In this document: positions 1 through 64,000 of the stretch, piece after piece
How positions within the stretch are numbered: the first letter of the stretch is position 1
Layout: each line of letters starts with the position of its first letter
The notes under the pieces: generated by a model
What the model was told of the DNA's origin: nothing
Seen by the model: the letters and a program-made list of their open reading frames with translations, nothing else
Databases searched by the model: none
Program-made: the position numbers and the translations under genes
Assembly: GCA_003389385.1 (NCBI GenBank)
Contig: QQVM01000017.1
Coordinates: 10,443-74,442, forward strand
DNA length: 64,000 nucleotides
Direction: 5' to 3'
From: Bacteroidota bacterium
Lineage (GTDB): Bacteria; Bacteroidota; Bacteroidia; AKYH767-A; 2013-40CM-41-45

Positions 1-5
1 TGCAG

Positions 6-1226
6 ATGGGTGGGGTTTCCATTCCTATTACTTCAAATGGGATTTACAACTACGGATTTCAGACGCCGCTGGCGGGAAGCCCACTATCACTAATCCCTGA
101 TTCAGGTGGATTTTTTGACGGCTCATTTCAGTTAATATCCGCATCCGAGGAGACCACGCATCACTTTGCTGGACTATTTGATTCGAGCGACAATCTTATT
201 CGAGACCTAACTGCAAACATTCTCTATGAAGATGGATTTGCGACCATCTATTACCCACTTGCATTTGGAGATGATTCAGGGAATTCCATTCCGGATGGAT
301 GCTATAAGATATGCATTTCAGACCAGTCAAACGCTTCTAGTCCTGGAGGAGACCTTTTGTTTGGCGCTGGAGAATTCTCCTCCCAGCTTGCATGGGAAAT
401 GATCGGAGGAGCGAAGGTGGAGAACGGATTTCTGGTGATTACAGAAGAGGGTCAAGGCGGACAGTTGGCAATCAGTATTTCTGATTTTGAATGCTTTGTT
501 CTGGAATTTCGCATTCGAATCTTTGAAAACACAGACGGGGTACTCGAGTCCAAACTTGGCATATCAACAAGGAGCATACCTATCGCTTGGCAGTCGTCCG
601 GCGGAAGTGGGCATCAGGAATATGTGTACCGTTACCTTCATACAGTTAAAAACCCCGCTTCAATATACTTTCGATGGACGGGGGCAGGGGAAATTTATAT
701 TGATCATGTTAGAGTGTTTCCGGGCCCCTTTTGTGGCGACACCGCAGGCCAGGAATGTTCCGAACCCTTCAGTATGGATTCATCAAGCGACTGCTCAAAA
801 TCCATCACCGCGAAAATGGACACAGTTGCGGGCGTGAAATCTGCTTACGGCTTTCGCTGGTTCAATTACTTTCTACCAAATTTCCGAGAGACAATTGACC
901 TTTACGCGCCTGTGTATCCGGGGGAGGACGAGAAGTACAGCTACGACGATGGGGCGATCAAACGGCCCTACGGAATGAGCTCAAAACGGTTTGATTTGGT
1001 TTTTCCGCGCGTGGACGTGCACTTGCACGATGCGATCAGAATCATGCTCAAGGCCGATGAACTTCGCATTGGAGACAGCCCGTTCAATGACTTTCGTCAA
1101 TACGCTTGTGTGAGCGAATCATATGAACCGAATTGGCCGCGACGCGTTAAGACAAAATTGTCCGACAGCAAGGTGGAGGTTGTTAGTAAAATCAGCAACG
1201 AACTGTACGGCCATAACGTGTACTAA
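6..1226 (+). CDS. Hypothetical prophage protein (possibly tail fiber or structural); its N-terminus may lie upstream of the window
   Basis: 406-aa ORF that starts at the window edge; Gly/Ser/Asp-rich; no recognisable catalytic motif. Confidence 0.35.
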   Translation: MGGVSIPITSNGIYNYGFQTPLAGSPLSLIPDSGGFFDGSFQLISASEETTHHFAGLFDSSDNLIRDLTANILYEDGFATIYYPLAFGDDSGNSIPDGCYKICISDQSNASSPGGDLLFGAGEFSSQLAWEMIGGAKVENGFLVITEEGQGGQLAISISDFECFVLEFRIRIFENTDGVLESKLGISTRSIPIAWQSSGGSGHQEYVYRYLHTVKNPASIYFRWTGAGEIYIDHVRVFPGPFCGDTAGQECSEPFSMDSSSDCSKSITAKMDTVAGVKSAYGFRWFNYFLPNFRETIDLYAPVYPGEDEKYSYDDGAIKRPYGMSSKRFDLVFPRVDVHLHDAIRIMLKADELRIGDSPFNDFRQYACVSESYEPNWPRRVKTKLSDSKVEVVSKISNELYGHNVY

Positions 1227-1274
1227 TCGGCCTTAACAGTATATTTGCTTATCGCGCTTCATGACGTCCTTTAA

Positions 1275-1910
1275 TTGGGCGTCAGTCTTTTATTTACCGT
1301 TGCCGGGAGCCCTTCCGGCAAAAAGACGCAAGGGATTCATCAATTATTTAATTTCTTAAAAATGGCAATAGATTATTGCGATCAGGACCCCTTGGGAGAA
1401 GCTGATGTAATTGCCTGTCCGAAAAATGACCTCGTCGGCGGTTTTTCTGCTCTTGTAATCCTGGAAGACGGACACACAGTGGAAGACCCCTCGAGCGCAT
1501 CCGAGATAAATGCAAACATCAACACCGGCCACGCACACGTGGTAAAACGCTGCTCATTGGCGGTGGATGCGGCCACTCCTGTCGAACAGGAGTCGCTCGT
1601 GCCGTGCGAGACCCCTTCGCTACTTACCTACGATCGCGGCGGTCCGTACATCAACCCGAATGTCACACCGAACAATGTTTCGTTTCACGACAGGCTCTTT
1701 GATGGACGCGTATTCCCGGCGATGATCATCGCAAACTGCGGACGTGACGGTGTGATTGAAAAGGTGTTGTTCATTCAGGGTCGCATCAAGCTGAAAGGCT
1801 CGTTGATCGCTCCGAAAAACAACAATGAATTCATGCGCTTTGAAGGCAGTTATGCTTACAAATCCAGCAAGAATCCGACGTTGCACGATGCACCTCAGGG
1901 CATCTTCTGA
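1275..1910 (+). CDS. Hypothetical prophage protein
   Basis: 211-aa ORF followed by a strong rho-independent terminator. Confidence 0.35.
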   Translation: MGVSLLFTVAGSPSGKKTQGIHQLFNFLKMAIDYCDQDPLGEADVIACPKNDLVGGFSALVILEDGHTVEDPSSASEINANINTGHAHVVKRCSLAVDAATPVEQESLVPCETPSLLTYDRGGPYINPNVTPNNVSFHDRLFDGRVFPAMIIANCGRDGVIEKVLFIQGRIKLKGSLIAPKNNNEFMRFEGSYAYKSSKNPTLHDAPQGIF

Positions 1911-1922
1911 TCTGAGTTTAAA

Positions 1923-1970
1923 AAGCGAAAGCCGGGCGATCACTTCCCAGGCTTTCGCTTAATTTTTATT
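1923..1970 (+). terminator. Rho-independent terminator
   Basis: Perfect 11-bp stem aagcgaaagcc / ggctttcgctt followed by a T-run (aatttttatt). Confidence 0.6.
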
Positions 1971-1975
1971 CAAAC

Positions 1976-4276
1976 ATGAACCAAGGCATTTTACTTCCTG
2001 CATTCGGTAAGCGCGGATATTATTTCGCGGCATACAACCTTGCCTTTTCCATTAAGCACTTCAACAAGGACATTCCCATTGCCATATTGCACGGCAATAA
2101 ATTAAAAAAAGAATTACACCTGCCCCACATGCACACCGTGTTCGATCACCTCATTGAATTGCCACAGGAGGTGATGATGATGGGGGGGCGAATGAATCCG
2201 GCTGCAGTGAAACTCTGGGCGAGCGATTACAGCCCATTTGAATGCACAATTCAACTGGACGTGGATGCGCTTGCGATGCAGGATTTATCAAGCATATTCG
2301 ATGAGCTACAAAGCGCAGGAGGGTCTTTTTATTCGCATGTACTAGACCATCATAAGATCGGATCGGGCGATGACATTTCGTTCATGAAATGGGCCAGCGA
2401 ATCCATCATTCAACAGAAGTACAATTTGCCAGAAGGCGCCATGCTTCCCGGCACAAACTCCTCGTTTCTTTATTACAAAAATGACGAGACAGGAAGAAAA
2501 ATATTTCAGCGGGCAAGAGAAAATTTCCTTGATCCCATCCCGCTTCAACAGCTGCAAATGCAGTGGGGCGGAAGCCAGCCCGATGAACTTTATTTGAACA
2601 TCGCTCTTGCGCAAGAAGGCGTCAATGCAAAAACCGAAAAGGATTATTTGTTTCTGGCAGACAAGATTTCCAATCAATCACTCTCGTGGATCAAGGATAA
2701 TTATCCGCTGCTATGCTTGTACGGACCTGGCAACCGACCTCGCTTGATGTATCTGGAATGGTACGACCGGATGCTGCATTCGATGCATTCTGCTAAAAAG
2801 CTGAATCATGTTTTCAAGCATCACACAATACTTTCAGACAAGTACGCTAATGCGCCAAGCACACCAAAGCAAGTGAAGCAAAACATCGCACCCGTTCAGC
2901 CTGTGATTGCAGAGCCCGTCGCAAAAAGACCGGAAAAAATTCGCCTGCACGTTCCTTTTTTTGAGGGAAACGATGCGCTGCGAAAAGCCGAGATACTTAC
3001 ATGCCTGCACGAGAATTTGAAATGCGAACAGATCGAAAGAATCTTTCTGTATAGCGAACATGATTTTTCCGACAAAGTGCTTTCCCTCCATGAAATGGGC
3101 AGCGGAAAATTATCGCTCATTCGTTTTTCAAACCGCCCGACATACAGGTCCATCATCGAGAGCATCAACAGTAACAAGCCGGCTAAATTTGACATTTCCA
3201 TCATAGCAAATGCAGATATCTTTTTTCAGGACACATACCTGAACATGATCAAGGATGTGAATTTCGATTCGCGCGCATTGGCATTGTCGCGCTGGGATTT
3301 AAAGAGCGCAGACATTTCCGGAGCGGACCATAATGCAAAGCATTTCAGTTATGAATACTCTCAGGACCCTTGGATTTTCAAAGGAAAAATCCCGGCAATG
3401 GACTGCGACTTTCCATTTGGCATTCCAGCTTGTGACAATCGCATGGCCTATGAAATGAAAAGGCATTTCACTCGAGTAGACAATCCATCCATCCAAATTA
3501 AAACCTTTCACCTGCATTTGTCAAACGAAAGAACATACAGCCAAGCAGACAGGCTGCCGGGCAATGTATCTCCGATCAAGCCCTCGCATTACGCTCCAAT
3601 CAAAAAAAAGCGAATGCTGATGATTCAAAAAGGAAAAGTCGGAGACGTGCTGCTTTGCCTTCCCATCGCACGGGCGTATGCAGACAGATACACGGTCCAG
3701 TGGTTGCTGCCAAAGCAATACCACTGTCTTTTTGATTATGTGGACTATGTCGCCCCGGTTGAGAGGGCACAAGGCAAATATGATTACACGCTTGACCTTT
3801 CGTTCGGACAGGGCGGAAAGCCAGAGCAGTGGTGGAGGCGCGAGAAAAGCGGATTCCGCTCTTTTGTCGACGCAAAGTATCATCTGGCAGGAATTGACGT
3901 GAACGAAAAAAATAACCTGGTCTATGACCGGGATTATAAAAAGGAGAATGCGCTGCTGGAAATTATCCGCCAGAAAATTGGTGCGGGAGAATTTGCACTA
4001 ATGCACACTCAAAGCGATTACGGAACGCCCGTGAAGGTCAAAAGCGCAATGGCTGCCCTGGAATTCTCACCCATCGAAGGGTACACAATTTTTGATTGGC
4101 GCAAAGTAATAGAACAGGCTGCCGAAATTCATTGTATCGATTCCTCGCTTTGCAATTTCGTTGATGCTATCCCAGAGGTGCGAGACATTCCAAAGACATA
4201 CTATCCGACCGACAAAGTCCCGAACATTTGGGATCGCACAATATTGACCAACAACTGGATCATTCAGGAAAACTAA
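1976..4276 (+). CDS. Multidomain glycosyltransferase, 766 aa, with a GT9 (heptosyltransferase-like) C-terminal domain
   Basis: The N-terminal region resembles a nucleotide-sugar transferase. The C-terminal part contains KVGDVLLCLPIARAYADRY, which matches the iGDvllttPalraL signature of ADP-heptose:LPS heptosyltransferase (GT9). Confidence 0.5.
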   Translation: MNQGILLPAFGKRGYYFAAYNLAFSIKHFNKDIPIAILHGNKLKKELHLPHMHTVFDHLIELPQEVMMMGGRMNPAAVKLWASDYSPFECTIQLDVDALAMQDLSSIFDELQSAGGSFYSHVLDHHKIGSGDDISFMKWASESIIQQKYNLPEGAMLPGTNSSFLYYKNDETGRKIFQRARENFLDPIPLQQLQMQWGGSQPDELYLNIALAQEGVNAKTEKDYLFLADKISNQSLSWIKDNYPLLCLYGPGNRPRLMYLEWYDRMLHSMHSAKKLNHVFKHHTILSDKYANAPSTPKQVKQNIAPVQPVIAEPVAKRPEKIRLHVPFFEGNDALRKAEILTCLHENLKCEQIERIFLYSEHDFSDKVLSLHEMGSGKLSLIRFSNRPTYRSIIESINSNKPAKFDISIIANADIFFQDTYLNMIKDVNFDSRALALSRWDLKSADISGADHNAKHFSYEYSQDPWIFKGKIPAMDCDFPFGIPACDNRMAYEMKRHFTRVDNPSIQIKTFHLHLSNERTYSQADRLPGNVSPIKPSHYAPIKKKRMLMIQKGKVGDVLLCLPIARAYADRYTVQWLLPKQYHCLFDYVDYVAPVERAQGKYDYTLDLSFGQGGKPEQWWRREKSGFRSFVDAKYHLAGIDVNEKNNLVYDRDYKKENALLEIIRQKIGAGEFALMHTQSDYGTPVKVKSAMAALEFSPIEGYTIFDWRKVIEQAAEIHCIDSSLCNFVDAIPEVRDIPKTYYPTDKVPNIWDRTILTNNWIIQEN

Positions 4277-4278
4277 TT

Positions 4279-4986
4279 ATGGCAATTCAAGATACTACAG
4301 GAGCATCCATAGCAGGCACGCAACTATACAATGACATACTTGCAGTTGCCATGGTGGCCGAAAACATGAAGTTCATTGAAGTAGGCGCAGGAATTGGAGA
4401 TGGCATTACTCGGGCACTTATAAGAGGAATGTTATCCAAGCCAAATGCCATGAATCCTGGCAGCGGGCTACAGTTGCATTGCATCGAATTGTCCGAAGAA
4501 AAGTATCAGTTGCTTCAAAGCGAGCTCTCTCCTTATGGTGTATTTTCTTTCGCGCACAATGGCGTGTCTGCCGACCTTAGCTGGTACATGAGCGAAGAGG
4601 CTGTACGCGAGTTTTATCATAGTAAAAAAACCAGGGCGAGCGAGCGGCCAGTTGAAGTAATTCTCAGTTCGCGATCAAAAGAGCTTGAATACATAGACAG
4701 TAAGGGAGAGAGCTTCAGTCAAAACATACTGAATGAAATTAAAGGGGTATATGGTATTCCAGACGTATTGGTGATGAATGGAAGTGAATTTACCTCTGTT
4801 CAGGAAATGGAATTGATGATTGGTGCTCGCTACATTGTTCTAATTCAGAATGACAATTTAAAGAATTATGACAATCACAATGCACTGCTTGGTTCTGAAA
4901 GCGGATACAGACTTGTGATCGAAGGTCAGAGCCGGTTAGGCGGATACTCAATATTTCGAATACTGGAGTTGGAGGAGGGCCCATGA
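4279..4986 (+). CDS. Class I SAM-dependent methyltransferase
   Basis: Motif I is IEVGAGIGDGITR (GxGxG Rossmann). I moved the start to the ATG at 4279, just after the upstream stop. The 3' end overlaps the next gene (ATGA). Confidence 0.5.
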   Translation: MAIQDTTGASIAGTQLYNDILAVAMVAENMKFIEVGAGIGDGITRALIRGMLSKPNAMNPGSGLQLHCIELSEEKYQLLQSELSPYGVFSFAHNGVSADLSWYMSEEAVREFYHSKKTRASERPVEVILSSRSKELEYIDSKGESFSQNILNEIKGVYGIPDVLVMNGSEFTSVQEMELMIGARYIVLIQNDNLKNYDNHNALLGSESGYRLVIEGQSRLGGYSIFRILELEEGP

Positions 4987-5651
4987 GACTTGCAGGTGAA
5001 ATAATGGCCGCGGGCATGACCTGTGTATCTGATCTGAAGCAAAAAATTTTCCAAATGGTCACGCAGGAGAAGCCAATGCGCATACTCGAGACCGGCACCT
5101 ATCTTGGCACTGGATCTACGCGTGCGTTCGTTGATGCGGCCATATCATCTGGGCATTCGCTACAATTTCATACAATTGAGGTAAACGAAGGGCACTTTGA
5201 ATTGGCTAGGAAAAATCTATCAGACGCACTATTAAATTTCAAATGTTCATTTTACATGTGGAATGGACTGAGTGTTCCTGCATCATTAATTCCCTCAGAA
5301 ATTGATGTTGATTTCCCGGAAAGCGTCATTACTGACTCCTTCGATGAATCATTTTATCATAATGAGATTGTTGGATTTATTCAGGACGATTGCATTTCAA
5401 AGGCCATATTGGCGATGGGAGGATTCCCAGACATGATACTGCTTGACTCCGCTGGCCACATGGGCACAATAGAATTTTGCCACCTTATGTCTCTGCATGA
5501 CGGCATCACCCCATTCACTTTGATTCTGGACGACACCATGCATCGAAAGCACTACAAAACGATGGAGCTGGTTCGCAAAGATAAATCATTTAAAATCTTA
5601 CATGAGTCTGAGTCAAAATTTGGCTTTGCAATTATTCAATTTAAACCATGA
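4983..5651 (+). CDS. SAM-dependent methyltransferase-like protein (CmcI/TylF-like O-methyltransferase fold)
   Basis: MRILETGTYLGTGSTRAF resembles motif I of CmcI-family O-methyltransferases. Translationally coupled to both neighbours. Confidence 0.4.
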   Translation: MRLAGEIMAAGMTCVSDLKQKIFQMVTQEKPMRILETGTYLGTGSTRAFVDAAISSGHSLQFHTIEVNEGHFELARKNLSDALLNFKCSFYMWNGLSVPASLIPSEIDVDFPESVITDSFDESFYHNEIVGFIQDDCISKAILAMGGFPDMILLDSAGHMGTIEFCHLMSLHDGITPFTLILDDTMHRKHYKTMELVRKDKSFKILHESESKFGFAIIQFKP

Positions 5652-6448
5652 AGCGAATCGCATTCACAATTATGTACAACGCAGCGCACCATCTGCGCCA
5701 TTGCGATTTTGCGCTAAAAATGATCTCCATGTTTGATCATTGGATCATTGCCGAAGGCTTTGCTGGCAACAAAGGGTCTACCAGCTGGTGCAATGAATTG
5801 AACTGCCCGATCAGGTCAATTGATGACACAATCAATTTGATCGGCGATTATGCCGATAAGCAATCTGAGTGCGTTCGCCTTGTCTCGCCGCGAAAGTGGG
5901 AAAGCAAAGATGAAATGGTGAACGCTTGCATCGATATAGCCAGAGATATTATTGACGGGCAGGACTGCTTCTTATGGCAGGTTGACGCGGACGAGCACTG
6001 GACTGATGATCAACTGTCCAGAAGCGAGAAGTCAATCATTGCCTCTTGCGCCGACACAGGCATGTTTTTGTGCAATTATTTCATAGGAGAAAATTTGATC
6101 GTACGCGGTCAATGGGGCGAAGGACTGATGACGCCATACCGCAGGTTATGGCATTGGAAGGGACAGCGTTTCGCATCGCATGAGCCCCCTATACTTTCTG
6201 GCGGCAACGGAAAAGAAATGCTTCTGCAAGAGCGATTCGATCATTATGCGTACTTCTTTGAACACGACGTGAAATTTAAAGCCATGTACTATAGTGGCCA
6301 TGAGCACGTGTATCGTAATTGGAAAAAAATTCAATCGGGATCTGTTAAATTTCCTGCGCCTATATCTACGCTTTTCTCAGGAAAAATGTTTTCCTCCACC
6401 AAATCAAGAATCTACCAAATCAAAAATCATGAGAAAGAGGCTATTTAA
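5648..6448 (+). CDS. Putative GT2-like glycosyltransferase
   Basis: The N-terminus RIAFTIMYNAAHHL resembles the GT2 start (IvIPvyN...L), and there is a DxD-like WQVDADEHW. Overlaps the upstream gene by 4 nt. Confidence 0.35.
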   Translation: MKRIAFTIMYNAAHHLRHCDFALKMISMFDHWIIAEGFAGNKGSTSWCNELNCPIRSIDDTINLIGDYADKQSECVRLVSPRKWESKDEMVNACIDIARDIIDGQDCFLWQVDADEHWTDDQLSRSEKSIIASCADTGMFLCNYFIGENLIVRGQWGEGLMTPYRRLWHWKGQRFASHEPPILSGGNGKEMLLQERFDHYAYFFEHDVKFKAMYYSGHEHVYRNWKKIQSGSVKFPAPISTLFSGKMFSSTKSRIYQIKNHEKEAI

Positions 6449-6552
6449 ACCAAGGCAATGCCGCGGCACCAAGCAAGGGTGCAGTTACACTCCCAAAGAG
6501 CGGATGAAAAGCGGGTTGATAATTCTATTCAGAAGAGCAAACAAAAGAGAAA

Positions 6553-8442
6553 ATGCAGCAAGAAATCCAGCATATTAATTCCCTGCTCGAGCAGGCGAAG
6601 GCAAAAATTAAAAAAGGCGTCTCGATTAAGAAGTCTGTGAATGATGTAAGCGTTCGCGAGTACCAGGAATTTAATCCGCTTTATGCGCGCGCATGTCAGA
6701 TACGCGACAAGATCGCAGTGCACGCCGAAGGAGATGAGTTTCCGGAGCATCTATTTGTCGTTCGTGCCCCGCGCATGACAAAGGATGAATTTGATTACAT
6801 CAAATCCAACTACAAGAATGAAACGCGCCCGGTGTATCTGGATTTTTTCAATACCGTAATGAGAATTTTCCATGATAGCAACTGGTCAATCGACTGGCCC
6901 TCCTTTGATGAAGACGGTAATCCGCTTGCTCAATACATGGAGAATTTGCCCATCTACGGATCGGAGGAAACTTTTACGCGCGATATTGTCACGCACGCCA
7001 AGCTGACAGATGCCATGGGCGTGATCGTGGTAAAGCCGCGCACGATCAAAACAATTAAGAATGATCAGGGCGAGGAAGTGATCGATAACCGGGAAAGATT
7101 CGAGCCTCTGCCATATTATTTCCGATGCGATCAAGTGCTGTTTTACGAGGAAGGCGAGTATTACTTCCTTCTGTCTGACGAAAAATCAGAAGTAGATTAT
7201 GGTGGCCGAAAATCAAAAGAGGGTGTTGTATTCGAATATCACGACAAAAATCACTTTTACCGAATAGAGCAGTACGGGAGGAAAAGCGACTATAATTTCA
7301 GAGTCATCCATCAATATTCTCATAACTGGAACCGCGTTACAGTGCACCGATTAAAAGGTGTTCCACGTGTAACAAAAGATGGTGTGCTACATGTTTCTCC
7401 TTTTTATTTCGCAGTTGATATTCTTGATCTTGTCACATTGAATGCGACCAATCTGCAAACGATCATCAACAATGCAGCGTATCCGTATCGCATTGTCTAC
7501 GGCGATGAATGCGATTTTCAAATCACACTCTCGGACAATACTGAAGCCGCCTGTAACGGGGGAAAGATTTTCAATTCGGATTTGAATGCTACCATTACGT
7601 GTCCTTCCTGCAATGGCAGCGGGCTAAAAAGCAGACTCTCGCCTCTTGGTGTGATGATTATCCGTGCGCCAAGCACTGAATTCAAGGGTGATGCCGAACT
7701 CAAGCAAGATCCAATCAAATGGGTGGAGCCCTCGACCAATCAGCAGGATTTTTTAAAGAAAAAAATTGCAAGCGATGAAATTCGTGCGCGCAAAATCATA
7801 CACCTGCATTCTGGTAATTCGGAGGCCTCTGCCGGGCCGGACTTGGCTACGAAAATGGTCTTGGATTTAAAAGCCCTGTATGCATTTCTAAAGCCGATCT
7901 CTGATCAGATATTTGACCTCAAGTCTTTCATCATCTGCGCAAGTGGATGGATACGTTACGCCGAAGAATCAAAAAAAATGAATCCGGTGATTTCTTATCC
8001 GGTATCATATGACTTTAAAACCGAGACGGATTATATTTCGCAGATATCAGAAGCGATCAAGGCGGGACTTCCTCCGATGGTCATCCATTCAATCATGTTC
8101 CGGTTTTTACAGTCTCTTTACTACAACGAAAAGCGCACGGCAGACGTATTCTCGCTCATTGTTTCGGCAGACAGACTGCTCGTCTTTGATTCGCAAACCA
8201 TACAAAGCAAGATCAGGGACGGTCTGGCTGAAAAATGGGAGTCAGTGCTGCACGACAGCGCGATCATTTTCGTGAATGAGATGCTGATTGCAGAGCCGGA
8301 ATTCTTTGATAAATACAGCCCTGAAGAAAGGAAAGAAAAGCTGATCGAGGCGGCAAAGAAAAAGGCCGCAGACATTGAGGCCGCACGAAAAGCTTCTGCC
8401 GGAGCTTCGGCTCAGTCCCGCGTAAATGAAATCCTGAATTGA
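6553..8442 (+). CDS. Phage portal protein (putative)
   Basis: 629-aa protein directly upstream of a Mu-F-like head morphogenesis gene and overlapping it; no Walker A motif, which argues against terminase. The assignment rests on size and position. Confidence 0.45.
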   Translation: MQQEIQHINSLLEQAKAKIKKGVSIKKSVNDVSVREYQEFNPLYARACQIRDKIAVHAEGDEFPEHLFVVRAPRMTKDEFDYIKSNYKNETRPVYLDFFNTVMRIFHDSNWSIDWPSFDEDGNPLAQYMENLPIYGSEETFTRDIVTHAKLTDAMGVIVVKPRTIKTIKNDQGEEVIDNRERFEPLPYYFRCDQVLFYEEGEYYFLLSDEKSEVDYGGRKSKEGVVFEYHDKNHFYRIEQYGRKSDYNFRVIHQYSHNWNRVTVHRLKGVPRVTKDGVLHVSPFYFAVDILDLVTLNATNLQTIINNAAYPYRIVYGDECDFQITLSDNTEAACNGGKIFNSDLNATITCPSCNGSGLKSRLSPLGVMIIRAPSTEFKGDAELKQDPIKWVEPSTNQQDFLKKKIASDEIRARKIIHLHSGNSEASAGPDLATKMVLDLKALYAFLKPISDQIFDLKSFIICASGWIRYAEESKKMNPVISYPVSYDFKTETDYISQISEAIKAGLPPMVIHSIMFRFLQSLYYNEKRTADVFSLIVSADRLLVFDSQTIQSKIRDGLAEKWESVLHDSAIIFVNEMLIAEPEFFDKYSPEERKEKLIEAAKKKAADIEAARKASAGASAQSRVNEILN

Positions 8443-9353
8443 TGCGCTCGGTAGAGGATATCATCGAAAAGAAAATCAAGCTGCTGGAATCAGTCGGCGA
8501 AGAGTTTCTGGAGCAGGTGCAAAAAACACAACTCAAGTTATATCGTGAGCTGCTTGAAATACTTGGATCACTGGAAATTTCAAAGGGTCGCATTGTGCTA
8601 AATACAGAAAACCTTCGCATTACTGAAGATGTACTCGAAGAATTGCGCGAGATGCTATTTGGCTCTGAATACATCGAGGCCGTGCGATCGGTGGCAAGCG
8701 GTATGGAAAAAGGAAAGGAATTGTCAGATGAATATTTTCAAAAGGCTTTCCCTGATTTTTCCCAAAGCGAATTGGCGGATAAGATTTTTGAGAATTCGAA
8801 AAAAAATGCCGTGGATCTGCTGGCAGGAGCAACGCCTGAAACAGGATTTCTGCAGGAGTTGAAAGATGAAATTTCGCTTGCAGTCAATAGCGGCGCATCC
8901 TGGCAGGACACTGTGGATCGGCTCCGGCTGATTGCAATCGGAGATGAAACACAAGAAGTCGACGGCAAGCTTTTAAAGTATGCCAAGCAAGTAGCCAGTG
9001 ATAGCATTGCCATTTCAGATCGCTCTTACAATAGCGCGATTGCAGATGAATTGGAGTCAGAATGGTTTCTTTTTGCGGGCGACGTACTGCCCACATCGCG
9101 GCAGTTCTGCATCGAGCGTTCATGGAAATATTTCCATTACAAAGAGGTGGAAAGCTGGGCAGAGCTCGAATGGTCTGGGAAAAATGATGCGACCAATAAA
9201 GAGACAATTTATTCCACGCTAGGAGGATGGCGTTGCCAGCATTCACTCATTCCCGTATCGATCGACACCGTGCCTCGCGATGTAATTGAAAGAAACATGG
9301 CCAACGGAAACTTTACTCCGAGTGAATTTGAAAAGCAAGAATTGGAATTATAA
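8439..9353 (+). CDS. Phage head morphogenesis protein (Mu gpF / SPP1 gp7 family)
   Basis: C-terminal conserved region with the W-R-C motif (LGGWRCQHSLIPV) typical of Phage_Mu_F domains; sits after the portal gene. Confidence 0.6.
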   Translation: MMRSVEDIIEKKIKLLESVGEEFLEQVQKTQLKLYRELLEILGSLEISKGRIVLNTENLRITEDVLEELREMLFGSEYIEAVRSVASGMEKGKELSDEYFQKAFPDFSQSELADKIFENSKKNAVDLLAGATPETGFLQELKDEISLAVNSGASWQDTVDRLRLIAIGDETQEVDGKLLKYAKQVASDSIAISDRSYNSAIADELESEWFLFAGDVLPTSRQFCIERSWKYFHYKEVESWAELEWSGKNDATNKETIYSTLGGWRCQHSLIPVSIDTVPRDVIERNMANGNFTPSEFEKQELEL

Positions 9354-9365
9354 TACACACAGACA

Positions 9366-9710
9366 ATGAAACAAGAATTGATTCGCTGCATCAATGCGCA
9401 AAAAAACAAAGTGAGATTCTTCCCCAAACGATTCGCCATGGACAAGCACTGGCAGAATTCAACTGGATTTATTCCAGACACGTCAGAACCTATTCAGGTG
9501 GGCGATCTTTTGAAGGCTAAAACGGAGGCCCTAATTAATGACAATATTGGAGCCAATAACGTCCAGCAAATCACTGATGATGTTGATATATTTGAAATGC
9601 GCTCTGGCGACGAAAACACTGGGCATGTAAATTTGGTATCAGAAACAGCTCACACGAAAAAGTCCGCAAATCGCAAGCGAACATCGGGCAAAAAAGTAAG
9701 TAAAACATGA
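9366..9710 (+). CDS. Hypothetical small prophage protein
   Basis: 114-aa ORF, basic C-terminus. Confidence 0.3.
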   Translation: MKQELIRCINAQKNKVRFFPKRFAMDKHWQNSTGFIPDTSEPIQVGDLLKAKTEALINDNIGANNVQQITDDVDIFEMRSGDENTGHVNLVSETAHTKKSANRKRTSGKKVSKT

Positions 9711-10561
9711 ACAAAGAAATTCTTGACTTCCTGGGAATACAGGAAGATGATGCGAAGGATTTAAAGGGTTTTTCAAGTAAATTCTCTGAACTTTTTATCC
9801 GAAAGCAAAATTTGAATGACTCGAAGTCTCCCGAATACAAAGAGATCGCACCTTCGATCATTGGCAAAGTAGCTGGCAATGCTCAGACGGTCATCACGCG
9901 CAAGCTCAAAGAAGCGGGCGTGGACATATCCAAAAATGACTTTAAGGATAAGATGATCGAAGAGGTCGTGGAGTTTGCATTTGATCAACTTTCCGGTGCG
10001 TATGGCACCAAGATTAAAGACCTTGAGAAGGCTGCTGCTGCAGGCGGAGATCAGGCATTGACTGATTTGAAAGAAAAGTATGAGTCATTGCAAAAGAAAA
10101 ATCAGGACACAGAAAGCGCGCTCTCAACGCTGAAAAGTGCTTTAAGTGAAAAGGAAAAAAACTTTGCAAGCGAACTCAAGGGATTCAAGCTGAAGTCTGC
10201 CAAGCGCGATTTATTCGGCTCAGCACAGTATGCAGAGGGCATTCAGGATGTGGCCAAGATTGGATTTCAGACGCATATTGAAAACAATTTCTCGCTTGAT
10301 TTGGACGAAAACGAATCGCTGGTACTTCTCACTAAAGAGGGTCACCGGATTCCGAATCCGAAAAAAGCAGGCGAGTTTCTCTCTCCGCTTGACATCATGA
10401 AAGAAGAGGGATTGAAGCTCGGAGTATGGGCTGCTAATCCGCATGAGAAGGAAAAGAAAAAGCCTTTTGAGGCAAAAAATAATTTTGGTAATCAAGGCCA
10501 TCAGGGAGCATTTCCTGCTGGTGGAAATACCAGAAAGATCAGCAGTGCGATAAAGCAGTAA
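9707..10561 (+). CDS. Putative scaffolding protein
   Basis: Lys/Glu-rich coiled-coil-like 284-aa protein between the head-morphogenesis and capsid genes. Confidence 0.4.
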   Translation: MNKEILDFLGIQEDDAKDLKGFSSKFSELFIRKQNLNDSKSPEYKEIAPSIIGKVAGNAQTVITRKLKEAGVDISKNDFKDKMIEEVVEFAFDQLSGAYGTKIKDLEKAAAAGGDQALTDLKEKYESLQKKNQDTESALSTLKSALSEKEKNFASELKGFKLKSAKRDLFGSAQYAEGIQDVAKIGFQTHIENNFSLDLDENESLVLLTKEGHRIPNPKKAGEFLSPLDIMKEEGLKLGVWAANPHEKEKKKPFEAKNNFGNQGHQGAFPAGGNTRKISSAIKQ

Positions 10562-10725
10562 TGCTTTATCAAAAGCGCGAATAGCACTCGACTGATTCGT
10601 TGCATCCGGCTGCAAATGAGCCGGAATAGGTTGCCCAGTCCTGCGGGCATGAACGTCAGGATGTGTTGCCAGATACGCAGGCATGAATGCGGATATTTCA
10701 AACCTAAAAAACGAATCTTAAAAAA

Positions 10726-11814
10726 ATGAGTGGATCAAACCTGATAGCAAACTGTCCTGACATTCAGGACGAGCTCAATAATTATTTCTTGGAGTGCGAC
10801 GCGAGCGCGCTCCGTCAACCTGCCCCGTTCTTTGATTTCCTTTGGAGCGACCTGAACCGTAGCGGCATCCAGCAGATGATCGCGCCAGGTGGCGGAAAAA
10901 TCAAAAAAGTAGTGCTTCGCTATGATCAGCTGATCATGGAAGACGAGGCCACCGAGGTGAACATGCTCGAGAAAAGCTGCACTGCGGAAACCAAGCGCGG
11001 CGAACTGACCGAGAGCTACACGATCGATCCGTCATCCGGATTTCAATTTGAAGAATTGATCTCAGCCGCTGATTACGCTTACGGCTGCAAGTCAACCGAG
11101 TGGTATCTGGCGAAAAAAATCCAGAAACTCATCGACGCAACCGTGCGTAAGGCACAGACAGTGCTGGCAGAAAGGGCCGTGGCACTGGTCGGCAACTGGG
11201 ACGCAGAAGTAGATCCTGTTGTAGACGTAGGAGGGGTGGACTTTCTAAAAGTGGCCACAAAGAAAACCGGCTCATCTGATATCAATCCTGGCGCGTTCGA
11301 GGACATAGATGCGGCTGCATTGTTGACCAATTTCTGCACAACTCCCTTGATTTTCTCTGGAACGTCCCTGTGGAAGTATTATAGGACAATGCTTGCGGGA
11401 TGCTGCTCAGCGCAGGGCATCGACCTTTCTGAGATGCTCTCTCAGTACGGAAAGGCAGTCATGTACGACCGCAAGCTGGCAGCAGCATTGGGCGGAAATG
11501 ATTTTGCCGTGATGACTATGCCTAAAGTGCTGCAGCCTATTTATTACACGGCAAATGATGATTTGAATCATGATGTGCTAGCTGCAATCGGCGGAAAAGC
11601 CGTGTTCACGGGCGCAAACTACATGAAGCTGGTCGTGCAAGATCCGCAATCTGGCTTGCCGGTGGATCTGACCATTGCAGATAACTGCGGCGATGTGTCG
11701 CTCATCACACGCGCTTGCGTGGATGTAAAGCCGTTGCCTACGGATATATTCCCTTCTGCGCACAGCATGAGCGGTGTGACATATTTCGCAGGCATAAAGG
11801 TGGTGAATTCCTGA
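10726..11814 (+). CDS. Putative major capsid protein
   Basis: 362-aa protein directly after the scaffold-like gene; size and position fit an HK97-fold capsid protein; no motif-level confirmation. Confidence 0.45.
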   Translation: MSGSNLIANCPDIQDELNNYFLECDASALRQPAPFFDFLWSDLNRSGIQQMIAPGGGKIKKVVLRYDQLIMEDEATEVNMLEKSCTAETKRGELTESYTIDPSSGFQFEELISAADYAYGCKSTEWYLAKKIQKLIDATVRKAQTVLAERAVALVGNWDAEVDPVVDVGGVDFLKVATKKTGSSDINPGAFEDIDAAALLTNFCTTPLIFSGTSLWKYYRTMLAGCCSAQGIDLSEMLSQYGKAVMYDRKLAAALGGNDFAVMTMPKVLQPIYYTANDDLNHDVLAAIGGKAVFTGANYMKLVVQDPQSGLPVDLTIADNCGDVSLITRACVDVKPLPTDIFPSAHSMSGVTYFAGIKVVNS

Positions 11815-11876
11815 CCATCCTAAATGAGGGCGGGCGGATGGTGCTATCCGCCTGCTCTTGTTTAACTTAAATAAGC

Positions 11877-12920
11877 ATGTACCAAGAAGAACAAAATATT
11901 ACAGAGTGCTTTAAAGGATTGGTCACCATGAAGGACGTATGCCCTGAGGTAGCACGCTCCGAATACAGCGTAGACATCTCATCAGTGGGAATTTACGCAA
12001 GTGAATTGACGAGCTACCTTACCGATCAGTATGCGAGCGAAAAAACCTTGTTTCTTGGTAAATACGAAAGCGCCGTTCAAGTTCTAAGGAATGACATACG
12101 TTCACATTTTGCGCCAACGTACAGGGCGCTTTCTGTACTGAATAACCAGCGCGCTGGCATGTTTCATGAAAATCAAAAAATCATTGAGGGTGTCGCAGGA
12201 AGAGTCCGCGGGCTTCAAGTTCAGTATAATGACACATCATCGTATCTCGACTTTTATCTCTCCTCGCTTTCGCTGCAATTAAATTATGATGGCGAAGTCA
12301 AAATCTTGGTCTACGACCTGATACAGGCCAAGCTGCTGGACGAAATACAGGTAAATGTCACCGCCGGAGAAATCGAAACAATTTACCTTCGAAAAATTTA
12401 CAATGCGCCGCGCCAGCGGCTGAACCTACTGATCGGCTATGAAACCGACGGCATCGACAGCATGAAAGCGACAGTGGATGCGTCCGGATGCAATGGCTGC
12501 GGAGATTTACCTGTTCAAAAAAGCAGGTTACTTTCGCTTCGTCCCGCATCGATTTCAGCTGCATCGCAAAAGATCGATCAAAACATTAAGGGAGAAAAAG
12601 ACACGGCAGGCATCAGCATTACATACTCCCTTCAGTGTAATCACGAAAATTGGACATGCGATTTTTCAAATCTTATGGCCCTGCCTCTGGCCTATCGCAC
12701 TTCGGCAGAAATACTTGACCATGCATACGCTCATGCATCAAATGAGCAAGTCAACATGCGCACAGGCGTGAATAAAGAAGACCTGCTGATTCGCAGGGAT
12801 CTATACGAAAGAAAATATTCAGAGCAGCTCAGCCTGCTTTTAAAAACAATAAAACCTCCGCACGATGAAATCTGCTTTCAATGCCGAAAGTCAATCCGGA
12901 CAGCCGTACTGCTTCCGTGA
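11877..12920 (+). CDS. Hypothetical prophage structural-module protein
   Basis: 347-aa ORF downstream of the capsid gene. Confidence 0.35.
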   Translation: MYQEEQNITECFKGLVTMKDVCPEVARSEYSVDISSVGIYASELTSYLTDQYASEKTLFLGKYESAVQVLRNDIRSHFAPTYRALSVLNNQRAGMFHENQKIIEGVAGRVRGLQVQYNDTSSYLDFYLSSLSLQLNYDGEVKILVYDLIQAKLLDEIQVNVTAGEIETIYLRKIYNAPRQRLNLLIGYETDGIDSMKATVDASGCNGCGDLPVQKSRLLSLRPASISAASQKIDQNIKGEKDTAGISITYSLQCNHENWTCDFSNLMALPLAYRTSAEILDHAYAHASNEQVNMRTGVNKEDLLIRRDLYERKYSEQLSLLLKTIKPPHDEICFQCRKSIRTAVLLP

Positions 12921-13052
12921 TTTGAAGACAGCCAAAATGAAGCGCGCGTGCATGAGCACTCGCCTGGTGCTTACGCTGGTGTACTATTTCTCGGATGTGT
13001 CACCAGGTGATTTAAAGTACAAATTCGTTCACATGGATTACTTCATGAACTG

Positions 13053-13652
13053 ATGACCATTGATGAGTATATAGCAAAGATTGACCGGAAATTCCAATAC
13101 CGGGAACAACTGGTGAAGCCGTTCACTACTGCCGTGCTCAGCACTGTGGCCAAACAAGCCAAGCGAATTTTTTCCGATGGCATCAAAAGCAATGGAAGCG
13201 ACATAGGGCAGTATGACACGAAACGTCCGCTGTATATCAACCCGAACGAATCCCCAAGAGCGGGAGCAACAAGAGTCTCGCAGGGGCTTCACCCCACGCA
13301 GGGGAAGCACGGCGATCATACATTTAAAAATGGCAAAGTTCACAAAACCACCTACGTTAATAATTACAAGGATTTAAGGAACAGGATCGGCCGCAGAATT
13401 GACAAGGTAAATTTGACGCTCACTAATGACATGTTTAGCGATTTGTGCAACGCGCAGTCGCCTTCGAAAGCCGCGCCAGACCGAATTTCTGATGCAGAAT
13501 ATCACCTGAAATTCAAACGCACGCACAATGCAGAGAAATGGGAGGGCCTTGAAAAAAAATATGGAAAGATCGGGGATCTGACCGCGCAGGAAAAAGAAGC
13601 CTTCTTTAAGAGCATTGATTTTAATTTCAGAAAATACCTTAGTGAACTATGA
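13053..13652 (+). CDS. Hypothetical prophage protein
   Basis: 199-aa ORF overlapping the next gene by 4 nt. Confidence 0.35.
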   Translation: MTIDEYIAKIDRKFQYREQLVKPFTTAVLSTVAKQAKRIFSDGIKSNGSDIGQYDTKRPLYINPNESPRAGATRVSQGLHPTQGKHGDHTFKNGKVHKTTYVNNYKDLRNRIGRRIDKVNLTLTNDMFSDLCNAQSPSKAAPDRISDAEYHLKFKRTHNAEKWEGLEKKYGKIGDLTAQEKEAFFKSIDFNFRKYLSEL

Positions 13653-14230
13653 TACGCCAAGCGCACGAACATTTATCGGGTATCATCAGATCGATGGAAT
13701 TATTCCGCACGGTGATTGACAAAGCAGAAACTGTATTTGATGACAAGGGCGGATTTCCTGCGCATTATGTCGGATCGGGAAAGTATAAGCCGATCAATTT
13801 GCAATCGGATGCAGGCGTATCGTATATCCGTCAAAACGGCCACATTGAAATTGAAAACTCAGGCATAGAGCCGCGATCAATGGGCGAGACGTATAAGCTG
13901 GTCACATTGCCTTTGAAGTTGGTATTCTGCATTGATAAAGAAGCTGTAGAGGGTGATTCCGCCTATTCATCCGGATTGCTATTTGCAACGCTGATGAAAA
14001 AAATCACTCAATCAGGCCCTTTACTTCGAAAGAATATCGGTGCTGAAAAAACATTATTTGACGTAATATCATACGAGGACAGAAGGGACGTGGTATTGAC
14101 AGAAGAATTTCCGGGAAGCGAAGTGAAAGACCTTCTTGCAAGATACACTCTCGCGTCAATGGAAATCAAGGTGCGGACAGACATTTCACTATCATGCTTA
14201 GAAGAATTATGTAATGAAGAGCAATACTAA
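13649..14230 (+). CDS. Hypothetical prophage protein
   Basis: 193-aa ORF, translationally coupled to the upstream gene. Confidence 0.35.
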   Translation: MIRQAHEHLSGIIRSMELFRTVIDKAETVFDDKGGFPAHYVGSGKYKPINLQSDAGVSYIRQNGHIEIENSGIEPRSMGETYKLVTLPLKLVFCIDKEAVEGDSAYSSGLLFATLMKKITQSGPLLRKNIGAEKTLFDVISYEDRRDVVLTEEFPGSEVKDLLARYTLASMEIKVRTDISLSCLEELCNEEQY

Positions 14231-14408
14231 AGTAAAGCAAAATCTCTCTGCATACGAGGCGCACCGCAAGGGGCGAACGTACATGCAAAGTAAAAATATC
14301 GGAATCTTTGACAGCGAGCCCTCGCAGCCATCGCATGAATTGCGCGAAGACGGAGGGCATGAATTGCGCGAAGATTCTTCCAACGAACTTAGAAACTAAT
14401 AATTTAAA

Positions 14409-15164
14409 ATGACAGATAAAAAAACAACAGAAGAAGATCTTATTCCTGCAGAACTCAGGAACCTGGACGTATTGATGCGATGCGTTGCGGATGGCGACAA
14501 CTATAAAATCGACTTAGGTATAGTTCGATCGATCTTGTTTCCTGGCGCATCTGCAGACGAAGACGGAAACACCTTTCTAAACGGAGCGACTCTTGTAAAG
14601 CTAAACGGAGCAACTGCACAAAACTGTACGTTTATTGGAGGAAAAGTAATACTTGACGGGTCAGCTTGGACAGGATGCACAGTAATTCAATCATCAGACA
14701 GCACACTCGAAGCGGACGATGAAGTTCAGACCGGAAAGTCATACACGGAGGGATTGGGAAGTACTTTTGTCAAGGTGCTTGCGCTAAATAACACAGGCAC
14801 ATTTTCTGATCCTAATATTAATATTCCAACTAAATGTAAATATGTTGGAAAGTTTCAGGTAGTCAACGGTGCTGAAAGTCAAAAGCAGATAAGCGCAACT
14901 ACGATACTAAATGCTCCAGACAAAATTCCGTTTGCCCTGATCTGCGACGATGATCACGTGGCAACGTACAATTCATCACTCATAATCACAATGCAAGGAT
15001 TGGGAGATATTAACACAAATTTAGTGCTTAATGATCTATTAACAACCGAAGTGTTCGGAGGCGAATTGTCATTGAGGTTTCCGGGTGAAAGAATACTGTT
15101 AAGAAGAACTCCTCAAGGGCACTTTGTTGTCGAAAATCATAATAAGATTCAATTCCCTGCATAA
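14409..15164 (+). CDS. Hypothetical protein with beta-helix-like repeats (possible tail spike or depolymerase fragment)
   Basis: Repetitive NGATLVKLNGATAQNCTFIGGKVILDGSAWTGCTV segments suggest parallel beta-helix rungs. Confidence 0.3.
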   Translation: MTDKKTTEEDLIPAELRNLDVLMRCVADGDNYKIDLGIVRSILFPGASADEDGNTFLNGATLVKLNGATAQNCTFIGGKVILDGSAWTGCTVIQSSDSTLEADDEVQTGKSYTEGLGSTFVKVLALNNTGTFSDPNINIPTKCKYVGKFQVVNGAESQKQISATTILNAPDKIPFALICDDDHVATYNSSLIITMQGLGDINTNLVLNDLLTTEVFGGELSLRFPGERILLRRTPQGHFVVENHNKIQFPA

Positions 15165-15397
15165 CCAAATCCAATAAAATAAAAACCTATGAATTACAAT
15201 GCAATCAAAATAATGTTGAATGATTCATTCAATGTTCATCTTTGTCAACTAAGTGTACTTTCTGGAAACGACAGCGGCGTTTTTTCATGCGCGGAAAGAT
15301 ATGTGTATATGGGTATGGAGGCATATACAGAGGGAACAGATGATGAGGTGGCTGCGAGTGCGGTGAAATACTTAAGAACCGATTTAGGAATGTCATC

Positions 15398-16522
15398 ATG
15401 AAGAATATTTTACAAAACAATGTGGTAGGATGGGCCGCTAGGCTTATTCTATTTTTCATACTGATTTGCATAGGCATCTCAATGGCAAGGTGTCAGACCC
15501 GTGACAGCATTGTCACCACAATCACCAATCATTCAAAGCAAGTGTGCTATGACAGCACATGGCAGACGGTGAAGGTGGATACCTTCAAAGTGCCTGTGAA
15601 TACAGTTGACGCCCCCATCAGAGGTATGTATGTCAGCACTCAGGTTAAGATTGGTGACATCGCATCAGAAGAAGCTTTCTTAAAGTGGTGCAAGAGCAAG
15701 GGTGTGAACATGGTAAATTTCTATGCTCGCAGCTTCTTATACGATTCATCCAAGCGTTCACAGCTTGCTGCTTTTGTGAAGAAAGCAAAAGAGCAGTACG
15801 GAGTGCTGGCCGTCACGGTAGATGTAAGGCTAACCGATAATCGGGAATACCCCGGATGGGTGGCATACTTTGAGAAGTACAAGGGCACTTCATCCATGAT
15901 AGAACCGCTGGCAGAATTTGAGCCTTATTCATCCAGCATGGGCCAAAGCTCAGACGTGTACTTCGCAAGCTATACCGATAAATACGCTCACTTTTTCATG
16001 ATGCTACGCAAAATGTCTGAGCTGACTAAGCAGTATGGTGTTAAGTGGAATTGGTATCAGGGATGGGTGGGTAATAAATATCTATCAGGATCGGAGAGCG
16101 ACATTCAGAAGGCGAATGATTCCCTTGTGAAGTATGTGGATCGGGTGTTCGTATCAAACTACGTTTCCAAATCAGATTACATCAGTACCAATCCCTCTTA
16201 CGGTGCTTGGGATAACCGCATGGACAAGCGACTAGAACGCATTGCTTTGGGTATGGCTAAGATGAGGCCGGGAGCTAAAATGGATATTGTGGAAATTGTT
16301 TCACTGGAACTCAAGAAGTGGGGAGCTGGAAATGACTTCTTAGGTGAAGTATATGCTTGTCCGGTGAACACTACTAATATGTGTCATTCATTCTACGGAA
16401 GCAGGTATGACAAGGCAGTGGAGGAGTACAATAAATCATCTGCAAACATATTGAAATATACAGTCCTTGTTGGACGGACAATGTTTTACCAAAAGTACGC
16501 TGTATTGGCGCAGCCAAACTAA
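15398..16522 (+). CDS. Membrane-anchored hypothetical protein (possible glycoside-hydrolase-like TIM barrel)
   Basis: N-terminal TM helix (LILFFILICIGISMA); 374 aa; W/Y-rich and secreted-enzyme-like, but no confirmed motif. Confidence 0.35.
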   Translation: MKNILQNNVVGWAARLILFFILICIGISMARCQTRDSIVTTITNHSKQVCYDSTWQTVKVDTFKVPVNTVDAPIRGMYVSTQVKIGDIASEEAFLKWCKSKGVNMVNFYARSFLYDSSKRSQLAAFVKKAKEQYGVLAVTVDVRLTDNREYPGWVAYFEKYKGTSSMIEPLAEFEPYSSSMGQSSDVYFASYTDKYAHFFMMLRKMSELTKQYGVKWNWYQGWVGNKYLSGSESDIQKANDSLVKYVDRVFVSNYVSKSDYISTNPSYGAWDNRMDKRLERIALGMAKMRPGAKMDIVEIVSLELKKWGAGNDFLGEVYACPVNTTNMCHSFYGSRYDKAVEEYNKSSANILKYTVLVGRTMFYQKYAVLAQPN

Positions 16523-16524
16523 CC

Positions 16525-17205
16525 TTGTTTCATGTGGAAATCTACAATTTCATCCTTAAACACAAAGACTTTATTTCAGGTCTTGTTGGAGTTGCAACAC
16601 TGTATGTTTTATATAAATCGAACATTCATAAGCACATAATAATGTTCTGGAAAAGCAGAATAGAGCCTAAGATGTGGGTGTCGGCGAAAGTAATTAATAG
16701 CAACCTTTCTGAGATGAAAGAGATGATTGCTACTTCGATCGAAAACCAGAATAAGCTTTCGTCTGCGATTAAGGAACTGCACGCCGATTATCAGGAAGTT
16801 AAGAATATGGTAGCTCCCAATGGGGGAAGCAGTTTGATAGACCTTGCAAACTGGCTTTATGCAAAATCAATAGCGCAGGACTTCGATAATGAAGCGGCAA
16901 TACTGGCCCAGGCGAATAAATCAGGGCACTTAATGAATGTGAATAGAATGTTCACAAGAGTCACAGGGCGCACCGAAGGAGAACTAATTGGCAACGGATG
17001 GGTGAATGCGATTGTCGGGCAGGACAGGCAAAGAGTCATACATGAATGGAAGGATGCGCTGGCGGAGGGGAGAGATTACCTGAGTGAGTTTTCCTTATCA
17101 GACCTTGATGGAAATGAATCGGCGGTAGAGGCTCGTTTCAGCAGAATGTACGACAAGAAGGGGAATGTACTTGGTTATTACGTCAGGATGCACTTAATAG
17201 GTTAA
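16525..17205 (+). CDS. PAS-domain protein
   Basis: C-terminal region HLMNVNRMFTRVTGRTEGELIGNGWVNAIVGQDRQRV matches the PAS core (reaction ... GW ... hP ... D). Confidence 0.5.
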   Translation: MFHVEIYNFILKHKDFISGLVGVATLYVLYKSNIHKHIIMFWKSRIEPKMWVSAKVINSNLSEMKEMIATSIENQNKLSSAIKELHADYQEVKNMVAPNGGSSLIDLANWLYAKSIAQDFDNEAAILAQANKSGHLMNVNRMFTRVTGRTEGELIGNGWVNAIVGQDRQRVIHEWKDALAEGRDYLSEFSLSDLDGNESAVEARFSRMYDKKGNVLGYYVRMHLIG

Positions 17206-17269
17206 ACTGATATTATCAAAATAAACTAACTCTATTAATATTATTTAAACCTTAAACAAAAAAAACAAA

Positions 17270-17740
17270 ATGAAAAAACAACTCTTTGCAATTCTAATGA
17301 TTTTAGCAATGTCCTTTACGATGGGATATGCGCAAGATTCTCCTGCTGTCACCGATCCTGTGACGGTTTTAGTGACTGATCCGGTGACTGAGCCGACTGA
17401 CAGCTCAATTGCTGATCCAAGTGTGATAAAGTACACAGATCAGGAGGTGAGCGGCCTGTACATTCAATGGTTCATCAATCCTTTGATGTTTTCGATTTTG
17501 ATTTTGCTTATCACAGGGCTTGTAATTAAAGTAGTCAACTTAAAAGATGAAGGCAAGCAATACGCATCATGGGGAATTGGTATAGTCGCCGGGACATTTG
17601 CAAATCTGATGGGATGGGGAATGTTTGAGGGATTAACAATATTTCATGCCGCAATTGTCGGGTTCGTCCATGCAGGCGGAAGCAATCTGCTTTACAAAAC
17701 AGGAGCATTTAACAAGGTGCTTGGCGTTAAAAAGAATTGA
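17270..17740 (+). CDS. Membrane protein, holin candidate
   Basis: N-terminal signal-like segment followed by two hydrophobic helices; first gene of the lysis-like block. Confidence 0.35.
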   Translation: MKKQLFAILMILAMSFTMGYAQDSPAVTDPVTVLVTDPVTEPTDSSIADPSVIKYTDQEVSGLYIQWFINPLMFSILILLITGLVIKVVNLKDEGKQYASWGIGIVAGTFANLMGWGMFEGLTIFHAAIVGFVHAGGSNLLYKTGAFNKVLGVKKN

Positions 17741-17934
17741 TCATGGCAAAGCAGAAAATTAAGGGATACATCGAAAAGTGGCGCACAAAGACCCGCTGGT
17801 ATGTACATGTGCTACACCTGAACAGAAAAATCTCAGACTTGTCAGTCTATAAAACCGCCGGCGGGCGAAATAAAAAAGTGAGACGATTGCTTGAGCTCTA
17901 TACCGGATACATCGTCCGGAACAGAAAGAAGTGA
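17737..17934 (+). CDS. Small basic hypothetical protein
   Basis: 65-aa ORF overlapping the upstream gene; followed by a terminator-like hairpin at 17961-17998. Confidence 0.25.
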   Translation: MIMAKQKIKGYIEKWRTKTRWYVHVLHLNRKISDLSVYKTAGGRNKKVRRLLELYTGYIVRNRKK

Positions 17935-18009
17935 GTGAGTAGTTTTCGTGTTTCATGTTGGCCGTCCGTCTGGTAAAAAGGGCGGGCGGTTTCTTTTAAA
18001 GATTACTTT

Positions 18010-18492
18010 ATGATTATCACACAGCAACGGTTTAAGTGGACGGATACATCCACGCTATCGCAATGGTTCATTGACGGGGAAGCAAATTTCTATTCGAACA
18101 AATACGACAAGATGCTTCCGGTGTACGCGCTGGAAGACAAAGACCGCGACTTGCACTCCTACATGACAGATGCAGAGGTGCGAAAAGTAAAAGTCCATGG
18201 CGAAACTGCAATCCCGTACGGAAAATTCAGAGTGATCATGTCATTTTCTGCAAGGTTTAAAAAGATCATGCCAGAGGTGATCGGAGTCCCTGGATTTTCA
18301 GGAATTAGAATTCACAATGGATCGTTAGTCACTCATACAGAAGGGTGCCCTCTGATTGGGTACAAACATCATTATATGCCTGACAAAGATCAGTTCTGGG
18401 TGTCGCAGTCAAGGGACTGCTTTGCTGAAATCATGTCGATGCTGAACATCGCAAATGAAAAAGAAAAAATGTTTTTAGAGATCATCAAATGA
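18010..18492 (+). CDS. Endolysin candidate with an H-x7-TEGC motif (uncharacterised His/Cys domain)
   Basis: 160-aa soluble protein directly upstream of the spanin-like pair. It contains IRIHNGSLVTHTEGCPLIG, and the same motif occurs in the RHS-tip domain at 41682-42281. Confidence 0.4.
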   Translation: MIITQQRFKWTDTSTLSQWFIDGEANFYSNKYDKMLPVYALEDKDRDLHSYMTDAEVRKVKVHGETAIPYGKFRVIMSFSARFKKIMPEVIGVPGFSGIRIHNGSLVTHTEGCPLIGYKHHYMPDKDQFWVSQSRDCFAEIMSMLNIANEKEKMFLEIIK

Positions 18493-18794
18493 CTTTATCA
18501 AAATTTCTTCTGATCATAATTTGCAGCATGGCGGTAGGCATTCTCATTGGATGGATGATTTTTACTCGCCCCGTGCAGATTCCCGCACCGGCATCATGCA
18601 AGGGCCTGATTGAGCTTCAGCACAAAGTCGATTCCATGAAAGGCCACATTCACCGGCTGAATGAGAAAAATAATTTAAGCAAACAACGAGTTTCAATACT
18701 GGAAAATGAAAACAGGATTCTTAAAAATCGCATTAATGACTTTTCTAAGTCAGATGTTCGCGAGTGGCTTGACGGCTACGGCGCAAATCAGTGA
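18489..18794 (+). CDS. i-spanin-like protein
   Basis: N-terminal TM helix followed by a coiled-coil-prone periplasmic segment; overlaps both neighbouring genes. Confidence 0.4.
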   Translation: MTLSKFLLIIICSMAVGILIGWMIFTRPVQIPAPASCKGLIELQHKVDSMKGHIHRLNEKNNLSKQRVSILENENRILKNRINDFSKSDVREWLDGYGANQ

Positions 18795-19095
18795 TACAAT
18801 TTGCATCGACATAAATACGGCAAAGCGAATGATCTATGACATAGAGCGAGGCCAGGTAAACGACAGCATTATTGCTGAGCTGAATTTTCAAGTTCAAAAT
18901 CAGGATTCTATTCAAAAACATTTATCCGGAATCGTGGGTCAATATAAAGAGCAATTCACATCCTGCCTTCAAAGTTATGCGGCCATTGAAACCGAAGCGT
19001 TGCGACTTAAGAAAAAAAGTGAAAAGCAGGGAAAATGGATCAAGCGCTTGACAATACTGGGCGCAATTTTGTCAGCTGGGATCTATTTTAAGTAA
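18706..19095 (+). CDS. o-spanin-like or second lysis accessory protein
   Basis: Its start lies inside the i-spanin-like gene in another frame, the classic overlapped architecture; N-terminal signal-like segment and C-terminal hydrophobic segment. Confidence 0.3.
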   Translation: MKTGFLKIALMTFLSQMFASGLTATAQISDTICIDINTAKRMIYDIERGQVNDSIIAELNFQVQNQDSIQKHLSGIVGQYKEQFTSCLQSYAAIETEALRLKKKSEKQGKWIKRLTILGAILSAGIYFK

Positions 19096-19108
19096 CAATA
19101 TTGCAAGC

Positions 19109-20338
19109 ATGAAAAAATTAACCTGGTCAACCAAGACCGTGAAGGTGAAAGACCTTAAACCATTTGAAATAAACCCAAGAAAAATATCGGATGAAAAAAG
19201 GCAGAAGTTAATACAAAGCCTTGAAAAGTTTGACTTGGCGGAAATCCCTGCCGTAAATACGGACATGAAAATAATCGGAGGCAATCAAAGAATTGCAGCC
19301 CTTGTGTTACTTGACAGGGGCGATGAGCTGATCGATGTTCGTGTCCCGAGCCGTAAGCTATCGGAGAAGGAGGTCAAAGAATACAATCTGATTAGCAACA
19401 CCCATGCAGGTGAATGGGACTTTGAAATACTGGACATGGAGTTTTCGGATATAGATTTGGAGGATATCGGATTTGATATTCATGGGCTTCAAAGTTGGAA
19501 TTTAGCGCAAAATCAGCAAATGGCATCAGGAGTGGAGGATGATGATTTTGACGTGCCGCTTGGCGGGTCAAATACCGATATTGTTGAGGGCGACATCTTT
19601 GATATAGGCCGACATCGCCTGATGTGTGGCAGCAGCACCCAGACCGATACGTGGGAGCGGTTAATGGGGCAGGAAATGGCCGACCTTGTAATAACCGACA
19701 CACCTTACAATGTAGCTTATGTCGGAAAGACGAAAGATGCCATGAAAATTCAAAATGATGCCCAATCGGATGGCAATTTTTACCAATTCCTTTATGACTT
19801 ATATACGGCTCTCGGAAGTTACACGAAAAAGGGGGTGGCTTGGTATGTTTGGCACGCTGATTCTGAAGGGGCGAATTTCCGCAAAGCAATGGCTGATTCA
19901 GGGATAATGGTAAAACAATGTTTAATTTGGGTAAAAAATAGCCTGGTGATGGGGCGACAGGATTACCATTGGGCGCACGAGCCATGCCTTTACGGATGGA
20001 AAGAAGGCGCGGCTCACAAATGGTATTCAGATCGGAAACAAACAACCGTTTTAAACTTTGACAGGCCGTCAAGGAATGCCGAACATCCGACCATGAAGCC
20101 GGTTCCGCTTATTGCTTACCAGATGGGCAACAGCAGCAAGGCAGGAGACATAGTGTGCGATGGGTTTGGAGGAAGTGGTACGACAATGGTTGCCGCACAT
20201 CAAATGAATAGAACATGCAGGATGATGGAGCTTGACCCGAAATACTGTCAGGTAATCATTGACAGAATGATCAAGCTCGATCCAGCAATCGAAATAAAAA
20301 GAAACGGTAAATCATGGAACTCACAGAAGAATTCCTAA
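19109..20338 (+). CDS. ParB-like nuclease domain fused to a DNA N6-adenine/N4-cytosine methyltransferase
   Basis: N-terminal ParB/Srx-like region (KDLKPFEINPRK..GGNQRIAAL). Methylase motif IV is ITDTPYN (DPPY-like) and motif I is DGFGGSGTT. Confidence 0.7.
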   Translation: MKKLTWSTKTVKVKDLKPFEINPRKISDEKRQKLIQSLEKFDLAEIPAVNTDMKIIGGNQRIAALVLLDRGDELIDVRVPSRKLSEKEVKEYNLISNTHAGEWDFEILDMEFSDIDLEDIGFDIHGLQSWNLAQNQQMASGVEDDDFDVPLGGSNTDIVEGDIFDIGRHRLMCGSSTQTDTWERLMGQEMADLVITDTPYNVAYVGKTKDAMKIQNDAQSDGNFYQFLYDLYTALGSYTKKGVAWYVWHADSEGANFRKAMADSGIMVKQCLIWVKNSLVMGRQDYHWAHEPCLYGWKEGAAHKWYSDRKQTTVLNFDRPSRNAEHPTMKPVPLIAYQMGNSSKAGDIVCDGFGGSGTTMVAAHQMNRTCRMMELDPKYCQVIIDRMIKLDPAIEIKRNGKSWNSQKNS

Positions 20339-20601
20339 AGAAAATCACCCAAATGGGAACGCTCGGATATCCGCCTGAAAAGATTATCAATGTACTGGAT
20401 ATTGAAGATGGGGATAAATTCATAAAAGAATTTTCAAATAAAAATTCTAAAGTACAGAAGCATTATCAAAAGGGAGTTGATAAGGCAGATTACATGATCG
20501 ACATCAAATTATTTGAAATGGCAAAGAACGGAGTCCTTAAGGCACTCGATCGGTATGAGGAGCGCAAGTATGCATCGCTTCGGGAGCAGAAAACAAAATG
20601 A
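20314..20601 (+). CDS. Hypothetical small protein
   Basis: 95-aa ORF overlapping the methylase 3' end; last plus-strand prophage gene before the integrase. Confidence 0.3.
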   Translation: MELTEEFLKKITQMGTLGYPPEKIINVLDIEDGDKFIKEFSNKNSKVQKHYQKGVDKADYMIDIKLFEMAKNGVLKALDRYEERKYASLREQKTK

Positions 20602-20744
20602 CAAAATTGGCAGCTCAAGTTTCTTTCTCTGCATTATATTTGCCATCCACAGCAAATCCCTCTGCCTATTTTGGTGGGCAGTTGTACACGTAAGTTTTCC
20701 ATCGTGTTTTGAAGCCGTTGCGATGCCCTGTCGTGACGGCTTTT

Positions 20745-21848
20745 TTATGTCCGAAACTTTTTAAATTCTGCATCCATCAGCGGATTGGTGACCTTGGCAT
20801 AGATGGCTACGGTGCGCCGAGATATGCCCATGTATTCGGCCACGACATCCGAGGTAATGCCAGATTCCAGGCAGCGCACAGCAAAGGTATGCCTGCCCAC
20901 GTGTGATGTGATGGGCATATCAATCTCCGGATTACACATTTTTGCAATCGCTTTCAAATTTTCGTTTACGGTTGGCTCCGCAGGACAGGGCCTCATATGA
21001 AGTAGCTTTTCTGTGAGCTGTTTCAATTTATCATGCATCTGAAGGGATACCAGTTGGCCGTTCTTTTTTGCGCGAAGAATCAAGCGATCTTCCCGTATAA
21101 ATTCGGAAGAAAACCTGAGCCAGTCTGAGATGCGAAGCCCGCTGTAGCATCCCAAAAGGAAGTACATGCCGGAGACTAGCATTGTTTCGCTCATGGGAAG
21201 CTTCAGTGCGCGCTCCCATGCCTGTACCTGCGAAAGCGTAAGATGTATCCGATCCGGATTTTGGTATTTGGGCATAGGATACTTTTTGAATGGGTCTTCG
21301 CTTGTCAACCTATTATGCATGGCATCCAGATATACGGTGCGCATTTTTTTCCAAAGCTTATGAATTGTGTTTCCCTCAAGCGGCACCCGGGCAAGGTGCT
21401 GATGAAACAGCGCAAGCCAGCGCGGTGTAATGCCGTGCAGAGTAATGGATTTATCAAACTCCTGAATTCTGGCCAATGCCTGACGGTACGTGTCCAGGGT
21501 GCTGCCCTCCAGCACATCTCTCTTTCCGTCGATATATCCGGAAAAGTACTCGCAGAAACTCCGGTTCACGCCCTGGATGAAATCCGGCGTCACCGGTACG
21601 TCCATCAGCTGCATTCGCCGAATTTCCTGCTCGATTTCGGAAATCCTTTTTTTGATCTTCAAATTGATCATCTGATGCTGCGGATGACTCTTTCGAACTT
21701 CGCTGCCAGTCCAATCATCCGGTGAAATGAATTCATTCAATGACTTGACAATTCGCTTTCCGGATATCCTGATAATGATTTTCAAGGCCCGCTTGCCCTC
21801 TTTGTTCTTGCCGCCCATCAGCCGCGGATGTATCGTAACTTTCTGCAT
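20745..21848 (-). CDS. int: Tyrosine-type site-specific integrase
   Basis: C-terminal catalytic residues HVGRHTFAV and IYAKV (R-H-R-Y family). The start is trimmed to the ATG at 21848, because the longer ORF runs into the tRNA (the translated tRNA gives GFESRPDR). Confidence 0.8.
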   Translation of the reverse strand: MQKVTIHPRLMGGKNKEGKRALKIIIRISGKRIVKSLNEFISPDDWTGSEVRKSHPQHQMINLKIKKRISEIEQEIRRMQLMDVPVTPDFIQGVNRSFCEYFSGYIDGKRDVLEGSTLDTYRQALARIQEFDKSITLHGITPRWLALFHQHLARVPLEGNTIHKLWKKMRTVYLDAMHNRLTSEDPFKKYPMPKYQNPDRIHLTLSQVQAWERALKLPMSETMLVSGMYFLLGCYSGLRISDWLRFSSEFIREDRLILRAKKNGQLVSLQMHDKLKQLTEKLLHMRPCPAEPTVNENLKAIAKMCNPEIDMPITSHVGRHTFAVRCLESGITSDVVAEYMGISRRTVAIYAKVTNPLMDAEFKKFRT

Positions 21849-21990
21849 CGCCCTGTAGTGTGGCCACGCTGTAGCTACAGGGTGTAGCCAAATTCGTAGC
21901 CGTAAAGTGTCGGAAATGTAAATATTTGCCGGATAATAAACGCTATAAAATAGAAAATCCCGCGAAAAAGCGGGATTTGAACTAATTAAG

Positions 21991-22064
21991 CGGTCCGGAC
22001 GGGACTCGAACCCGCGACCCCATGCGTGACAGGCATGTATTCTAACCAACTGAACTACCGAACC
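21991..22064 (-). tRNA. tRNA-Asp (GTC)
   Basis: Cloverleaf folded by hand: acceptor GGTTCGG/CCGGACC, anticodon stem CATGC/GCATG with loop CTGTCAC, T-arm GCGGG-TTCGAGT-CCCGT; 74 nt with no encoded CCA. Confidence 0.75.
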
Positions 22065-22272
22065 GTATTTATTTAATTAATGAACGAACTGAGATTGTTT
22101 AGGTAATCCATTTCCTCGCGACCACTCCCGCACAAGCGGGATATTCTAACCAACTGAACTACCGAACCGTATTTATTTAATTAATGAACGAACTGAGATT
22201 GTTTAGGTAATCCATTTCCTCGCGACCACTCCCGCCCAAGCGGGATATTCTAACCAACTGAACTACCGAACC
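22065..22272 (-). repeat. Two tandem 104-bp repeats, each carrying a degenerate copy of the tRNA-Asp 5' half
   Basis: Each unit repeats the first ~30 nt of the tRNA (GGTTCGGTAGTTCAGTTGGTTAGAATA), then diverges with no T-arm or acceptor 3' strand. The two units differ by one SNP (cccgcAcaag versus cccgcCcaag). Confidence 0.6.
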
Positions 22273-22491
22273 GCTTCACAACAGTATATTACTCTAGTTC
22301 CCTAAAAAGGAAGCAAGCTTCGATTTTTCGGACTGCAAAAATAAAGAAATCATCCAATTTTCAAAAGAGTTTAGGAAAATTTAATCATGAGTCGTGCTTT
22401 TTGCCTATTGCATATGCCTTTGTGATTGAAATAGTTACAATAAGTCTTATATGCTACCCGGTAAATAAGCAGTTGACGCAAGGAGTTTCTA

Positions 22492-23244
22492 CTACTCCTC
22501 AAAATACTTCAGCTCCAGATTCGCGCCATCAAATACTGCATATGAGTTATAACGGATCCAGTCACCCAGGTTGATATATCGACTTTTTCCATTGATTTCA
22601 ATGTCGAGTGGAAGGTGCCTGTGTCCGAATATCAAATAGTCGTAATGCTTCTTTTCAAGCAGTTCTTTACTGTGGATTACCAGCCATTCTTTTTCTTCAC
22701 CTAAAAACTTTTCATCCAATGTGCCTGTTGCAATACGGCTCTTCTTTGAAAAAAAATTCGCGACTCCGATGCCAAAGTTTGGATGAAGCCTTGCGAATAA
22801 CCACTGGCATACAGGATTAGCAAAAACCTTTTTGATGAATTTGTATCCATGGTCACCCGGTCCTAATCCGTCTCCGTGTCCGATATAAAATGATTTACCT
22901 GAATATTCCTTTTCAATAGGATTCCGGTAAACCTTTACACCAATTTCTTTCTCCAGGTAATCGAAAATCCACATATCATGATTACCTGTGAAATAGTGGA
23001 TGGTAATTCCGAAATCTGCAAGCTCCGCCAGCTTTCCCAGTAAACGCACAAAGCCCCGGGGAGCTACAGTTTTGTACTCAAACCAGAAGTCAAATACATC
23101 TCCAAGCAGATAAAGTTCTTCTGCATCTACCTTAATAATGTCTAGCCAGCGTACAATTCTTTTCTCCCGTTCAAGGCTGGCATGCCATGATGGTACTCCA
23201 AGATGGAAGTCGGATGCGAAGTATATTTTCTTTCCAGCGTTCAC
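22492..23244 (-). CDS. lpxH: UDP-2,3-diacylglucosamine diphosphatase-like metallophosphoesterase
   Basis: Calcineurin-like motifs in LpxH order: ASDFHLG, LGDVFDFW, GNHDMW, GHRHLP; about 250 aa. Confidence 0.5.
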   Translation of the reverse strand: MNAGKKIYFASDFHLGVPSWHASLEREKRIVRWLDIIKVDAEELYLLGDVFDFWFEYKTVAPRGFVRLLGKLAELADFGITIHYFTGNHDMWIFDYLEKEIGVKVYRNPIEKEYSGKSFYIGHGDGLGPGDHGYKFIKKVFANPVCQWLFARLHPNFGIGVANFFSKKSRIATGTLDEKFLGEEKEWLVIHSKELLEKKHYDYLIFGHRHLPLDIEINGKSRYINLGDWIRYNSYAVFDGANLELKYFEE

Positions 23245-26200
23245 TAAAAATCAACTTTTCTCAATAACTCCAGTGGATTCAATTGCTTTAATTTTAACTC
23301 CCATCTGATTAGTTCACCGTAACTGAGTTTTTGCTGATCTGCAATATATCCCAAGTCGGATGACCATGCTATGGGGAAATAAATGACAAAAGTATTCTTT
23401 ATTAGTGGTAATTCTATGCCGGCTTCAAAACTCACTGCCTTGGATTCAGGATACAATTCCTTTGCATCATTGAAGCTTGACAATCCGCCATAAAGACGGA
23501 AAGGAATTATTCCCGGGAGGCTAGTGCTTCCGCTGATGCCAAGCATCCATTCTTCTGCTTTGCGGTAAAAGAAAGTAGGAAACTTCAATCCTCCCTCAGC
23601 AAGCATAAACTGCTGTGACCAAATTCCGGAACTTTCGCTGCGCCCGAAAAAAACACCATCGTAAAGGTAATCATCAACGCCGCTGTATCCGCTGCTTCTA
23701 AGGCGTGCATCAAGTCCCGGGTCATTGGTGACTGAACGGTCGAGATAGCTTGCATTAAACCTCAGGCGAAAACCTTTTTTAGTCGAGTTGAAATGGAAAA
23801 AATGATTGCTTTCAAACGCTGCTTTATAAAAGTCCTGGTTTCCTGTAAGCTGCCATTTCAATTCCGATGCCTCAAGCGGGTTTCTGTTCCTGCGCAAATA
23901 CTCCATCTGAAAAAAATTATAAACTTTGCTTTGTCTTTCTAATGTAAGCACGTTCAATGGCAGGTCTTTGTCCACAAGTATGTGCCGTACATTTATAATC
24001 TTCTCTCTCCTTTGTGCAGGAAATTCATCTTTTATTCGAAGCGTGACTTTGTTTTCTAACCGTGAATATTTGAGATGATAATTTGTCGAGAAATCTATGA
24101 GAGGATTAGAGTAGGAGTAGTGGCTGTATGCATATCGGCAGAATCCGCTTTTTAAAGTAATGTATGAGAAGGCTCCCGATTTGGTTGTAAGATTAAACCG
24201 TATTTCACCTCCGCCAGTTAGGTCCCTGGTTTCTGCAGCGTATAGTGGAGCAAATACATATTCAAGTTTTTTCTCAGGAATAAATGTGTTGTAAATAGCA
24301 GCTCCCGCCATCAGTCCATTATATCTGTTCCATCCTGCGACAGGCGTGATAAATACCTGCGTTCTGTCAGCTCTTTCAAATGCTGGAAGAACACTGATTT
24401 TTAATTTTTCTGTCTTGCGAAATACTCCATCAGTCCTGATCAGGTTATTGCTCCTTAAGTTTTCCGGCATTCTTTCTTCCGCGTCAATCCGAAATGCTTC
24501 GCAACCATTACAGCTAATTTCAATTTCCTTTTCTCCCTCAAAGCCTTCAGTCGAAAATCTAGTTTTGATTTGACTTTCTTTTATTCCCTGAACAATGAGT
24601 GGTGGATTGTAATCTCCCTTGTTTTTAATTCTTAATTTATAATTGTCTGTTCCGGAAATTTTTTCTGCTGACGTTAAACTGTAGTCTGACTTTTTATTAC
24701 TGTTTATGCAGTCATCGAAAAACCATGATAAATCTTTATTGGAAGTTTTTTCAAAAGAATGTCTGATGTGCTCAGGATAGGGGTGACGAAATTTCCATTC
24801 CTCATAAAAGTTCCTGATACAGGCATCGAATAGTGAATCACCCAAATGGGCCAGCAAATAATCAATGCACAGAGTCGATTTTCTGTAAACCACTCTGCCG
24901 TAGTTAGTCTTGCTGAGCCTCGTTGAGTGAAGACCGGGAGCCTGATCCAGATTGCGCCTGGCTCCCATCAGATAGCTTAGATACTGAGCATTTCTGTGAT
25001 TAATAGAGTCGAGTCCGAAATATTTTCCCCATCTGCCCAGTTTTAAAAAAGCTTCCTCCTGTTTACTGGAATCCTGTTTATGTCTGTTATAGATGTATCT
25101 TGTTTCGAAAAAATTTGTAAAACCTTCGTCGATCCAGGGATGCTCCCGTTCATTGCTGCCAAGAATTCCGTAAAACCAGCTGTGAGCGACTTCGTGCACT
25201 ATTGTTTTTTCAAATTCAAAAGCATCTCCTGTTGTGCCGATGGCAGTCACCATTGGATATTCCATACCGCTGCCTCTTGCGACTGTTACATCTGCAGCGC
25301 TGATCTGGTCATAAGGATAGACGCCAATCCTATCTGAAAAAAAATTCAAGGCATCAGCAAGATGTTGTGGAGCTTTTTTCCAGTATTCAGCTTCTGCGTT
25401 AGTGAAAAATGACCATGTGGAAATTGCTTTGTCTCTGCCTCGCAAATACACTTCTCCTTTCAGAACATGATAGCGCTTGTCTGCAAACCAGGCAAAGTCA
25501 TGAATCTTATCCTGTTTGAATCGTAAAGTCTTCATTTCCTTTGAAGACTCAGGAAAGCTCATGTCATTCGTAAAGTTTATCATCCTCGCAGTGTTAAGCG
25601 CTTTTTCTTCGAGCCATTCGAATTCCTTCTTGTTATCAGTAAGGATTCCTGTAGAGGCAACTACATAATTGGAAGGAATTGTGATGCTCACATCATAGTC
25701 TCCAAACTCGCCGTAGAACTCACCTCTGTGCAGATATGAAAAATAATTCCAGCCATTTTTATCGTATACTGCCGGTTTGGGATACCATTGTGTGATCATG
25801 TATGACTGCCCTATATGACCCAGACGGGATATCTCCGAATTAGGAATTTTAACTTTCATTGTTGTACTTATCTCCACAAAACTCCCTGGAAGAAGGGCTT
25901 TTTTTAGCCTGATCAGGCAAATGTCCGGTGTGTCTGTAAGTAATTTCCAGTTCAGACTCTCGCCATTACTTCGGAAATCTAATGAATCCATGTATCCTGT
26001 GTCATCTTGCTTCATCCGTAGCATTACAGGGTCTCCGTCTGCGTAAAGTTGTTTGGCTAGTTCTGTTTTACTGCTCCTATAGGCATTGGGCCATAGATGT
26101 ACATAGATCACATGCAATGTGTCAGGTGAATTGTTGGTATACCGAAACTCGATCGAGCCTCTGAGTATGTGTCGCTTGTCGTCGAGCTCAACTCCAATGA

Positions 26201-26327
26201 TATAACTCACATCTTGTTGAAAGTCATTTCTTTCGTTCAGAGTAACGAAAGAATAAGAATTCAGCCAAAAGAGCACAGCAAATAAAAATGCCGGCAGTTT
26301 GCGGTCTGCAATATTTTTTTCTTGCAT
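23244..26327 (-). CDS. M1-family zinc metallopeptidase (secreted, 1027 aa)
   Basis: HEXXH-x18-E signature TIVHEVAHSWFYG...WIDEGFTNF; N-terminal signal-like segment. Confidence 0.6.
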   Translation of the reverse strand: MQEKNIADRKLPAFLFAVLFWLNSYSFVTLNERNDFQQDVSYIIGVELDDKRHILRGSIEFRYTNNSPDTLHVIYVHLWPNAYRSSKTELAKQLYADGDPVMLRMKQDDTGYMDSLDFRSNGESLNWKLLTDTPDICLIRLKKALLPGSFVEISTTMKVKIPNSEISRLGHIGQSYMITQWYPKPAVYDKNGWNYFSYLHRGEFYGEFGDYDVSITIPSNYVVASTGILTDNKKEFEWLEEKALNTARMINFTNDMSFPESSKEMKTLRFKQDKIHDFAWFADKRYHVLKGEVYLRGRDKAISTWSFFTNAEAEYWKKAPQHLADALNFFSDRIGVYPYDQISAADVTVARGSGMEYPMVTAIGTTGDAFEFEKTIVHEVAHSWFYGILGSNEREHPWIDEGFTNFFETRYIYNRHKQDSSKQEEAFLKLGRWGKYFGLDSINHRNAQYLSYLMGARRNLDQAPGLHSTRLSKTNYGRVVYRKSTLCIDYLLAHLGDSLFDACIRNFYEEWKFRHPYPEHIRHSFEKTSNKDLSWFFDDCINSNKKSDYSLTSAEKISGTDNYKLRIKNKGDYNPPLIVQGIKESQIKTRFSTEGFEGEKEIEISCNGCEAFRIDAEERMPENLRSNNLIRTDGVFRKTEKLKISVLPAFERADRTQVFITPVAGWNRYNGLMAGAAIYNTFIPEKKLEYVFAPLYAAETRDLTGGGEIRFNLTTKSGAFSYITLKSGFCRYAYSHYSYSNPLIDFSTNYHLKYSRLENKVTLRIKDEFPAQRREKIINVRHILVDKDLPLNVLTLERQSKVYNFFQMEYLRRNRNPLEASELKWQLTGNQDFYKAAFESNHFFHFNSTKKGFRLRFNASYLDRSVTNDPGLDARLRSSGYSGVDDYLYDGVFFGRSESSGIWSQQFMLAEGGLKFPTFFYRKAEEWMLGISGSTSLPGIIPFRLYGGLSSFNDAKELYPESKAVSFEAGIELPLIKNTFVIYFPIAWSSDLGYIADQQKLSYGELIRWELKLKQLNPLELLRKVDF

Positions 26328-26370
26328 GAACGCAAATTACCGGCATTTGCTTTAGTGCCGACAGTTGATC

Positions 26371-27477
26371 TTAGGAGTTTTTCACGAGAGCTTCTTGAAT
26401 TTTTCTGTCAAGATCTTCACCGAGCAGTCCTTTTGAAATTATGTTGCCCTCCTTGTCAAGAAGCAGTGTGAAAGGTATCGCTTCGATGCCGTATGCTTTT
26501 ACTACATCACTGTTCCACTTCTTTAACTCGCTTGCATGAGCCCATTTCAATCCGTCTTTTGCAATAGCATCCTTCCAGGCATCAGCATTATCATCCAGTG
26601 AAACCTGAAAAATCTCAAATCCCTGGTCTTTGTATTTGTTGTACAAGCTTACCAGATAAGGATTTGTTTTTCTGCATGGTCTGCACCAGCTTGCCCAAAA
26701 ATCAAGCAGAACAACCTTGCCTTTGAAGCTTGAAAGACTGATGTTCTTCCCGCTTGGATCAGGCAAGCTAAAGTCAGGAGCCGGACTGCCGGCAGGCAGC
26801 TTCTTTAGTTCAGCAACTACTGCGAGGTAGTCTTTTACATATTTATTACCGGGATACTTCTTGTCAAGGTTACTTCCAAGGTCATCAAGCAGTGTAACGT
26901 TTTTATCCTGATTCAGAAAACGAGTGGCTGATAAAGCCACCAGCGAATTCATATTGCTGTTGATGAATCGTGTTGAGTATTCTTCCATTGTTGAAACGTA
27001 ATGCTTCTGAAGAATGCTGCCGATTGAATCGGCTGCTGCCGGTTGATCCTGGCGCGTACTCATGTATACGGAATTGAGGGAATCTCCCAATTTTAACTCA
27101 AAGCTTCTGAGTTGTTGAATCAGTTTGGAATCTTCCGAACCCTCAATTGAATATGTTTTATCAAGATCATTTGCGTCCCCGCTTATTGTTACATTTTCAC
27201 CACCGTGCAGCAAAAGATAAATCTGATTTCTGTCTCCGGTTCGCAGGGTGAAATAGTCTGTTTGTGTTGCAGCATTCTTCAGCACAAAATTACCTGCATT
27301 GTCAGTTTTGGCAGAATCCAAAATGATGTCCCCTTCATCTCCGGACTTCTGAAGATACACCATTATATCCTGAGCATTGCTGAACTGACCAGTGATTTTT
27401 CCCTTGCCGTCATTCTTTGATCCGCAGGAGAATAAAATTGTAGAAACAAATAAAATAGTTGTGATGCGACGAAACAT
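26371..27477 (-). CDS. TlpA-like thiol:disulfide oxidoreductase lipoprotein
   Basis: C-terminal thioredoxin fold with WASWCRPC (CxxC). The start is moved to the ATG at 27477, which gives the lipoprotein-like signal MFRRITTILFVSTILFSCGS. Confidence 0.6.
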   Translation of the reverse strand: MFRRITTILFVSTILFSCGSKNDGKGKITGQFSNAQDIMVYLQKSGDEGDIILDSAKTDNAGNFVLKNAATQTDYFTLRTGDRNQIYLLLHGGENVTISGDANDLDKTYSIEGSEDSKLIQQLRSFELKLGDSLNSVYMSTRQDQPAAADSIGSILQKHYVSTMEEYSTRFINSNMNSLVALSATRFLNQDKNVTLLDDLGSNLDKKYPGNKYVKDYLAVVAELKKLPAGSPAPDFSLPDPSGKNISLSSFKGKVVLLDFWASWCRPCRKTNPYLVSLYNKYKDQGFEIFQVSLDDNADAWKDAIAKDGLKWAHASELKKWNSDVVKAYGIEAIPFTLLLDKEGNIISKGLLGEDLDRKIQEALVKNS

Positions 27478-27694
27478 ATGTTTACAGATTTTATGGTTTT
27501 TAAAAATGGAATTAAATAAACTTGCTAAAATTTTTACCAATTCAAGATTCCTGTTACTCTGGCATTTTTACGTAATTATAAGAATTAAATTGAAATGTCA
27601 AAACATCCATAAATATTGTTTCAGAATACTATGATTCGTCAAATGGAAGCAAGAATAAGCAGCTTTTTCAGGTAAATTAAAATGAGTTGATGAT

Positions 27695-29089
27695 TTATCT
27701 GCCAATATTGATTTTTTTAACCGCGTAGCTATCTTTAAAAACTGCCTTGATAAAATACATTCCGCTCTTCAAATTGGATAAGTCGGCAATTAAAACCCCT
27801 TCAGAATTTGAAGTTAAAATGATCTCTTTCTGAACTTTGCCTTTCATATCAATAATTTCAATCACCGGGATTTTGGATTTATCACGATACTTTATGCTGG
27901 TCTGTGTGCTGGCAGGATTAGGATACACTTCTATCAATTCATCCTTTCGGCTTAAATTATTTATCCCTGTCAACTGACTCACGTCGAGGATGAACAGTCC
28001 GAGTTGCATGTCGCTGGCCAACAGAATACCACTTGGAAGATCAGTATATACTGCCCAGCATCCCGCATAAGCAGGGTTGGGGTAAGTCCCTGGAGGATTT
28101 TGAGGGTGTGTGTCAAAATAACCAGATGGAACAGGCGATTGTGGATTACTGATGTCATATGCCTGCACCCCGTCCTGATAATAGGCGACATACAAAGTAT
28201 TTCCTTTTACATAAGGATTGTGTGGCGTCGCATTGGGATGACTTCTGAATGTATTGACGGTGGAGGGGGATGCAATGTTGCTGACATCAACAACTTTCAC
28301 GTCCAGGCCTGCAGGAACTTCATCGCACATGTATAGTGTGCTTCCATCTTCGGAAAGAAAGCTGCTATGGTTGTATCCCTGGTCAGGATAGCTTGTAATG
28401 GAACCAATCTGATTGAATCGGTTACCGATTTCATCATAATGAAAAATGTACAATCCCTGATATTCGCAAGAAGCATATACAGTGTCGTTTCTTACAAACA
28501 TGTCATGTGTTCCGTTAATAAATGGATAATCCTGGTCAAGGCGTCTCAACAACACAGGCTGTTCAGGATTTGCCAGAGAATATACATTCAGCGAAGATGG
28601 CGAACTGCCCGGCTTTTTTACTGCCGCCACATACATCCTGTCTCCATCAATGTAAAGTGTGTGCGCACTTTCAATAATAGTCACATCATCATGCACAAGC
28701 CTGACCGAGTCCGGCAAGTAAGACATGTCCATAATCTGAAAAGTATTGTTCGACCCGTCTGCTATCGCATAAAGGTAGTTGCCGTAAGTTTTGTATTCAT
28801 GCCATATTCTGGACTGGCTTCTTCCGGGAATATAATCACTTACTATTGGATTAGCAGGATTTGTAACTTCAATTATATATGTGCCGGCAGTTGTGCCGAT
28901 AACTCCGTATTCCTTGCCATTCCCGTCGTGCCAACCCCAGCAACTCTGATAGCGAATGCCGTAAACTGGCTCGGCCGCAACAGTACTGTCGTTAAAATGT
29001 CCAAGCAAATTGATGTTCTGAAAATCGAATTGAGCGAATGCGATTGCATTACAGCAAACCAGTAATGTTGATAGGACCAGGTTTTTCAT
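27695..29089 (-). CDS. T9SS C-terminal sorting-domain protein (beta-propeller-like cargo)
   Basis: N-terminal signal peptide; C-terminal VYPNPASTQTSIKY...GMYFIKAV matches the T9SS type A sorting domain. Confidence 0.5.
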   Translation of the reverse strand: MKNLVLSTLLVCCNAIAFAQFDFQNINLLGHFNDSTVAAEPVYGIRYQSCWGWHDGNGKEYGVIGTTAGTYIIEVTNPANPIVSDYIPGRSQSRIWHEYKTYGNYLYAIADGSNNTFQIMDMSYLPDSVRLVHDDVTIIESAHTLYIDGDRMYVAAVKKPGSSPSSLNVYSLANPEQPVLLRRLDQDYPFINGTHDMFVRNDTVYASCEYQGLYIFHYDEIGNRFNQIGSITSYPDQGYNHSSFLSEDGSTLYMCDEVPAGLDVKVVDVSNIASPSTVNTFRSHPNATPHNPYVKGNTLYVAYYQDGVQAYDISNPQSPVPSGYFDTHPQNPPGTYPNPAYAGCWAVYTDLPSGILLASDMQLGLFILDVSQLTGINNLSRKDELIEVYPNPASTQTSIKYRDKSKIPVIEIIDMKGKVQKEIILTSNSEGVLIADLSNLKSGMYFIKAVFKDSYAVKKINIGR

Positions 29090-29221
29090 GATTGGGTACA
29101 GTCGGGTCTGAATTAAATTTTTTGTCTAAATTATGGTTTTCATTCCAATTGATTCTAACATCGGTAAATATGACATTGCGAAGATTTTTTATAGCTAACA
29201 GAGGGGCTTTTGGAGTTTGAT

Positions 29222-30034
29222 TTAAAGTTTCGCCAGTAACTGGCTTATTACATCCGTCATCTTTCCTTCAGATGCATTTGCCACTCTTAGGACTTCTTCA
29301 TGACTTATCTTTTCAACGTGTTCGAATCCTCCTAAGTCTGTGACAATGGAAATCGCAAAACATGGTATACCTGCGTGTCTGGCAACTATAACTTCCGGCA
29401 CAGTGGACATGCCCACAATGTCTGCTCCGATGATTCTAAGAAAGCGATACTCTGCCGGTGTTTCAAAACAGGGGCCCGAAACCCCTGCGTAAACTCCTTT
29501 GTGTACCCTGTATCCTGCAGCACTGGCAATTTCATAGGCGGCTTGTACGGATTTTGATTCGTATGCTTCACTCATATCAGGAAATCTCGGACCAAGTTCG
29601 TCTTCATTTTTTCCGATGAGCGGATTCGAAGGCATTAAGTTTATCTGATCTTGTATAATCACTATGTCGCCAACCTTATAATCCGGATTCATTCCTCCGC
29701 TGGCATTCGAAAGAAGGAGTTGCCTGATGCCAAGTTCTATCATCACGCGAATTGGAAATGTAACTTCCTGCATACTATAGCCTTCGTAGTAATGAAATCT
29801 TCCCTGCATGGCGATCACTTTTTTTCCTGCAAGAGTGCCCAGGATAAGTTTCCCCCCATGTCCCTTTACAGTGCTTAAAGGAAAGTTGGGTATATCTGAG
29901 TATTCAAAACTAAACTCCTCCCGAACCTCCTGAACCAGTCCCCCGAGTCCGCTTCCCAGCACAATGCCGTATTCCGGATTGAAACTTGTTTTGCTTCGTA
30001 TAAAATCAGCTGTGCTTTTGATTTTCTCTAACAT
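29222..30034 (-). CDS. Purine nucleoside phosphorylase (PNP/MTAP family I)
   Basis: GIVLGSGLGGL...GHGGKLILG...LSNASGG match the conserved trimeric PNP phosphate- and ribose-binding segments. Confidence 0.7.
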   Translation of the reverse strand: MLEKIKSTADFIRSKTSFNPEYGIVLGSGLGGLVQEVREEFSFEYSDIPNFPLSTVKGHGGKLILGTLAGKKVIAMQGRFHYYEGYSMQEVTFPIRVMIELGIRQLLLSNASGGMNPDYKVGDIVIIQDQINLMPSNPLIGKNEDELGPRFPDMSEAYESKSVQAAYEIASAAGYRVHKGVYAGVSGPCFETPAEYRFLRIIGADIVGMSTVPEVIVARHAGIPCFAISIVTDLGGFEHVEKISHEEVLRVANASEGKMTDVISQLLAKL

Positions 30035-31085
30035 AATTCATGATTAATTTATCGAACACTTCCTGTTCGTGATGAATAACCGTTTCAATGGGTAGGTAAA
30101 AAACGGGCAGGTTCTTTATCTGAATTTCAACCTCCGGATTTCGCAAACGCATAGCATCTTTTTCGGTAGTCACAATGATCTTGCTCGGGTTGGCAATTTG
30201 TCCGAATTTTTCTTTTATAATCTGTATGTCCCTCTCATTGAATTCGTGATGATCAGGAAATGTGAGTATCTCAATCTTGTCCGACAACCTCCTGAGGTGT
30301 GCGATCATTCCGGCAGGATTCGCGATGCCAGTGACCAGAAGTATGGTATATCGTTTTTCAAGATAATAATCCGCACTCATGAACATACCCTGCTTTTCAG
30401 CATTGAGTCTTACGAATTCACCATAACGGATGAAAGAGAAAAAAACTTTTTGATCCGGAGTATGCTTCACTTGTTCCAGGATTCTTTTTTTCTCAATCGG
30501 AACGAGGATGTTTGGTGATTTGGATATGACAATTATGTCGGCCCTCTTCATCCCTGATTTCCATTCTCGCATATTACCGGCCGGCAATAGTGGTTCATTC
30601 CTGAACATACTGTCGTATTCCATCAGCAGTATTTGAAGACCTGGCTTTATTTTTCTGTGCTGATATGCATCGTCCATTAAGATAACTTCTGGCGGCTTAC
30701 TCATCATCATCAGTCTCTTCACCGCATCTACACGGTCTTCACCCACACTCACCATGATATTGCCGAATTTGCTGTGATACTGCATCGGCTCATCCCCGAT
30801 CATATGTGTTCCCGAAGGATCTGATACAAGAATGAATCCGCTGGTCTTCCTTCCATATCCGCGGCTGAGTGTGGCAATTCTATACTCGTCCTTCAATAAC
30901 CTGATCAGATATTCCACATGAGGTGTTTTTCCAGTTCCGCCTGTACTCATATTTCCAACAGAAATGATCGGAAGCGGAAAAGAATATGACTTCAAAATCC
31001 CTTTATCAAAGAGAAAATTGCGAATGCCAACTACCAGGCCGTAAATGAGGGAAAACGGCCAAAGCAGTCGCCGTAAAGTATGCAT
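30006..31085 (-). CDS. lpxK: Tetraacyldisaccharide 4'-kinase
   Basis: P-loop ISVGNMSTGGTGKTP is characteristic of LpxK; about 359 aa. Confidence 0.65.
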   Translation of the reverse strand: MHTLRRLLWPFSLIYGLVVGIRNFLFDKGILKSYSFPLPIISVGNMSTGGTGKTPHVEYLIRLLKDEYRIATLSRGYGRKTSGFILVSDPSGTHMIGDEPMQYHSKFGNIMVSVGEDRVDAVKRLMMMSKPPEVILMDDAYQHRKIKPGLQILLMEYDSMFRNEPLLPAGNMREWKSGMKRADIIVISKSPNILVPIEKKRILEQVKHTPDQKVFFSFIRYGEFVRLNAEKQGMFMSADYYLEKRYTILLVTGIANPAGMIAHLRRLSDKIEILTFPDHHEFNERDIQIIKEKFGQIANPSKIIVTTEKDAMRLRNPEVEIQIKNLPVFYLPIETVIHHEQEVFDKLIMNYVRENQKHS

Positions 31086-31153
31086 GGGGCAAATTTATAA
31101 AAATTGAATAATTGCATTTTTTTGTAGTATTGAGGGTTAATATTCAATGAAAA

Positions 31154-32248
31154 ATGAAAATCAAGGAATTGACAGCCTGGCTTGAATCGATTGCCCCGCT
31201 TTCATTGCAGGAATCTTATGACAATGCCGGACTCATTACCGGAAACCCAGAAACTGAGATTACAGGAGTCTTGGTTTGCCTGGATAGCACTGAGGAAATC
31301 GTCATGGAGGCTGTAAGAAATAAGTGCAACCTGATTGTTGCGCATCACCCAATCGTTTTCAGCGGACTGAAAAAAATCAACGGTAAAAACTATGTGGAGA
31401 GAACGGTGATTCAGGCAATACGGAACGACATTGCAATCTACGCTATCCACACTAATCTTGATAATGTTTATCAGGGTGTCAATCAGAAAATCGCAAACAA
31501 GATCGGACTGAAAAATCTAGGTATTCTCACACCTAAAAAAGCCATGCTTCGCAAACTTTCTGTCTTTGTTCCGGAAAAAAATTCTGAAGATCTCAGATCT
31601 GCCTTGTTTGCAGCCGGAGCAGGTAATATCGGCAATTATGACTCCTGCAGTTTTAATGTCAGTGGTATTGGTACTTTTAGGGGAAATGAAGACTCGAACC
31701 CGGCTATCGGTGAGAAGGGACAGTTACAGAAGGAGGCAGAACAGAAAGTGGAGGTGATATTTGAAGCCTGGAAAGAGAGGCATATCCTTTCGGCCATGAA
31801 GAATGTTCATCCATATGAGGAAGTGGCCTATGATGTCTATTCGCTTGAAAACGAGTATCAATATGTTGGGTCAGGCATGATCGGTGAACTTGAATCCGAA
31901 ATGGAGGAGGATGCTTTTTTATTGCATCTGAAAAGGAGCATGAAAGCCCAATGTGTCAGGCACACCCAATTTTTAAGAAAAAAAGTGAGAAAAGTGGCAA
32001 TTTGCGGTGGATCAGGGAGTTTCCTGCTTCAGGATGCCATCCGCCAAGGTGCAGACTGCTTTGTTTCAGGTGATTTTAAGTATCACCAGTTCTTTGATGC
32101 CGATGGCAAAATTTTGATTGCCGACATTGGTCATTATGAAAGCGAACAATTCACAATGGAGCTGCTTAAAGACTTGATTCTGAAAAAAAATACTAAATTT
32201 GCCGTCCGGTTGACGGAGCTTGACACAAATCCGGTGAATTATATCTGA
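31154..32248 (+). CDS. Nif3-family dinuclear metal center protein (YqfO/YbgI-like)
   Basis: N-terminal Nif3 signature (LVCLDSTEEIVMEAVRNKCNLIVAHHPIVF); 364 aa with a PII-like insert. Confidence 0.7.
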   Translation: MKIKELTAWLESIAPLSLQESYDNAGLITGNPETEITGVLVCLDSTEEIVMEAVRNKCNLIVAHHPIVFSGLKKINGKNYVERTVIQAIRNDIAIYAIHTNLDNVYQGVNQKIANKIGLKNLGILTPKKAMLRKLSVFVPEKNSEDLRSALFAAGAGNIGNYDSCSFNVSGIGTFRGNEDSNPAIGEKGQLQKEAEQKVEVIFEAWKERHILSAMKNVHPYEEVAYDVYSLENEYQYVGSGMIGELESEMEEDAFLLHLKRSMKAQCVRHTQFLRKKVRKVAICGGSGSFLLQDAIRQGADCFVSGDFKYHQFFDADGKILIADIGHYESEQFTMELLKDLILKKNTKFAVRLTELDTNPVNYI

Positions 32249-32303
32249 TTATTCAACATAATATCCAGAACATTTTCAACACCATCCATATATTTCAAAC
32301 CTT

Positions 32304-33320
32304 ATGGCAACCAAGAAGAGTGCAGGCAAATCATCAGCTGTAAAAAAAGCTCCGGTTAAAAAAGCGGCAAAAAGTACTGCCACGAAAACCAAAAGCTCTT
32401 CGAAAAATGAAGTAAAAGAATCAACTAAAAATAAAAAAGACGTGAGTTTATCTAAAATCGGAAAGGCAAAGTTAAAGAGCAAGGAACAGATCGCTTTCAA
32501 GCCAAGGAAAATTGAAAAAATTATTGACGTGGCACGGCTTGAAAAAAAGCTGAATGAAATCATGGAACTGGATCACACTGAGTTTACAGTGGAAGAAAAA
32601 TTGAAGGCGCTTTATATTTTACAGGAGATTGATTCAAACATTGATAAAATAAGAACCATTCGCGGAGAACTTCCAATGGAAGTGACGGATCTTGAGGATG
32701 AAATTGCAGGATTGAACACAAGAGTGGAAAATATCAATGAGGATATTGCCACTACCGAAGATCAAATCAGCAAGAAGCAACAGGCTATCAAGGAAGCGAA
32801 AGACCAGATAAAAAAATACGAAGCACAGCAGGGCAAAGTGAAAAACAACAGGGAGTTCGATAGCCTGAACAAGGAAATCGAGTTTCAAACACTGGAAATT
32901 CAGCTGGCAGAGAAAAGAATTAAGGAGTTCACAGCTGAAGGGATTTCAAAAAATGCTGTTAGGGAAGAAGCTCAGTCTGTTCTTGATGAAAAAAATGCAG
33001 TTCTGAAGCTGAAAAAGGCCGAGCTTGAAAGCATCATTGAAGAGACACAGAAGGAAGAGGAACAACTGGAAAAAATCTCTCAAAAGGCGCGTACGATAAT
33101 TGACGAAAGACTGCTTACTGCTTATACACGTGTCAGATCCAATGCCAGAAATGGCTTGGGTGTGGTAGCAATCCAGCGTGATGCCTGCGGAGGCTGCTTT
33201 AATAAAATCCCCCCTCAAAGGCAGCTGGACATTCGTCAGCACAAGAAAGTGATCGTTTGCGAGCATTGCGGAAGAATTCTTGTAGATCCTACCATCGCGG
33301 AAGAAGAGACAGTGAGTTAA
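32304..33320 (+). CDS. C4 zinc-ribbon coiled-coil protein (the Nif3-associated partner) with a histone H1-like Lys/Ala-rich N-terminus
   Basis: C-terminal CGGCFNKIPPQ...CEHCGRIL zinc ribbon; long coiled coil; N-terminus KKSAGKSSAVKKAPVKKAAKSTATKTK. Confidence 0.55.
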   Translation: MATKKSAGKSSAVKKAPVKKAAKSTATKTKSSSKNEVKESTKNKKDVSLSKIGKAKLKSKEQIAFKPRKIEKIIDVARLEKKLNEIMELDHTEFTVEEKLKALYILQEIDSNIDKIRTIRGELPMEVTDLEDEIAGLNTRVENINEDIATTEDQISKKQQAIKEAKDQIKKYEAQQGKVKNNREFDSLNKEIEFQTLEIQLAEKRIKEFTAEGISKNAVREEAQSVLDEKNAVLKLKKAELESIIEETQKEEEQLEKISQKARTIIDERLLTAYTRVRSNARNGLGVVAIQRDACGGCFNKIPPQRQLDIRQHKKVIVCEHCGRILVDPTIAEEETVS

Positions 33321-33351
33321 ATCTCCGCTGAATTTTATTAAATCTAAAATT

Positions 33352-33390
33352 AAGAGACCGGCTTTTGCGTGGTCTCTTTTTTTATTTTTA
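33352..33390 (+). terminator. Rho-independent terminator
   Basis: Stem aagagacc / ggtctctt followed by ttttttattttt. Confidence 0.55.
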
Positions 33391-33394
33391 GTGC

Positions 33395-34894
33395 ATGGCA
33401 TTCGGTCGACTCCTTTTCATCTTTTTTTTCCTAATTTCTGCTGATGTACATGCATATTATCTTTTCAATGAGAAGGTCCGTAATGCATACAAGGAAATTA
33501 TTTCATTGAGATTGGATCATGGCGCACTATTGCTTGAAGATGTGAAAAGGCAGCAGCCCGGTAACACTATCGTCTTCCTCTATGAAAACTATATTGATTT
33601 TCTCAAAGCTTTCATCAGTGAGGATGAAGGTCAGTTTAAAGCTTTCAAGAAAAATTCTGCTCTGCGTCTCAAGCAACTGGAGAGACACGGAACGGAGTCG
33701 GCCTCACCGTTCCATTTATATGCTATTTCCGAGATTCTTCTTCAGGAAGCAATGCTCAAGTTGAAATTCAAAGAGTACATCACCGGTGCAAACGACATAA
33801 GAAAATCTTATAAGTTAATCGAAAGAAACAAAGCAGTATATCCAACTTTCCTTCTGAATAAAAAGTTAAGCGGCTTTATTCACACTCTCGTAGGCGCAGT
33901 GCCGAAAGATTACCGTTGGCTTGTCGATATGGTCGGAATGAAAGGTACAATTCCTCTGGGTACTGAAGAACTAAAATCACTCTATGTCCTTCTGGGAAAT
34001 TCAGAATTTGAAGTGTATCGTGAAGAAGTGCTTTTTTACCTGAGCAACATACATAACTCTTTTGCAAAGAATGAAGCTCATGCGCATGAATTGCTTGGCT
34101 GGATGGAGTCTTATGCATCTGATAATACTCTGATTCGATATTGTTATGCAAATGTGGTGATGAAAATGGGCAGGAATGATGATGCATTCAGAATCCTTTC
34201 CTCAAAAAGCAATTCAGCAGGAGTGTTTCCCTTTTATTATCTCGACTACAAACTTGGATTGTCAAGGCTTAGAAAATTGGATCTGACAGCCGATGGTGAC
34301 ATTAAAAAGTTTATCAAGGCCTTTCCCGGAATGAACTACAGAAAAGCAGCATATCAAAAGCTTGCATGGATTGATTTTTTAAAAGGAGACTCTGTAGGCT
34401 ATAGGAAGAATATGAATACAATTCTGTCAGTAGGAGTGAGCAATGTGGATGAAGACAAGGAAGCGCACACAGAAGCTTCCACCGGAGAGTACCCCAATCC
34501 AATATTGCTCCGATCTCGCCTTTTATTCGATGGCGGTTATTACATGCAATCCTGGAATGAAATCACATCGGCAAAAGTTAAAGCATTCCCCTTGTTCCGC
34601 GATCAACTGGAACTCACATACCGCCTTGGCCGCATCATGCACAAACTGAAATTTACTGAAAAAGCAATTCATTATTATTCTCAGACACTGAGGAATGGTG
34701 AAAAGGCCAGATATTATTTTGCGGCCAACAGCTCATTGCTAATAGGAAACATCCATGAAGATGAAGGCGCTTTTGATTTGGCCAGGAAGTACTATGAAAA
34801 ATGCCTTTCAATTCGCGGACATGATTACCAAAACAGCATAGACCAAAAAGCTCAGGCGGGAATTGACCGGCTCAATGCGATGACGTCAAAATAA
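33395..34894 (+). CDS. Secreted TPR-like repeat protein
   Basis: Signal peptide; helical-repeat composition including a C-terminal TPR-like segment (YYEKCLSIRGHDYQ). Confidence 0.4.
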   Translation: MAFGRLLFIFFFLISADVHAYYLFNEKVRNAYKEIISLRLDHGALLLEDVKRQQPGNTIVFLYENYIDFLKAFISEDEGQFKAFKKNSALRLKQLERHGTESASPFHLYAISEILLQEAMLKLKFKEYITGANDIRKSYKLIERNKAVYPTFLLNKKLSGFIHTLVGAVPKDYRWLVDMVGMKGTIPLGTEELKSLYVLLGNSEFEVYREEVLFYLSNIHNSFAKNEAHAHELLGWMESYASDNTLIRYCYANVVMKMGRNDDAFRILSSKSNSAGVFPFYYLDYKLGLSRLRKLDLTADGDIKKFIKAFPGMNYRKAAYQKLAWIDFLKGDSVGYRKNMNTILSVGVSNVDEDKEAHTEASTGEYPNPILLRSRLLFDGGYYMQSWNEITSAKVKAFPLFRDQLELTYRLGRIMHKLKFTEKAIHYYSQTLRNGEKARYYFAANSSLLIGNIHEDEGAFDLARKYYEKCLSIRGHDYQNSIDQKAQAGIDRLNAMTSK

Positions 34895-34942
34895 AAAAGC
34901 TCATGTGTTTCGAACATGAGCCTGGCTATGATTAAAGTTTAT

Positions 34943-36403
34943 TTAAAATTTCACTCCGAATGTCATAGTGAAATTGTTTGAGCTCACTTTGTTTATCACT
35001 CCCGGAACATTTTCGCTGCTCAATGTATAAGGCTGATAGTACTCGTCGCTGGTTCCGTAAAAATAACCGAAGTCGACAAAAATATTGTTGTCGCGAATTC
35101 CGAACCCTCCTCCAAAATTCTTCGCCGAAAAATCTGATCCTCCTGCTTTAAACCTTGAATTCACAGGAGAACTAGTGAAGGCTGCCCCGCCGCGAACACT
35201 GTAGTTTCCATATCTCCATTCTGCACCAAGTCTTACCGTTGAATGTTCCTGGTATTTTTTTCTGATAGCGTCATTTACACTGTTGAAGCTGAAGCCTGGA
35301 GCACTGATTCTCGCCTGGCTTATATCGCTGAATTCATATTCTGCACTCAGTAATCCGTGCTTTCCAAAGATGAATGCGATGCTCCCAATCGCTTTGAATG
35401 GTGAAGTGAATTCATAGTCGAATTCTCCGAGAGGAGACTGTTTTGTCGCGGCAAATCCACTGTCGAATTTAGCCGACATGTCTGAATTGTATTTGTCGTT
35501 CATGTCGTACCATGTGGGTGTGTGAATAGCTGCTCCAAATCTCAGCCAGTCATTCGCACGGTATATCATCCCAAACTTGAAATTAAATCCAAGTCCCTTC
35601 GTAGTGAGATTCTGATTGAAAGAAAAGAAGCTCAGTGAGTCTACAAGCTGGTCACGGTCAACTTCCTCGTATGTAACTTCATCTATGTATCGGATGGATG
35701 CGAAACCAAGTGATCCGCCTATGTAAAGCCGGTTGCTGTAATTGGCTCCCATGCTGAAGTTGACTTCTCCCATTGAGCCGCGTGACTCAGCACTTCTGAT
35801 CTGCAATACATTTCCGTCAGATACTTCTGCGCTGTAATTATTTGATGCATCCGGATTGATAAGATAGGTGTAATATGCAAGTTGCTCATTGAACTGATCA
35901 AGGTCATCGAAGTTCAGGCCCTGAGCTCTTTGCGCCCAACTTTGCGTGATTGAATTTTCTGTGTTAAAACCTTCATAACTGAAACGGTTATGGAAGTTGT
36001 TAAGACGATTGTAGCCGAATCCGAAGTTCCAGCTTTTCCAGCCCGGACTTGCATCATCCCTGCTTAAGCTTTGTGTGGTTACTACACCAATATTTCCGAA
36101 ATTGAAATTAAATTTATTTTCATCAATCTTGTTGCCTAAAAAGCTTGCATCAGTGGAGCCAGAATATATTGAGGGGCTGAAGGTGAATTCACCACCTCGG
36201 AAGATTGCTATTCCTGCAGGATTGGAAGCCAGAGTGGAAAAGTCTCCGCCAAGTGCGCCAAAGGCTCCGCCCATGCTGATGGAACGCGCGGTTCCGGCTG
36301 TGGACGCTCTCGAAAATCGAAATGCATCAATGTCGGTTTGGGCAAATGCTAAACAGGGAAGTGCAATTAATAGTGTTGAAATTAAATAGATCTGATATTT
36401 CAT
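34943..36403 (-). CDS. Outer-membrane beta-barrel channel, FadL/OmpP1 family-like
   Basis: After the signal peptide the N-terminus ARSISMGGAFGALGGDFSTLASNPAGIA matches the FadL-family start (MGGAf.A..dDasA..yNPAgla); it ends in an aromatic residue (VKF). I moved the start to the ATG at 36403. Confidence 0.55.
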   Translation of the reverse strand: MKYQIYLISTLLIALPCLAFAQTDIDAFRFSRASTAGTARSISMGGAFGALGGDFSTLASNPAGIAIFRGGEFTFSPSIYSGSTDASFLGNKIDENKFNFNFGNIGVVTTQSLSRDDASPGWKSWNFGFGYNRLNNFHNRFSYEGFNTENSITQSWAQRAQGLNFDDLDQFNEQLAYYTYLINPDASNNYSAEVSDGNVLQIRSAESRGSMGEVNFSMGANYSNRLYIGGSLGFASIRYIDEVTYEEVDRDQLVDSLSFFSFNQNLTTKGLGFNFKFGMIYRANDWLRFGAAIHTPTWYDMNDKYNSDMSAKFDSGFAATKQSPLGEFDYEFTSPFKAIGSIAFIFGKHGLLSAEYEFSDISQARISAPGFSFNSVNDAIRKKYQEHSTVRLGAEWRYGNYSVRGGAAFTSSPVNSRFKAGGSDFSAKNFGGGFGIRDNNIFVDFGYFYGTSDEYYQPYTLSSENVPGVINKVSSNNFTMTFGVKF

Positions 36404-36504
36404 AATTATTGATTTTTTAAAAAAGCCCGCATGTAATTTTCTCTCTTTCACATGCGGGCGGGGAAACACAACATTTGACAAACTAACTAAACAGGTGGGG
36501 TAAA

Positions 36505-38340
36505 TTATCTTGGTCCGCGGCTCTTTTGTTCACTCTGTTGGTAAGACCTGGATGGTGTGGATGGCGTGGAAGGAGCATTGTAATTCTGCGGAGCCGGAGC
36601 TGAATAATTTTCCTGCTTGTATTGTCTTGGTTCATTCCGGGGTTGCACTACAGGCGCTTTTGGTTCGGAACGGGAATTGTAACGACTGTTTGAATTGTCC
36701 CTGGAAGGATTGCGGTATTCATTCTGCTTTCCTTCATTCAGATTCGGACTGCTCATCTCATAACGCTTTTCCTGACGCGGAGGCGTGCTATAACTTTCGC
36801 GAGGATTCACAGATGGATTGCGGTCTTCATACTGACGGCTTTTGGTGTCAGGTGACGGTGTCTGATAACTGTTCCTCCTTGGTGTATCAGTTTCTTTTCT
36901 CTCCGGTTGAACTGCAGGTTGCCTTGTAGGAGTCCTTTCAGGTGTTCCTTGTATTTCTCCGGATCGGTTGGAAGGAGACCTCTCTTGATTTATTCTCGGA
37001 TTTGATGGCCTTGCGTCAGGTTTGGAAGGATTGCTCCTTTGATTGAAATCATCCTGTGGGGAAGGACGCGTATCAGGTCTCGGAGTACCTTTGATATTCA
37101 TATCCTGGTTACGCTGTGGTTCAACATTCTTTCTCGGACTTATCGGGTTGGTTTTTTCATCAGAAGGAGCTGGACTTACTTCATTTTTTCTTACAGGACT
37201 TGTATTCATTTCTCCTGAATTGTCAGGTCTTCCTGTTCCTTTGTCTGGATTCACTCCATTTTCATTCTTATCACTGATAATACCTTTGGATGGCCTTGAA
37301 TCAGGGGTTGTGAATTCGTCAGATTTACCCTGCTTCACACCGGTGTTTATCTCACCGGATTTTCCTGAATCAACAGGTTTCATGTTGTTGTTTCTGTCAG
37401 GATTGCTTTCACCCATTCCAGCCTTCGGATTTTTTGGTGAGCTCATTTCAGGTCTGATGCTTTCACGGCTGTCCATAACAGGTGTTGATGGAATCCTGCC
37501 TTGCTGAAGTGCTGATTCATACTTCTGTCCAAGCGTAGTTTGAACAGGGCTTCCTAAATGTCCTGATCCGCGAGGACTGTTGCCGCTGCTACCTGATCCG
37601 CGAGGACCGTAATAATAGCTGCTCGCATCGTAGGAATTATAGTAATAAGGATTGTATGGATTGCCGTAATATCCGTGCTGATAACCGTGGTAGTATCCAT
37701 GGTGGTATCCGTGATGATAAGATCCGTAATATCCGAATGGATAACTGTGGTAATAAAAGCTGCTGTGAGGATAGTACCAGTCGCTATACCATGGAGAATG
37801 CCAGTAAGAATAAACCGGATGATAGCTGAATCCGATTCCGCCGTAACAGAATGGCCTTGTATAATAATAAGAAGGCGCCCACCAGTTATATCCTAAATAA
37901 ATACTCACACCCCAAGAAGCAGGGGAGTAATCATACCAATAAGAATTTGTGTAAAACGGATCATAATAACCATATCCGTATGCAGGAGTGTAAAAGCGGC
38001 GAAGTTTAGCCGAATATGAGTAGTCGTAATAATCGTCGTTATAATAGTTGTTGGTTATATATGTGTTGCCCTTTTCGTCATTGTAACTTTCAGAATTGCT
38101 GTAATCCGGATCTCTGTTGTATCGCTGAGACTGATCCTGAACACCTGAACTGTATTCACTTCCTTCCTGAGAATATTGCTCAGTAGCCGAAGGTGCTGGC
38201 TGACTCACAGGAGCAGGCTTAGCATCGCTTGAACTGTAGTAGATGTCATCAGGTGCTGCATTGCCTGCCTGATAAACGGATGAGCAGGATGCGAACATCA
38301 TGCTGATCAGAGCGAAAAGAAGGAAGTGAAGCTTTTTCAT
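36505..38340 (-). CDS. Lipoprotein with an extreme Tyr/His/Gly-rich low-complexity region and a Pro/Ser/Asn/Arg-rich disordered tail
   Basis: Lipoprotein signal MKKLHFLLFALISMMFASC. There is a block of about 200 aa with a very high Tyr fraction and HGYHHGYYHGYQHGYY repeats, followed by about 330 aa of P/S/N/R/Q-rich sequence. I moved the start to the ATG at 38340. Confidence 0.5.
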   Translation of the reverse strand: MKKLHFLLFALISMMFASCSSVYQAGNAAPDDIYYSSSDAKPAPVSQPAPSATEQYSQEGSEYSSGVQDQSQRYNRDPDYSNSESYNDEKGNTYITNNYYNDDYYDYSYSAKLRRFYTPAYGYGYYDPFYTNSYWYDYSPASWGVSIYLGYNWWAPSYYYTRPFCYGGIGFSYHPVYSYWHSPWYSDWYYPHSSFYYHSYPFGYYGSYHHGYHHGYYHGYQHGYYGNPYNPYYYNSYDASSYYYGPRGSGSSGNSPRGSGHLGSPVQTTLGQKYESALQQGRIPSTPVMDSRESIRPEMSSPKNPKAGMGESNPDRNNNMKPVDSGKSGEINTGVKQGKSDEFTTPDSRPSKGIISDKNENGVNPDKGTGRPDNSGEMNTSPVRKNEVSPAPSDEKTNPISPRKNVEPQRNQDMNIKGTPRPDTRPSPQDDFNQRSNPSKPDARPSNPRINQERSPSNRSGEIQGTPERTPTRQPAVQPERKETDTPRRNSYQTPSPDTKSRQYEDRNPSVNPRESYSTPPRQEKRYEMSSPNLNEGKQNEYRNPSRDNSNSRYNSRSEPKAPVVQPRNEPRQYKQENYSAPAPQNYNAPSTPSTPSRSYQQSEQKSRGPR

Positions 38341-38463
38341 GGGTTTTCCCTTTCTGTTTATATCCACCGGATATTGATTTTTTAAGGGTGGATTAATTGT
38401 TTTACTTTTGTTTCCTATATTTTACAAACACCGTACCAAAACCAATCAGGAAGATAAATATAT

Positions 38464-39936
38464 ATGGCTAAAGACTTTCCTACCCGGGCTGAGAATTATG
38501 CGCAATGGTATCAGGATTTGGTTATTAAGGCCGATCTGGCGGAAAATTCGGCTGTTCGCGGATGCATGGTGATCAAGCCCTACGGCTATGCGATCTGGGA
38601 AAAAATGCAGGCGGTACTTGACCGCAAATTCAAGGAAACCGGACATTCCAATGCCTATTTCCCTCTGTTTATTCCAAAGTCTTTTTTCAGTAAAGAAGCT
38701 TCGCATGTTGAGGGCTTTGCCAAAGAATGTGCCATTGTCACGCATTACCGCTTGAAAAATGCAGAGGATGGTAACGGAGTCGTTGTTGATCCGGAAGCAA
38801 AGCTGGAGGAAGAACTCATTATTCGCCCTACATCAGAAACAATAATTTGGAATACATATCGGGGATGGATACAATCTTACCGTGATCTTCCGATTCTGGT
38901 TAACCAATGGGCTAATGTAGTGCGCTGGGAAATGCGTACTCGTCTTTTTCTGCGTACAGCCGAGTTTCTATGGCAGGAAGGTCATACTGCTCATGCTACT
39001 AAAGAAGAAGCGATCGAAGAAACTAAAAGGATGTTGGATGTCTATGCCGATTTCGTAGAGAATACCATGGCGGTTCCTGTGTACAAAGGAGTGAAGACAG
39101 CCAATGAAAGATTTGCAGGTGCCCTGGATACATATTGCATTGAAGCAATGATGCAGGACGGAAAAGCTCTGCAGGCTGGCACATCTCATTTCCTTGGACA
39201 AAATTTCGCCAAAGCATTTGATGTCAAATTTACAGGTAAAGACGGAAAACAGGATTTTGTCTGGGCTACATCATGGGGTGTGAGCACAAGACTCATGGGT
39301 GCTTTGGTGATGGCACATAGTGATGACGACGGACTAGTGCTGCCACCAAAGCTTGCGCCGATTCAGGTTGTAATTGTTCCTATTCACAAGAATGATGAGC
39401 AGCTTGCAGCCATAACTGTTGTGGCAAATAAAATTGTGGATGAACTGAAAAAACTTGGAATCTCTGTGAAGTATGACGACAGGGACACTCACAAGCCAGG
39501 ATGGAAATTTTCGGAATACGAATTCAAAGGTGTGCCAGTACGGGTTGCAATCGGTCCACGTGACCTTGAGAACGGAACTGTTGAAGTTGCAAGACGAGAC
39601 ACAAAAGAAAAAAGCGTGATGCAGCTGACTGATCTTACTCTGAAGATTTCGCACCTGCTTGATCACATTCAGGACAATCTGTATAAGAAAGCGCTCACCT
39701 TTCGTGAAGAGAATACCCATCATGCCGACAGTTACGATGAATTTAAGAAGAAGATAGAGCAGGGTGGATTTGTGATGGCACACTGGGACGGAACTACAGA
39801 GACGGAATTGAAGATTAAGGAAGAGACTAAAGCAACAATTCGTTGCATTCCGTTGAATGCCAAGAAGGAAAAAGGCAAGTGTATTTTTTCCGGGAATGAT
39901 TCAGAGCAAAGGGTGATTTTTGCACAGGCCTATTAA
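38464..39936 (+). CDS. proS: Proline--tRNA ligase (archaeal/eukaryote-type class II ProRS)
   Basis: N-terminal [42 protein letters not shown] is the conserved ProRS start; class II motifs are present; 490 aa. Confidence 0.85.
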
Positions 39937-40039
39937 GGACTGCTAATTAGGGATTCTGTTGAAGCCTGCCCGGGAAAAATAATTTTCATAAATTACAGGA
40001 TGAAATCCGGGAAATTGTCCCGGCTAAAATTGACTGAAT

Positions 40040-40738
40040 ATGTCTGTGCAAAATCCTAAAGATGAAATTATCCAGCTCCTTCGGGAAAAGGTAGTGCTTA
40101 AGCAGGATGTACTCGAGGTCATGCACGGAGTGTTTAAGGATCTCAAACTTATTCTGGAAAGCATTCATCAGGAATTGCATACTGAAATCCTGAAACTTAG
40201 GAGGAAAATTGCCGTGGACTACCAGGAGAGAAGTGAATACGAAGCGGTACTGACCATTGCCGACGACACATTGGTTTTTCTTCTGCACACAAACGTTTTC
40301 ACTTTTGAGCAGCATCACGAAATCTGGAAAAACTCCTATGTGCAGCAAAATCCGGGCAATGCTTTTTGCGGGAAGATTTACATTTATAATTTTCTGACAG
40401 ATTCATTTCGATTCAACCGGGGTAATGATGTGGGCTATCTGGTAGGCCGGCTTTTTGTGAACCGGGAGAAACATTTTTTTGTGGAGGGTAAGCGTCAGCT
40501 TGGTGTACTGTTTAATGATTTTCCAAACGAAGTGTTGGACCGGCAGAAACTTAAAAAGATTGTTGAGCATGCCATTCATTACAGCATGGATTTCGATCCT
40601 TACTCACCGCCGTACAATGAAATGAGTCCGGTTTCGGTAAGAGCAATTCTTGAATCTTCACTGCAGGCCAAGATAGCCACCGGCAAGCGCTTAGGATTTC
40701 GTTTTCAGGCAGATAAGAACAAGGTGGAAATGCCCTGA
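40040..40738 (+). CDS. Hypothetical protein
   Basis: 232-aa ORF with no recognisable motif. Confidence 0.4.
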   Translation: MSVQNPKDEIIQLLREKVVLKQDVLEVMHGVFKDLKLILESIHQELHTEILKLRRKIAVDYQERSEYEAVLTIADDTLVFLLHTNVFTFEQHHEIWKNSYVQQNPGNAFCGKIYIYNFLTDSFRFNRGNDVGYLVGRLFVNREKHFFVEGKRQLGVLFNDFPNEVLDRQKLKKIVEHAIHYSMDFDPYSPPYNEMSPVSVRAILESSLQAKIATGKRLGFRFQADKNKVEMP

Positions 40739-40808
40739 ATTGCATAAATTTTTACAAAATGCTTGTGAATTTGAAAAAAAAGTTACCTTTGCGCTCCCTT
40801 GAACAAAT

Positions 40809-40880
40809 GGCCCGTTCGTCTAGGGGTTAGGACACGTCCCTTTCACGGATGAAACGCGGGTTCGATTCCCGCACGGGCTA
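40809..40880 (+). tRNA. tRNA-Glu (TTC)
   Basis: Folded by hand: acceptor GGCCCGT/ACGGGCT, anticodon stem CGTCC/GGATG with loop CTTTCAC, T-arm GCGGG-TTCGATT-CCCGC. Confidence 0.7.
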
Positions 40881-40942
40881 CTTACACAGAGTTAGTGCAT
40901 AGAACGAGTGAACAGGTTTGTCTGTTCACTCGTTTTGTTTTT
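40875..40942 (+). repeat. Left copy of the 68-bp perfect direct repeat (tRNA-Glu 3' end plus terminator)
   Basis: Identical 68 bp (cgggctacttacacagag...cactcgttttgtttt) recur at 43935-44002. Confidence 0.7.
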
Positions 40943-40947
40943 TTACC
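40903..40947 (+). terminator. Rho-independent terminator downstream of tRNA-Glu
   Basis: 12-bp perfect stem acgagtgaacag / ctgttcactcgt, loop gtttgt, followed by ttgttttttt. Confidence 0.6.
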
Positions 40948-41204
40948 AGCTCAAGGAGTGTTAATCTTTGGATTATAAAGTGCAATTCAAAATGCAGGAT
41001 GCAAAAGGTCGATTTATCTTCTATACTATCCCAGATAGATCAGAAAGTATTGATCGTAATTTAAGAAGTTAATTGTAATTATTAAGTTGTCCAGCTTGGG
41101 GAAAGTTAATCTTTCTAGTGTAGGATCTCGCTTTTTTTTGTCTGCATCATTTGCTCAGGTTCGAATACAATTGTATAAATTCCGTTGGTGAAATTCTTTG
41201 GTGA

Positions 41205-42281
41205 AACAGTAAGATTGCTAAAGTCAGGATTGTCTGTAGTCCATATTATCCCGAAGCTAGCGGTGCTTTGCAAGCCGAGCATCCAAATGTAATTGGAGAG
41301 CTTGCAATTACAGAATTAAAAATACGTAAAAAGGGTTATCTTTATGTCTATGTAAACAACAGCAGCGTGAAGCCTGTCTTTTTTGATAACCTCATCATCT
41401 CACATACGAGCAGTAAATTGCTGGAAGAAAATAATTATTATCCTTTTGGGATGTTGTGGAAAGCGCCAATTGGTGATAATAAGTATAAATACAGCGGAAA
41501 GGAAATTCAAACGGAGTTGGATTTATTTACTCAGGATTATGGAGCGAGATATTATGACCCTGCTATTGGAAGGTTTGGGACTGTTGACCCCTTAGCACAC
41601 AAAATGCCAGCTTGGTCGCCTTACTCATTTTGCAACAATAACCCAATCCGCTACATTGATCCTGATGGCCGAGCCCCTTAAGAATATGACGTTGATAAAA
41701 ATACCGGACAGATTAAAGTCGTTAGCGATAAAGGCGGGAACCAAACCGATTACTTCAATATAGGTACAACCAATGAACAAGGAAACTTTGTAACCGATCA
41801 AACAATTTCCACTGAGAGGGGAACAGGTAGTATTAACTCGTTCAGGTTTACAGAGACAAGTCAGTCTACTATCAGCACTTTTGTGATACCACAGGAGGGG
41901 AAAGACGTTACAGGATTTTTCTTAGAGCCAGCAGGCCCAAGCACTACTGTTGCTAATCAAGATCAACGAATACCGGAAGGAACTTATAATATTGAAAATT
42001 ATTCAAGCCAAAAGTATCCGAGTAATTTTAGGATATTTAACAGTGATGTTTCTAATGAGAGGAAAATTTTATTGCATATAGAAAATTTCCCTTCCAATAC
42101 TGAAGGATGTTTACTTTGTGGCGAAACTTTCGGAAAGGATTTTGTTGGAGGACCTCGCATTAATGGGGAAGGCGGAAGTTTTAGAAAGTTCAAAGAGATA
42201 AAAGGCTTCCTTAGCCAAAAGGGGCCAGAAAATGTTAAGTTCAATATCTTCAATGTTATACCTGATAAAGAAAAAAAGTAG
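41205..42281 (+). pseudogene. Orphan RHS-repeat C-terminal core plus toxin domain, with an in-frame TAA at 41679-41681 and no ATG start
   Basis: YD/RHS core end motifs are present (GARYYDPAIGRFGTVDP...IRYIDPDGRAP). The same frame stays open from 41205 to 42281 apart from the single TAA placed right after DPDGRAP. The downstream 200-aa domain contains HIENFPSNTEGCLLCG. Confidence 0.55.
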
Positions 42282-42285
42282 CCCC

Positions 42286-42930
42286 ATGAAATTAATTTCT
42301 ACTTTATTGCTGTTTTGTATGGGATTTACTTCTTGTCACTCTCAAAGCCAAGACATGCAGAATTGCGCAGCTATTAAAGAGCAGGCAAGCGCATTGAATA
42401 AATATGCTCAACAAGCGATTAGTGGCAACGTGGAAAAAAAGACGGAAGCTCTAACACACTTTTTTAAATCATTCCCCAATAATTTTAAAACATTCTATAG
42501 AATTTATGGTAATGACGATAAATCTGCAGATACGTGTTTACTTAAGGTTAGCAATGATTATATGTTATTCACGCTCCTGCCCGAATTAAAAAAAGCTATT
42601 CCCACCAATGAATACTATAAAAAAATGATACAGGTTGGAATCGGTGGGCATTGGGAAGCAGATGAAGTAGCAGCATTGCAGCATCATTTACAAGAGATAG
42701 TACCTGAAAACATAAAGCTTAGCGTTGATCTTCTAAAAGAGTACGAGGAAAAGCAAATAAAATCCTTCTGGCGTTTTTTTTATGATGGCCCTCATCCAGA
42801 CGACCCTGAGATTAAAAAACTATATGGCAGTTTGTATCCTAAAATCTCTCAAATTAATCCGAAGGTATCGGATTCAATGAAACAGGCCTACGATCAATTG
42901 TTAGCGGAAGATGATGGACACGGCCATTAA
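42286..42930 (+). CDS. Lipoprotein, candidate immunity protein
   Basis: Lipoprotein signal MKLISTLLLFCMGFTSC; immediately downstream of the toxin domain, overlapping its end. Confidence 0.4.
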   Translation: MKLISTLLLFCMGFTSCHSQSQDMQNCAAIKEQASALNKYAQQAISGNVEKKTEALTHFFKSFPNNFKTFYRIYGNDDKSADTCLLKVSNDYMLFTLLPELKKAIPTNEYYKKMIQVGIGGHWEADEVAALQHHLQEIVPENIKLSVDLLKEYEEKQIKSFWRFFYDGPHPDDPEIKKLYGSLYPKISQINPKVSDSMKQAYDQLLAEDDGHGH

Positions 42931-42992
42931 AAAAAAATTTTTTAAGCGTTACAAGCCACGATCCAGGGTCTGAAGCAGGCGGTACTGACCAG

Positions 42993-43229
42993 TTGTACAA
43001 AAAATTGATAAAAAATTATACTGTTAGAGAGCTAATCCATAGCCATCCGGATATAAGTACTGGCATTTACGGACCTTCTGGTTTTCTTCCACAAGACGAA
43101 AATGATGGTGATAGACGACTTGCAGAATGGAAAAATACTTATTTTCCAAAAAGCGGAGTAAAATTAAAAGTTTATGCGGTGCCAATAAAGAAATACATTG
43201 AGTACAACCACAATGGAATAGTAAAATAA
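42993..43229 (+). CDS. Possible second orphan toxin-tip fragment (HSHPD-containing)
   Basis: 78-aa ORF with a TTG start and an open frame upstream (..SHDPGSEAGGTDQ..); no confirmed domain. Confidence 0.2.
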   Translation: MYKKLIKNYTVRELIHSHPDISTGIYGPSGFLPQDENDGDRRLAEWKNTYFPKSGVKLKVYAVPIKKYIEYNHNGIVK

Positions 43230-43230
43230 T

Positions 43231-43755
43231 ATGATGTTCAATCGATTAATAATCTGTTTAATTGTCTTCCTGTGGAATTTTTCAGGTTGTAAGGCAAATC
43301 AGGAAAATGAGCTTAATATGCTAACGGTAAAGGATGCACAAATAAATGATGCGCTTAAAGTGCTTGTAAAAGAGGAGTCCGAATACAGAAACCTTGGAAA
43401 AAGTGCCATTATCTTTAAAATTGAAAAGTCAGAAATTGGTTATGAAATACGAATTGGGACATTGTTCAAAGAAAGTCTAAGCTTGTATTTAAGAGAGAAA
43501 AAAGATAAACCGTTTGGATTCTTTAAGTTTGAGAATGTTACGGTTATAGTATTTGGAGAAGAAGATAGGTTGCTCTTTGAAAAGACCAACAATACAAAAA
43601 ATCTTACTTTTCTTGAACCAAAGTCAGAATTGAAAGTTAAAGAAGGGGAAATTCCACCACCTCCCGTAATTTATGAGCCTGTGGTTTGGATTTACACTTA
43701 TGAAAATGGAAAACTCAAACCAACTGAGAAAGGCAGATTTGCACTACTGAAATGA
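43231..43755 (+). CDS. Lipoprotein, second candidate immunity protein
   Basis: Signal with lipobox (LWNFSGC); starts 2 nt after the preceding fragment. Confidence 0.35.
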   Translation: MMFNRLIICLIVFLWNFSGCKANQENELNMLTVKDAQINDALKVLVKEESEYRNLGKSAIIFKIEKSEIGYEIRIGTLFKESLSLYLREKKDKPFGFFKFENVTVIVFGEEDRLLFEKTNNTKNLTFLEPKSELKVKEGEIPPPPVIYEPVVWIYTYENGKLKPTEKGRFALLK

Positions 43756-43934
43756 AATAGAAATCCGGCAAATCAGGTTTTTTAAAATGCCTAAAAATTA
43801 GCATTGCTGTTCAGGAGGTCTTTCTGTAAGCTTCCCTGATAATCAGACAATGATATAGTGTTTAATTCTATATTCTGAATTTTTCTTCAAATTCAACAAT
43901 CTTCAATAAATCTTCGATGAAATAGTTAGATATT

Positions 43935-44002
43935 CGGGGTGTTCGGGCTACTTACACAGAGTTAGTGCATAGAACGAGTGAACAGGTTTGTCTGTTCACT
44001 CG
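43935..44002 (+). repeat. Right copy of the 68-bp perfect direct repeat
   Basis: Same 68 bp as 40875-40942, including a second copy of the terminator hairpin. Confidence 0.7.
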
Positions 44003-44550
44003 TTTTGTTTTCGGCATTGTCATTTTAGCTTATAGCCTATGCGGATGTTTTATCCAAGTGCTTGATCATGATATCTTGTCTTTTCGAAATTACTTCTCAG
44101 TGCGCAATTCAATCAATTTCAAAAATGCAATCAATCCAGAAAGCAAGTTCAGGCATCATCTCATTAAAACTATGTCCTGGTAAATTTCAATTCAGAAAAT
44201 TTACAATATTATCGCCCATATTCTAATCTAAATCACCGAAAAAAGTATTCAAGCTTTTAAGAGAGAATATAAATTTAAAGTATGCATTTATGTTGGCCCA
44301 GTTGAGTATTGGATGAATGTAGCGGCTCAATTTAGTTTCATTTCTATGTGTACATTATTCCACAATTGTGGATAATGATTCCGGTTTTACAGTCAAATAT
44401 TTGCGATTTTTTAATTTAAAAGTTGAAAAATTGAGGTTTTATGGATTTGTTTCCAATTCATTTTTTATGGTATGGTCTTTTCTCTCATGTTGCGAAATGG
44501 TTAAAATATTTCTAAAGCCATATTGATTAAAAAAATGTCTAATCTAAAAA

Positions 44551-45420
44551 ATGAATCTTATGAAAAAGTATCTGATTTTATTTATACCCCTTGCCATGCT
44601 TACTGCTTGCCAGGATTATAAAGCGGAAATTGAAAAACTGAAAAGCGAAAAAGAAATGTTAGTGGAATCTGCTTCCTACCGTGATTCCACCATTAACTCA
44701 TTTCTACAGTCATTTAATGAGATTGAAGCAAACCTGGAAGAAATTAGTCAAAGACAAGCTGATATATCCGACCAATCTGGTCCTGGAGAATTGAAGAAAT
44801 CCCAGGTGGATCGAATTCGTGAGAATATTGCTGCCATCAACACCTTGATGAAAGACAATAAAGATAAGCTCGCACAATTAAGTAAGCAACTTAAATCATC
44901 GAATTTTAAATTGAAAGAGTTGGAGAAAATGTTGGCTTCTTACAATGAGCAATTGGAAGAAAAGAATCAACAACTCGCCTTGGTGAATGAGGAGTTATCT
45001 AAGATGAAGGTGCAAGTTGAAAGTTTGAATACACAGTTAGTTGTACTCAATGATGATAATCTCCTGAAGCAATCTACGATTGAAACGCAGGTGAAAGAAC
45101 TCAATAAAGCCTTTGTTGTAACAGGTACAAGTAAACAACTTGAGGAGCAACAGGTAATTGTGAGGACCGGCGGATTTCTTGGCATTGGCAAAGAGGAGAA
45201 ATTGAATAGTGATATTAATCGTGGTGCATTTAATGCGATTGATATTACTCAAACTAATGTTATTCCTCTTGAAGCGAAGGATGTGGAGTTGCTGACTTAT
45301 CATCCGGAAGACAGCTATGATATAAAATACAATGGGAAAGAAGCTGACGAATTGGTCATCACTGATCCGAAAAAGTTCTGGGAAGGTTCCCGTTATCTCG
45401 TGGTCATGATTGACAAGTAA
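44551..45420 (+). CDS. Coiled-coil lipoprotein (hypothetical)
   Basis: Lipobox PLAMLTAC; long heptad-like Glu/Lys/Leu-rich region. Confidence 0.4.
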   Translation: MNLMKKYLILFIPLAMLTACQDYKAEIEKLKSEKEMLVESASYRDSTINSFLQSFNEIEANLEEISQRQADISDQSGPGELKKSQVDRIRENIAAINTLMKDNKDKLAQLSKQLKSSNFKLKELEKMLASYNEQLEEKNQQLALVNEELSKMKVQVESLNTQLVVLNDDNLLKQSTIETQVKELNKAFVVTGTSKQLEEQQVIVRTGGFLGIGKEEKLNSDINRGAFNAIDITQTNVIPLEAKDVELLTYHPEDSYDIKYNGKEADELVITDPKKFWEGSRYLVVMIDK

Positions 45421-45540
45421 TTAATTATTGTGATTTGCATCATCAGCTCGTTGTGATATAAGGAACATGAAAATCCCGGGTTGATGATGCAAATTATTGA
45501 CAGCTTCAATATCAATTCAAAATTATAAACTGACGAAGTC

Positions 45541-46218
45541 ATGAAATATTCAAAATCTTATATGGGACAACTGTTCAGTATTTTACTGGTTATACTCTTA
45601 GTCTTTCATTCTGCATATTCATTTGCACAACTAAACGGAAGTACCATAGGTATCAAGGCCGGTATGAATGTTATGTCAATAAAGATTAAAGAATTCGATG
45701 AGAAGGAGAACAGGATTGGATACCACTTTGGCGGTTTTTCAAGATTACAACTCACAGAGTCATTTTCTATTCAGCCTGAATTATTATTTTCTAACGCAGC
45801 AACCACGGTGACTTATACAGGCACTATAGGAGGAAATCAGACTTCCGACCGTCTTGCAGTTCGCCTCAATTATGCAGACATACCTGTTATGGCGGCAATA
45901 AATATTACATCAAAGCTTAGCCTCCAGGGAGGATTATATGGTTCATATCTGATTAGTACAAATTCAGATAAGTCATCAACAAACAATACTTCCCAATCCG
46001 AATCAAAACCAGTTAATACATCACAATTTAACCGCGTGGATGCAGGATGGTTGGGAGGAGCTTCATTGGACTTTGGTTCTATGAATTTTGGAGTAAGATA
46101 TCTTAAAAGTTTTAACTCAGTGGGAGACTCAGGTAGTGATTCGATAGGCTTTTTATATAACTTTCCTGATGGACAGCGAGAGGCATGGCAGGTTTATGTA
46201 GGCCTGAAATTCTTCTGA
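45541..46218 (+). CDS. Small outer-membrane beta-barrel protein (porin-family-like)
   Basis: Signal peptide, alternating hydrophobic pattern, ends in an aromatic residue (LKFF). Confidence 0.45.
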   Translation: MKYSKSYMGQLFSILLVILLVFHSAYSFAQLNGSTIGIKAGMNVMSIKIKEFDEKENRIGYHFGGFSRLQLTESFSIQPELLFSNAATTVTYTGTIGGNQTSDRLAVRLNYADIPVMAAINITSKLSLQGGLYGSYLISTNSDKSSTNNTSQSESKPVNTSQFNRVDAGWLGGASLDFGSMNFGVRYLKSFNSVGDSGSDSIGFLYNFPDGQREAWQVYVGLKFF

Positions 46219-46296
46219 TTCCCCTCCAGAAGCCATGTGTCAGCCTCTGACTTTCATTTAAGATGAATGCCTGAATACACCGCAGAAGCAGAAGCA

Positions 46297-48303
46297 TTAC
46301 GCTTCTGTTTCTTTTTTTTGAAGATGTGTTTCAAGGAGTATAATAAATCGGGTCCCATTTTTGCTGCTCTCTGCCTTTATTTCACCTTTGTGAGCTGTTA
46401 TGATATTTTGAACTGCAGCAAGTCCAAGCCCTATTCCTCCTCTCTTACCAGTATTGAAGGGTTCAAATAAATGCTTGAGAATCCCTGGATCAATGCCTGA
46501 GCCATTGTCAGAAATAACAATTTTAATTTTACCATTTTGTTCTGAGCAATTAATTATGATTTTTCCGGTATTTTCTTCCACTGCTTCTATTGCATTCATG
46601 ATGAGATTTAAGATAGCTGTTTGCAATTTTTCCTTGTCAGCAGTAATATGGATTTCTTTTTCAGAATACTCCTGTTCTATGTTCACATTTTTCAACCTGG
46701 CTCTGTCTGAGGCCAGATTAATAGCTTCATTGATTAGATCTTCCAGATTTATTTCTGAAAGTTGAAGCTCTGAAGGTTTTGATGATAGCAGGAGTTCTGA
46801 TACAAGCAGATTAATTCTTGATGAGGCCCTCTCGATGATTTCAATCAGTTTTCTTCCATCATTATCTTCGATTTGAATGCTATCCCGTAATTGATTTACG
46901 GAAAGATTGATGTTGGTCAAGGGGTTCCTTATTTCGTGAGCTATCATTCTTGCAATCCTACCTGTTACGGCCATTTTTTCTGCGATCAATAATTCCTGGC
47001 TGGCTTTTTTTCGATCACTTATATCGCTGATGGTTAATGCCACACCATTTTCCAGCGGCACACAAACAATCATGAACCAAAGTGAGAAATCTTCAGAATA
47101 TAATTCGCGCAGTTGATGTTCTCCGCTTTCAGTGGCCTGCTTTAACAAGGGCAGAAGTTCTTCATACAATTTATGTGGTATGATGTTGGAAAATAATTCA
47201 CCAGAATAATTTTTATAGTTTAACTTTAAATTCCTCAGTGAGGCCGGATTCATTGCTTTAATCAGAAATCCTGGACTCAGATTCTGATCCATATGAATTT
47301 TTTCAAGAGCAAAAATGGCGTCAGGGGAGCTGTTCATCACTCCCTGTAAGGTGAGTTCAGTTTCTTTTCTCTCTCGAAATTCTTTTAGGAGTAATTCATT
47401 GGTGAATATCTCATTTCGGTGACTTTCAACGTAGTTAAAACAAAGTCCTGTAAAAGGTATAAAAAACGAAAATGCCATCATCAGATGTGATATGTTGAAG
47501 CTGTTGTCGTACAGTTCAGTGCTTCCAAACATCATGTACAGTTGAGATACAAGAGCTGGAATCATACTGAGATAGATTGATTTTGAAAAAATAGATGGAA
47601 ACCTTTTATGAAATTTCGGAATAATAAGCACTGTCAGAAAAATATACATACATAAGGGAATCAAATCCTCTCTTCGCGCAATATTTCGAAAAGGATGAGC
47701 AAGATTGGCAGTAGAAGATCTTTCTGTAATTATTAATAGACTCATAATGGTTAAAATCAAAAAGAGAATTGTTGAATAGCTTATAATTCTGTGATCTCTT
47801 ATTTTTTCCTGAATAATCTGCCCCGAAAATTTCAATAAAAAGATTCCCATTCCAATACTGATGATGCCAGCATGAAATACACGACTTGTTAACCACGTGT
47901 ATGATGTGAAGTAATATTGCTGTCCAGGAAGATTGATCACGTGAGTCGAAAAAAGCAGATGTGCCGCGAGCAATAATCCGGAACAAAATAAAGCGATAGA
48001 CATAACAGGAGTGCTTACAGATCGTGTTATGCTATAATCAATAAATCCCAGCAATGCCGTTAAGCAGGCTATGGTAATTGTGGTTGAAACAAAGATCAGG
48101 TGGATGTATTTTCCGATAAAGATTTGCCTTATGTCTTCATTTTGCTCAATCTGTAGAATCCACTTAATGGTAAAAGAGTCGAGGCGGTAATCAACAAACC
48201 CGAAATAAAATCCGGCAATATTAATAAGTAGTGGTAAGAGACATATTAAGATGATAATCCAAAAAAATTTATCGGCTTGAAATAACTTTCTTTTAGAATC
48301 CAT
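46297..48303 (-). CDS. Sensor histidine kinase with a multi-TM N-terminal sensor, PAS-like linker, HisKA and HATPase_c
   Basis: About 8 predicted TM helices; H-box RMIAHEIRNPL; N-, G1- and G2-boxes in the C-terminal part (DNGSGI..GGIGLGL). Confidence 0.7.
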   Translation of the reverse strand: MDSKRKLFQADKFFWIIILICLLPLLINIAGFYFGFVDYRLDSFTIKWILQIEQNEDIRQIFIGKYIHLIFVSTTITIACLTALLGFIDYSITRSVSTPVMSIALFCSGLLLAAHLLFSTHVINLPGQQYYFTSYTWLTSRVFHAGIISIGMGIFLLKFSGQIIQEKIRDHRIISYSTILFLILTIMSLLIITERSSTANLAHPFRNIARREDLIPLCMYIFLTVLIIPKFHKRFPSIFSKSIYLSMIPALVSQLYMMFGSTELYDNSFNISHLMMAFSFFIPFTGLCFNYVESHRNEIFTNELLLKEFRERKETELTLQGVMNSSPDAIFALEKIHMDQNLSPGFLIKAMNPASLRNLKLNYKNYSGELFSNIIPHKLYEELLPLLKQATESGEHQLRELYSEDFSLWFMIVCVPLENGVALTISDISDRKKASQELLIAEKMAVTGRIARMIAHEIRNPLTNINLSVNQLRDSIQIEDNDGRKLIEIIERASSRINLLVSELLLSSKPSELQLSEINLEDLINEAINLASDRARLKNVNIEQEYSEKEIHITADKEKLQTAILNLIMNAIEAVEENTGKIIINCSEQNGKIKIVISDNGSGIDPGILKHLFEPFNTGKRGGIGLGLAAVQNIITAHKGEIKAESSKNGTRFIILLETHLQKKETEA

Positions 48304-48326
48304 AAAAAGAAGTTCAATTTAATAAT

Positions 48327-49745
48327 CTAATTAAATCCTTCAATTTGTTCGTCCTGGATATCGAATTGATTTAATTTATTGTATAAAGTTTTTCGATCTA
48401 TGTTTAAAATCCTTGCTGCTTCAGACTTATTGTTTTTGGTCATTTTCAGAGTTTTTATAATCAGTTCATATTCTGCTTCCTGCGCAGCATCTTTTAAGTA
48501 TAAATTTTTTACTGATTTACTATTCACACTGAAATTGCTAAAGTTGAACTTTTCAGCATTAGAAATTTCATTCGGTAATGTTTTAGACAATAAAATATTG
48601 CCGTCAGTAAGAAGTACGCTTCGCTTGATTACATTTTTAAGTTCTCGAATATTTCCCGGCCAGGCATATTTTTTCAGACATTCGATATAATCTGCGTCAA
48701 TTTCCTTAATCTCTTTTTTTAGTTCTATATTTGCTTCATTCAGGAAATGTCTGGTAAAAATCATGATGTCATCACCTCTTTCTCTGAGAGGAGGGAGATA
48801 GAAGCTGAATTCATTAAACCGGTGGAATAAGTCTTCTCGAAATTTTCCCTGATGATATGCAGTGGTAAGATCTTCATTTGAAGCGACAAGAATTCTCACG
48901 TCGACGGGAATTTCAATATTTGAACCAAGCTTCCGAATTTTTCTTTCCTGCACAGCCCTCAGGAGTGAAACCTGAACTTCATATGATAAGTTTGCGACCT
49001 CGTCCAGGAAGAGTGTTCCGCCATTTGCCAATTCTATAAGCCCGGTTTTAGCTTGCAGAGCTCCAGTAAAGGCGCCTTTTTCATGGCCGTATAATTCACT
49101 TCCAGCCAGTTCACGTGAAATAGCTCCACAATCCAGGGCAACAAATGGTTTTGTGTTTCTATCGCTTAGATTATGAATTCGGTTTGCAACAGCTTCTTTT
49201 CCGGAACCGCTTTCTCCATAAATAATGACACTCATATTTGTAGGAGCAACCAGTTTGATTTGCTTTTCAATTTCCTGAGCCTGTTTACAGAAACCTATGA
49301 TATAATTATCCTGCTGCTTTGAAGTGCTCTTTTCACTCGGCATTTTTATATCGGCATCCGTTTCTTTATGAAGAGCTTTGCCTATAATGTGTAAAATTTC
49401 ATCCGGTATTAAAGGTTTGGAAATGTAATCAAATGCACCTGTCTTTATTACCTTCACGGCTGTACGTATATCAGAATAGCCTGTGATTATTATCACCGGG
49501 ATTTCAGAATTTATATTTCTAATCTCTTGCAGCATATCAAGGCCATCATAGTCTCCAAGTCTAAAATCACAGAGGATAAGGTCCGGCTTTGTGTTGCCGA
49601 GTATTTTTATTGCAGCCTTACCTGAAAGGGCAGTGAAAATCTCGAATCCACTTCGCTGGAGGAATGATTCCAACAGTGTGCAAATGTCCGGATCATCATC
49701 GATAATCAGAATTTTTCCAGACTTAGCTTTATTTTTAGTATTCAT
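48327..49745 (-). CDS. Sigma-54-dependent response regulator (NtrC family)
   Basis: Receiver domain (DDDPD..D), AAA+ GESGSGKE Walker A, GAFTGA sigma-54 contact motif, C-terminal HTH. Confidence 0.8.
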   Translation of the reverse strand: MNTKNKAKSGKILIIDDDPDICTLLESFLQRSGFEIFTALSGKAAIKILGNTKPDLILCDFRLGDYDGLDMLQEIRNINSEIPVIIITGYSDIRTAVKVIKTGAFDYISKPLIPDEILHIIGKALHKETDADIKMPSEKSTSKQQDNYIIGFCKQAQEIEKQIKLVAPTNMSVIIYGESGSGKEAVANRIHNLSDRNTKPFVALDCGAISRELAGSELYGHEKGAFTGALQAKTGLIELANGGTLFLDEVANLSYEVQVSLLRAVQERKIRKLGSNIEIPVDVRILVASNEDLTTAYHQGKFREDLFHRFNEFSFYLPPLRERGDDIMIFTRHFLNEANIELKKEIKEIDADYIECLKKYAWPGNIRELKNVIKRSVLLTDGNILLSKTLPNEISNAEKFNFSNFSVNSKSVKNLYLKDAAQEAEYELIIKTLKMTKNNKSEAARILNIDRKTLYNKLNQFDIQDEQIEGFN

Positions 49746-49749
49746 GTTA

Positions 49750-50133
49750 TTAAATTGATTTATCTTTTAATGATGAAATCAATTGGTTTAAATGTAACAG
49801 ATCTATAGGCTTACTTATGAATCCCGAGGCGCCGGAATTTATAGCAATTCTTTCTTCAATGGAAGTGGCGTGTGCGCTCATGACTATAAAATCACTTGAA
49901 GGTGAAATGCTTTTAAACTCTTCAAGTTTCTGAAGCCCGGAGCCATCCGGTAAATTAATATCAAGCAATATTATATCGGAAGAATTCGCATATAGCATTT
50001 TCTGTCCCTCTTTCAGATTGTACGCTGTAGCAGTTATAAATCCCATTTTTTCAAGAAAGCCCGACAGTAACCAGCAAATGTCAGGTTCGTCATCTAATAT
50101 TAATACACTCTTTTTTTTAATTATACCCTCCAT
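49750..50133 (-). CDS. Single-domain response regulator receiver
   Basis: 127-aa CheY-like protein (LILDDEPD...DINLPDGSG...K). Confidence 0.65.
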   Translation of the reverse strand: MEGIIKKKSVLILDDEPDICWLLSGFLEKMGFITATAYNLKEGQKMLYANSSDIILLDINLPDGSGLQKLEEFKSISPSSDFIVMSAHATSIEERIAINSGASGFISKPIDLLHLNQLISSLKDKSI

Positions 50134-50273
50134 AAGTATATCTATAAATTTAAGATTATTTTGTTAATTCAATGAGTTATCATGTATAAAAAAATACTCC
50201 TGGTCCAAACCACCGGGAGTATTCAGTAAAACAAGAAAGGAATGGATTAATAGAAATTGAGAGAGTTTCATTT

Positions 50274-50795
50274 TCAGAATACAAATCTGAAGTTAAGCGC
50301 GCCATCAAAATATCCATTTAATCCATGATGGACATCAATAAATGGTTTAATGTCCAAGCCTAAGGTAAATGGAGCATTATTGAATTTATATTCAAGACCC
50401 AATATAAAGTCTACGCCCGGAATTATAACAGTGTGTCCTGGTTCTACGACATAAACATTTCTTCCGCGGTCTCTGAAGTACCAGTATGTTCCCTTGTGTT
50501 GAAACATTCCAAGGTGAGCACCAGCACCATAATACCATTTCATTCCGGGTGTGCTACTGATAGTCCTGTTGATTTCGTATAATCCGGTAATAAATGAGCT
50601 ACGATATCCGAATCCCAGAATTCCTTCCAGAGCAGTTGCACTACCAGTATTGTGTCTGATGCTTAATCCTGAATGCAAGCCACCGAGACGTAAGCCGATA
50701 CCGGTCCGGTAGTCTTGTGATAAGGAAGTTTTTACTGAGAAAATGGATGTCAGGAGAATCCATGTTGCTATTAAAACACTTTGATGAGTTTTCAT
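50274..50795 (-). CDS. Small outer-membrane beta-barrel protein
   Basis: Signal peptide; Gly/aromatic-rich beta strands; ends NFRFVF. Confidence 0.4.
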   Translation of the reverse strand: MKTHQSVLIATWILLTSIFSVKTSLSQDYRTGIGLRLGGLHSGLSIRHNTGSATALEGILGFGYRSSFITGLYEINRTISSTPGMKWYYGAGAHLGMFQHKGTYWYFRDRGRNVYVVEPGHTVIIPGVDFILGLEYKFNNAPFTLGLDIKPFIDVHHGLNGYFDGALNFRFVF

Positions 50796-51186
50796 AGTTG
50801 TAAGAGTTTATTCTCGCAATGTTGCAAGAAGCATTCCCATGGTGTTTGAGCCTAAAAATGTGGAAAAAATTAGAATTATTATGGGTCTAGTGTAGCATTA
50901 TGGCTGCATTTGTGGAATTAATTCCCCAGTATGATTAGTAATCGAACTGTTTGAAATTTGGATATTGGATATGATGTTTAAAGGGTGGTGAGTGAAAGAT
51001 TGTCAGGCTTAAATTGTTATGTATGATAGTTTTTGTTAAGTAATTGAGTCTCGGCGATAGCTTGTCTATAAAGTGAAGAGTTTACGGTAATGATCTTGAA
51101 GAAAAACATCAGAGAAATGAACATTCAATATTGAAATACCAGATTCAGTATCTGATAAACTTTACATCTTAATTTTAAATTAATTT

Positions 51187-53112
51187 TCATTGTTTAATGA
51201 AATGTCGTATATAAATTTGCTGACCTTCCTGATCGTAGATTTGTAAAAAGTAGATGCCGCTAATTAAATCATCGATTCGAATATTTGAATCAGATAGTAT
51301 TGACTTTTGAATTAGTCTTCCTTGTATATCAATAATTTTATATCTTAAAGTCTTAGTATATAATTTTGAATAGTTGATATGTAAAGTCTGATTTGCGGGG
51401 ATTGGATATAACTGAAAGGGATTAGTTTCAATTGAATCTTCCAATGCAAGTGGAAGATTAGTTGAGGGTAAAGTAATTCGGCTGGGATTTGAAGAATTGT
51501 GATGAATGGTGATGATTGCAGTATTTGTATCTCCCGCTGTATACATGGTATCGCCGTTTTGCAGGTTCACATCCCAACGTGTTGAACTGTTTCCGCTGAT
51601 GTAGATTTTTATTTTGTGACCAGACTTCCAGGTATAATTTACAAATGGTAATTCGACCACTGCTTCATAGACTTGTCCGATCTGCATAAATGATTCAAGC
51701 GCCTGAGTATAACCGTTCCTGAATCTCATTCTGCGAATGCCGTCATTTATGAGCATGTCTCTTCCGTCCGGGTAAGCATCTGTCAAGCGCACAACTATGT
51801 CTGCATCCGGCTGGTCGCATTCTATAAATAAGTGCACTTTAATTCTTCCACTCACATTGATGTCCTGGCTGAGTGCAGAAGTTTCGAATGTCATCAAATC
51901 TGTTCTGCCAATCAGGCTGTTTTGGCTGTAAGGACCCTGATTCAATGACTGGCTGAGAGTGTGCCCACCAATAGTTGGTGAAGGATTTCTTGGTTCACTT
52001 ATAAATAGGCTGGAATTGATTCCATTTCCTGCGATCAATGTACCCTGATCATTCAGAAAGAGTTCTGTGCTCTGAGATATTTCAATTGTGCTGTCGTTGG
52101 AAAATCTCCAGGCATTTGTGCCAAGTTCATAATGGGTAATTTTTGGTGTGTTCAACCAGTTTCCGGAATTCAACAAATAGTATTCAAAAAAACTTCGAGA
52201 CATAGTATCGTTTTTCTGTGCTGCATCGGGATAGCTAAGTTCACCTTGTATTGAAGAACCAACATATGCCGGGCCGGTTCCCCCGTGAACCCATGGGCCA
52301 ACAAGCAGCCACTGGTGGTTGCGCACAGAAGTATCTGCTGAAGTCCTGCAGGCCTTGTACCAATCCATCATCCTATCAATGTTGTGATCGTACCATCCGC
52401 CGATTTGCAAAGTAGGTGTGCTGATATCCTGCGGATACCATGTGGAATTTTCTGTGATTTGCCAGACAAGGTTGTAATAGGGATTTGCCAGAACAAGGGG
52501 CGACAGTCCAAAGCCAAGCATATCCAGTGACTGAAGCCTTGAACTTTCCAATGCTCCTCCGTAAAAGTATCCCTGATAGTGTGTTTGAGGATGAGCAACA
52601 ATCGGAATTGCGCATAAATGCGAAGGATGCTTTTCTTTCATGGTTTGGTACTGGATCACTCCAAGTGCTGAAGGTCCCCAGGTACCCACTTTACCATTCG
52701 ACCAGCTTTGTGTACTTATCCAAGAAATTATATCATAGCCATCTTCACCACGCTTCGGTTGTGCTACAGCAGCCGAGACAGATCCGAAAAAACCTCTCCA
52801 GTCAGCTACAACCCATGCATAGGGACTTGATTGTAAATTGAGTCCGAATCCCATTGGCAATCCGGCACGGAATGAATTTTTATTGTAGGGAGTTTGAATA
52901 AGTATAGTAGGACAGGAGGTGCAGGCAGCAGGAATATACACATCAGCTGCAAGAAATTTTCCATCGCGCATTGGAATACTGACAATCTGAGTGGGATTTA
53001 ACTGTGCAAAAAGCAGGCAAGGAATTAAATATAGTGCAAGTGTCAGGTAAAAGATTATAGTATGACGATTAAATGTTTTGGATGTTCTCATAATGGTTTT
53101 AAGCATGGGCAA
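51187..53112 (-). CDS. CocE/NonD-family (S15 X-Pro dipeptidyl-peptidase-like) hydrolase with a T9SS C-terminal domain
   Basis: N-terminal VSIPMRDGKFLAADVYIP...ILIQTPYNK is the CocE/NonD start; C-terminal LYPIPANQTLHINY...IYFLQIY is a T9SS sorting domain. Confidence 0.6.
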   Translation of the reverse strand: MPMLKTIMRTSKTFNRHTIIFYLTLALYLIPCLLFAQLNPTQIVSIPMRDGKFLAADVYIPAACTSCPTILIQTPYNKNSFRAGLPMGFGLNLQSSPYAWVVADWRGFFGSVSAAVAQPKRGEDGYDIISWISTQSWSNGKVGTWGPSALGVIQYQTMKEKHPSHLCAIPIVAHPQTHYQGYFYGGALESSRLQSLDMLGFGLSPLVLANPYYNLVWQITENSTWYPQDISTPTLQIGGWYDHNIDRMMDWYKACRTSADTSVRNHQWLLVGPWVHGGTGPAYVGSSIQGELSYPDAAQKNDTMSRSFFEYYLLNSGNWLNTPKITHYELGTNAWRFSNDSTIEISQSTELFLNDQGTLIAGNGINSSLFISEPRNPSPTIGGHTLSQSLNQGPYSQNSLIGRTDLMTFETSALSQDINVSGRIKVHLFIECDQPDADIVVRLTDAYPDGRDMLINDGIRRMRFRNGYTQALESFMQIGQVYEAVVELPFVNYTWKSGHKIKIYISGNSSTRWDVNLQNGDTMYTAGDTNTAIITIHHNSSNPSRITLPSTNLPLALEDSIETNPFQLYPIPANQTLHINYSKLYTKTLRYKIIDIQGRLIQKSILSDSNIRIDDLISGIYFLQIYDQEGQQIYIRHFIKQ

Positions 53113-53266
53113 CTTTTACGAAGTTAATAATTTAAGATCTGATAAATTTCTTTATTCACCAGTACCAGATAGACAAATCTTTTGTAACTCAAGATTCCTA
53201 AAGAGATTTTGTAAGGATTTTCATTTGGCTGCGGCTATATAACAAATCCATAAAACTATATAGGTC

Positions 53267-53866
53267 ATGAAAAAATATGTTAAATTCAATTTTGCACTTG
53301 TTGTAATTATACTACTTACGTTTTCATTGAGTGCTCAGGACGTAAAATCCTGGAAGATTGATAAAGCTCACTCCTCCGTGAACTTTTCTGTAAATCACTT
53401 CTTTTCTGCTGTGACAGGGAAGTTCAGGGAATTCAGCGGTGAAATACATTTTGATCCTGCGAATCTGAAATCAAGTAAGGCAACATTCAATATCAAAGTC
53501 AGCAGCATTGATACAGATGATGAGAAAAGAGACAAACATCTGCAGTCAGAAGATTTTTTCGATGCGGCCAACTATCCGGAAATAAAATTTGTTTCGACAA
53601 GGATCGAGAAAATCAATGACAAGCTATTCAACGTGTATGGTAAGCTAAGCATGCGTAAGACTACGAAGGATGTAGTTCTTCCTCTGAGGATCACAGGACT
53701 CATGGATAATCCATGGAAAGAGGGATCCGTGATAATGGGAATTGCCATTTCCACTAAAATCGACAGAACTGATTATGGGATCGGAACTGGAAGCTGGGCT
53801 GCTACTGCAGTTGTAGGTGATGAGGTGCGAATCGAGATTAATATGGAACTTGATGGTGCGAAATGA
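53267..53866 (+). CDS. YceI-family periplasmic protein
   Basis: Signal peptide plus WKIDKAHSSVNFSVNHFFSAVTGKF, the typical YceI core. Confidence 0.7.
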   Translation: MKKYVKFNFALVVIILLTFSLSAQDVKSWKIDKAHSSVNFSVNHFFSAVTGKFREFSGEIHFDPANLKSSKATFNIKVSSIDTDDEKRDKHLQSEDFFDAANYPEIKFVSTRIEKINDKLFNVYGKLSMRKTTKDVVLPLRITGLMDNPWKEGSVIMGIAISTKIDRTDYGIGTGSWAATAVVGDEVRIEINMELDGAK

Positions 53867-53932
53867 TGTTCGCGGAATGATGAATGTAGAAAAGTGAATT
53901 ATGAATACTGAGCTCTGAATTTTGAGTGTAAA

Positions 53933-53978
53933 AAACAATTCCTTCATTCAAGAGTAAATCTTGTTTGAAGGAATTGTT
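53933..53978. terminator. Bidirectional terminator hairpin between convergent genes
   Basis: Stem aaacaattccttca / tgaaggaattgttt. Confidence 0.45.
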
Positions 53979-54057
53979 TCTGAATTGTATGTCTGATTGT
54001 CAATTTTGATCTTCATAATGATTCATCAGCGAATCATTCATGTGAGATGCTTTGATA

Positions 54058-54378
54058 TCAGGCATAAGCAAGTTCAGACTTGGCAGACTTCATCCATTTT
54101 TCAAGACCTTTCTTAAGGTCTTCCCCGTTCATTGCCGGAGAAAATTCCACACGTGCATTCAGGGTTAGAAATAAAGGTTCTGCCAGGAATGGGATGTCGG
54201 AAGGATCCTTCAGATCAAAAAAGTAATAAGCGGCCCTGGTGCCTTCAGAGGTGACATAGTATTCCGCTTCCGGTTTGATCTGATTTTTTAGATTTTCAAG
54301 TGTTTTTCCCAGTGATCCATCCTTGATTGCTTTATTGCCGGCATTCATGTCGATCGTAATTTTAAGGAGTGTTCTCAT
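54058..54378 (-). CDS. Hypothetical small protein
   Basis: 106 aa from the ATG at 54378, which is preceded by aggagt. Confidence 0.4.
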   Translation of the reverse strand: MRTLLKITIDMNAGNKAIKDGSLGKTLENLKNQIKPEAEYYVTSEGTRAAYYFFDLKDPSDIPFLAEPLFLTLNARVEFSPAMNGEDLKKGLEKWMKSAKSELAYA

Positions 54379-54515
54379 GATAATACGATTTAAAGGGTTA
54401 TTAATAATAGTAAAAGAAACAATCAGTTTAAACTGATCTGTCAAAGTACAAAATATAGCATGCATTTGTAAACTTTATTCCCTATAAATTTATCAACCGG
54501 TTAAAGAAAATTTAT

Positions 54516-55325
54516 TCACCGCCAAAGCTTCATAGTAAAAGTTAAATTGTGCCCGTAAGAAACTCTGATTAGCAGTATTCCACGGTTTTGAAAATTATAT
54601 TTTATAGTATTTATGGAATTTTTTAGCTCTGACTCCTGCAGTTTTCTCCCGTGCAGATCAAATATTTGCAAAAATGCGTTATTGAATAATTCAGGCAAAT
54701 GTATATGCAATTTCTCCCGATCATAAGAATTGAATATGGCAATGCCATTATTTTCAGTTTCTTCGTCAAGTTGAGTTGTGCAATTGATAGTGTATTCATA
54801 GCTTGTTATATCATGACATGAGCCCTGGTAAACATTCATCAAATCTATGGTCATATGATTGGATGCTATGAATTCAATATAATTGCAGGTGTCGCATCCG
54901 CTGATATAGTTCTGAGAAGGAGTGACTGTCCATAGTACATTCATCGCTTCAGGTTGCGCAGTGCGACGGATTGTGTCTCCCGGACAGACCAGGATCGTTG
55001 CATTCCAGTGAAAGAAGCAGGTGTCGAATACTTCAGCAAACTGGGTAACAGAATCTCTCAGTCCAGTGAGACTATCTTCAGCAATCAGCGTAACAGGAAT
55101 CAGTTTGTAACAGGGTTCTGTAAAAAGTGCCTGTGTATCTATTGCAGATGAAAAATGCAGACCATCAATAAACCAACTGAATTGATTGGCTCCTGAGCTG
55201 GAATTTATCAGTTGAACTGTGCTTCCGCTGCATATCTTGTATCTGCTAAGTGAAAATTCAGCATTTGGCTGAGCCTTCAGCTGAAGACAAATATTTATAA
55301 AGATAATCAATAGGAAGTGCTTCAT
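54516..55325 (-). CDS. Secreted hypothetical protein, possibly T9SS cargo
   Basis: Signal peptide; Cys-rich; C-terminal beta-sandwich-like segment. Confidence 0.35.
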   Translation of the reverse strand: MKHFLLIIFINICLQLKAQPNAEFSLSRYKICSGSTVQLINSSSGANQFSWFIDGLHFSSAIDTQALFTEPCYKLIPVTLIAEDSLTGLRDSVTQFAEVFDTCFFHWNATILVCPGDTIRRTAQPEAMNVLWTVTPSQNYISGCDTCNYIEFIASNHMTIDLMNVYQGSCHDITSYEYTINCTTQLDEETENNGIAIFNSYDREKLHIHLPELFNNAFLQIFDLHGRKLQESELKNSINTIKYNFQNRGILLIRVSYGHNLTFTMKLWR

Positions 55326-55326
55326 T

Positions 55327-56004
55327 TTATTTTTTGCTCAAGGCACTGAATACAAGATCCTCAAGGAAACGGATAACTTTTGTGTTTTCCTTTCCGCCGT
55401 TTAAGTCTGTCAGGCCGGGCAAATGCAATGAGAAGAAACTTTGAAAATGTCCAGTCTCAATGATGGTGCTGGCAAGAGTCCGTGGATATTTGTATTCAGA
55501 GTTGTAATCGAGCAGAATGGCTTCAATTCTCTTGCACAAGTCTTTATATGGTTTGAATAGATTGGCCTTGTTGTCTTCTTCGACATTTTTTGTAAGATAT
55601 GTTTTCACACCTTCTCTTACCACTACTTCATACAGGAGTTTTTCATCGACATAACTTGTGTTTACATCATCTGTGATGGGAGTCCCTAAAAGATGAATCA
55701 GTTTTTTTATTTTGGTTTCAGGATCAGGCAGATTTTTCGTTCTCACAGAAATCTGGAATTCAAGCCAAGACCAATACCAGTCGACAAGGTAAGTCAGCAG
55801 CCTGTATTTGTTTTCAAAATACCTGTAAATCCCGGCTTCAGTAGTATTCATATACAGGGCCAGCTTCCTGAAGGTGAAATCTTCAATCCCGAGTTCGTGA
55901 ATGAGCTCAATACTTTGACTGATAATCTTTCGGCCAAGCTCCGTTTCAACCGGATTTCGGTGGTATAGTTTTTCGCTGAGTTTAATATTCAGGACTGATT
56001 CCAT
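55327..56004 (-). CDS. TetR/AcrR-family transcriptional regulator
   Basis: N-terminal HTH (GRKIISQSIELIHELGIEDFTFRKLALYMNTTEAGIYRYF). Confidence 0.6.
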   Translation of the reverse strand: MESVLNIKLSEKLYHRNPVETELGRKIISQSIELIHELGIEDFTFRKLALYMNTTEAGIYRYFENKYRLLTYLVDWYWSWLEFQISVRTKNLPDPETKIKKLIHLLGTPITDDVNTSYVDEKLLYEVVVREGVKTYLTKNVEEDNKANLFKPYKDLCKRIEAILLDYNSEYKYPRTLASTIIETGHFQSFFSLHLPGLTDLNGGKENTKVIRFLEDLVFSALSKK

Positions 56005-56120
56005 GAATTGGTCATTTTAATTAAAAAATACATCATTTAATCTAAAAGGCATGTAAAGATAGTAATACTATCATTTCAAAAAAATTTATACCTTTGGCGC
56101 CCTCTAAAACAGGCCAAATC

Positions 56121-57062
56121 ATGTCAACTGAAACAATGTTCTGGATTTTTTTCAACGCTTTTGTACTGATCATGCTGGCGCTGGATCTTGGGGTATTTCA
56201 CAGAAAAGCACATAAGGTTTCTTTCAAAGAGTCTCTGACATGGACTATAGTCTGGATCAGTCTGGCAATGATTTTCAACGGGATTATTTATCTGTGGAAA
56301 GGTCCGGTAAAGTCAGTAGAATTTTTTACGGGTTACCTGATAGAATTATCACTTAGTGTGGATAACCTTTTTGTCTTCCTGCTGATATTCGGATACTTCA
56401 AGGTGCCTCAGGAATACCAGCACCGCGTGCTTTTTTGGGGAATTATAGGAGCACTGGTAATGCGGGCGATTTTCATCTTTGCGGGAATTGCACTTATCAA
56501 TAAATTTCACTGGGTTATTTATGTTTTTGCCGGGGTACTTATATTCTCAGGAATCAAAATGCTGTTTCAAAAGGATAAAGCGATTGAACCTGAAAAAAAC
56601 CCTGTGGTAAAACTGGTCAGACGACTTTTCCCAATTACGAGGAATTATCATGGCACGCATTTTTTTGTGCGCAAGAAAAAAATACTTGCTGCCACACCTT
56701 TGTTTGTTGTACTCATTCTGGTTGAAACAACTGATCTTATTTTTGCTGTGGATTCAATTCCTGCCATTCTTGGAATCACTCGTGACTCATTCATTGTGTA
56801 TACATCAAACGTCTTTGCTATCCTCGGACTCCGATCACTATATTTCACATTGGCAGGAATCATTCAATTGTTCAGGTTCCTGAATATTGGCCTGGCATTG
56901 ATTCTGGTATTCATTGGTGTTAAAATGGCTATTATGGACTGGTATCACATTCCAATTCAGTATGCCTTATTTACTGTTTTGGGCATTCTCTTAATCAGTA
57001 TTTTGGCATCCATACTCATCAAACCATCTAATACTCAAAAAGAAAACACAATAGGAAATTAA
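56121..57062 (+). CDS. TerC-family integral membrane protein
   Basis: ELSLSVDNLFVFLLIF and a second DSIPAILGIT repeat are typical of the TerC/Alx family; the start is set at the ATG at 56121. Confidence 0.7.
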   Translation: MSTETMFWIFFNAFVLIMLALDLGVFHRKAHKVSFKESLTWTIVWISLAMIFNGIIYLWKGPVKSVEFFTGYLIELSLSVDNLFVFLLIFGYFKVPQEYQHRVLFWGIIGALVMRAIFIFAGIALINKFHWVIYVFAGVLIFSGIKMLFQKDKAIEPEKNPVVKLVRRLFPITRNYHGTHFFVRKKKILAATPLFVVLILVETTDLIFAVDSIPAILGITRDSFIVYTSNVFAILGLRSLYFTLAGIIQLFRFLNIGLALILVFIGVKMAIMDWYHIPIQYALFTVLGILLISILASILIKPSNTQKENTIGN

Positions 57063-57122
57063 GGGCATGGTTATTGTCAATCAGGCCCCTCTTAATAATT
57101 CTAACATTAATTTAAATCAACT

Positions 57123-57734
57123 ATGAAAAAAGCAATCTTATCAGTTCTGGCAATCGCATTCGCATCTGCGGCCAATGTACAGGCAGGCAACCTGCATGTA
57201 GACGTTTATTCTGTCGACAAATCAGCAAGCAAAGTGGAGTGGTATGCAGCGAAGGTCACAGGCAAGCACAATGGAACAATAAACATTTCAAAAGGAGAGA
57301 TTCGTGACAATCACGGTCACATATCAGGCAGTTTTGAAATTGACATGAATACTATTTCTAGTCTAGACCTGACAGATGCAGCAATGAAGTCAAAGCTGGA
57401 AAATCACCTGATGTCGGATGACTTTTTCAATGCGGAGAAATATCCTGTTTCAAAATTTGTCATCACAAGAGTTGCTCCTTATGCCGGTGAGGGAAAAGGG
57501 CAATACACTCATACAGTGACAGGCAATCTCACAATTCGCGACAAGACTAATGAGATTTCTTTTCCTGCCAATATTATATTCAATCAGGGTAAAGTAAGCT
57601 GCACAGGAACTGCAGTTGTGGATCGTTCCAAATACGATGTGAAGTTCGGTTCAAAATCATTTTTCAAGGATATCGGTGATAAGATGATTTATGACGAGTT
57701 CACAATCAAGTTTGACATCAAAGCAAGTCGTTAA
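57123..57734 (+). CDS. YceI-family protein
   Basis: Signal peptide plus the YceI core (SKVEWYAAKVTGKHNG). Confidence 0.65.
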   Translation: MKKAILSVLAIAFASAANVQAGNLHVDVYSVDKSASKVEWYAAKVTGKHNGTINISKGEIRDNHGHISGSFEIDMNTISSLDLTDAAMKSKLENHLMSDDFFNAEKYPVSKFVITRVAPYAGEGKGQYTHTVTGNLTIRDKTNEISFPANIIFNQGKVSCTGTAVVDRSKYDVKFGSKSFFKDIGDKMIYDEFTIKFDIKASR

Positions 57735-57755
57735 TTAGTTTGCTAATTCAGAATC

Positions 57756-58082
57756 ATGAATCTCAGATTTTCAAGCAAACCCTTAGGTCACTTCAGAAAA
57801 GTTGCACTTGCTGAAGGTACATCCTTCATACTTCTGATCATTGCCATGCCATTCAAATATATGATGGACATGCCCCTTGGAGTAAAGTATCTCGGATGGG
57901 CGCACGGTATTCTTTTCATTTGGTACATGATAGCTTTGATGAAAGTTTGGCAGGCTCATGACTGGGGATTGAAAAAGCTGATTGTGGCTTTCATTGCCTC
58001 ACTAATTCCATTTGGAACATTCATCATGGATGCCCGGTGGAGCAAAGAGGATCTGGGAGAGCATGCACAGGAAAAATCCTGA
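57756..58082 (+). CDS. DUF3817-family small membrane protein
   Basis: Conserved LGWAHGILFIWYMIALM segment. Confidence 0.55.
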   Translation: MNLRFSSKPLGHFRKVALAEGTSFILLIIAMPFKYMMDMPLGVKYLGWAHGILFIWYMIALMKVWQAHDWGLKKLIVAFIASLIPFGTFIMDARWSKEDLGEHAQEKS

Positions 58083-58176
58083 TCAGGTTTTAAAGAGGGC
58101 AATGCCCTCTTTTTTTATTTTTACATCATCCTTTTACTCCATGAAATTTAATACCCACATTGGGCGCTTACTTCAC

Positions 58177-58635
58177 ATGAACAAGATGACTTATTTGTTC
58201 ATTCCTTCAAGACAAGTAAAGAAACTCGGAGGAAAACTTCCCATCAGATTATGGTGCTCTGTGAATGGAAGTGAAGCATTCCAGTGTGGCCTCGTCGCGC
58301 TTGGAAAAGGCGACGCTTACATTACGATTACTAAAAAAAGAATGAAGGAGTACGGAGTTACTGAAGGAGATGAGGTTCAGATTGAATTGAAGCCGGACGA
58401 ATCAAAATACGGAATGGAAGTTCCGGAAGAGCTTGAAGAGTTGTTAAAACAGGATCACGAAGGCCGGCGTCGATTCGAAATGCTGAGTCCGGGTAAGCAA
58501 AGATATATCATCAATTACGTCAGCACAGTAAAGAATTCTGTACTCAGAATGAATAGAGCTCTTTTGCTGATCGGCAACCTCAAGCTTTCAAGAGAAGGCA
58601 AAGAGAACTTCAGGCAGATGCTTGGACTAGAGTAA
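58177..58635 (+). CDS. YdeI/OmpD-associated (DUF1905-like) protein
   Basis: KLPIRLWCSVNGSEAFQCGLVALGKGDAYITI resembles the DUF1905 beta-barrel. The start is ambiguous between 58141 and 58177; the longer ORF overlaps the upstream gene. Confidence 0.45.
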   Translation: MNKMTYLFIPSRQVKKLGGKLPIRLWCSVNGSEAFQCGLVALGKGDAYITITKKRMKEYGVTEGDEVQIELKPDESKYGMEVPEELEELLKQDHEGRRRFEMLSPGKQRYIINYVSTVKNSVLRMNRALLLIGNLKLSREGKENFRQMLGLE

Positions 58636-58649
58636 GGAGCATACAAGGA

Positions 58650-59933
58650 TTATTTCCAGACAAGGAATTTCCTGATATGTTTTTGTGAACCGGAATTGAT
58701 CTCTACAAAATAAACTCCGGATATAAAGCCGGAAACATCCAATCGTCCGGCGTCAGGCTTTCCTTCGAACAGAATTTTTCCTTCTGCATTACGTATAACA
58801 AGCAAGTTTGTATATGGCTGCATGCCAGATCTAATCATCAGCCAGTTACTTACCGGATTCGGGTATATTTCCAGCGAAGCAAATGCAGCTTTATCACGAA
58901 TATGGGTGAGGGTAAATGCAAAAGGGTCAGACTGTCCATCGCAACCGTTTAAATCTGTTCCGGTCACGAGATAACTTCCGTTTTGAGATGGGATATAGAA
59001 TGAATCTGTGGCTGCAGGAATCAGGACATTGTCAAGATACCATTGATAGGTAATTCCTCCGGTTGCAAAGAGAGTGTCATTATTTGAGGATGCGTTGATG
59101 TTCAGCACCGGCGAAGGATTGACATTTATCATAAGATTTTGTGCCTGTCCGCTTCCGCAAGAGTTTTCCGGTGTTACGCTGATCATTCCACCCATATTTC
59201 CGGCTGTGACAGTAATACTGTTGGAATTGCTGCTTCCTGTCCAGCCAGATGGTAAAGTCCAGATATAGGAACTCGCGTTTGCATCCGGAGGAACTGAATA
59301 AGTTTGAACCGAATTCACGCATAATGTAGTCATGCCGGTTATTGACTGTGGCATTCCGGGTACCTGGCATACTTTTTCGGTCAATACCTGACTGGATTTA
59401 TAAACATAATCACCCACTGAAGTGCCTCCTCCGTTAGCAGCTACACCGGCATAATAAAAGGTAACAGGTCCTGTTCCTGCTGCAGGAGCGGTCCAGGAGA
59501 AGTTGAAGGTTTTGGAATCGTTAGAAGCGCCACCATTGAGTTGGTGCACAACATTTCTTCTGTTAATTGCTCCAACAAGTCTGGACTTGATTTGAGTAGA
59601 AGCAGGATCGGTAATATTCAGAGTTCCCGCATTATCACCGTTCGCGAATAATGCTTCTATACCAACTCCGAATAATCCATTGCTTGTTCTGGCTACTGTA
59701 ACGCTAAGATTATAAGTTTGGCCGGGCTCATATTCAAAATTTATCATGCTTCCGGATGAGAAGTTAATGGATCCTCCCCCTGAATTGATAGCAAATGAAT
59801 TATGGCAATTGGTGCAATCCACTTCTCCCGGTGAGCCGGTTGCGCCAGCACGTCCGTTATCAGACAAATTACTGGAAGTCAGGATCAGGAGCAGAATCGT
59901 CGCAGTGATTCCGCTGAGGATAATTTTTTTCAT
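58650..59933 (-). CDS. T9SS C-terminal sorting-domain cargo protein
   Basis: Signal peptide; Ig-like Gly/Ser/Thr-rich repeats; C-terminal LEIYPNPVSNWLMIRS...GVYFVEI matches the T9SS CTD. Confidence 0.5.
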   Translation of the reverse strand: MKKIILSGITATILLLILTSSNLSDNGRAGATGSPGEVDCTNCHNSFAINSGGGSINFSSGSMINFEYEPGQTYNLSVTVARTSNGLFGVGIEALFANGDNAGTLNITDPASTQIKSRLVGAINRRNVVHQLNGGASNDSKTFNFSWTAPAAGTGPVTFYYAGVAANGGGTSVGDYVYKSSQVLTEKVCQVPGMPQSITGMTTLCVNSVQTYSVPPDANASSYIWTLPSGWTGSSNSNSITVTAGNMGGMISVTPENSCGSGQAQNLMINVNPSPVLNINASSNNDTLFATGGITYQWYLDNVLIPAATDSFYIPSQNGSYLVTGTDLNGCDGQSDPFAFTLTHIRDKAAFASLEIYPNPVSNWLMIRSGMQPYTNLLVIRNAEGKILFEGKPDAGRLDVSGFISGVYFVEINSGSQKHIRKFLVWK

Positions 59934-60217
59934 TCCTATGTAAGTGAGATTGGGTAAGCTTTCTTCCAGATTCGTATGTTAAATGTAGTCAAGTTAATTC
60001 AGTTTTAAGCATGTCTTCGATAATGCCAATAATTTCTTGTTAAATTTAAAATAGCTTCATCATTTCTTTTCAAAATTGACCTGAAAAGTATCTGGCTAAT
60101 AATGATTTATCGAACTTTCTGCTATATGATTGATGAAGAATAATTAATTGAAACACTTATGTTTTTTCATTTTTTAAATTAAAATGATAAATTAGAAAAC
60201 CGAAAAAAACCAAAATC

Positions 60218-61060
60218 ATGAAAAAAACTTATAACTTATTTGCAGCACTTGTTTTACTGTGCTTTTATTCCATCAATTCAAATGCTCAACTACAGTTGCC
60301 TGCATCGAGCCCCAAAGCAGTAGTCACTCAAACAGCCGGACTCACGGACATAACGATTGATTATAGCAGTCCGGGAGTAAAAGGCCGGGTAGTTTACGGC
60401 GATCTGGTTCCCTATGATCAGGTATGGCGAACCGGTGCCAATGCTGCCACCAAGATTACTTTCAGCAAGGATGTCAGTATAAACGGAACTAAGGTTTCGA
60501 AGGGAAGCTATTCACTGTTTACTATTCCGGGGAAAGTGGAGTGGACGATTATTCTTAATAAAGATGCCAATGTCTCTGTCAGTGCATACAAGCAGGATGA
60601 TGACCTGATGCGTTTCAATGTGAAACCTGAAGTTATACCACACCGAGAAAGATTTGCTTTCATTATATCTGATTTCGATGACAATAAGGCAAGGATCGAC
60701 ATGGAATGGGAGAAGCTGCGTGTTTCATTCAATGTAAATTTATTCACAGATGAACAGGCTGCGGATAATATCAAGAATACACTTGGAGGAACCTGGAGAA
60801 TGTACAACGCTGCTGCACGATACCAGATGGATACAAAGAAAGACTATGAATCTGCGTTGAAGCATGTAAACCAAAGCATAGCGCTATCTGACGAGTGGTT
60901 TAACAATTGGGTCAAAGCTCAGGTGCTTTCAGCCATGAAGAAAAATAAAGAGGCTTATGAGCATGCGACAAAAGCGAAAACCCTTGGTGACAAAGCAGGA
61001 GAGGGATTTTTCTTTAAGGATCAGGTAGAGAAAGCGCTTAAAGAGTGGCCTAAGCAATAA
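60218..61060 (+). CDS. DUF2911-family secreted protein
   Basis: PASSPKAVVTQTAGLTDITIDYSSPGVKGRVVYGDLVPYDQVWRTGAN is the DUF2911 signature. Confidence 0.6.
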   Translation: MKKTYNLFAALVLLCFYSINSNAQLQLPASSPKAVVTQTAGLTDITIDYSSPGVKGRVVYGDLVPYDQVWRTGANAATKITFSKDVSINGTKVSKGSYSLFTIPGKVEWTIILNKDANVSVSAYKQDDDLMRFNVKPEVIPHRERFAFIISDFDDNKARIDMEWEKLRVSFNVNLFTDEQAADNIKNTLGGTWRMYNAAARYQMDTKKDYESALKHVNQSIALSDEWFNNWVKAQVLSAMKKNKEAYEHATKAKTLGDKAGEGFFFKDQVEKALKEWPKQ

Positions 61061-61079
61061 TTTTGTTTTTCCCAATCAG

Positions 61080-61121
61080 CCGGCATTCTCTGAAATCCTA
61101 CCAGAGAATGCCGGTTTTTTA
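61080..61121. terminator. Bidirectional rho-independent terminator
   Basis: Perfect 13-bp stem ccggcattctctg / cagagaatgccgg followed by tttttt, between convergent genes. Confidence 0.65.
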
Positions 61122-62819
61122 TTTTACATGCTGTTGATTTTCCGGCACGAGCGCCCTTACAATAAATGAAAACACAATTACAAGCACACATCCTATCAGA
61201 TTCAGCCAAAGGAATGCAGTAAGATCCATGAAGAAGAATATGATAACAAAAATTTCTGCGATGATTGCCGCGTAGAATACAGTGTGTCCTTTAATCTGTT
61301 TTATATAAAAAGCAACAACAAAGATTCCGAGGATAGTGCCGTAAAACAATGAACCAAGTTTATTTACTGCTTCAATAAGGCTTCCGAGTTGGTTTGCGAA
61401 CATGGCCACAAGGATCGCATAAAATCCCCAAAGCACTGTGGCCAAACGTGAGATGAAAACTTCGTTCTGAGCAGACCTGGCCTTTTTAGAAAACCTTTTT
61501 ACAATATCCACTATAGTGGTGGATGCAAGCGCGTTCAACTCAGAAGAGGTCGAGGACATGGAAGCAGAAAAAATTACAGCAATGAGGAGACCGATAAGTC
61601 CTGCGGGAAAATATTCAGTGATGAATGAAAGGAAAATATAGTTGGTGTCATTTGTTTCAGCCAGCGGATCATTCTTCTTCATCAATGTCATTGCCTCGGC
61701 GCGAATTGTCTGCATTTGATTTTCCTGTTCCTTCATAGCCTTGCCAATTTCAATCCGCGTTTTTTCATCTCCGCTTTGAATTGCATCAACAAGTCCGTTC
61801 AGGTTTTTTTGTTTTTCAAGATGCACATTTCTGAATTCCCCCTCCAGCTGTCTGAATTGGGGTGCAAGATCACTTCGGGATATTTTTTCATATTCCACTT
61901 TGTTAAAATGGACCGGTGCTTCCTGAAACTGATAGAAGACAAGGAGAAGTGCTCCGATCATGAGGATCAGAAATTGCATCGGAATTTTTATGATCGCGTT
62001 AAAAAGCAGACCGAGCCGGCTTTGTGCGACGCTTTTTCCTGTTAAATATCTTCCAACCTGACTTTGATCAGTTCCGAAATACGAGAGTGCAAGAAAGAAT
62101 CCGCCAATCAATCCGGACCAGATATTATACTGGTTCTTCATATCGAATTCGAAGTCGACAACATTAAGACGTCCGAGTGTGCCGGCTACGTTCAGGGAAT
62201 CTGTGAATGAAAGATTATCAGGAAGCAGCTTTACGATCACATAACCGGCAAGGAACATTCCAATGAAAATTACTGACATCTGCTGCATCTGTGTGATGCT
62301 TACCGCACGAGTTCCTCCGCTCACGGTATAAAGTATTACCAGTCCTCCAATCACAAGGTTTGTCCAGTAGATATTCCATCCCAGAATAGAGGAAAGAATA
62401 ATTGAGGGAGCATAAATAGTGAGTCCGCATGCAAGGCCTCTCTGAATAAGGAAAAGAAAAGCAGTAAGAGCTCTTGTTTTGAGGTCGAAGCGGTTTTCCA
62501 GAAACTCATAGGCAGTATACACTTTCAGTCTGTGAAAAATCGGAACAAATGTGATGCAAAGCACAATCATTGCAAGCGGAAGCCCGAAGTAAAATTGGAC
62601 GAAACGCATTCCGTCTGTAAAGGCTTGTCCAGGTGCAGACAGAAAAGTAATTGCACTGGCCTGCGTTGCCATTATTGATATTCCAACGGCATACCAGGGC
62701 ATTGACTTATCAGCCAGCAGATAGGAATTCATACTTTTGTTTCCCCGGCTTTTCCAGATTCCGAAGAATACGATGAATGCAAGTGTGCCGCAGAGCACGA
62801 TCCAGTCGGCGACACTCAT
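61119..62819 (-). CDS. Sodium:solute symporter family (SSF) transporter
   Basis: 13-14 TM helices and SSF-like N-terminal segments; 566 aa. Confidence 0.65.
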   Translation of the reverse strand: MSVADWIVLCGTLAFIVFFGIWKSRGNKSMNSYLLADKSMPWYAVGISIMATQASAITFLSAPGQAFTDGMRFVQFYFGLPLAMIVLCITFVPIFHRLKVYTAYEFLENRFDLKTRALTAFLFLIQRGLACGLTIYAPSIILSSILGWNIYWTNLVIGGLVILYTVSGGTRAVSITQMQQMSVIFIGMFLAGYVIVKLLPDNLSFTDSLNVAGTLGRLNVVDFEFDMKNQYNIWSGLIGGFFLALSYFGTDQSQVGRYLTGKSVAQSRLGLLFNAIIKIPMQFLILMIGALLLVFYQFQEAPVHFNKVEYEKISRSDLAPQFRQLEGEFRNVHLEKQKNLNGLVDAIQSGDEKTRIEIGKAMKEQENQMQTIRAEAMTLMKKNDPLAETNDTNYIFLSFITEYFPAGLIGLLIAVIFSASMSSTSSELNALASTTIVDIVKRFSKKARSAQNEVFISRLATVLWGFYAILVAMFANQLGSLIEAVNKLGSLFYGTILGIFVVAFYIKQIKGHTVFYAAIIAEIFVIIFFFMDLTAFLWLNLIGCVLVIVFSFIVRALVPENQQHVK

Positions 62820-62946
62820 GAGAATACGGTTTTAAAAAGCCAAAACAAAAGAATTAGGAAGGCGAGATTTAATATCACCGCAATATACATTTTCTTCCAT
62901 GTGCTGAAGAAAGGAGGTTTTTCGTCTTCCTGCATTTTCTCTGAGC

Positions 62947-64000
62947 TTAAGATTTTCCGACTGACATCAAGTTAACAAACAGACGCCAGGCGCCGGGAAC
63001 ACCTGCTGGCAATTGTCTGAAGAATGACAGGCCGGTATAGATGAAATGACCTTTTCCATGCCGTGCATAAATGAGAGATCCATCTAGTTTTGATTCATCA
63101 GGATCGTTCAACAAAAGTATATGCTGGTAAGAATCGTCGGTATCTCCGGCAAAATAAATTCCTCTTTCCTGTACCCAGGAGTGGAAGTCAATTCTTGAGA
63201 TTTTATTCGGAAAGCTCAGTAATACATGGCCAGGGTCTTTGAATTCAACCGGCGAGTTCTCATCAGTCACTCTGTTTCTGGTAATCTTGAATGGATAGGG
63301 GCCAATATCAGATTTTACGCTACTCAGGAAATTGTTTGTGTTATACTGCACTAATAATGTTCCTCCCTCATTCACGAATTCCATCAGTCGGGGGTGATAA
63401 ACCGCAATTCTTTCATTGGTATTGTAAAGTCTTACGCCGGTAATAATCACATCATACACTGAAAGATTACCAGTACTGAGGGTTTTGTCACTTAAAATGT
63501 CAACGTCGAATCCTGCCTGTTCAAGAGCCTGAGGTATCTCGTCTCCAGCGCCGACAATATAACCGACTTTAAGCGGTACAGTTTTCAGATCCACTCGAAC
63601 TGCGGATGTTACGGATCTCGTTACAATGGTTTGAACAGGAATATGATCATAGTTAATTCTCCGTACGCTGTGAATGTATTTTTTATCTTTTAACACAAAC
63701 TCCGGAATGATGATACCAGAATCAATTTCCCTGTCAGGGCTCACTTCAAAGATTAGACGCAGTTCATCATCTTTCTTTGACAAATTCACATTTGCATATG
63801 GTGGATTAGCGTTCCATTTCTCCGGGAGCTTGAGGTGGATTCTTCCGGAAAGATCCGATTTGTTCGCCTTGAGTATCACTGTGACAGGAGCAGAGGACTG
63901 GCCGCGGAAGATGTGAGAGTTTTCAGTGAAAGTAATGGACAGAGGAGGGATCACTTCGAGAGTCCGGCTTAGTTCACCTCTGACAGGGTCAACCCATTTA
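62947..64000 (-). CDS. ThuA-like (class I glutamine-amidotransferase-like fold) protein, N-terminally truncated by the window end
   Basis: VGYIVGAGDEIPQALEQAGFDVDIL...YDVIITG resembles the ThuA/DUF4159 fold. The reading frame stays open past the GTG at 63954 to the window end. Confidence 0.35.
   Translation of the reverse strand, partial: KWVDPVRGELSRTLEVIPPLSITFTENSHIFRGQSSAPVTVILKANKSDLSGRIHLKLPEKWNANPPYANVNLSKKDDELRLIFEVSPDREIDSGIIIPEFVLKDKKYIHSVRRINYDHIPVQTIVTRSVTSAVRVDLKTVPLKVGYIVGAGDEIPQALEQAGFDVDILSDKTLSTGNLSVYDVIITGVRLYNTNERIAVYHPRLMEFVNEGGTLLVQYNTNNFLSSVKSDIGPYPFKITRNRVTDENSPVEFKDPGHVLLSFPNKISRIDFHSWVQERGIYFAGDTDDSYQHILLLNDPDESKLDGSLIYARHGKGHFIYTGLSFFRQLPAGVPGAWRLFVNLMSVGKS

Follow-up and report, generated by a model that had tools for sequence, protein, structure and literature searches.

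The locus analysed here, part of a 64,000-nt stretch of Bacteroidota DNA that we refer to as the window, raises the question of what a set of glycosyltransferase (GT) and methyltransferase (MT) genes might do directly 5′ of the putative portal gene of a prophage. A preliminary description had proposed decoration of the virion by glycosylation and O-methylation, with modification of surface polysaccharide as the alternative. Our analysis gives about an even chance that the cassette builds a short O-methylated glycan on at least one virion protein.

Prophage setting and layout of the cassette

The cassette consists of four tightly packed + strand genes, and all four ORFs and both stop/start overlaps were confirmed where the preliminary description had placed them. 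The features of the region are as follows.

6-1226: 5′ neighbour of the cassette
1275-1910 (likely start 1362): 5′ neighbour; the product from 1362 to 1910 (+) is B211, a conserved protein of about 182 aa directly 5′ of the cassette
1924-1968, +: terminator-like hairpin, GC-rich and followed by a T-run, between B211 and the cassette
1976-4276, +: gene 1, three-domain protein of 766 aa
4228-4986 (ORF; likely start ATG 4279), +: gene 2 (M252), 235 aa from 4279
4983-5651, +: gene 3 (M222), 222 aa
5648-6448, +: gene 4 (G266), 266 aa
6553-8442, +: putative portal, 629 aa, starting 104 nt 3′ of the cassette
8439-9353, +: Mu-F-like head-morphogenesis protein, 304 aa
9707-10561: 3′ neighbour
10726-11814: 3′ neighbour
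20745-22064 (likely start near 21850), -: integrase abutting tRNA-Asp, right prophage end
21990-22064: tRNA-Asp (ARAGORN)

A 2-nt spacer separates the TAA stop of gene 1 from the ATG of gene 2, and genes 2/3 and 3/4 are joined by ATGA overlaps at 4983/4986 and 5648/5651. The same gene order is seen in dozens of independent viral contigs, and the four-gene arrangement is therefore not due to chance.

Location within a prophage, and not in host DNA, is supported by an integrase that adjoins tRNA-Asp, by Bacteroidota housekeeping genes beyond it and by downstream genes whose orthologues belong to portal and Mu-F/head-morphogenesis families. Past 22.4 kb, the flanking DNA codes for what we take, by eye, to be LpxH-, LpxK-, PNP- and T9SS C-terminal-domain-like proteins. 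GC content is 42-50% over 1-21 kb, lower and more variable (33-45%) beyond 22 kb and mostly below 40% beyond 41 kb. At 44-46%, the cassette has the GC content of the adjoining head genes, which makes it unlike a recently acquired moron; it shares strand and tight coupling with the portal, Mu-F and scaffold-like genes, and lies about 16 kb from the integrase. The same prophage encodes a ParB-N6/N4 DNA methylase.

The reported position directly 5′ of the portal and Mu-F-like genes was borne out. The portal model phrog_7376 (7e-25) matches seven of nine portal-family sequences (the window protein and eight orthologues), the window protein itself having no match in the PHROG scan; tblastn links the putative portal to that of Polaribacter phage P12002L (4e-8), and its profile matches portal 9wwa in the PDB (E 0.025). 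Orthologues of the Mu-F-like protein match head-morphogenesis PHROGs 758, 2468 and 324 and Pfam Phage_Mu_F. Direct homology support is absent for the "capsid" label previously given to 10726-11814. B211 has no matches in the PDB or among cultured phages and may be an acceptor or a structural protein.

The 65-nt region between B211 and the cassette folds at -25.9 kcal/mol into an 11-bp stem followed by AATTTTTA; this hairpin is not listed by the consensus terminator scan, which allows only loops of 3-8 nt. At the equivalent junction, relatives L001, L003 and L042 also have a hairpin and T-run, L006 has a hairpin lacking a clear T-run, and tRNA genes fill the site in L005 and L044. The hairpin probably marks an operon boundary. 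Since the scan, with the same loop range, detects no terminator between gene 4 and the portal, we infer that the cassette is probably co-transcribed with the head genes.

Enzymes encoded by the cassette

Routine HMM searches against Pfam, NCBIfam and PHROGs returned no significant match for any of the four window proteins (best match Mannosyl_trans3, E 0.077). Taken literally, the GT and MT labels of the preliminary description thus find no homology in HMM searches of the window proteins, but structure prediction with fold search and scans of orthologues largely support them. The cassette is predicted to encode, in order, GT-A, GT-A, O-MT, O-MT and GT2 enzyme classes: four or five sugar-adding domains overall, itemised as D1, D2, possibly D3, and gene 4, and two sugar-methylating enzymes (genes 2 and 3). 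DxD and SAM motifs are invariant across the cassette protein families. Gene 1 is divided as follows.

Residues 1-296: D1, GT8/glycogenin-like GT-A domain, DxD at D95/D97
Residues ~320-540: D2, second GT-A domain
Residues ~545-766: D3, conserved α/β domain, candidate GT

The AlphaFold (AF2) model of gene 1 (pLDDT 92.4) shows tandem GT-A domains, and its motifs are conserved in some 63 full-length homologues. Foldseek matches in the PDB comprise LARGE1 (1.5e-12), the chondroitin polymerase K4CP, LH3, Mimivirus R699, heparosan synthase, glycogenin (TM ~0.6) and GlyE; in BFVD they are giant-virus GT and MT proteins, with PBCV-1 among the best viral ones. Because glycogenin, GlyE and LH3, which glycosylate proteins, are found together with the polysaccharide polymerases K4CP and LARGE1, these matches do not reveal the type of acceptor. 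The GT9 label once attached to residues 545-766 drew no support from profile searches: the D3 profile has no PDB match, and its hhalign comparison with GT9-like regions gives a probability of 1%.

Gene 2 is predicted to adopt a COMT-like, class I SAM-dependent O-methyltransferase fold, in a family outside Pfam coverage. Its AF2 model (pLDDT 94.9) matches TrmR, Rv0187, SafC and COMT at about 1e-7 (TM ~0.55) in a Foldseek search of the PDB, its profile finds TrmR/YrrM among PDB sequences at E 0.003-0.009, and the GxGxG motif I and acidic residues are conserved. Many of its 279 homologues are domains within large multidomain proteins, in which Pfam scans reveal GT, MT and sulfotransferase domains. 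One cellular homologue is located in a Wzy_C/GT4 polysaccharide locus; other homologues lie in a flagellar-glycosylation-like island beside FliE and a TPR-GT41 protein, which indicates that this type of enzyme is used for cellular protein glycosylation.

By its orthologues, gene 3 classes as an O-methyltransferase of the COMT/Methyltransf_3/24 type. It is paralogous to gene 2, and the HMMs of M222 and M252 match each other. The orthologue profile finds O-methyltransferases in the PDB (3ntv, 7e-4; COMT family around 7e-3), and the motif ETGxYxGxGT is kept in the family. Methyltransf_3 matches 7 of the 17 orthologues weakly, Methyltransf_24 two and RMNT_CmcI one, so that of the earlier "CmcI-like O-methyltransferase" the second term stands and the first is too specific. 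Gene 4, judged from its orthologues, is a GT2-like GT-A glycosyltransferase with DxD at D113/D115: Glycos_transf_2 is found in 13/16 (best 1e-5) and Glyco_tranf_2_4 in 6/16, and the QVDADE motif is invariant in the family. Many large proteins join its domain to MT domains of the M252 and M222 types, and between 47 and 56 of 150 homologues carry M252-G266(-M222) as a single polypeptide, which links genes 2-4 functionally.

Transmembrane (TM) segments are predicted in none of the four proteins, and we saw neither a flippase or polymerase nor a membrane component of the GtrA/B/C type in the cassette, whose chemistry is probably cytoplasmic and self-contained.

Conservation across relatives

Relatives are encoded on 168 IMG/VR contigs. 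We surveyed the pre-portal slot by sampling through the Mu-F gene, and not through the GT, counting loci with at least 3 kb 5′ of the portal (n=41). D1 precedes the portal in 38 of these loci, so that the position beside the portal, which the preliminary description had left to comparison with related prophages, is indeed kept; two of the three loci lacking D1 were inspected, and both are contigs that end inside long cassettes of the L044/L051 type. In essentially every relative sampled from this uncultured phage lineage, the same pre-portal slot is filled by a glycan cassette. B211 stands beside D1 in 36 of the 41 loci, the slot being incompletely covered in the other five.

Pairwise identities of D1 follow those of the portal with r 0.94 and those of Mu-F and B211 with r 0.92 each, and its mean identity of about 42% equals theirs; by sequence, D1 is a core gene that co-diverges with the structural genes. 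The other cassette genes are swapped freely between relatives, alternative contents including Methyltransf_24/CmcI-type MTs, GT25, Methyltransf_21, GH130 fusions, a DegT aminotransferase and a hexapeptide acyltransferase, and group-2 relatives carry D1 alone. With only three weak matches among 185,579 species-representative genomes, the cassette family appears to be a viral gene family nearly absent from bacterial genomes.

Given such a cassette at the same spot across the sampled relatives, it is probable that the phage uses it to cover its own virion with a methylated glycan. Conserved position and co-divergence with structural genes make a structural role the simplest explanation, and an initiating GT that is kept while the extenders vary suggests that the acceptor, too, is conserved and belongs to the phage. 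Exchange of extending and modifying enzymes among relatives would place different glycans on different phages of the lineage.

Target of the cassette and comparison with known systems

Under virion decoration, the cassette would be a phage-encoded cytoplasmic glycan-building set, probably transcribed with the head genes. D1 (GT8-like) would probably place the first sugar, taken from host nucleotide-sugars, on an acceptor protein that the phage lineage conserves. Chain extension would fall to D2, perhaps D3, and the GT2-like product of gene 4, and the two COMT-like methyltransferases would O-methylate sugars as a cap. The acceptor, the order of steps, the sugars and the effect on the virion are all elements that we infer. 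Counting against this scheme, GT8/GT2-type enzymes and sugar O-MTs also fit envelope glycan work, and the temperate nature of the window phage makes cassette expression in the lysogen possible.

Modification of a host envelope glycan is the alternative that these points favour, and we regard it as a serious rival, though a less likely one. The soluble enzymes would work at the inner membrane, on its cytoplasmic face, with lipid-linked intermediates of LPS, LOS or capsule as substrates. The surface polysaccharide would be changed or capped, in the lysogen for superinfection exclusion or serotype conversion, or late in infection so that progeny avoid adsorption to debris. GT8- and GT2-family enzymes and sugar O-methyltransferases do work on LPS cores and O-antigens at that face without TM segments, and the Waa and WbdD systems employ GT8/GT2-type and O-methylation enzymes in LPS core/O-antigen synthesis and capping; the cassette, however, has no membrane partner of the flippase, Gtr or acyl/ligase kind. 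The polysaccharide polymerases K4CP, LARGE1 and heparosan synthase among the top fold matches, and the gene 2 homologue in the Wzy_C/GT4 locus, also agree with envelope work, but the family is almost missing from bacterial genomes. The element is temperate, yet the cassette heads the morphogenesis genes far from the integrase, with head-gene GC and no terminator detected before the portal, and, unlike conversion morons, it occurs in essentially all sampled relatives with D1 in step with structural proteins. Variable content could follow variable host glycans; the universal part, however, is the likely initiating GT, which is hard to fit with host-varying acceptors. The surface-polysaccharide conversion module first proposed as the alternative is weakened accordingly.

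Glycosylation of a non-virion target, whether a host protein (receptor, pilus, T9SS cargo), a phage non-structural protein or a small molecule, would render the portal-adjacent position a historical accident of the lineage. We consider this improbable: the gene 2 homologues in the flagellar-glycosylation-like island speak for it, but no specific target has positive support, and the kept position and co-divergence fit a structural role most simply. Hypermodification of phage DNA, with GTs adding sugars to hydroxymethylated bases to evade restriction as in T-even/5hmC systems, is highly improbable, for although phage GTs making diverse DNA glycans are documented (bioRxiv 10.1101/2023.12.21.572611; PMC13326640) and the prophage encodes the ParB-N6/N4 DNA methylase, no thymidylate-synthase-like hydroxymethylase, C5-methyltransferase or TET/JBP dioxygenase is recorded within ±10 kb (window, L001/L003), the methyltransferases are of the COMT type acting on small molecules or sugars and not DNA MTases, the cassette lies among head and not replication genes, and relatives add DegT, acetyltransferase and GH130, a sugar-nucleotide tailoring typical of glycan pathways.

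Among known systems, the best solved-structure matches to D1+D2 are LARGE1, E. coli K4CP and PmHS2, which carry two GT-A domains per chain and polymerise repeating disaccharides; sequence identity is about 10%, and the global TM is low due to different domain arrangement. GtrABC-type O-antigen conversion modules and prophage GT/acetyltransferase loci share with the cassette prophage-borne glycosyltransferases that alter a glycan. Gtr systems consist of membrane proteins (a flippase, a bactoprenol GT and a polytopic serotype-specific GT) and are usually accessory genes adjoining the integrase or att site, whereas the cassette proteins are without TM segments, lie in the head module and are essentially universal in the lineage.

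The mycobacteriophage precedent originally invoked, with GT/MT genes in the morphogenesis module, applies to cluster O and not to cluster F1, in which GT genes lie near the 3′ genome end, outside the head module (PMC11256854). In Corndog (cluster O), gp35-gp38 are an O-methyltransferase and three glycosyltransferases, likewise tightly packed, co-oriented and placed among head-morphogenesis genes beside the portal (PMC4351075; L087), and the enzymes are not virion components (PMC4351075). The cassette has no detectable sequence homology to them, so that the precedent is one of analogy only. Corndog genes follow the portal and precede the protease, whereas the cassette precedes the portal, and they encode four single-domain proteins, against the three-domain fusion, pair of MTs and GT2 of the cassette; the phage lineages differ, as do the hosts (Actinomycetota against Bacteroidota).

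PBCV-1 offers soluble multidomain viral GTs with separate small SAM methyltransferases: A111/114R (three GT domains), A064R (GT-GT-MT) and A061L (MT) build a capsid glycan that is O-methylated in the cytoplasm (PMC9614988). Across chloroviruses, as here, a three-domain GT is kept and other enzymes vary (PMC9614988). PBCV-1 is, however, a eukaryotic giant virus whose genes are dispersed and not gathered in one cassette, whose glycans are N-linked to Vp54 and whose enzymes resemble those of the cassette in fold and not in sequence. Decoration of the virion by the Bacteroidota cassette would be analogous, not homologous, to both Corndog and PBCV-1.

The four-gene cassette and its predicted enzymes

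Four consecutive ORFs on the plus strand lie between the conserved gene for B211 (1362-1910) and the portal gene (6553-8442) of the prophage in the left part of the window. Their coordinates and tight coupling, as set out in the preliminary description, are borne out: ATGA overlaps join genes 2 and 3 and genes 3 and 4, with spacers of 65 nt ahead of gene 1 and 104 nt behind gene 4. Since the first ATG of gene 2 is found at 4279, its product is most likely 235 aa long.

Genes of the cassette (window coordinates, strand, product)
1976-4276, plus strand: gene 1, 766-aa protein with domains D1, D2 and D3; TAA stop codon at 4274-4276
4228/4279-4986, plus strand: gene 2, protein of most likely 235 aa (M252)
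4983-5651, plus strand: gene 3, 222-aa protein (M222)
5648-6448, plus strand: gene 4, 266-aa protein (G266)

None of the four proteins has a significant match in Pfam, NCBIfam or PHROGs, the best being Mannosyl_trans3 on residues 4-110 of gene 1 (E 0.077). Taken by itself, this result would remove the glycosyltransferase (GT) and methyltransferase (MT) assignments of the preliminary description, but other evidence supports them. Because routine HMM annotation was blank, we turned to orthologue scans and structure prediction, and the proposed folds held up, for genes 1 and 2 through AlphaFold2 models and Foldseek and for genes 3 and 4 through orthologue scans.

Gene 1 has about 63 full-length homologues (34-51% identity), all without a Pfam domain. 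Its AlphaFold2 model, built on 56 homologues (mean pLDDT 92.4), comprises D1 (residues 1-296, pLDDT >90 across the domain), a disordered linker, D2 (~320-540) and D3 (~545-766). A sequence search of the PDB with the 766-aa protein gave no useful match; Foldseek against the PDB retrieved chains with two GT-A domains, namely LARGE1 (1.5e-12), E. coli K4 chondroitin polymerase, the lysyl hydroxylase LH3, COLGALT1 and Mimivirus R699. Among predicted viral structures, the best matches were GT/MT proteins of giant viruses (Pithovirus, Cedratvirus, PBCV-1, CroV and Bodo saltans virus) and proteins of uncultured tailed phages. D1 alone matched glycogenin (GT8; E 4e-8, TM(target) 0.55-0.64) and the GT8 enzyme GlyE, and in its DxD motif (LDVDAL) D95 is invariant and D97 at least 90% conserved across the 56 homologues. 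By its modelled fold, D1 is predicted to be a GT8-like retaining GT-A enzyme (Rossmann-like GT-A, glycogenin/LgtC-like); it has no significant match to a GT8 sequence model, Pfam Glyco_transf_8.

In D2, residues N412, D414 and H512 are invariant or nearly so. Homologues of D2 at 27-34% identity were observed in Synechococcus phage S-SKS1 (H1/H2, 33379-33996), adjoining a nucleotide-sugar epimerase, and in the uncultured huge phages LR7565xx (H3-H5), metagenomic phages of 480-735 kb; their presence in a cyanophage and in huge phages indicates that D2 circulates among unrelated phages. D3 is a well-predicted α/β domain with the conserved signature QxGKxGD…HCIDSS. Its earlier labelling as GT9 (heptosyltransferase-like GT-B) is unsupported: a D3 profile (20 sequences) found no PDB match at E≤10, hhalign against 26 GT9-like regions returned a probability of 1%, and the D3 HMM matched none of the GT9-bearing multidomain proteins.

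Gene 2 belongs to a family for which Pfam has no model; 279 homologues turned up in a set of 1.8 billion representatives. Its AlphaFold model (pLDDT 94.9) matched TrmR, Rv0187, SafC and COMT in Foldseek at about 1e-7 with probability 1.0. Residues G36, G40, G42 and E70 of gene 2 are invariant, as are E36, G38, G42, G44 and E66 of gene 3, consistent with a SAM motif I (E/DxGxGxG) and an acidic residue after β2 in both proteins. The gene 2 HMM cross-matches the gene 3 family, identifying the two as paralogues, and a seven-stranded Rossmann-like MT fold is predicted for gene 2 by its model and for gene 3 via this homology. In the PDB, a profile of gene 3 orthologues picked up COMT/Methyltransf_3-type O-methyltransferases, with 3ntv scoring 7e-4 and many others around 7e-3, and 17 orthologues scanned individually gave weak matches to Methyltransf_3 (7/17) and Methyltransf_24 (2/17), with E values of only 5e-3 to 6e-4. 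The window proteins of genes 2 and 3 have no Pfam match, falling short of the curated threshold for Methyltransf_3/24. The CmcI model (PF04989, rhamnosyl O-methyltransferase), after which gene 3 had been called CmcI-like, matched a single orthologue of the 17, at E 0.042.

The window protein of gene 4 itself has no family match, and a G266 profile gave no useful match in the PDB. Thirteen of its 16 orthologues matched Glycos_transf_2 (PF00535, best 1e-5) and six Glyco_tranf_2_4 (PF13704), and D113 and D115 of its DxD motif are invariant. These features point to a GT2-like GT-A enzyme, with membership at superfamily level only.

Fusions link the three smaller genes. Among the best 150 homologues of gene 2, 47 carry a G266-type GT directly downstream in one polypeptide and in about nine others the order M252-G266-M222 is complete (e.g. 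P0126, P0146, P0163 and P0216), from which we conclude that the three small window genes correspond to one conserved MT-GT-MT module, here split into separate genes. The fused form is a widespread, uncharacterised module. Ten multidomain homologues of gene 2 that were scanned also contained Glyco_transf_9, TPR, sulfotransferase or further MT domains. Eight proteins of 1,200-2,200 aa with the M252-G266-M222 order (P0126, P0146, P0162, P0163, P0195, P0206, P0215 and P0216) all have a GT9-like region (8/8, phmmer), and TPR or sulfotransferase domains were seen in other M252 homologues scanned. Stand-alone homologues of gene 2 occur in a Wzy/GT4 polysaccharide locus, in a flagellar-glycosylation-like island beside FliE and a TPR-GT41 protein, and on a virus-like contig that also encodes GT8 and Methyltransf_24 proteins. 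Enzymes of this type are general methyltransferases for the tailoring of sugars, and their context gives no pointer to the acceptor. No transmembrane segment is predicted in any cassette protein (maximum Kyte-Doolittle 19-residue mean ≤1.26 in all four).

Prophage setting and transcription

The surroundings of the cassette are those of an integrated prophage, as indicated by an integrase next to a tRNA gene, portal and Mu-F proteins recognised via orthologues, a DUF5675 protein, a ParB-methylase, a shift in GC content and a host flank.

20745-~21850, minus strand: integrase ORF, abutting tRNA-Asp (21990-22064)

GC content is 42-50% over 1-21 kb and 33-45% beyond 22 kb, where it is more variable and mostly below 40% past 41 kb. 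From 22.4 kb onwards lie genes that we take, by eye, to encode an LpxH-like protein, LpxK, a purine nucleoside phosphorylase and a T9SS C-terminal-domain protein, and the flank reads as Bacteroidota chromosome; a PDB sequence search with its 1027-aa ORF found nothing. MAGs recorded as 'Bacteroidetes bacterium' encode the identical proteins, on a 413-kb contig. The window does not extend to the left end of the prophage. The possibility that the cassette is host DNA was ruled out by its synteny with more than 100 viral contigs.

The window proteins for the portal, Mu-F and capsid candidate have nothing significant in Pfam, NCBIfam or PHROGs. Of nine sequences of the portal family scanned, seven matched phrog_7376 'portal protein' (7e-25), and the window portal is similar to the protein annotated as portal in Polaribacter phage P12002L (4e-8). 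Relatives of the protein at 8439-9353 match head-morphogenesis PHROGs and Phage_Mu_F. The gene at 10726-11814, whose product has 362 aa, had been called capsid; this label is positional only, reflecting its place after a coiled-coil scaffold-like gene, and it is not established, there being no match in the PDB (profile) or in 50,697 cultured phage genomes. The same genomes held no match to B211, whose profile also gave no useful PDB match, or to the upstream proteins of 654 aa and 962 aa in the relative L001 (L001 2457-7306). A large terminase was looked for near the portal and none was located. The GenBank phage records contain no cultured member of the lineage, whose packaging genes lie elsewhere or escape recognition.

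Downstream are genes for a DUF5675 protein, small membrane proteins, a PAS-domain protein and a ParB-N6/N4 DNA methylase. The PAS protein (16525-17205, 226 aa) combines a hydrophobic N-terminal stretch with a clearly recognised PAS domain (PAS_3, 2e-10) and lies in the late/lysis region, an unusual position for a sensor domain in a prophage. Between the structural genes and a holin-like gene, positions 15398-16522 encode a 374-aa protein with an N-terminal signal or transmembrane segment and no family match, which may be a secreted or envelope-acting phage protein. The 409-aa methylase (19109-20338) adjoins the integrase and carries a Pfam N6_N4 DNA methylase domain at residues 192-383, its N-terminal region being presumably ParB-like, as judged by eye. 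Its relatives occur on more than 590 viral contigs, and the 80 loci fetched belong to unrelated phages with no other gene in common with this prophage.

The spacer ahead of gene 1 folds at -25.9 kcal/mol into a GC-rich hairpin of 11 bp, with a T-run behind it. At the same junction, the related loci L001, L003 and L042 have a hairpin and T-run, L006 has a hairpin without a clear T-run, and L005 and L044 have tRNA genes. No terminator-like site was found in the interval between gene 4 and the portal. With a hairpin before the cassette and no such terminator-like site before the portal, the cassette probably opens the transcription unit of the head genes and does not resemble a moron insulated by a promoter and a terminator of its own. 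A sigma-70 promoter scan, which is unsuited to Bacteroidota, was uninformative, with 17 sites against 17.8 expected. The junction tRNAs, both between the B211 homologue and the glycosyltransferase, comprise an amber suppressor with anticodon CTA (L044 9916-9989) and an aberrant tRNA-like gene (L005 9863-9951), which hints at TAG recoding in part of the phage lineage.

A conserved slot with variable content

Relatives of gene 1 were found on 168 IMG/VR viral contigs; on the bacterial side, 185,579 species-representative genomes yielded no more than three contigs with relatives, all of them short and from MAGs. The 80 loci fetched share the order B211, cassette, portal, Mu-F, scaffold-like gene, capsid candidate and following genes. 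To remove the bias of a GT-based search, the lineage was re-sampled through an alignment of Mu-F. This gave 41 new loci in which at least 3 kb of sequence precede the portal, and D1 occupied the slot in 38 of them, showing that the position next to the portal noted for the window is kept in relatives. The two that were checked of the three apparent exceptions are contigs that end inside long cassettes of the L044/L051 type. Four rearranged loci (L232, L234 10004-16828, L208 and L209) have the order Mu-F-like gene, B211, D1, MT and portal; in such reshuffled modules, the cassette travels with B211 and the portal.

Within the slot, the content varies. Window-type cassettes combine D1, D2 and D3 with one or two MTs and G266, and a second group (contigs of ~34-37 kb) has D1 alone and one MT. 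Of the MTs in this second group, 20/21 match Methyltransf_24/Methyltransf_3, with Methyltransf_24 reaching 2e-20 and passing the Pfam threshold, and 9/21 match the CmcI model (best 9e-7), always below their Methyltransf_24/3 scores; they are putative functional equivalents of the window MTs. Longer cassettes include a D1-GH130 fusion, GT25, Methyltransf_21, a DegT aminotransferase, a hexapeptide acyltransferase and GT2 genes. Fusions of D1 to GH130 (β-mannoside phosphorylase-like, PF04041) were seen in at least 45 protein clusters (P0064-P0116; L044 10001-11983; L051 3628-5517), in the same portal-adjacent slot of other phages.

Across 71 non-redundant loci, the pairwise identity of D1 correlates with that of the portal (r 0.94), Mu-F (0.92) and B211 (0.92) as well as the structural genes do among themselves (r 0.92-0.97), and mean identities are alike for D1 and the structural genes (42-44%). 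By this co-divergence, D1 belongs to the core genes that the lineage inherits vertically; the remaining cassette genes are exchanged among relatives. The alternative of a recently acquired moron was rejected, since the GC content of the cassette matches that of neighbouring genes and D1 co-diverges with the structural genes. Searches with the window integrase against all fetched loci (tblastn and jackhmmer; ~±10 kb around the cassette or Mu-F) gave no match.

Possible acceptors of the proposed glycan and comparison with known systems

The operon recognised in the preliminary description is confirmed as an observation, and its interpretation as a virion-decoration system is supported in part, setting aside the labels GT9, CmcI and capsid. 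We consider the chances about even that the cassette glycosylates the virion. This reading is favoured by soluble enzymes with no membrane partner, a position at the head of the morphogenesis genes, matching GC content and universality in the lineage. Furthermore, the sole invariant component is the domain best placed as the initiating transferase, which argues for a conserved acceptor, that is, one belonging to the phage. D1 would start a glycan on this acceptor, and the variable enzymes of the cassette would extend and cap it.

The same folds and methyl capping also serve LPS core and O-antigen synthesis (GT8-type and GT2-type enzymes), the top fold matches include polysaccharide polymerases and the element is temperate, all of which would suit modification of a host envelope glycan. 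We judge this reading a serious but less likely rival, given the location of the cassette, its universality, its co-divergence with structural genes and the lack of a flippase or Gtr-type partner, no Gtr or flippase family having been detected in any cassette scanned. If true, it would describe an unusual conversion module, soluble and core to its lineage, and still worth knowing. Action on another protein or a small-molecule target has a poor chance in our estimation, and glycosylation of DNA is highly improbable, with no base-hydroxymethylating or TET-type gene recorded nearby and with MTs of sugar or small-molecule type.

Glycosylation of the virion, if it extends to this lineage, would make phage-encoded virion glycosylation phylogenetically widespread, and at least one lineage would have it as a core trait while its glycan is hypervariable. 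It would bear on host range, stability, recognition by immune systems or grazers and particle adhesion in nature, and many virome CAZymes now called 'auxiliary metabolic' would have to be re-read as serving virion decoration. A broader proposal, which we make tentatively and with the chances somewhat against it, is that the whole uncultured Bacteroidota-associated lineage has an obligatory 'glycan island' as the first element of its head-gene block, in which an inherited initiating GT is combined with exchanged extenders and methylators, giving each phage its own methylated glycan on capsid or connector. Virion glycosylation would then belong to the ancient core of a Gram-negative phage lineage and be no mycobacteriophage curiosity, and its glycans would diversify as O-antigens do, selected by whatever recognises virions (host defences, grazers, mucus or particle adhesion). 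The analysis provides several handles on these questions: D1, a conserved GT that may initiate the glycan; a few conserved proteins (B211, the portal and the capsid candidate) as candidate acceptors; and an MT-GT-MT module encoded by three genes here and by one fused protein in many other sequences.

Giant eukaryotic viruses glycosylate their own particles with their own enzymes. In the chlorovirus PBCV-1, A111/114R (a three-domain GT present in all chloroviruses), A064R (GT-GT-MT) and A061L (a small MT), all soluble, build and O-methylate the capsid glycan (PMC9614988). Operons of the type found in mycobacteriophage Corndog place GT and O-methyltransferase genes within the virion morphogenesis module, as in the window (PMC4351075). 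The likeness of the cassette to both PBCV-1 and Corndog is in working principle only; comparison with Corndog gp35-38 by HMM and BLASTP revealed no homology (all E > 0.1). Gtr-type conversion modules differ in consisting of a membrane flippase (GtrA), a bactoprenol GT (GtrB) and a polytopic GtrC, whereas the window cassette has no predicted transmembrane segments. In the portions of the literature searched, mycobacteriophages are essentially the only tailed phages whose particles have been shown to be covalently glycosylated (Freeman et al. 2023 via PMC11600133, PMC11256854, PMC12619734). Since GT/MT cassettes in phage structural modules are already known, the window cassette does not represent a novel type of system but a clear variant of a known one. 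Its sequences are unrelated to those of the characterised examples, its lineage is dark, uncultured and associated with Bacteroidota, and it combines a core initiator with otherwise hypervariable genes at a constant position ahead of the portal.

Follow-up and report, generated by a model that had tools for sequence, protein, structure and literature searches.

Glycan synthases that carry several glycosyltransferase (GT) modules on a single chain are known from giant algal viruses. Among tailed phages, the mycobacteriophages are, to our knowledge, the sole established case of virion glycosylation. In these phages (Che8-type), GTs have been reported to put glycans on capsid and tail-tube subunits (Freeman 2023, as summarised in PMC12619734). 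In the algal virus PBCV-1, the A111/114R protein is one polypeptide with three transferase domains of about 300 aa each, which builds the capsid-protein glycan independently of the host machinery; its second domain has been modelled on K4CP, and another protein of this virus, A064R, includes a methyltransferase domain (PMC7826918). Another example of a heptosyltransferase-like fold put to a different use is TibC/AAH (BAHT), a WaaC-related GT-B in which the N-lobe sheet is cut to four strands and which serves cytoplasmic protein glycosylation (PMC4358343).

The locus described here lies in a window of 64,000 nucleotides (contig QQVM01000017.1, assembly GCA_003389385.1) from a Bacteroidota genome, and encodes a GT of 766 aa (Table 1). 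With A111/114R it shares three GT domains per viral polypeptide, a likeness of architecture only; A111/114R comes from a giant virus of eukaryotes, belongs to other domain families (GalT, XylT and FucT) and has no GT9-like module. The BFVD matches are to other PBCV-1, pithovirus and cedratvirus GT-like proteins, and involve single modules only. Compared by description, the mycobacteriophage system has phage-encoded GTs in common with the present phage, but its hosts are Actinobacteria, its GTs are separate single-domain proteins, and virion glycosylation is a proposal for the present phage. The best Foldseek matches of the full model are the dual GT-A bifunctional enzymes LARGE1, K4CP (the chondroitin polymerase of E. 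coli K4), PmHS2 (a heparosan synthase from Pasteurella) and LH3, together with CHSY3 (E 1.8e-12 to 1e-8, 530-730 aligned columns). These also have two tandem GT-A domains per chain, and LARGE1 likewise has its GT8 domain first, although sequence identity to the 766-aa protein is only 9-11%. The known dual GT-A enzymes polymerise alternating disaccharides, whereas the 766-aa GT has an extra GT-B module and is accompanied by separate methyltransferases, which suggests a defined, capped oligosaccharide as the product. The protein is better described as multifunctional, working with four neighbouring gene products, than as processive, the term used in the first-pass annotation.

Table 1. Features of the glycosyltransferase locus (nucleotide positions in the window)
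Feature	Position	Strand	Basis or remark
orf182, conserved 182-aa protein, upstream partner of the GT gene	1362..1910	+	synteny
Strong terminator-/attenuator-like hairpin, 11-bp perfect stem 1923-1933/1950-1960, then U-rich run	1923..1970	+	sequence, RNA fold
766-aa tri-modular glycosyltransferase gene	1976..4276	+	ATG start, stop codon included; ORF listing
D1, aa 1-296, GT8/glycogenin-like GT-A domain	1976..2863	+	profile and Foldseek vs glycogenin
D1 DxD motif, D95-V-D97	2258-2266
Linker, aa 297-320, disordered, poorly conserved	2864..2935	+	pLDDT <50 at 297-306
D2, aa 321-542, second GT-A-fold domain without library family	2936..3601	+	Foldseek of full model, DSSP topology
D2 motif at DxD position, N412-A-D414	3209-3217		directly after strand 406-411
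D3, aa 543-766, compact GT9-like GT-B domain	3602..4273	+	AF2 model, Foldseek, hhalign
GKVGDVLLCLPIARAYADRY, aa 553-572	3632-3691		within the C-terminal 29% of the protein
D3 motif, G556-D557	3641-3646
D3 motif, D722-S-S	4139-4147
orf235, putative class-I SAM methyltransferase	4279..4986	+	E-V-G-A-G-I-G-D-G motif in translation; weak assignment
orf222, COMT-type (family 3) SAM-dependent O-methyltransferase	4983..5651	+	family profile vs PDB
orf266, fourth GT-A-like protein	5648..6448	+	W-Q-V-D-A-D-E motif; BLASTP to P0180; predicted from sequence
Portal protein gene, downstream limit of the glyco-cassette	6553..8442	+	distant tblastn match, L008 orthologue

Architecture of the 766-aa glycosyltransferase

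The gene is not a chance reading frame, since an identical protein from a Bacteroidetes MAG has been deposited as hypothetical, full-length homologues number about 63 (34-51% identity, E down to 2e-251), and at least 90% conservation is seen at 120 positions among 62 homologues. Searches with the single sequence against Pfam, PHROG, NCBIfam and PDB gave nothing usable, so that profiles and structure prediction were needed. The full-length AlphaFold model is of high confidence (pLDDT 92.5) and, combined with the mapping of partial homologues, delimits three modules, D1, D2 and D3. Conservation is much the same in all three (mean top-residue frequency 0.56-0.60), and D95, D97, N412, D414, G556, D557 and D722-S-S are invariant or nearly so; the linker between D1 and D2 has no conserved residue and a mean top-residue frequency of 0.36. 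Each module is also found by itself: D1 as a protein of about 300 aa in 37 related loci, D2 in Synechococcus phage S-SKS1, and D3 in many proteins of 220-250 aa. The whole protein would be a soluble, cytoplasmic and tri-functional GT, born by fusion of three modules that also exist independently.

The N-terminal two-thirds had been suggested at first pass to hold one or two nucleotide-sugar transferase domains, and both D1 and D2 do have a GT-A fold. The likeness of D1 to glycogenin and GT8 involves the family profile, the shared fold and the GT-A topology. The profile matches glycogenin-1 in PDB with E=3.9e-4, and D95-x-D97 lines up with the D-A-D of glycogenin; in Foldseek, the match to glycogenin has E=2.7e-8 to about 3e-8 (TMt 0.52-0.60). 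The domain also carries a conserved QPDELYLN at aa 201-208. On the other hand, D1 differs from known GT8 enzymes (glycogenin, the LARGE1 xylosyltransferase domain, WaaJ/LgtC): its identity to glycogenin is only 13-15%, and, unlike these transferases, it is phage-specific and conserved beside a portal gene. The curated GT8 model, PF01501, was not reached by the family, matching only 1 of 62 members (E=0.0035), and the PF11051 match to D1 fell below the cut-off (E=0.077, 12.8 bits vs a cut-off of 22). D1 would be a metal-dependent GT8-like GT-A, probably retaining, with D95/D97 as its DxD motif. In other loci, D1 is fused to GH130.

D2 would be a second GT-A enzyme, with N412-x-D414 in the DxD position. 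Its Pfam matches are merely singletons below threshold, to families of the GT-A type. Elsewhere D2 occurs as stand-alone, duplicated or GT2-fused copies; for example, the D2 protein of S-SKS1 (236 aa) adjoins a nucleotide-sugar epimerase.

The compact C-terminal GT-B domain

A GT fold for the C-terminal region, and a motif near the GT9 signature, had also been proposed in the first-pass annotation. Both proposals held, since the check for a non-GT fold returned a GT-B of two lobes that is nearest, among solved structures, to GT9 enzymes, and the GKVGDVLLCLPIARAYADRY segment aligns with the N-terminal G-D catalytic motif of GT9. The D3-only AF2 model (pLDDT 95, pTM 0.90) has as its best Foldseek match in PDB the GT9 structure 3tov (E=1.9e-6, TMq 0.62), and also matches 1psw, WaaF (E=2.6e-4). 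When the D3 family profile was aligned by hhalign with a GT9 alignment, a thin profile of 6 sequences (the P0180 seed gave 2 homologues, and the PDB-verified WaaC and 3tov were added), the GKVGDVLLCLPIARAYADRY segment was covered with a probability of 92.1% and E=6.1e-7, and G556-D557 was placed on G12-D13 of HepI/WaaC. In HepI, D13 is the catalytic base (PMC5713226). Residues G556 and D557 are invariant in the 62 homologues, and so are D722, S723 and S724. The D722-S-S-L-C-N727 segment is collinear with GT9 D261-T-G-L-S-H266, although this secondary hhalign alignment is weak (E=0.087, probability 0.7%). No equivalent of HepI K192 was identified in D3.

By library criteria, D3 resembles GT9 without being a member of it: PF01075 (GT9) gave no match on the window protein or on its 62 full-length homologues, and D3, at 224 aa against about 330, is shorter by a third. 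With GT9/PF01075 (WaaC/HepI 2gt1, WaaF 1psw, Veillonella 3tov, of about 326-349 aa) it shares the two-lobe GT-B and the N-terminal beta-strand/G-D/helix motif, but it is trimmed in both lobes, the N-lobe having four strands and the C-lobe 4-5, and so departs from the size and the six-stranded lobes of GT9. The setting is also different, since D3 forms part of a phage protein with several GT domains, whereas the GT9 heptosyltransferases belong to the LPS core operon. Neither the D3 profile against PDB sequences nor the NCBIfam models against 103 D3-family relatives gave a match to D3. D3 is a shrunken, formerly unmodelled relative of the LPS heptosyltransferases. TibC/AAH, likened to D3 by description, is a precedent for a trimmed heptosyltransferase-like fold with a protein acceptor; in contrast to D3, TibC assembles into dodecamers and carries a beta-barrel and an iron-finger in addition, and it has no entry among the top 50 Foldseek matches of D3. 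PF01075 did match 2 of the 103 relatives, in both on a separate N-terminal domain, and these matches were discarded as signs of GT9 membership.

The small size of D3, the lack of an identified K192 equivalent, the C-lobe alignment to GT9 that is not significant alone and the N-x-D of D2, where D-x-D is canonical, might mean that at least one domain has no catalytic role and serves as a scaffold or carbohydrate-binding module, D3 for instance only binding acceptor or nucleotide, so that fewer sugars than domains would be added. The related architecture of LH3 does contain a non-canonical accessory GT-A domain. We consider such a role improbable, because D3 is the most conserved module (0.60; 51 positions at 90% or more), its invariant residues fall on the GT9 catalytic position G-D and, in the weak secondary alignment, on that of D-S-S, and it stands alone in hundreds of clusters, as would hardly be expected of a module that is only accessory. 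If catalytic, D3 would be a GT9-like GT-B of minimal size that probably inverts and needs no metal; D557 would then serve as the general base, and D722 would bind the sugar.

The glyco-cassette in the phage morphogenesis block

The GT gene lies inside a prophage whose integrase adjoins a tRNA-Asp, and 168 IMG/VR viral contigs carry relatives, in agreement with the phage origin suggested at first pass. This prophage also encodes a ParB-DNA methyltransferase fusion. Tape-measure and tail genes are found upstream of the cassette, and the portal gene downstream was recognised by tblastn from a distant likeness to the portal annotated in Polaribacter phages P12002L/S; its orthologue in the related locus L008 matches the portal family phrog_7376 (7e-22). 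In 75 of 80 related viral loci the portal gene immediately follows the D1 gene or GT cassette, and homologues of orf182 directly precede the D1 gene in 69 of the 80. A GT8-like gene kept at the same place in 75 contigs behaves as a core gene and not as a sporadic moron. In an uncultured lineage of Bacteroidota siphophages of about 35-50 kb, the cassette is a fixed part of the morphogenesis block, which runs from tail genes and orf182 through the GT cassette to the portal and head genes. The content of the cassette is highly variable among related phages: some have only D1, some D1-D2-D3 and methyltransferases, and others D1-GH130 with an aminotransferase and an acetyltransferase. As a test of vertical co-inheritance, D1 identity was compared with portal identity, and over their narrow range the result is uninformative (rho=-0.11).

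The genes of the cassette are tightly packed, with a 2-nt gap between the GT gene and orf235, and 4-nt overlaps between orf235 and orf222 and between orf222 and orf266. The methyltransferase assignment of orf235 is weak: this protein has no match in the Pfam, PHROG and NCBIfam libraries, and is a rare variant partner with homologues in only 2 of 80 loci. The orf222 family is present in 36 of the loci, and its profile matches catechol and other O-methyltransferases in PDB (E=6.6e-6); in Pfam, its members come closest to Methyltransf_24, CmcI and Methyltransf_3, in each case below threshold. Neither orf235 nor orf222 has pairwise similarity to the Pfam-annotated methyltransferases found at the same position in loci L001 and L008. 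The product of orf266 (38 of 80 loci), predicted to be GT-A-like, matches by BLASTP the C-terminal domain (795-1026) of P0180 (E=1e-14), a protein that also has GT9 and D3 modules. Upstream, orf182 has no relatives in PDB by profile search and none among cultured phages.

In the cassette proteins and orf182, no 19-residue Kyte-Doolittle window has a mean above 1.6, so that no membrane segment was found and all proteins of the cassette are predicted to be soluble. Likewise, components of the Gtr type (GtrA, GtrB, membrane GT, Wzy/Oac-like) gave no match in the cassette with Pfam, PHROG or NCBIfam.

The hairpin between orf182 and the GT gene, with its U-rich run, lies 6 nt ahead of the GT ATG. 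Its predicted fold is strong (-25.9 kcal/mol, z=-5.9), none of 200 shuffled sequences being equally stable. A terminator-like hairpin in this place is what would be expected for an independently regulated moron, and counts against glycosylation of the virion. A comparable structure is, however, present in only about 5 of 36 related loci, and an insulated moron, as suggested by the hairpin, was rejected for this lack of conservation. Most relatives lack a terminator here, and their GT gene follows the upstream gene at a distance of only 10-25 nt. A scan for sigma-70 promoters and terminators, which does not cover Bacteroidota promoters, gave no enrichment.

Candidate targets of the glycan

The 766-aa GT and its cassette probably make a small glycan bearing methyl groups, on a target that belongs to the phage or to the host surface. 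In the mechanism that we infer, each domain of the GT would be catalytic, and the GT, the putative methyltransferase, the COMT-type O-methyltransferase and orf266 would place about 3-4 sugars, some of them O-methylated, stepwise on one acceptor. We tentatively favour a virion protein as the target over remodelling of a host envelope glycan. On gene order alone (the 10-25 nt spacing and the place in the morphogenesis block), late expression and glycosylation of a virion component would be expected; the acceptor would be the product of orf182, or a subunit of the capsid, for which a 362-aa protein is the candidate, or of the tail. No Ser/Thr-rich acceptor tails were found in the structural proteins.

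Soluble GTs of prophages may also act on the host, as TarP of S. aureus does in modifying a host polymer. A similar lysogenic conversion or receptor masking is possible but rather doubtful. In it, the cassette enzymes would modify, on the cytoplasmic side, an intermediate of a host envelope glycan, such as lipid A-core, Und-PP-linked units of O-antigen or capsule, or the general O-glycan of the Bacteroidota; the altered cell surface would make the lysogen or infected cell resistant to superinfection or immune recognition. Besides the TarP precedent, the window copy sits in an integrated prophage, which makes lysogenic expression possible, just past the tail genes in a classic moron position and behind the terminator-like hairpin; its variable content is as expected for diversification of surface glycans. 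GT8 and GT9 are hallmark families of the LPS core (PMC5713226), and the likeness of D1 and D3 to them fits a host-glycan target equally well. Against this stand the fixed place of the GT8-like gene in related contigs, the close spacing to the upstream gene without a terminator in most relatives, and the lack in the cassette of a flippase or of GtrA/GtrB-like, Wzy-like or other membrane proteins. In addition, a search with strict patterns in 185,579 species-representative bacterial genomes found hardly any close relatives. If the host envelope were the target, the cassette would be a soluble, Gtr-independent kind of lysogenic conversion.

Phage GTs are often directed to DNA. Glycosylation of modified bases to evade restriction, in the style of T-even and other glycan-hypermodifying phages, would agree with this and with the ParB-DNA methyltransferase fusion of the same prophage. 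Multi-sugar DNA glycans exist (Pyle 2024, as cited in PMC12619734), and T4 beta-glucosyltransferase is a GT-B enzyme (according to a reference in PMC5713226). DNA hypermodification is nevertheless very improbable: the 22 kb of prophage in the window and the 10 kb upstream showed no gene for base modification (hydroxymethylase, thymidylate-synthase-like or other), the element is temperate, the cassette lies in the structural and not in the replication block, and COMT/CmcI-type O-methyltransferases together with GT8/GT9-like folds indicate glycan substrates.

The preferred virion reading has a bolder and doubtful extension, namely that a whole uncultured lineage of Bacteroidota siphophages has a built-in, modular virion glycosylation. 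In it, the core pair of orf182 and a GT8-like enzyme by the portal would have been expanded in one branch by fusion to a second GT-A and a mini GT9-like GT-B, plus O-methyltransferases; orf182 or a capsid or tail subunit would receive a methylated oligosaccharide, and D3 would be a new GT family and the smallest functional GT-B known. If true, a conserved modular glyco-cassette in the morphogenesis block would extend virion glycosylation to a second, ecologically dominant phylum, the Bacteroidota, and the locus offers concrete clonable candidates, including the conserved orf182-GT8 pair. Whatever the acceptor, D3 reveals a large family of GT9-like mini GT-B domains of about 225 aa without a public model, which could help to annotate polysaccharide loci and offer glycoengineering a minimal scaffold. 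This family comprises 2,123 clusters, and its members, besides the stand-alone ones, are repeatedly fused to SAM methyltransferases, CmcI, FkbM, GT2 and B12-radical-SAM enzymes.

The GT766 gene and its prophage setting

In the ORF listing of the window, the gene for the tri-modular glycosyltransferase GT766 has exactly the coordinates given in the first-pass annotation, and the peptide quoted there from its C-terminal third, GKVGDVLLCLPIARAYADRY, corresponds to residues 553–572 (nt 3632–3691), within the last 29% of the protein. This is a real, conserved gene, because an identical protein has been deposited (annotated as hypothetical in a Bacteroidetes MAG, contigs up to 413 kb) and about 63 full-length homologues occur in metagenomes (34–51% identity, E down to 2e-251). 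It had also been described as phage-encoded, and indeed it lies inside a prophage whose left end is beyond the left edge of the window, since a tyrosine integrase abuts a tRNA-Asp gene and everything to the left of the integrase is phage-like; the integrase/tRNA-Asp segment (20745–22064) is its right end and the likely attachment site. Relatives are encoded on 168 IMG/VR contigs, and only two MAG contigs were matched when 185,579 species genomes were scanned with strict patterns. On the full contig the gene order is terminase, small genes, tape-measure (947 aa, phrog_991), genes of 661 and 648 aa, orf182, GT766, orf235, orf222, orf266, portal and head genes. Bacteroidota chromosome makes up the right two-thirds of the window, where prolyl-tRNA synthetase, a histidine kinase with a sigma-54 response regulator, and T9SS sorting-domain proteins are encoded.

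Features of the window with their coordinates
Feature	Position	Strand	Remarks
648-aa gene product, C-terminus	6-1226		window ORF
Terminator-like hairpin 1	1262-1284	+	after 648-aa tail gene, before orf182
orf182	1362-1910	+	directly upstream of GT766
Terminator-like hairpin 2	1923-1970	+	just before GT766; -25.9 kcal/mol, z=-5.9
GT766	1976-4276	+	ATG start; 766 aa
Portal	6553-8442	+	629 aa
374-aa protein	15398-16522	+	N-terminus contains LILFFILICIGISMARC
226-aa protein	16525-17205	+	PAS domain (PF08447, 2e-10)
DUF5675 protein	18010-18492	+	PF18925, 5e-18
ParB-like/DNA methyltransferase fusion	19109-20338	+	409 aa; phrog_498, E=1.6e-132
Tyrosine integrase	20745-22049	-	phrog_1, 3.8e-25; 5' end overlaps tRNA-Asp
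tRNA-Asp (GTC)	21990-22064	-	adjoins integrase
Low-G+C host region	42000-52000		G+C 0.35-0.37 vs 0.40-0.48 elsewhere in window

Domain architecture of GT766

The three modules were defined empirically from partial homologues: residues 1–~300 are fused to GH130 (PF04041) in other proteins, residues ~320–540 are found elsewhere alone, duplicated or fused to GT2, and residues ~545–766 make up the third. The AlphaFold2 model, built from 62 homologues, has a mean pLDDT of 92.5 and a disordered linker at 297–306. The N-terminal two-thirds, suspected of holding additional nucleotide-sugar transferase domains, comprise two GT-A domains. The family profile of D1 (aa 1–296) matches glycogenin (GT8; E=3.9e-4) and aligns D95-x-D97 to the DxD motif of that enzyme, and Foldseek concurs; D2 (aa 321–542) has GT-A topology, with N412-A-D414 immediately past strand 406–411. 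No significant Pfam model was found for either domain in GT766 and 62 homologues. The best Foldseek matches of the whole model were LARGE1 (1.8e-12), K4CP, PmHS2, CHSY3, and LH3, bifunctional enzymes whose two tandem GT-A domains resemble D1 plus D2. In cyanophage S-SKS1, a D2 homologue is a stand-alone protein of 236 aa whose gene adjoins one for a nucleotide-sugar epimerase.

Modelled alone, the C-terminal D3 (aa 543–766) forms two small Rossmann-like lobes (pLDDT 95, pTM 0.90). Foldseek against the PDB puts the GT9 crystal structure 3tov first (TMq 0.62, E=1.9e-6) and 1psw, the heptosyltransferase II of E. coli, fourth, with other GT-B enzymes making up the rest. A GT9 reference alignment was assembled from WaaC (100% identical to 2gt1_A), 3tov, two proteins with PF01075, and the GT9 domains found in two D3-family relatives, P0180 and P0161. 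Against it, hhalign matched the D3 family with 92.1% probability (E=6.1e-7, D3 residues 3–68), placing G556-D557 onto WaaC G12-D13. In HepI, the role of catalytic base is proposed for D13, the D13A mutant showing a 4,688-fold loss, and D261 and K192 also matter for catalysis (PMC5713226). A second collinear alignment, individually non-significant (E=0.087), lays the invariant D722-S-S-L-x-N727 over D261-T-G-L-S-H266. Given these fold and profile matches, the C-terminus is a two-lobe GT-B domain like GT9 and not a non-GT fold, and the earlier impression of a motif close to the GT9 signature was correct.

By library criteria, D3 nevertheless does not qualify as a GT9 member: PF01075 was undetected on D3 in GT766, 62 homologues and 103 wider relatives, and NCBIfam has no model for it. 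Two PF01075 matches among the 103 relatives were ruled out as GT9 membership of D3, both being located on separate full-size GT9 domains (P0161 and P0180). GT9 enzymes have ~330 aa, whereas D3 has 224, and its four-stranded N-lobe recalls the trimmed one of the protein heptosyltransferase TibC (PMC4358343). Exhaustive HMMER searching returned 2,123 clusters at E<=1e-3 (879 at E<=1e-10) and shows D3 to be a large autonomous family. Besides many stand-alone members of 220–250 aa, it includes fusions with GT2, SAM methyltransferases, CmcI, FkbM or B12-binding radical-SAM domains. For example, P0192, P0195, and P0218 join mini GT-B domains of this type to B12-binding radical-SAM (PhpK-like methyltransferase) domains, and further relatives are fused to queuosine-synthesis-like, CmcI or FkbM domains, all of them unexplored multi-enzyme architectures. 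The megafusions P0161 (907 aa) and P0180 (1068 aa) combine a canonical GT9 domain, a mini GT9-like D3 and a GT-A domain in one chain, P0180 also carrying an orf266-like domain; since they co-occur, the GT9 and D3 modules are functionally distinct, not redundant.

The cassette and its candidate acceptors

The genes orf235, orf222, and orf266 follow GT766 closely (a 2-nt gap, then two 4-nt overlaps). The orf222 product is an O-methyltransferase of the COMT type (E=6.6e-6 for its family profile against PDB); orf235 shows a GxGxG SAM motif, with no library support for the putative SAM methyltransferase; and orf266 has a DxD-like motif and shares homology with the C-terminal domain of P0180 (E=1e-14), which makes that megafusion a Rosetta-stone link. 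No membrane segments were found in any cassette protein.

Among 80 viral loci, the D1-containing gene lies directly upstream of portal in 75 and directly downstream of orf182 in 69. There are two main architectures: 37 loci have D1 alone (~300 aa), and 38 have D1-D2-D3 with methyltransferase and orf266. Rare D1-GH130 versions are accompanied by aminotransferase, acetyltransferase and GT2 genes. GT766 is hence an extension, by fusion, of a GT8-like core that is conserved in these phages. The glyco-cassette is thus variable in content and fixed in place within the morphogenesis block. In the related viral locus L008 (10001–16164), the same slot holds a D1-GH130 fusion, then Methyltransf_24, hexapeptide acetyltransferase, DegT-type aminotransferase and GT2-like genes, a set for another sugar chemistry, that of amino or acetamido sugars. 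Single modules of GT766 also recur in other phages and giant viruses (BFVD matches).

The analysis establishes three conserved glycosyltransferase folds, in keeping with the earlier reading of a three-domain enzyme, together with operon packing of the genes, solubility of their products and synteny with the structural module. GT766 belongs with groups already known, the viral glycan synthases of several domains and the GT-B enzymes that resemble GT9. The enzymes would add three to four sugars one after another and O-methylate them. Catalytic-type motifs are intact in D1, D2, and D3 (mean conservation 0.56–0.60 per domain); partial pseudo-enzyme status, compatible with any acceptor, is improbable. 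A virion protein is tentatively favoured as acceptor, because the glycosyltransferase keeps its place in the structural block throughout the lineage, because in most relatives it begins only 10–25 nt past the upstream gene, without a terminator, and because there are viral precedents in PBCV-1 A111/114R (PMC7826918) and mycobacteriophage virion glycans (as described in PMC12619734). The main rival, somewhat less likely, is remodelling of a host envelope glycan; it draws on the prophage state of the window copy, on the part that GT8 and GT9 play in making the LPS core, and on the strong hairpin that immediately precedes GT766 here and is not kept in most relatives. DNA glycosylation is much less probable than either target. 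The orf182 protein, whose gene is flanked by hairpins on both sides, may serve the glycosyltransferase as acceptor or as partner. Its cysteines C82 and C126 and a P-x-G-(I/V)-F at its C-terminus are conserved, and no relatives were detectable in PDB or cultured phages.

Other features of the prophage and host region

In the portal protein, aa 333–367 hold a CxxC...CxxCxGxG-like stretch with weak matches to Anti-TRAP and DnaJ zinc-finger models, and may be a zinc-ribbon insertion. The 374-aa protein, with a hydrophobic, lipoprotein-like N-terminus and no family match, may be secreted or lysis-related. The PAS domain of the 226-aa protein is clear, and a sensory domain is uncommon in a phage late/accessory region; a DUF5675 protein is also encoded, and the fusion of a ParB-like N-terminal domain to a DNA methyltransferase neighbours the integrase. 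On the host side, the low-G+C region contains the sigma-54 two-component pair and small ORFs, and may be a further acquired island.

Follow-up and report, generated by a model that had tools for sequence, protein, structure and literature searches.

The window, that is, the whole 64-kb stretch of Bacteroidota DNA analysed here, encodes two proteins with a DUF5675 domain, the first of which is specified by an ORF at 18010..18492 (+). Its product is a soluble protein of 160 residues in which a hydropathy scan detected neither a signal peptide nor a transmembrane (TM) segment. The gene is part of a co-oriented and tightly packed block (6..20601, +), which terminates in a ParB/methyltransferase gene (phrog_498, E 1.6e-132) followed by a tyrosine integrase gene (20745..22049, -; phrog_1 integrase, E 3.8e-25) that marks the prophage end, and the block is a prophage or integrated element. 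The integrase abuts a tRNA-Asp(GTC) (21990..22064, -; ARAGORN), the probable integration site, and as the integrase ORF overlaps this tRNA its true start probably lies downstream of the listed TTG. No second att copy of the tRNA-Asp was found within the window, just remnants of tRNA 5' halves nearby, and the prophage probably extends past window position 1. The remnants are two tandem 104-nt units (22091-22194 and 22195-22298, -), which repeat the 5' half of the tRNA-Asp, although their anticodon arm differs and their T arm is broken; neither was called by ARAGORN, and they are possibly what is left of tRNAs where the prophage integrated. At least 10 large co-oriented prophage ORFs (6-16522, +; 250-770 aa) gave no significant Pfam or PHROG match, and the structural module of this prophage is very divergent.

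The genes surrounding 18010..18492 have the anatomy of a lysis cassette. Upstream lies a gene for a 156-aa membrane protein (17270..17740, +) in which the hydropathy scan showed a strong TM segment (residues 62-93), other hydrophobic stretches and an N-terminus resembling a signal peptide, and which is a holin candidate by position only. Downstream, 18489..18794 (+), the start of which overlaps the stop of the DUF5675 gene by 4 nt, encodes a protein of 101 aa that is anchored by a TM segment at its N-terminus (residues 1-29) and has a charged tail prone to helix formation, its anatomy alone making it spanin-like, while the overlapping 129-aa ORF 18706..19095 (+), with a signal-like N-terminus and a hydrophobic C-terminal tail, may specify a second lysis accessory protein. 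As none of these neighbours matched a holin or spanin family in Pfam or PHROG, their reading as a lysis cassette rests on anatomy and on the contexts of homologues, and the holin and spanin roles are putative. No other wall-hydrolase family was found among the scanned ORFs from 6 to 19095. Just 5' of the cassette, and unusual as a neighbour there, is a gene for a PAS-domain protein (16525-17205, +; PF08447, E 2e-10).

The second DUF5675 frame (41682..42281, +) belongs to a 3.07-kb toxin/immunity island which is bracketed as a whole by an exact 68-nt direct repeat, hairpin included. The left copy (40874..40941, +) starts in the last 8 nt of a tRNA-Glu(TTC) (40809..40881; ARAGORN), and the right copy, located by a repeat search, is at 43944..44011 (+). 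The island has a G+C content of 36% as compared to 39-42% in its flanks, and the repeat resembles the att-type duplication that would accompany a small island lacking its own integrase. About 390 nt after the tRNA-Glu begins the C-terminal core fragment of an RHS protein (41268..41681, +; TIGR03696 Rhs_assc_core, E 3.9e-20 over 41268..41678), which ends ...NPIRYIDPDGRAP and is followed by a TAA codon at 41679-41681 and then, in frame, by the DUF5675 domain. The junction is of the DPxG type (...YIDPDGRAP), and the tip that follows it consists of a family-specific, beta-rich extension of approximately 55 residues and a YkuD-like domain. There are no RHS repeats, and hence no full-length shell, upstream of 41268..41681, so that the cassette is an orphan, as had been proposed in an earlier note made from the sequence of this DNA. 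The assignment of 41682..42281 as an RHS toxin tip in that note likewise stands; its status as an intact gene does not, owing to the in-frame TAA that precedes it.

In homologues the same core/toxin junction is read without a stop. The closest intact homologue (P0121 at locus L007, 75% identical) reads ...DPDGRAPKEYNVDKNTGQIK... across this region, and the codon that is TAA in the window is AAA (Lys) in L007; the TAA would have arisen by a nonsense substitution of one base, an assembly error being the other possibility. We also considered programmed read-through at this codon and rejected it, as no feature supports it and the homologue has an ordinary Lys codon at this place. The first possible internal start, GTG 41883, could only be used at the cost of part of the domain, and no intact reading frame runs through RHS core and toxin in the window. 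The toxin cassette is thus probably silent in this genome, the intact immunity gene being its functional part. That gene (42286..42930, +) starts 5 nt after the toxin stop and encodes, from MKLISTLLLFCMGFTSC, a 214-aa candidate cognate immunity protein with a lipoprotein-type signal, a DGPHPD motif and a C-terminal HGH. The island holds a second orphan remnant, a truncated JAB/JAMM-like toxin tip at 42993-43229 (ELIHSHPD; Toxin-JAB1 E 0.01, which is below the cut-off), and next to it a 174-aa ORF (43231-43755) with a lipoprotein-like N-terminus, possibly the corresponding immunity gene.

The two DUF5675 proteins had been connected in the earlier note by a shared motif, H-x7-TEGC-x-L-x-G, and this observation is confirmed. 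ORF 18010..18492 contains IRIHNGSLVTHTEGCPLIG, with His102 at 18313-18315 and Cys113 at 18346-18348 (H102-x-G-S-x4-T-E-G-C113), and frame 41682..42281 contains ILLHIENFPSNTEGCLLCG, with its His at 42075-42077 and its Cys at 42108-42110 (H131-x-E-N-x4-T-E-G-C142, numbered from the Y at 41685). When the window was translated in all six frames, H.{7}TEGC.L.G was present exactly twice, once in each of these frames, and it was absent from 20 mononucleotide shuffles; TEGC alone occurred at the same two places only, against 0.45 expected. A coincidental match between unrelated proteins could be defended on the grounds that pairwise BLASTP aligned just 19 residues of the two proteins, the motif itself, at E 0.022, which also explains why this single stretch was what could be seen by eye. 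We give this explanation practically no credence, as it is already refuted by the profile and structural comparisons. Both proteins match the Pfam family PF18925 (DUF5675), with 65.5 bits (E 5e-18) for 18010..18492 and 61.2 bits (E 1.1e-16) for 41685..42278, well above the curated gathering threshold of 26.7 bits, and both match phrog_1501 of PHROGs, a family with no assigned function. Relatives were gathered and aligned separately, 183 for the phage protein and 14 for the toxin, and the retrieved homologues all carry PF18925. Comparison of the phage and RHS subfamily profiles with hhalign gave a probability of 98.6% (E 1e-15) over 133 columns, spanning the entire domain from the first beta-strand through the C-terminal strand.

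The alignments also indicate which parts of the motif matter. When 65 sequences were aligned jointly, invariance was limited to a Glu (L-E), the P-x-G of I-P-[EY]-G-x-Y, the His and the G-C pair, and the family consensus around the latter is H-x-G-N-x4-T-x-G-C-h-h-x-G, which includes the flanking Leu and Gly positions that the earlier note had recognised as matching. The RHS-type alignment is invariant at H, T, G and C, that of the phage type and the joint one at H, G and C; the Glu of TEGC is kept among phage-type proteins but varies among those of the RHS type. The RHS type has, in addition, the conserved N-terminal extension of about 55 residues and often a second Cys (C-L-L-P-G-C), neither of which is found in the phage type. 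By these sequence comparisons the motif marks homology across the whole domain of the phage and toxin proteins, and the suggestion of a shared catalytic His/Cys domain is supported.

With regard to the fold, the predicted AF2 models of the two proteins (pLDDT 97.7 for that of the phage protein) show the beta-sandwich catalytic fold of YkuD enzymes, with structural relatives that include the LD-carboxypeptidases Pgp2 of C. jejuni (6xj7; scores of 8.3 and 10.2) and Csd6 of H. pylori (4xzz; 7.8 and 9.3), the meso-DAP-protein amidase DpaA (8ikr; 7.7 and 8.7) and the Salmonella T6SS effector Tlde1a (7uma; 7.4 and 7.9). These YkuD-type relatives lend support to the L,D-transpeptidase-like fold that had been proposed for the pair. 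The window proteins also contain the YkuD motif H-x(n)-[ST]-x-G-C-h with its His and Cys invariant, and the H...T-x-G-C turn parallels IHGTN...S-H-G-C of LdtA-C, H135...S140-I-G-C143 of DpaA and H121...S128-H129-G-C131 of Tlde1a, the Ser of the last linking its His to the backbone of its Cys (PMC9638812). The H-x7-T spacing in DUF5675 is shorter than the canonical 14-17, short spacings being found in DpaA and Tlde1a as well. At the sequence level the relationship is very faint: the YkuD model PF03734 did not match the window proteins at E<=1, profile searches of PDB sequences gave no significant YkuD relative, Foldseek did not detect the relationship significantly, and hhalign was insignificant against four E. 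coli sequences (LdtA/B/C/DpaA; probability <=3%) and against a 26-sequence DpaA-family alignment, the latter being a shallow set (>=60% identity). The best sequence bridge had a pairwise E of 0.015 and a probability of 3%, with ambiguous gap placement around the Cys, although hallmark pieces do align locally (RIPEGTYNI with KSPEGFYSV of DpaA, and K-I-L-L-H with Y-L-M-I-H). Given the lack of PF03734 and hhalign matches, DUF5675 is to be viewed as a structural relative of YkuD and not as a sequence-level member, and the predicted models place it within the YkuD fold (L,D-transpeptidase, MEROPS C82) as a divergent branch, distantly related to the others. Its His and Cys would be spatially equivalent to the catalytic pair of YkuD enzymes.

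The role of the RHS-type domain is best judged from its relatives. A phmmer search with the toxin against 1.84 billion cluster representatives returned 575 clusters at E<=1e-3, of which 276 at E<=1e-10, and among the best matches DUF5675 was found repeatedly at the extreme C-terminus of proteins of 1,000-2,600 residues; in five large matches that were scanned it was accompanied by DUF6443, RHS repeats or both, and the DUF6443/RHS proteins that end in such a domain are 1,400-2,600 residues long. The sequence evidence identifies the RHS-type subfamily as a genuine RHS payload. At locus L008 (L008:3577-10951, from a complete 3.9-Mb MAG) a gene for a 2,161-aa RHS protein is parted from a DUF5675 tip gene (P0125) only by a frameshift inside the RHS core, with more orphan RHS cassettes downstream, one of them with Ntox24.

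A homologue of the candidate immunity gene lies directly 3' of the toxin in all three other loci that were read (L007:2195-2863, L008:10990-11634 and L009:10977-11615). Its product shares 59% identity with that of L007 by BLASTP (E 2e-97), and 62, 44 and 35% with those of L007, L008 and L009, respectively, in an alignment in which each member has a signal or lipobox at the N-terminus, an invariant DGPHPD and a C-terminal D-x-H-G-H; the His-rich end suggests possible metal binding. No relative of this family was found in Pfam or among PDB sequences, and Imm16 and Imm57, the immunity families listed for Tox-LD-peptidase, do not match the product of 42286..42930. A cognate immunity gene immediately downstream that co-varies with its toxin is characteristic of RHS systems, and linkage in L007, L008 and L009 agrees with this, neutralisation being a prediction. 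It can be argued from the conserved and exported nature of the partner that the toxin acts in the periplasm, which fits a peptidoglycan target and matches the behaviour of the effector Tlde1 with its immunity protein Tldi1.

For the phage-type protein the strongest indications come from other phages. A tblastn search found homologues in 105 phage records, mostly of crAss-like phages of Bacteroides, together with phages of Vibrio, Cellulophaga and Sphingomonas. The window copy is 30-48% identical to the crAss-like proteins, which are annotated as "L,D-carboxypeptidase/transpeptidase" or "transpeptidase catalytic domain protein" and are encoded directly after genes for a "lysis regulatory protein" and a "lysis regulatory protein/holin"; two Vibrio phages have an ORF with a TM helix after that for DUF5675. 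In Kolpuevirus Bc03 (OQ198718.1), which is cultured and lytic, DUF5675 is the only annotated wall-active enzyme genome-wide. A search of the literature on PF18925, or on crAss transpeptidases and holins, yielded nothing useful beyond these GenBank annotations. A recent preprint (bioRxiv 10.64898/2026.04.11.717860) places LysPd160, a DUF5675 protein, with the C82 peptidases on structural grounds and suggests a lysin family termed "C82-like"; the available portion of its text describes no activity of LysPd160, and neither 'RHS' nor 'toxin' occurs in it.

The genomic context therefore gives good support to the prediction that the phage DUF5675 protein is an endolysin. It could instead be an accessory wall-remodelling enzyme, an L,D-carboxypeptidase/transpeptidase that alters stem peptides for lysis timing, a superinfection block or genome entry, with the real lysin being an unrecognised prophage protein. 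Such a role would suit the closest structural relatives Pgp2, Csd6 and Tlde1a, which trim or exchange stem-peptide termini, an activity that is by itself not rapidly lytic, and would agree with the label 'carboxypeptidase/transpeptidase', not 'endolysin', chosen by GenBank annotators; moreover, most prophage ORFs lack a recognisable family, so that a novel lysin could hide among them. The conserved position directly after holin-type genes in crAss-like phages argues against it, as does the lack of another annotated wall hydrolase in the cultured lytic carrier phage and of a recognisable one in the window prophage, while the missing signal peptide fits holin-dependent release. We consequently hold the accessory role to be unlikely and retain that of endolysin as the more probable.

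Taken together, the explanation that we consider likely is that both proteins are DUF5675 wall cysteine peptidases, one employed as an endolysin and the other as an RHS payload with an immunity partner. The chemistry proposed here is inferred from other enzymes with the YkuD fold. The Thr of the T-x-G-C turn would hold in place the invariant Cys (C113 of the phage enzyme, C142 of the toxin), the invariant His 11 residues upstream would activate it, and the thiolate would attack the carbonyl of a stem-peptide bond at an L-centre, most likely that between meso-DAP3 and D-Ala4, or else a meso-DAP crosslink or tether, and the thioacyl-enzyme would be resolved by water (hydrolysis) or by an amine (exchange). 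The prophage enzyme, having no signal peptide, would most likely serve as the endolysin of a cassette of membrane protein, lysin and TM/coiled-coil protein adjoining the integrase, and would reach the wall once one or more of the membrane proteins had made the inner membrane permeable. When joined to an RHS core the domain would be a C-terminal payload, enclosed by the RHS shell until its release at the DPxG junction and delivered to the periplasm of a neighbouring cell, and in kin it would be neutralised by the exported lipoprotein encoded just downstream. The orphan cassette, its inactivation by an AAA-to-TAA change and the intact immunity gene indicate that the locus in the window now most likely serves as an immunity gene and a recombination reservoir and not as an active weapon.

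Two variations on this chemistry need to be weighed. The RHS copy might kill by transpeptidase exchange and not by wall degradation, in the manner of Tlde1, which swaps D-Ala4 for non-canonical D-amino acids and thereby poisons wall synthesis, in which case toxin and phage lysin would share a fold and not a reaction. A single active site of Tlde1a carries out both reactions (PMC9638812), and the N-terminal subdomain of about 55 residues and the second Cys (C-L-L-P-G-C) that are peculiar to the toxin could form a capping or exchange pocket. Against this, no equivalent of the exchange-pocket Arg of Tlde1a could be mapped in a comparison made without superposition, and the invariant E, P-x-G, H and G-C are common to both subfamilies, so that we regard a purely exchange-based toxin as rather doubtful. 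It is decidedly improbable, in our opinion, that the substrate is some other envelope bond, be it the amide tether between meso-DAP and outer-membrane lipoprotein cut by DpaA or, if these were plain cysteine proteases, a protein.

Several elements of this reading have been described before. DUF5675 is present in Pfam, the likeness to L,D-transpeptidases is found in crAss-like phage annotations and in the 2026 preprint, RHS tips of the LD-peptidase type were reported in 2012, and the Tlde1 effector has been characterized; as each half of the link had been noted by others, the conceptual advance made here is small. Both window proteins belong by score to PF18925/PHROG 1501, the family that includes the crAss-like 'L,D-carboxypeptidase/transpeptidase' and LysPd160. 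Nothing essential distinguishes the prophage protein from its crAss-like counterparts, except that it comes from a temperate element, in the genome of an uncultured member of the Bacteroidota, and not from a lytic phage. Tlde1a (PDB 7UMA; PMC9638812), an L,D-carboxypeptidase and transpeptidase-exchange effector of the Salmonella T6SS, has a similar fold; however, the window proteins are not members of the Tlde1 family by sequence, DUF5675 being their only significant Pfam family, and the second motif His of Tlde1a is not conserved in DUF5675. Furthermore, Tlde1a is free T6SS cargo whereas the window toxin is an RHS C-terminal tip, with a different N-terminal subdomain and an immunity family that has no Pfam or PDB-sequence relative. 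Tox-LD-peptidase, described by Zhang et al. (2012; PMC3482391) from Bacteroidetes among other taxa, is also comparable, being a toxin domain of LD-peptidase fold (H, S, C) that forms the C-terminal end of RHS-repeat proteins and is accompanied by immunity genes; fold, RHS C-terminal position and linked immunity are alike, while the immunity families differ. As compared to housekeeping YkuD enzymes (LdtA-E, DpaA/YafK, Pgp2, Csd6 and LdtMt2), DUF5675 has a shorter catalytic loop and lacks a signal peptide and LysM or PG-binding domains, and whereas those enzymes serve wall maturation, DUF5675 would be used as a weapon or lysin.

The window illustrates the general principle that domains which degrade the wall pass from phage lysis to interbacterial toxins or the reverse, and adds a testable pair to it, namely a 160-residue soluble lysin candidate and an RHS tip whose candidate immunity partner is conserved. 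The domain caps many RHS toxins of Bacteroidota and appears to be the sole wall enzyme annotated for at least one crAss-like phage in culture (OQ198718.1), and phages of the crAss-like type abound in the human gut. Identification of the cleaved bond would therefore fill an annotation gap, and could also yield a new enzybiotic scaffold. A far more speculative extension, to which we attach little probability, is that DUF5675 constitutes a distinct lytic class, a thiol L,D-endopeptidase with a covalent intermediate that cuts a bond which characterised endolysins do not cut with this fold, that the DGPHPD...HGH lipoproteins are a new class of inhibitor, and that orphan immunity genes such as 42286..42930 are kept partly to blunt DUF5675 phage lysins as well as the RHS toxins of neighbours; if true, interbacterial immunity and phage lysis would be linked within one genome. 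Elsewhere in the window, 36505-38367 (-) encodes a 620-aa low-complexity protein with a lipoprotein-like signal, a repetitive segment rich in Tyr, Gly, His and Ser, and a long tail rich in Pro, Ser, Asn and Arg.

What the first reader, a model, noticed from the sequence alone, without database searches (positions are those of the whole stretch)
40875..44002. About 3-kb island bounded by perfect 68-bp direct repeats at the 3' end of tRNA-Glu
The last 6 nt of tRNA-Glu and its terminator hairpin (40875-40942) are duplicated perfectly at 43935-44002. The two copies bracket the RHS-tip, immunity and orphan-fragment genes. This looks like an att-style target duplication, or a recombination scar that moved the original tRNA terminator 3 kb downstream. 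No integrase lies between the repeats. The mechanism could be a helper-dependent element, repeat-mediated cassette exchange, or an unrecognised small recombinase.
Basis: seen in the sequence. Interest (0 to 1): 0.65.

Follow-up and report, generated by a model that had tools for sequence, protein, structure and literature searches.

The report
Integrase-less toxin-immunity islet behind tRNA-Glu
A 3-kb piece of foreign DNA carrying broken toxin genes and two intact antidote genes sits directly behind a tRNA gene, bracketed by a perfect 68-base duplication of the tRNA's end and terminator; this is the usual footprint of a small, decayed genomic island rather than a new kind of element.

Summary
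The repeat is real. It holds the last 8 nt of tRNA-Glu plus the 60-nt trailer with the terminator hairpin. That trailer is native chromosomal sequence, because a relative has an orthologous one.

The 3,002 nt between the copies are low in GC (0.36 against 0.42). They form a degenerate RHS orphan array:
- an RHS core tip fused to a DUF5675 toxin, interrupted by an in-frame TAA
- the toxin's conserved lipoprotein immunity partner
- a truncated Toxin-JAB1 fragment
- a second lipoprotein

No recombinase lies inside.

The geometry matches a tRNA-integrated island: intact tRNA, displaced 3' fragment downstream, same orientation. The left edge falls at the T-stem/acceptor junction and the right edge at the end of the terminator. 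My best reading (about 0.5) is a decayed or helper-dependent, CIME-like islet that now serves mainly as orphan immunity. A duplication-insertion that was not site-specific remains possible (about 0.3).

The empty-site test cannot be done. The nearest relative in public data shares only 63% amino-acid identity in the flanking gene. Interest is low to moderate: a new member of known kinds.

The parts
40809..40881 (+). tRNA-Glu (anticodon UUC), intact. A Bacteroidota-type -7 promoter box, TACCTTTG, lies at 40784.
   Evidence: ARAGORN; Rfam RF00005, 60.1 bits; promoter motif scan. The same hyp232-tRNA-Glu synteny is found in 20 related loci.
40874..40941 (+). Left copy of the perfect 68-nt direct repeat (attL-like): the last 8 nt of tRNA-Glu plus the 60-nt trailer.
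   Evidence: The trailer is orthologous to that of relative L092.
40899..40944 (+). Intrinsic terminator of tRNA-Glu: a 17-18-bp hairpin followed by a T-run.
   Evidence: strand folding gives -29.9 kcal/mol, z = -6.26. Called by the terminator scan.
40942..41227 (+). Left non-coding end of the islet. No recognisable gene. Contains a 24-nt imperfect repeat (40946-40969 and 41091-41114, 79% identical), possibly debris of gene 3' ends.
   Evidence: no homologue found among the fetched loci. No RHS homology upstream of about 41228-41250 in any frame.
41228..41681 (+). Orphan RHS-repeat-associated core tip. It is the C-terminal end of an RHS shell, ending ...IDPDGRAP. It has no N-terminal body and no ATG.
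   Evidence: TIGR03696, E = 6e-20. 77% identical to orphan tips P0014 and P0016 of the closest relative MAG. The DNA alignment shows where homology starts.
41682..41684 (+). In-frame TAA separating the core tip from the toxin domain. This is a nonsense change, so the gene is a pseudogene.
   Evidence: Translation. Homologues P0001-P0035 read through this position as a single ORF, and single tblastn HSPs span it.
41685..42281 (+). DUF5675 toxin domain. Invariant residues are H131, T139, G141 and C142.
   Evidence: Pfam PF18925, E = 1.1e-16; phrog_1501; invariant columns in the 32-sequence alignment.
42286..42930 (+). imm1: an intact 214-aa predicted lipoprotein and the cognate immunity partner of the DUF5675 toxin.
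   Evidence: 60% identical to the gene directly downstream of the homologous toxin in L087, and 35% to the one in L086. The N-terminus MKLISTLLLFCMGFTSC looks like a lipoprotein signal (inference).
42930..43229 (+). 5'-truncated Toxin-JAB1 fragment. It is the remnant of a displaced toxin and has no RHS core.
   Evidence: Pfam PF15659, E = 6.2e-7, matching profile positions 35-74 of 87 only. Translation.
43231..43755 (+). imm2: an intact 174-aa predicted lipoprotein, the presumed immunity partner of the JAB toxin.
   Evidence: ORF. Its position directly after the toxin remnant is typical of a toxin-immunity pair (inference). No family match.
43756..43943 (+). Right non-coding end of the islet.
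   Evidence: No ORF, no homologue and no similarity to the tRNA body.
43944..44011 (+). Right copy of the 68-nt repeat (attR-like): the displaced tRNA-Glu 3' fragment plus a second copy of the terminator hairpin.

Best explanation
The segment is a small genomic islet of 3,002 nt plus one repeat copy, 3,070 nt in all. It was inserted at the 3' end of tRNA-Glu by recombination at an att-type site.

Proposed mechanism (inferred). A circular form carried a copy of the stretch from the T-stem/acceptor junction of tRNA-Glu to the end of its terminator. It recombined with the chromosomal tRNA-Glu. This regenerated an intact, properly terminated tRNA at the left junction and displaced the original 3' fragment and terminator 3 kb downstream. 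The recombinase was most likely a tyrosine integrase. It is no longer in the islet, either because it was deleted during decay or because it always acted in trans. The islet is therefore non-autonomous, like a cis-mobilizable element (CIME) or a decayed island.

Cargo (shown). The cargo is a degenerate piece of an RHS orphan array. Both toxin genes are dead: one has no start codon and an in-frame TAA, and the other is 5'-truncated. Both downstream lipoprotein genes are intact.

Present function (inferred). The islet most likely serves as orphan immunity against DUF5675-type and JAB-type toxins delivered by neighbouring bacteria.
For: 1. The full tDNA-island signature is present: an intact tRNA, a displaced 3' fragment downstream in direct orientation, and a 3.07-kb interval. 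These are the criteria in the Islander paper.
2. Both edges of the identity block coincide with functional landmarks.
   - The left edge is 1 nt 3' of the T-stem/acceptor junction. This is the 'J' crossover subsite named in the Islander paper.
   - The right edge is the last T of the terminator U-tract.
   - Identity drops to random immediately outside both edges.
3. The 60-nt trailer is orthologous to the tRNA-Glu trailer of relative L092, so the repeat is duplicated target sequence.
4. The insert looks foreign and accessory.
   - Its GC is 0.361 against 0.424 on the left.
   - Its toxin-immunity DNA is at best 71% identical to anything fetched.
   - Relatives lack it. They place YceI 0.5-3 kb after tRNA-Glu, whereas YceI lies 12.4 kb away here.
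5. Repeat identity of 68/68 fits a recent event, or an element confined to this lineage.
6. The cargo is confirmed.
7. Decay of an integrative element into an element that keeps attL and attR but has lost its integration genes is a described route. This is the CIME definition in PMC5704250.
8. From my own knowledge, not checked here: att identity blocks of 45-180 bp that run to the end of a tRNA transcription unit are known (HP1, SLP1, pSAM2).
Against: 1. No integrase or remnant lies in or next to the islet. The only tyrosine recombinase in the 64-kb window abuts tRNA-Asp and has no paralogue in the window.
2. None of 19 orthologous hyp232-tRNA-Glu loci in other Bacteroidota shows a displaced tRNA fragment or an integrase within about 10 kb downstream. 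There is thus no independent sign that any integrase uses this site.
3. Only 8 of the 68 repeated nucleotides are tRNA. The other 60 are fast-evolving trailer. An incoming element would need an exact copy of lineage-specific sequence.
4. The left end of the islet looks like arbitrary cassette debris rather than an element terminus.
5. Related DUF5675 cassettes elsewhere are never tRNA-linked or repeat-bracketed.
6. No canonical Bacteroidota promoter was found for the immunity genes. Their expression, and hence the proposed immunity role, is unproven.
Confidence: 0.5

Rival explanations
1. Duplication-insertion that was not site-specific. A 3-kb piece of an RHS orphan array was copied or ligated in behind the tRNA-Glu terminator by one of several routes:
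- replication template switching at the stable hairpin
- repair of a staggered or resected break
- Campbell-type homologous recombination of a circle that happened to carry the 68-nt stretch

The 68-nt duplication is a by-product. No integrase was ever involved.
For: - No recombinase is present.
- The identity block is mostly lineage-specific trailer.
- The islet's left end looks like an arbitrary breakpoint in cassette debris.
- The trailer region is prone to local duplication in a relative: L092 carries 4.5 tandem 83-nt units that start in the 3' arm of the orthologous hairpin.
- No integrase-bearing island sits at this tRNA in 19 relatives.
Against: - Both edges of the duplication coincide with functional landmarks (T/acceptor junction, end of the U-tract). 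A random process would hit these only by luck.
- No microhomology is visible at the junctions.
- The tRNA is restored exactly.
- To my knowledge, target duplications as long as 68 nt are not known for bacterial transposition.
Confidence: 0.3
2. The islet is still active and helper-dependent. The 3,070-bp unit excises and re-integrates through the two 68-nt sites using an integrase encoded elsewhere in the genome. It thereby spreads immunity genes.
For: - The repeats are perfect.
- Logan contig L095 (run SRR7515932) is exactly 3,100 nt, which equals 3,070 + k-1. Its 30-nt ends are identical. A closed 3,070-bp cycle would give exactly this at k=31.
- Trans- or cis-mobilisation of integrase-less elements is documented for CIMEs.
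Against: - The same contig shape arises from a walk bounded by branch points if the tRNA-side edge was clipped at low coverage. Neighbouring Logan contigs are only about 3 kb long, which points to low coverage.
- No candidate integrase with this specificity is known.
- The islet or its repeat was not found anywhere else: JGI metagenomes, IMG/VR, plasmids, phages.
Confidence: 0.12
3. Assembly artefact. The chromosome has an empty site and the 3-kb segment belongs elsewhere, to another strain or replicon that shares the 68-mer. The assembler joined them wrongly.
For: The source is a metagenome-assembled genome. k=31 contigs cannot resolve a 68-nt repeat.
Against: - Two different long-k assemblies, with contigs of 357 kb and 413 kb, give the identical order at 100% identity over the 9 kb compared.
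- A 68-nt repeat is shorter than typical reads and shorter than the largest k values. True junction reads are therefore needed to build this path.
- The segment has no replication gene, so it could not exist as a separate replicon.
Confidence: 0.05

Closest known systems
tRNA-integrated genomic islands (the 'tDNA plus displaced tDNA fragment' signature used by Islander; Hudson, Lau and Williams 2015, PMC4383910)
   Same: An intact tRNA gene with a 3' fragment of it displaced downstream in direct orientation. The interval is longer than 2 kb and carries foreign, low-GC cargo. The crossover-side edge lies at the T-stem/acceptor junction.
   Different: No integrase gene lies inside or overlaps the interval. 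Only 8 nt of the repeat are tRNA, and the other 60 nt are trailer and terminator.
CIMEs, cis-mobilizable elements (defined in PMC5704250): decayed ICEs or IMEs that keep attL and attR but have lost integration and transfer genes
   Same: Bounded by two identical att-like repeats at the 3' end of a tRNA gene. No recombination or transfer genes. Small size.
   Different: CIMEs were defined in Streptococcus, from recognisable ICE or IME relatives that use the same site. Here no parent element and no integrase using this site is known. Whether the repeats act as recombination sites is unproven.
Orphan rhs (and cdiA) toxin-immunity modules downstream of full-length rhs genes. The literature (Poole 2011, Koskiniemi 2014) is recalled from my own knowledge. 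Orphan arrays were seen directly in L087, L098, L101 and L105.
   Same: A fragment of the RHS-associated core is followed by a variable toxin domain and its cognate immunity gene. More degraded toxin remnants, each with an immunity gene, lie further downstream.
   Different: The array is not downstream of any rhs gene. It sits behind a tRNA, bracketed by a duplication of the tRNA's 3' end. The closest core tip in public data is 77% identical and comes from another organism. No partner rhs gene for tip swapping is in evidence.
AID and rAID-1 orphan immunity islands of gut Bacteroidales (Ross et al., bioRxiv 10.1101/471110)
   Same: Co-directional orphan immunity genes with low GC and toxin remnants, in a Bacteroidota genome. 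The presumed benefit is protection from the toxins of neighbouring bacteria.
   Different: rAID-1 is defined by a 5' XerD-like recombinase and repetitive intergenic sequences, and neither is present here. AID-1 and AID-2 sit on larger mobile elements. The toxins here are RHS-borne rather than T6SS effectors of Bacteroidales.

Membership tests
tDNA-integrated genomic island (Islander criteria) | A full-length tRNA gene plus a fragment of the same tRNA elsewhere on the replicon | tested here: met
   tRNA-Glu at 40809-40881. Its last 8 nt plus the trailer are repeated at 43944-44011.
tDNA-integrated genomic island (Islander criteria) | The 3' fragment lies downstream of the tRNA gene, in the same orientation | tested here: met
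   Both copies are on the + strand and the fragment lies 3,070 nt downstream.
tDNA-integrated genomic island (Islander criteria) | Length of 2-200 kb | tested here: met
   3,070 nt.
tDNA-integrated genomic island (Islander criteria) | A tyrosine integrase gene inside or overlapping the interval | tested here: not met
   Pfam and NCBIfam scans of all five islet ORFs find no recombinase domain. The six-frame peptides of the non-coding ends have no relatives. tblastn with the window's integrase finds only itself.
CIME (cis-mobilizable element) | Lacks integration and transfer genes | tested here: met
CIME (cis-mobilizable element) | Retains functional attL and attR of a site-specific recombinase | tested here: inconclusive
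   Perfect repeats with att-like position and edges are present. No integrase using them is known, and none is seen at 19 orthologous loci.
CIME (cis-mobilizable element) | Derived by decay from an ICE or IME, and mobilisable when a related element integrates next to it | not testable with these tools
   No parent element was found in plasmids, phages, viral contigs or metagenomes. Testing this needs experiments or conspecific genomes.
Orphan RHS toxin-immunity module | A fragment of the RHS-repeat-associated core without the N-terminal RHS body | tested here: met
   TIGR03696 at E = 6e-20 on 41205-41681. Homology to longer RHS proteins starts at about 41235-41250, with nothing upstream.
Orphan RHS toxin-immunity module | A variable C-terminal toxin domain followed by its cognate immunity gene | tested here: met
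   DUF5675 domain. imm1 is homologous to the gene following the homologous toxin in L086 and L087.
Orphan RHS toxin-immunity module | Located downstream of a full-length rhs gene with a matching core | tested here: not met
   No ORF in the window has RHS repeats, and the largest is 1,027 aa. The best core match in public data is 77% identical and lies in another MAG.
rAID-1 (recombinase-associated acquired interbacterial defence) | [quoted passage not shown] | tested here: not met
   The upstream neighbours are tRNA-Glu, a conserved 232-aa protein and ProS.
rAID-1 (recombinase-associated acquired interbacterial defence) | Two or more co-directional genes with GC of 41% or less | tested here: met
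   All islet genes are on the + strand and GC is 0.361.
rAID-1 (recombinase-associated acquired interbacterial defence) | Repetitive, integron-like intergenic sequences | tested here: not met
   No repeat family lies between the cassettes. The only candidates are the 68-nt end repeats and one weak 24-nt pair.
Integron cassette / attC array | Imperfect attC hairpins with conserved R''/R' core sites bounding each ORF | tested here: not met
   The repeat is a perfect-stem terminator hairpin that includes the tRNA 3' end. It bounds the whole array, not each cassette. The absence of core motifs was judged by eye.

The most novel reading that the evidence does not exclude
The 3,070-bp unit is a living, minimal, integrase-less mobile cassette. 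It excises as a circle through its two 68-nt tRNA-end/terminator sites, using an integrase encoded elsewhere. It shuttles orphan immunity genes between strains. If so, it would be a CIME-like vehicle for interbacterial-defence genes in environmental Bacteroidota. The hint is the 3,100-nt Logan contig with identical 30-nt ends.
Probability: 0.12. Interest if true: 0.55.

Novelty: new member of a known kind. Interest (0 to 1): 0.3.

Why it matters
If the reading is right, orphan toxin-immunity cassettes can leave their rhs locus and persist as tiny islets at tRNA genes. These islets lack an integrase and are transcriptionally insulated, and only the immunity genes stay intact.

This would extend acquired interbacterial defence, described so far mainly in gut Bacteroidales, to an environmental Bacteroidota lineage and to RHS-borne toxins.

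It also matters for annotation. Island finders that require an integrase will miss such islets.

It does not point to a new recombination mechanism. Nothing here needs more than known tRNA-site integration followed by decay.

Tried and rejected
1. Empty-site search.
   - Exact look-ups of both flanking proteins returned only the same strain at 100% identity.
   - The 232-aa flank gene has no relative above 63% identity in the 5.8-billion-cluster protein collection or above 61% in GTDB genomes.
   - The 46-nt repeat core is absent from the JGI metagenome contigs. A 41-nt core is absent from IMG/VR.
   - The test cannot be done with public data.
2. Other copies or parent elements.
   - blastn of the whole islet against PLSDB plasmids and INPHARED phages found no match.
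   - There are no further partial copies of the repeat in the window.
3. General rule for such cassettes. Three genomic and 36 metagenomic loci with related DUF5675 toxins have no tRNA nearby. They have no bracketing repeats apart from ordinary RHS-core repeats of orphan arrays.
4. Hot spot for integrases. Nineteen orthologous tRNA-Glu loci have no displaced fragment and no integrase.
5. A decayed tRNA copy upstream of the right repeat was rejected. The local alignment score is no better than 10% of shuffles.
6. Integrase relics in the non-coding ends: none found.
7. An integron attC or an IS200/IS605-type hairpin end was rejected. The hairpin is the native tRNA terminator, orthologous in L092, and the repeat includes tRNA sequence.
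8. The tRNA-Asp integrase as helper has no support. Its site differs, and only the T-arms of the two tRNAs are alike; that region lies outside the repeat.
9. PDB sequence search for the toxin: no hit.
10. Williams 2002 (PMC100330) could not be read. The subsite classes are cited from the Islander paper instead.
Full report
**1. Observation.**
The window contains one perfect 68-nt direct repeat, at 40874-40941 and 43944-44011, spaced 3,070 nt start to start.

The repeat is not chance. Its 46-nt core occurs exactly twice even with three mismatches allowed, and never in 100 shuffles. The expected number of chance 68-mer pairs is about 1e-31.

tRNA-Glu(UUC) lies at 40809-40881 by ARAGORN and 40809-40880 by Rfam. 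The repeat therefore starts with the last 7-8 nt of the tRNA, meaning six acceptor-stem nucleotides plus the discriminator. It continues through 60 nt of trailer. That trailer forms a 17-18-bp hairpin followed by UUUUGUUUU (-29.9 kcal/mol, z = -6.3). The terminator scan calls the left copy.

Outside the 68 nt, the two copies share nothing. The 65 nt to the left and the 60 nt to the right align no better than shuffled sequence.

Two different long-k assemblies of the same organism carry the identical arrangement. They are MAG GCA_003389315.1 contig QQVG01000006.1 (357 kb) and ENA ERZ869938 NODE_19 (413 kb). k=31 Logan contigs stop exactly 30 nt into the repeat, as a real repeat requires.

**2. 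Anatomy of the 3,002 nt between the copies.**
All genes are on the + strand.

| Coordinates | Feature | Evidence |
|---|---|---|
| 40942-41227 | Non-coding, no recognisable relative | |
| ~41228-41681 | C-terminal end of an RHS shell (TIGR03696, E = 6e-20), ending IDPDGRAP; no ATG, no RHS body | |
| 41682-41684 | In-frame TAA | |
| 41685-42281 | DUF5675 domain in the same frame (PF18925, E = 1e-16; phrog_1501) | |
| 42286-42930 | imm1, intact 214-aa lipoprotein-like protein | |
| 42930-43229 | C-terminal part only of a Toxin-JAB1 domain (PF15659, profile positions 35-74 of 87) | |
| 43231-43755 | imm2, second intact lipoprotein-like ORF, 174 aa | |
| 43756-43943 | Non-coding | |

In 30-odd homologues the tip and the toxin form one uninterrupted ORF, and single tblastn HSPs run across the TAA. 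The gene is therefore a pseudogene.

imm1 is 60% identical to the gene directly downstream of the homologous toxin in locus L087, and 35% to the one in L086. It is the toxin's conserved partner.

No recombinase domain is present in any of these ORFs. In short, this is a piece of an RHS orphan array in which the toxins are dead and the immunity genes are intact.

**3. Context and comparison.**
The left flank, LpxK ... ProS - a conserved 232-aa protein - tRNA-Glu, is syntenic in the nearest relatives and in many Bacteroidota.

The right side is variable. In relatives L089, L090, L092 and L006, YceI-DUF3817-cNMP sensor kinase-HD follows the tRNA after 0.5-3 kb. In the window YceI is at 53267, 12.4 kb away. 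The intervening DNA is low in GC: 0.36 for the islet and 0.37 for 44012-53266, against 0.42 on the left.

The 60-nt trailer inside the repeat aligns along its whole length with the tRNA-Glu trailer of L092, including the hairpin arms. The repeated sequence is therefore native chromosomal target sequence, not something imported.

No conspecific or congeneric genome exists in the public collections:
- The flanking protein has a 100% match only in this strain, and the next relative is 63% identical.
- GTDB representatives reach 61%.
- The repeat core is absent from the JGI metagenome contigs and from IMG/VR.

**4. How it most likely arose.**
The geometry is the classical signature of a tRNA-integrated island: a regenerated tRNA with its displaced 3' fragment downstream in direct orientation (Islander criteria).

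Both edges of the identity block fall on functional landmarks.
- The left edge is 1 nt 3' of the T-stem/acceptor junction. The Islander paper lists this as one of three crossover subsites of tRNA-targeting tyrosine integrases.
- The right edge is the last T of the terminator U-tract.

An element that carries exactly the stretch from the crossover to the end of the tRNA transcription unit would regenerate a complete, correctly terminated tRNA gene on integration. From my own knowledge, not verified here, long identity blocks of this logic are known for HP1, SLP1 and pSAM2.

The perfect 68/68 identity and the single nonsense change in the toxin are compatible with a recent event.

The integrase is missing. 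[quoted passage not shown] That is the closest mechanistic label.

I put this reading at about 0.5. What is shown directly:
- the duplication and its edges
- the native origin of the trailer
- the foreign, degenerate cargo
- the absence of a recombinase

What is inferred:
- the involvement of a tyrosine integrase
- the circular intermediate
- the later loss of the integrase, or its supply in trans

**5. Rivals.**
- **A duplication-insertion that was not site-specific** (template switching at the hairpin, break repair, or Campbell-type homologous recombination) is the serious alternative, at about 0.3.
  - For it: no integrase is present. No integrase or displaced fragment is seen at 19 orthologous tRNA-Glu loci. 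60 of the 68 nt are lineage-specific trailer. The islet's left end looks arbitrary. In L092 the same trailer has undergone local tandem duplication, with 4.5 units of 83 nt.
  - Against it: the coincidence of both edges with functional landmarks, and the lack of junction microhomology.
- **A still-active, helper-dependent cassette** is possible, at about 0.12.
  - Logan contig L095 is exactly 3,100 nt, which equals 3,070 + k-1, and its 30-nt ends are identical. A closed circle would give this.
  - A walk bounded by branch points would give the same shape if the tRNA-side edge was clipped at low coverage.
- **Misassembly** is unlikely, at about 0.05, because two independent long-k assemblies agree.

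**6. Function.**
The RHS tip has no start codon and carries a stop. The JAB toxin is truncated. Only the two lipoprotein genes are intact. The best core-tip match anywhere is 77% identical and lies in another organism, so there is no evident rhs gene with which the tip could recombine.

The most plausible present role is orphan immunity. This is analogous to the acquired interbacterial defence clusters of gut Bacteroidales.

That role is an inference. No canonical Bacteroidota -7 box was found inside the islet, and the upstream terminator should block read-through from the tRNA promoter.

**7. Comparison with known systems.**
The islet works like a tDNA-integrated island or CIME that carries an orphan RHS array.

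| Family | Result of membership test | Evidence |
|---|---|---|
| Islander-type island | Fails: no integrase criterion met | |
| Canonical orphan rhs module | Fails: not downstream of an rhs gene | |
| rAID-1 | Fails: no XerD-like recombinase, no intergenic repeats | |
| CIME | Inconclusive: att function of the repeats is unproven | |
| Integron attC or IS200/IS605-type end | Rejected: the hairpin is the native tRNA terminator | |

**8. Verdict.**

Nothing requires a new mechanism. The finding is a new member of known kinds, combining a decayed or non-autonomous tRNA islet with an orphan polymorphic-toxin array. One modest twist is that related cassettes elsewhere are not tRNA-linked. Interest is 0.3.

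The cheapest decisive test is read mapping of SRR7515930, SRR7515932 and SRR7515933 across the four possible junction combinations.

Noticed in passing
window 22065-22272 (- strand), upstream of tRNA-Asp at 21990-22064: Two extra tandem 104-nt units. Each starts with the first 27 nt of tRNA-Asp, followed by a different hairpin (TCCCGCTTGGGCGGGA and a one-base variant) and the same spacer that precedes the real tRNA. Neither ARAGORN nor Rfam calls them. They may be truncated or pseudo-tRNA copies. These are the longest other exact repeats in the window (40 nt or more).
   Followed up: partly
window 20745-22049 (-), and 1-20338 (+): A tyrosine integrase (Arm-DNA-bind_5, Phage_int_SAM_5 and Phage_integrase domains) lies directly downstream of tRNA-Asp. 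Beyond it lie about 20 kb of co-directional genes, mostly without family matches, including a DNA methylase (19109-20338). This is a probable prophage or island at tRNA-Asp. Its far end, and any displaced tRNA-Asp fragment, were not found within the window.
   Followed up: partly
window 18010-18492 (+) and 41685-42281 (+): The prophage-like region encodes a stand-alone DUF5675/phrog_1501 protein. This is the same domain family as the RHS-borne toxin, though the two are only distantly related (BLASTP E = 0.02). The alignment of 32 toxin homologues has invariant H, T-x-G-C and R/E residues. From memory, this resembles the catalytic motif of YkuD-type L,D-transpeptidases. Together with the lipoprotein immunity partner, it hints at a cell-wall target.
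   Followed up: partly
window 40882-53266: About 12.4 kb lie between tRNA-Glu and YceI: the islet, a Cbp1-family lipoprotein, an OMP beta-barrel, a sensor kinase with a sigma-54 regulator and a receiver protein, and an S15 peptidase with a T9SS tail. This block is absent from the same position in the nearest relatives and has low GC (0.36-0.37). The whole stretch may be accessory.
   Followed up: partly
L092 10881-11245: In a relative, the tRNA-Glu trailer carries a tandem array of 4.5 units of about 83 nt. The array starts in the 3' arm of the orthologous terminator hairpin.
   Followed up: partly
L095 (Logan SRR7515932_81657) = window 40912-44011: The contig is exactly 3,100 nt, which equals 3,070 + 30, and its first and last 30 nt are identical. 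The shape fits a closed 3,070-bp cycle (an excised circle). It also fits a linear walk bounded by graph branch points.
   Followed up: partly
window 40946-40969 and 41091-41114: A 24-nt imperfect direct repeat (19 of 24 identical) lies just inside the islet's left end. In frame, both copies read as similar short peptide tails that end in a stop codon (PAQGVLIFGL* and PAWGKLIFLV*). They may be debris of two paralogous gene 3' ends, or the match may be chance.
   Followed up: partly
L088 8560-9774 and 10001-10972 (closest relative MAG, GCA_964355885.1): Two stand-alone orphan RHS tips are 77% identical to the window's tip. They start with an ATG within about 25 nt of the point where the window's tip homology begins. 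They sit next to phospholipid-metabolism genes, not next to an rhs gene or a tRNA. Orphan tips with a shared 5' boundary appear to be scattered through these genomes.
   Followed up: partly
L129 (MWWI01000551.1, 7,459 nt): This metagenome contig carries a DUF5675 homologue and has identical 108-nt ends. It is probably a small circular replicon or phage genome.
   Followed up: no
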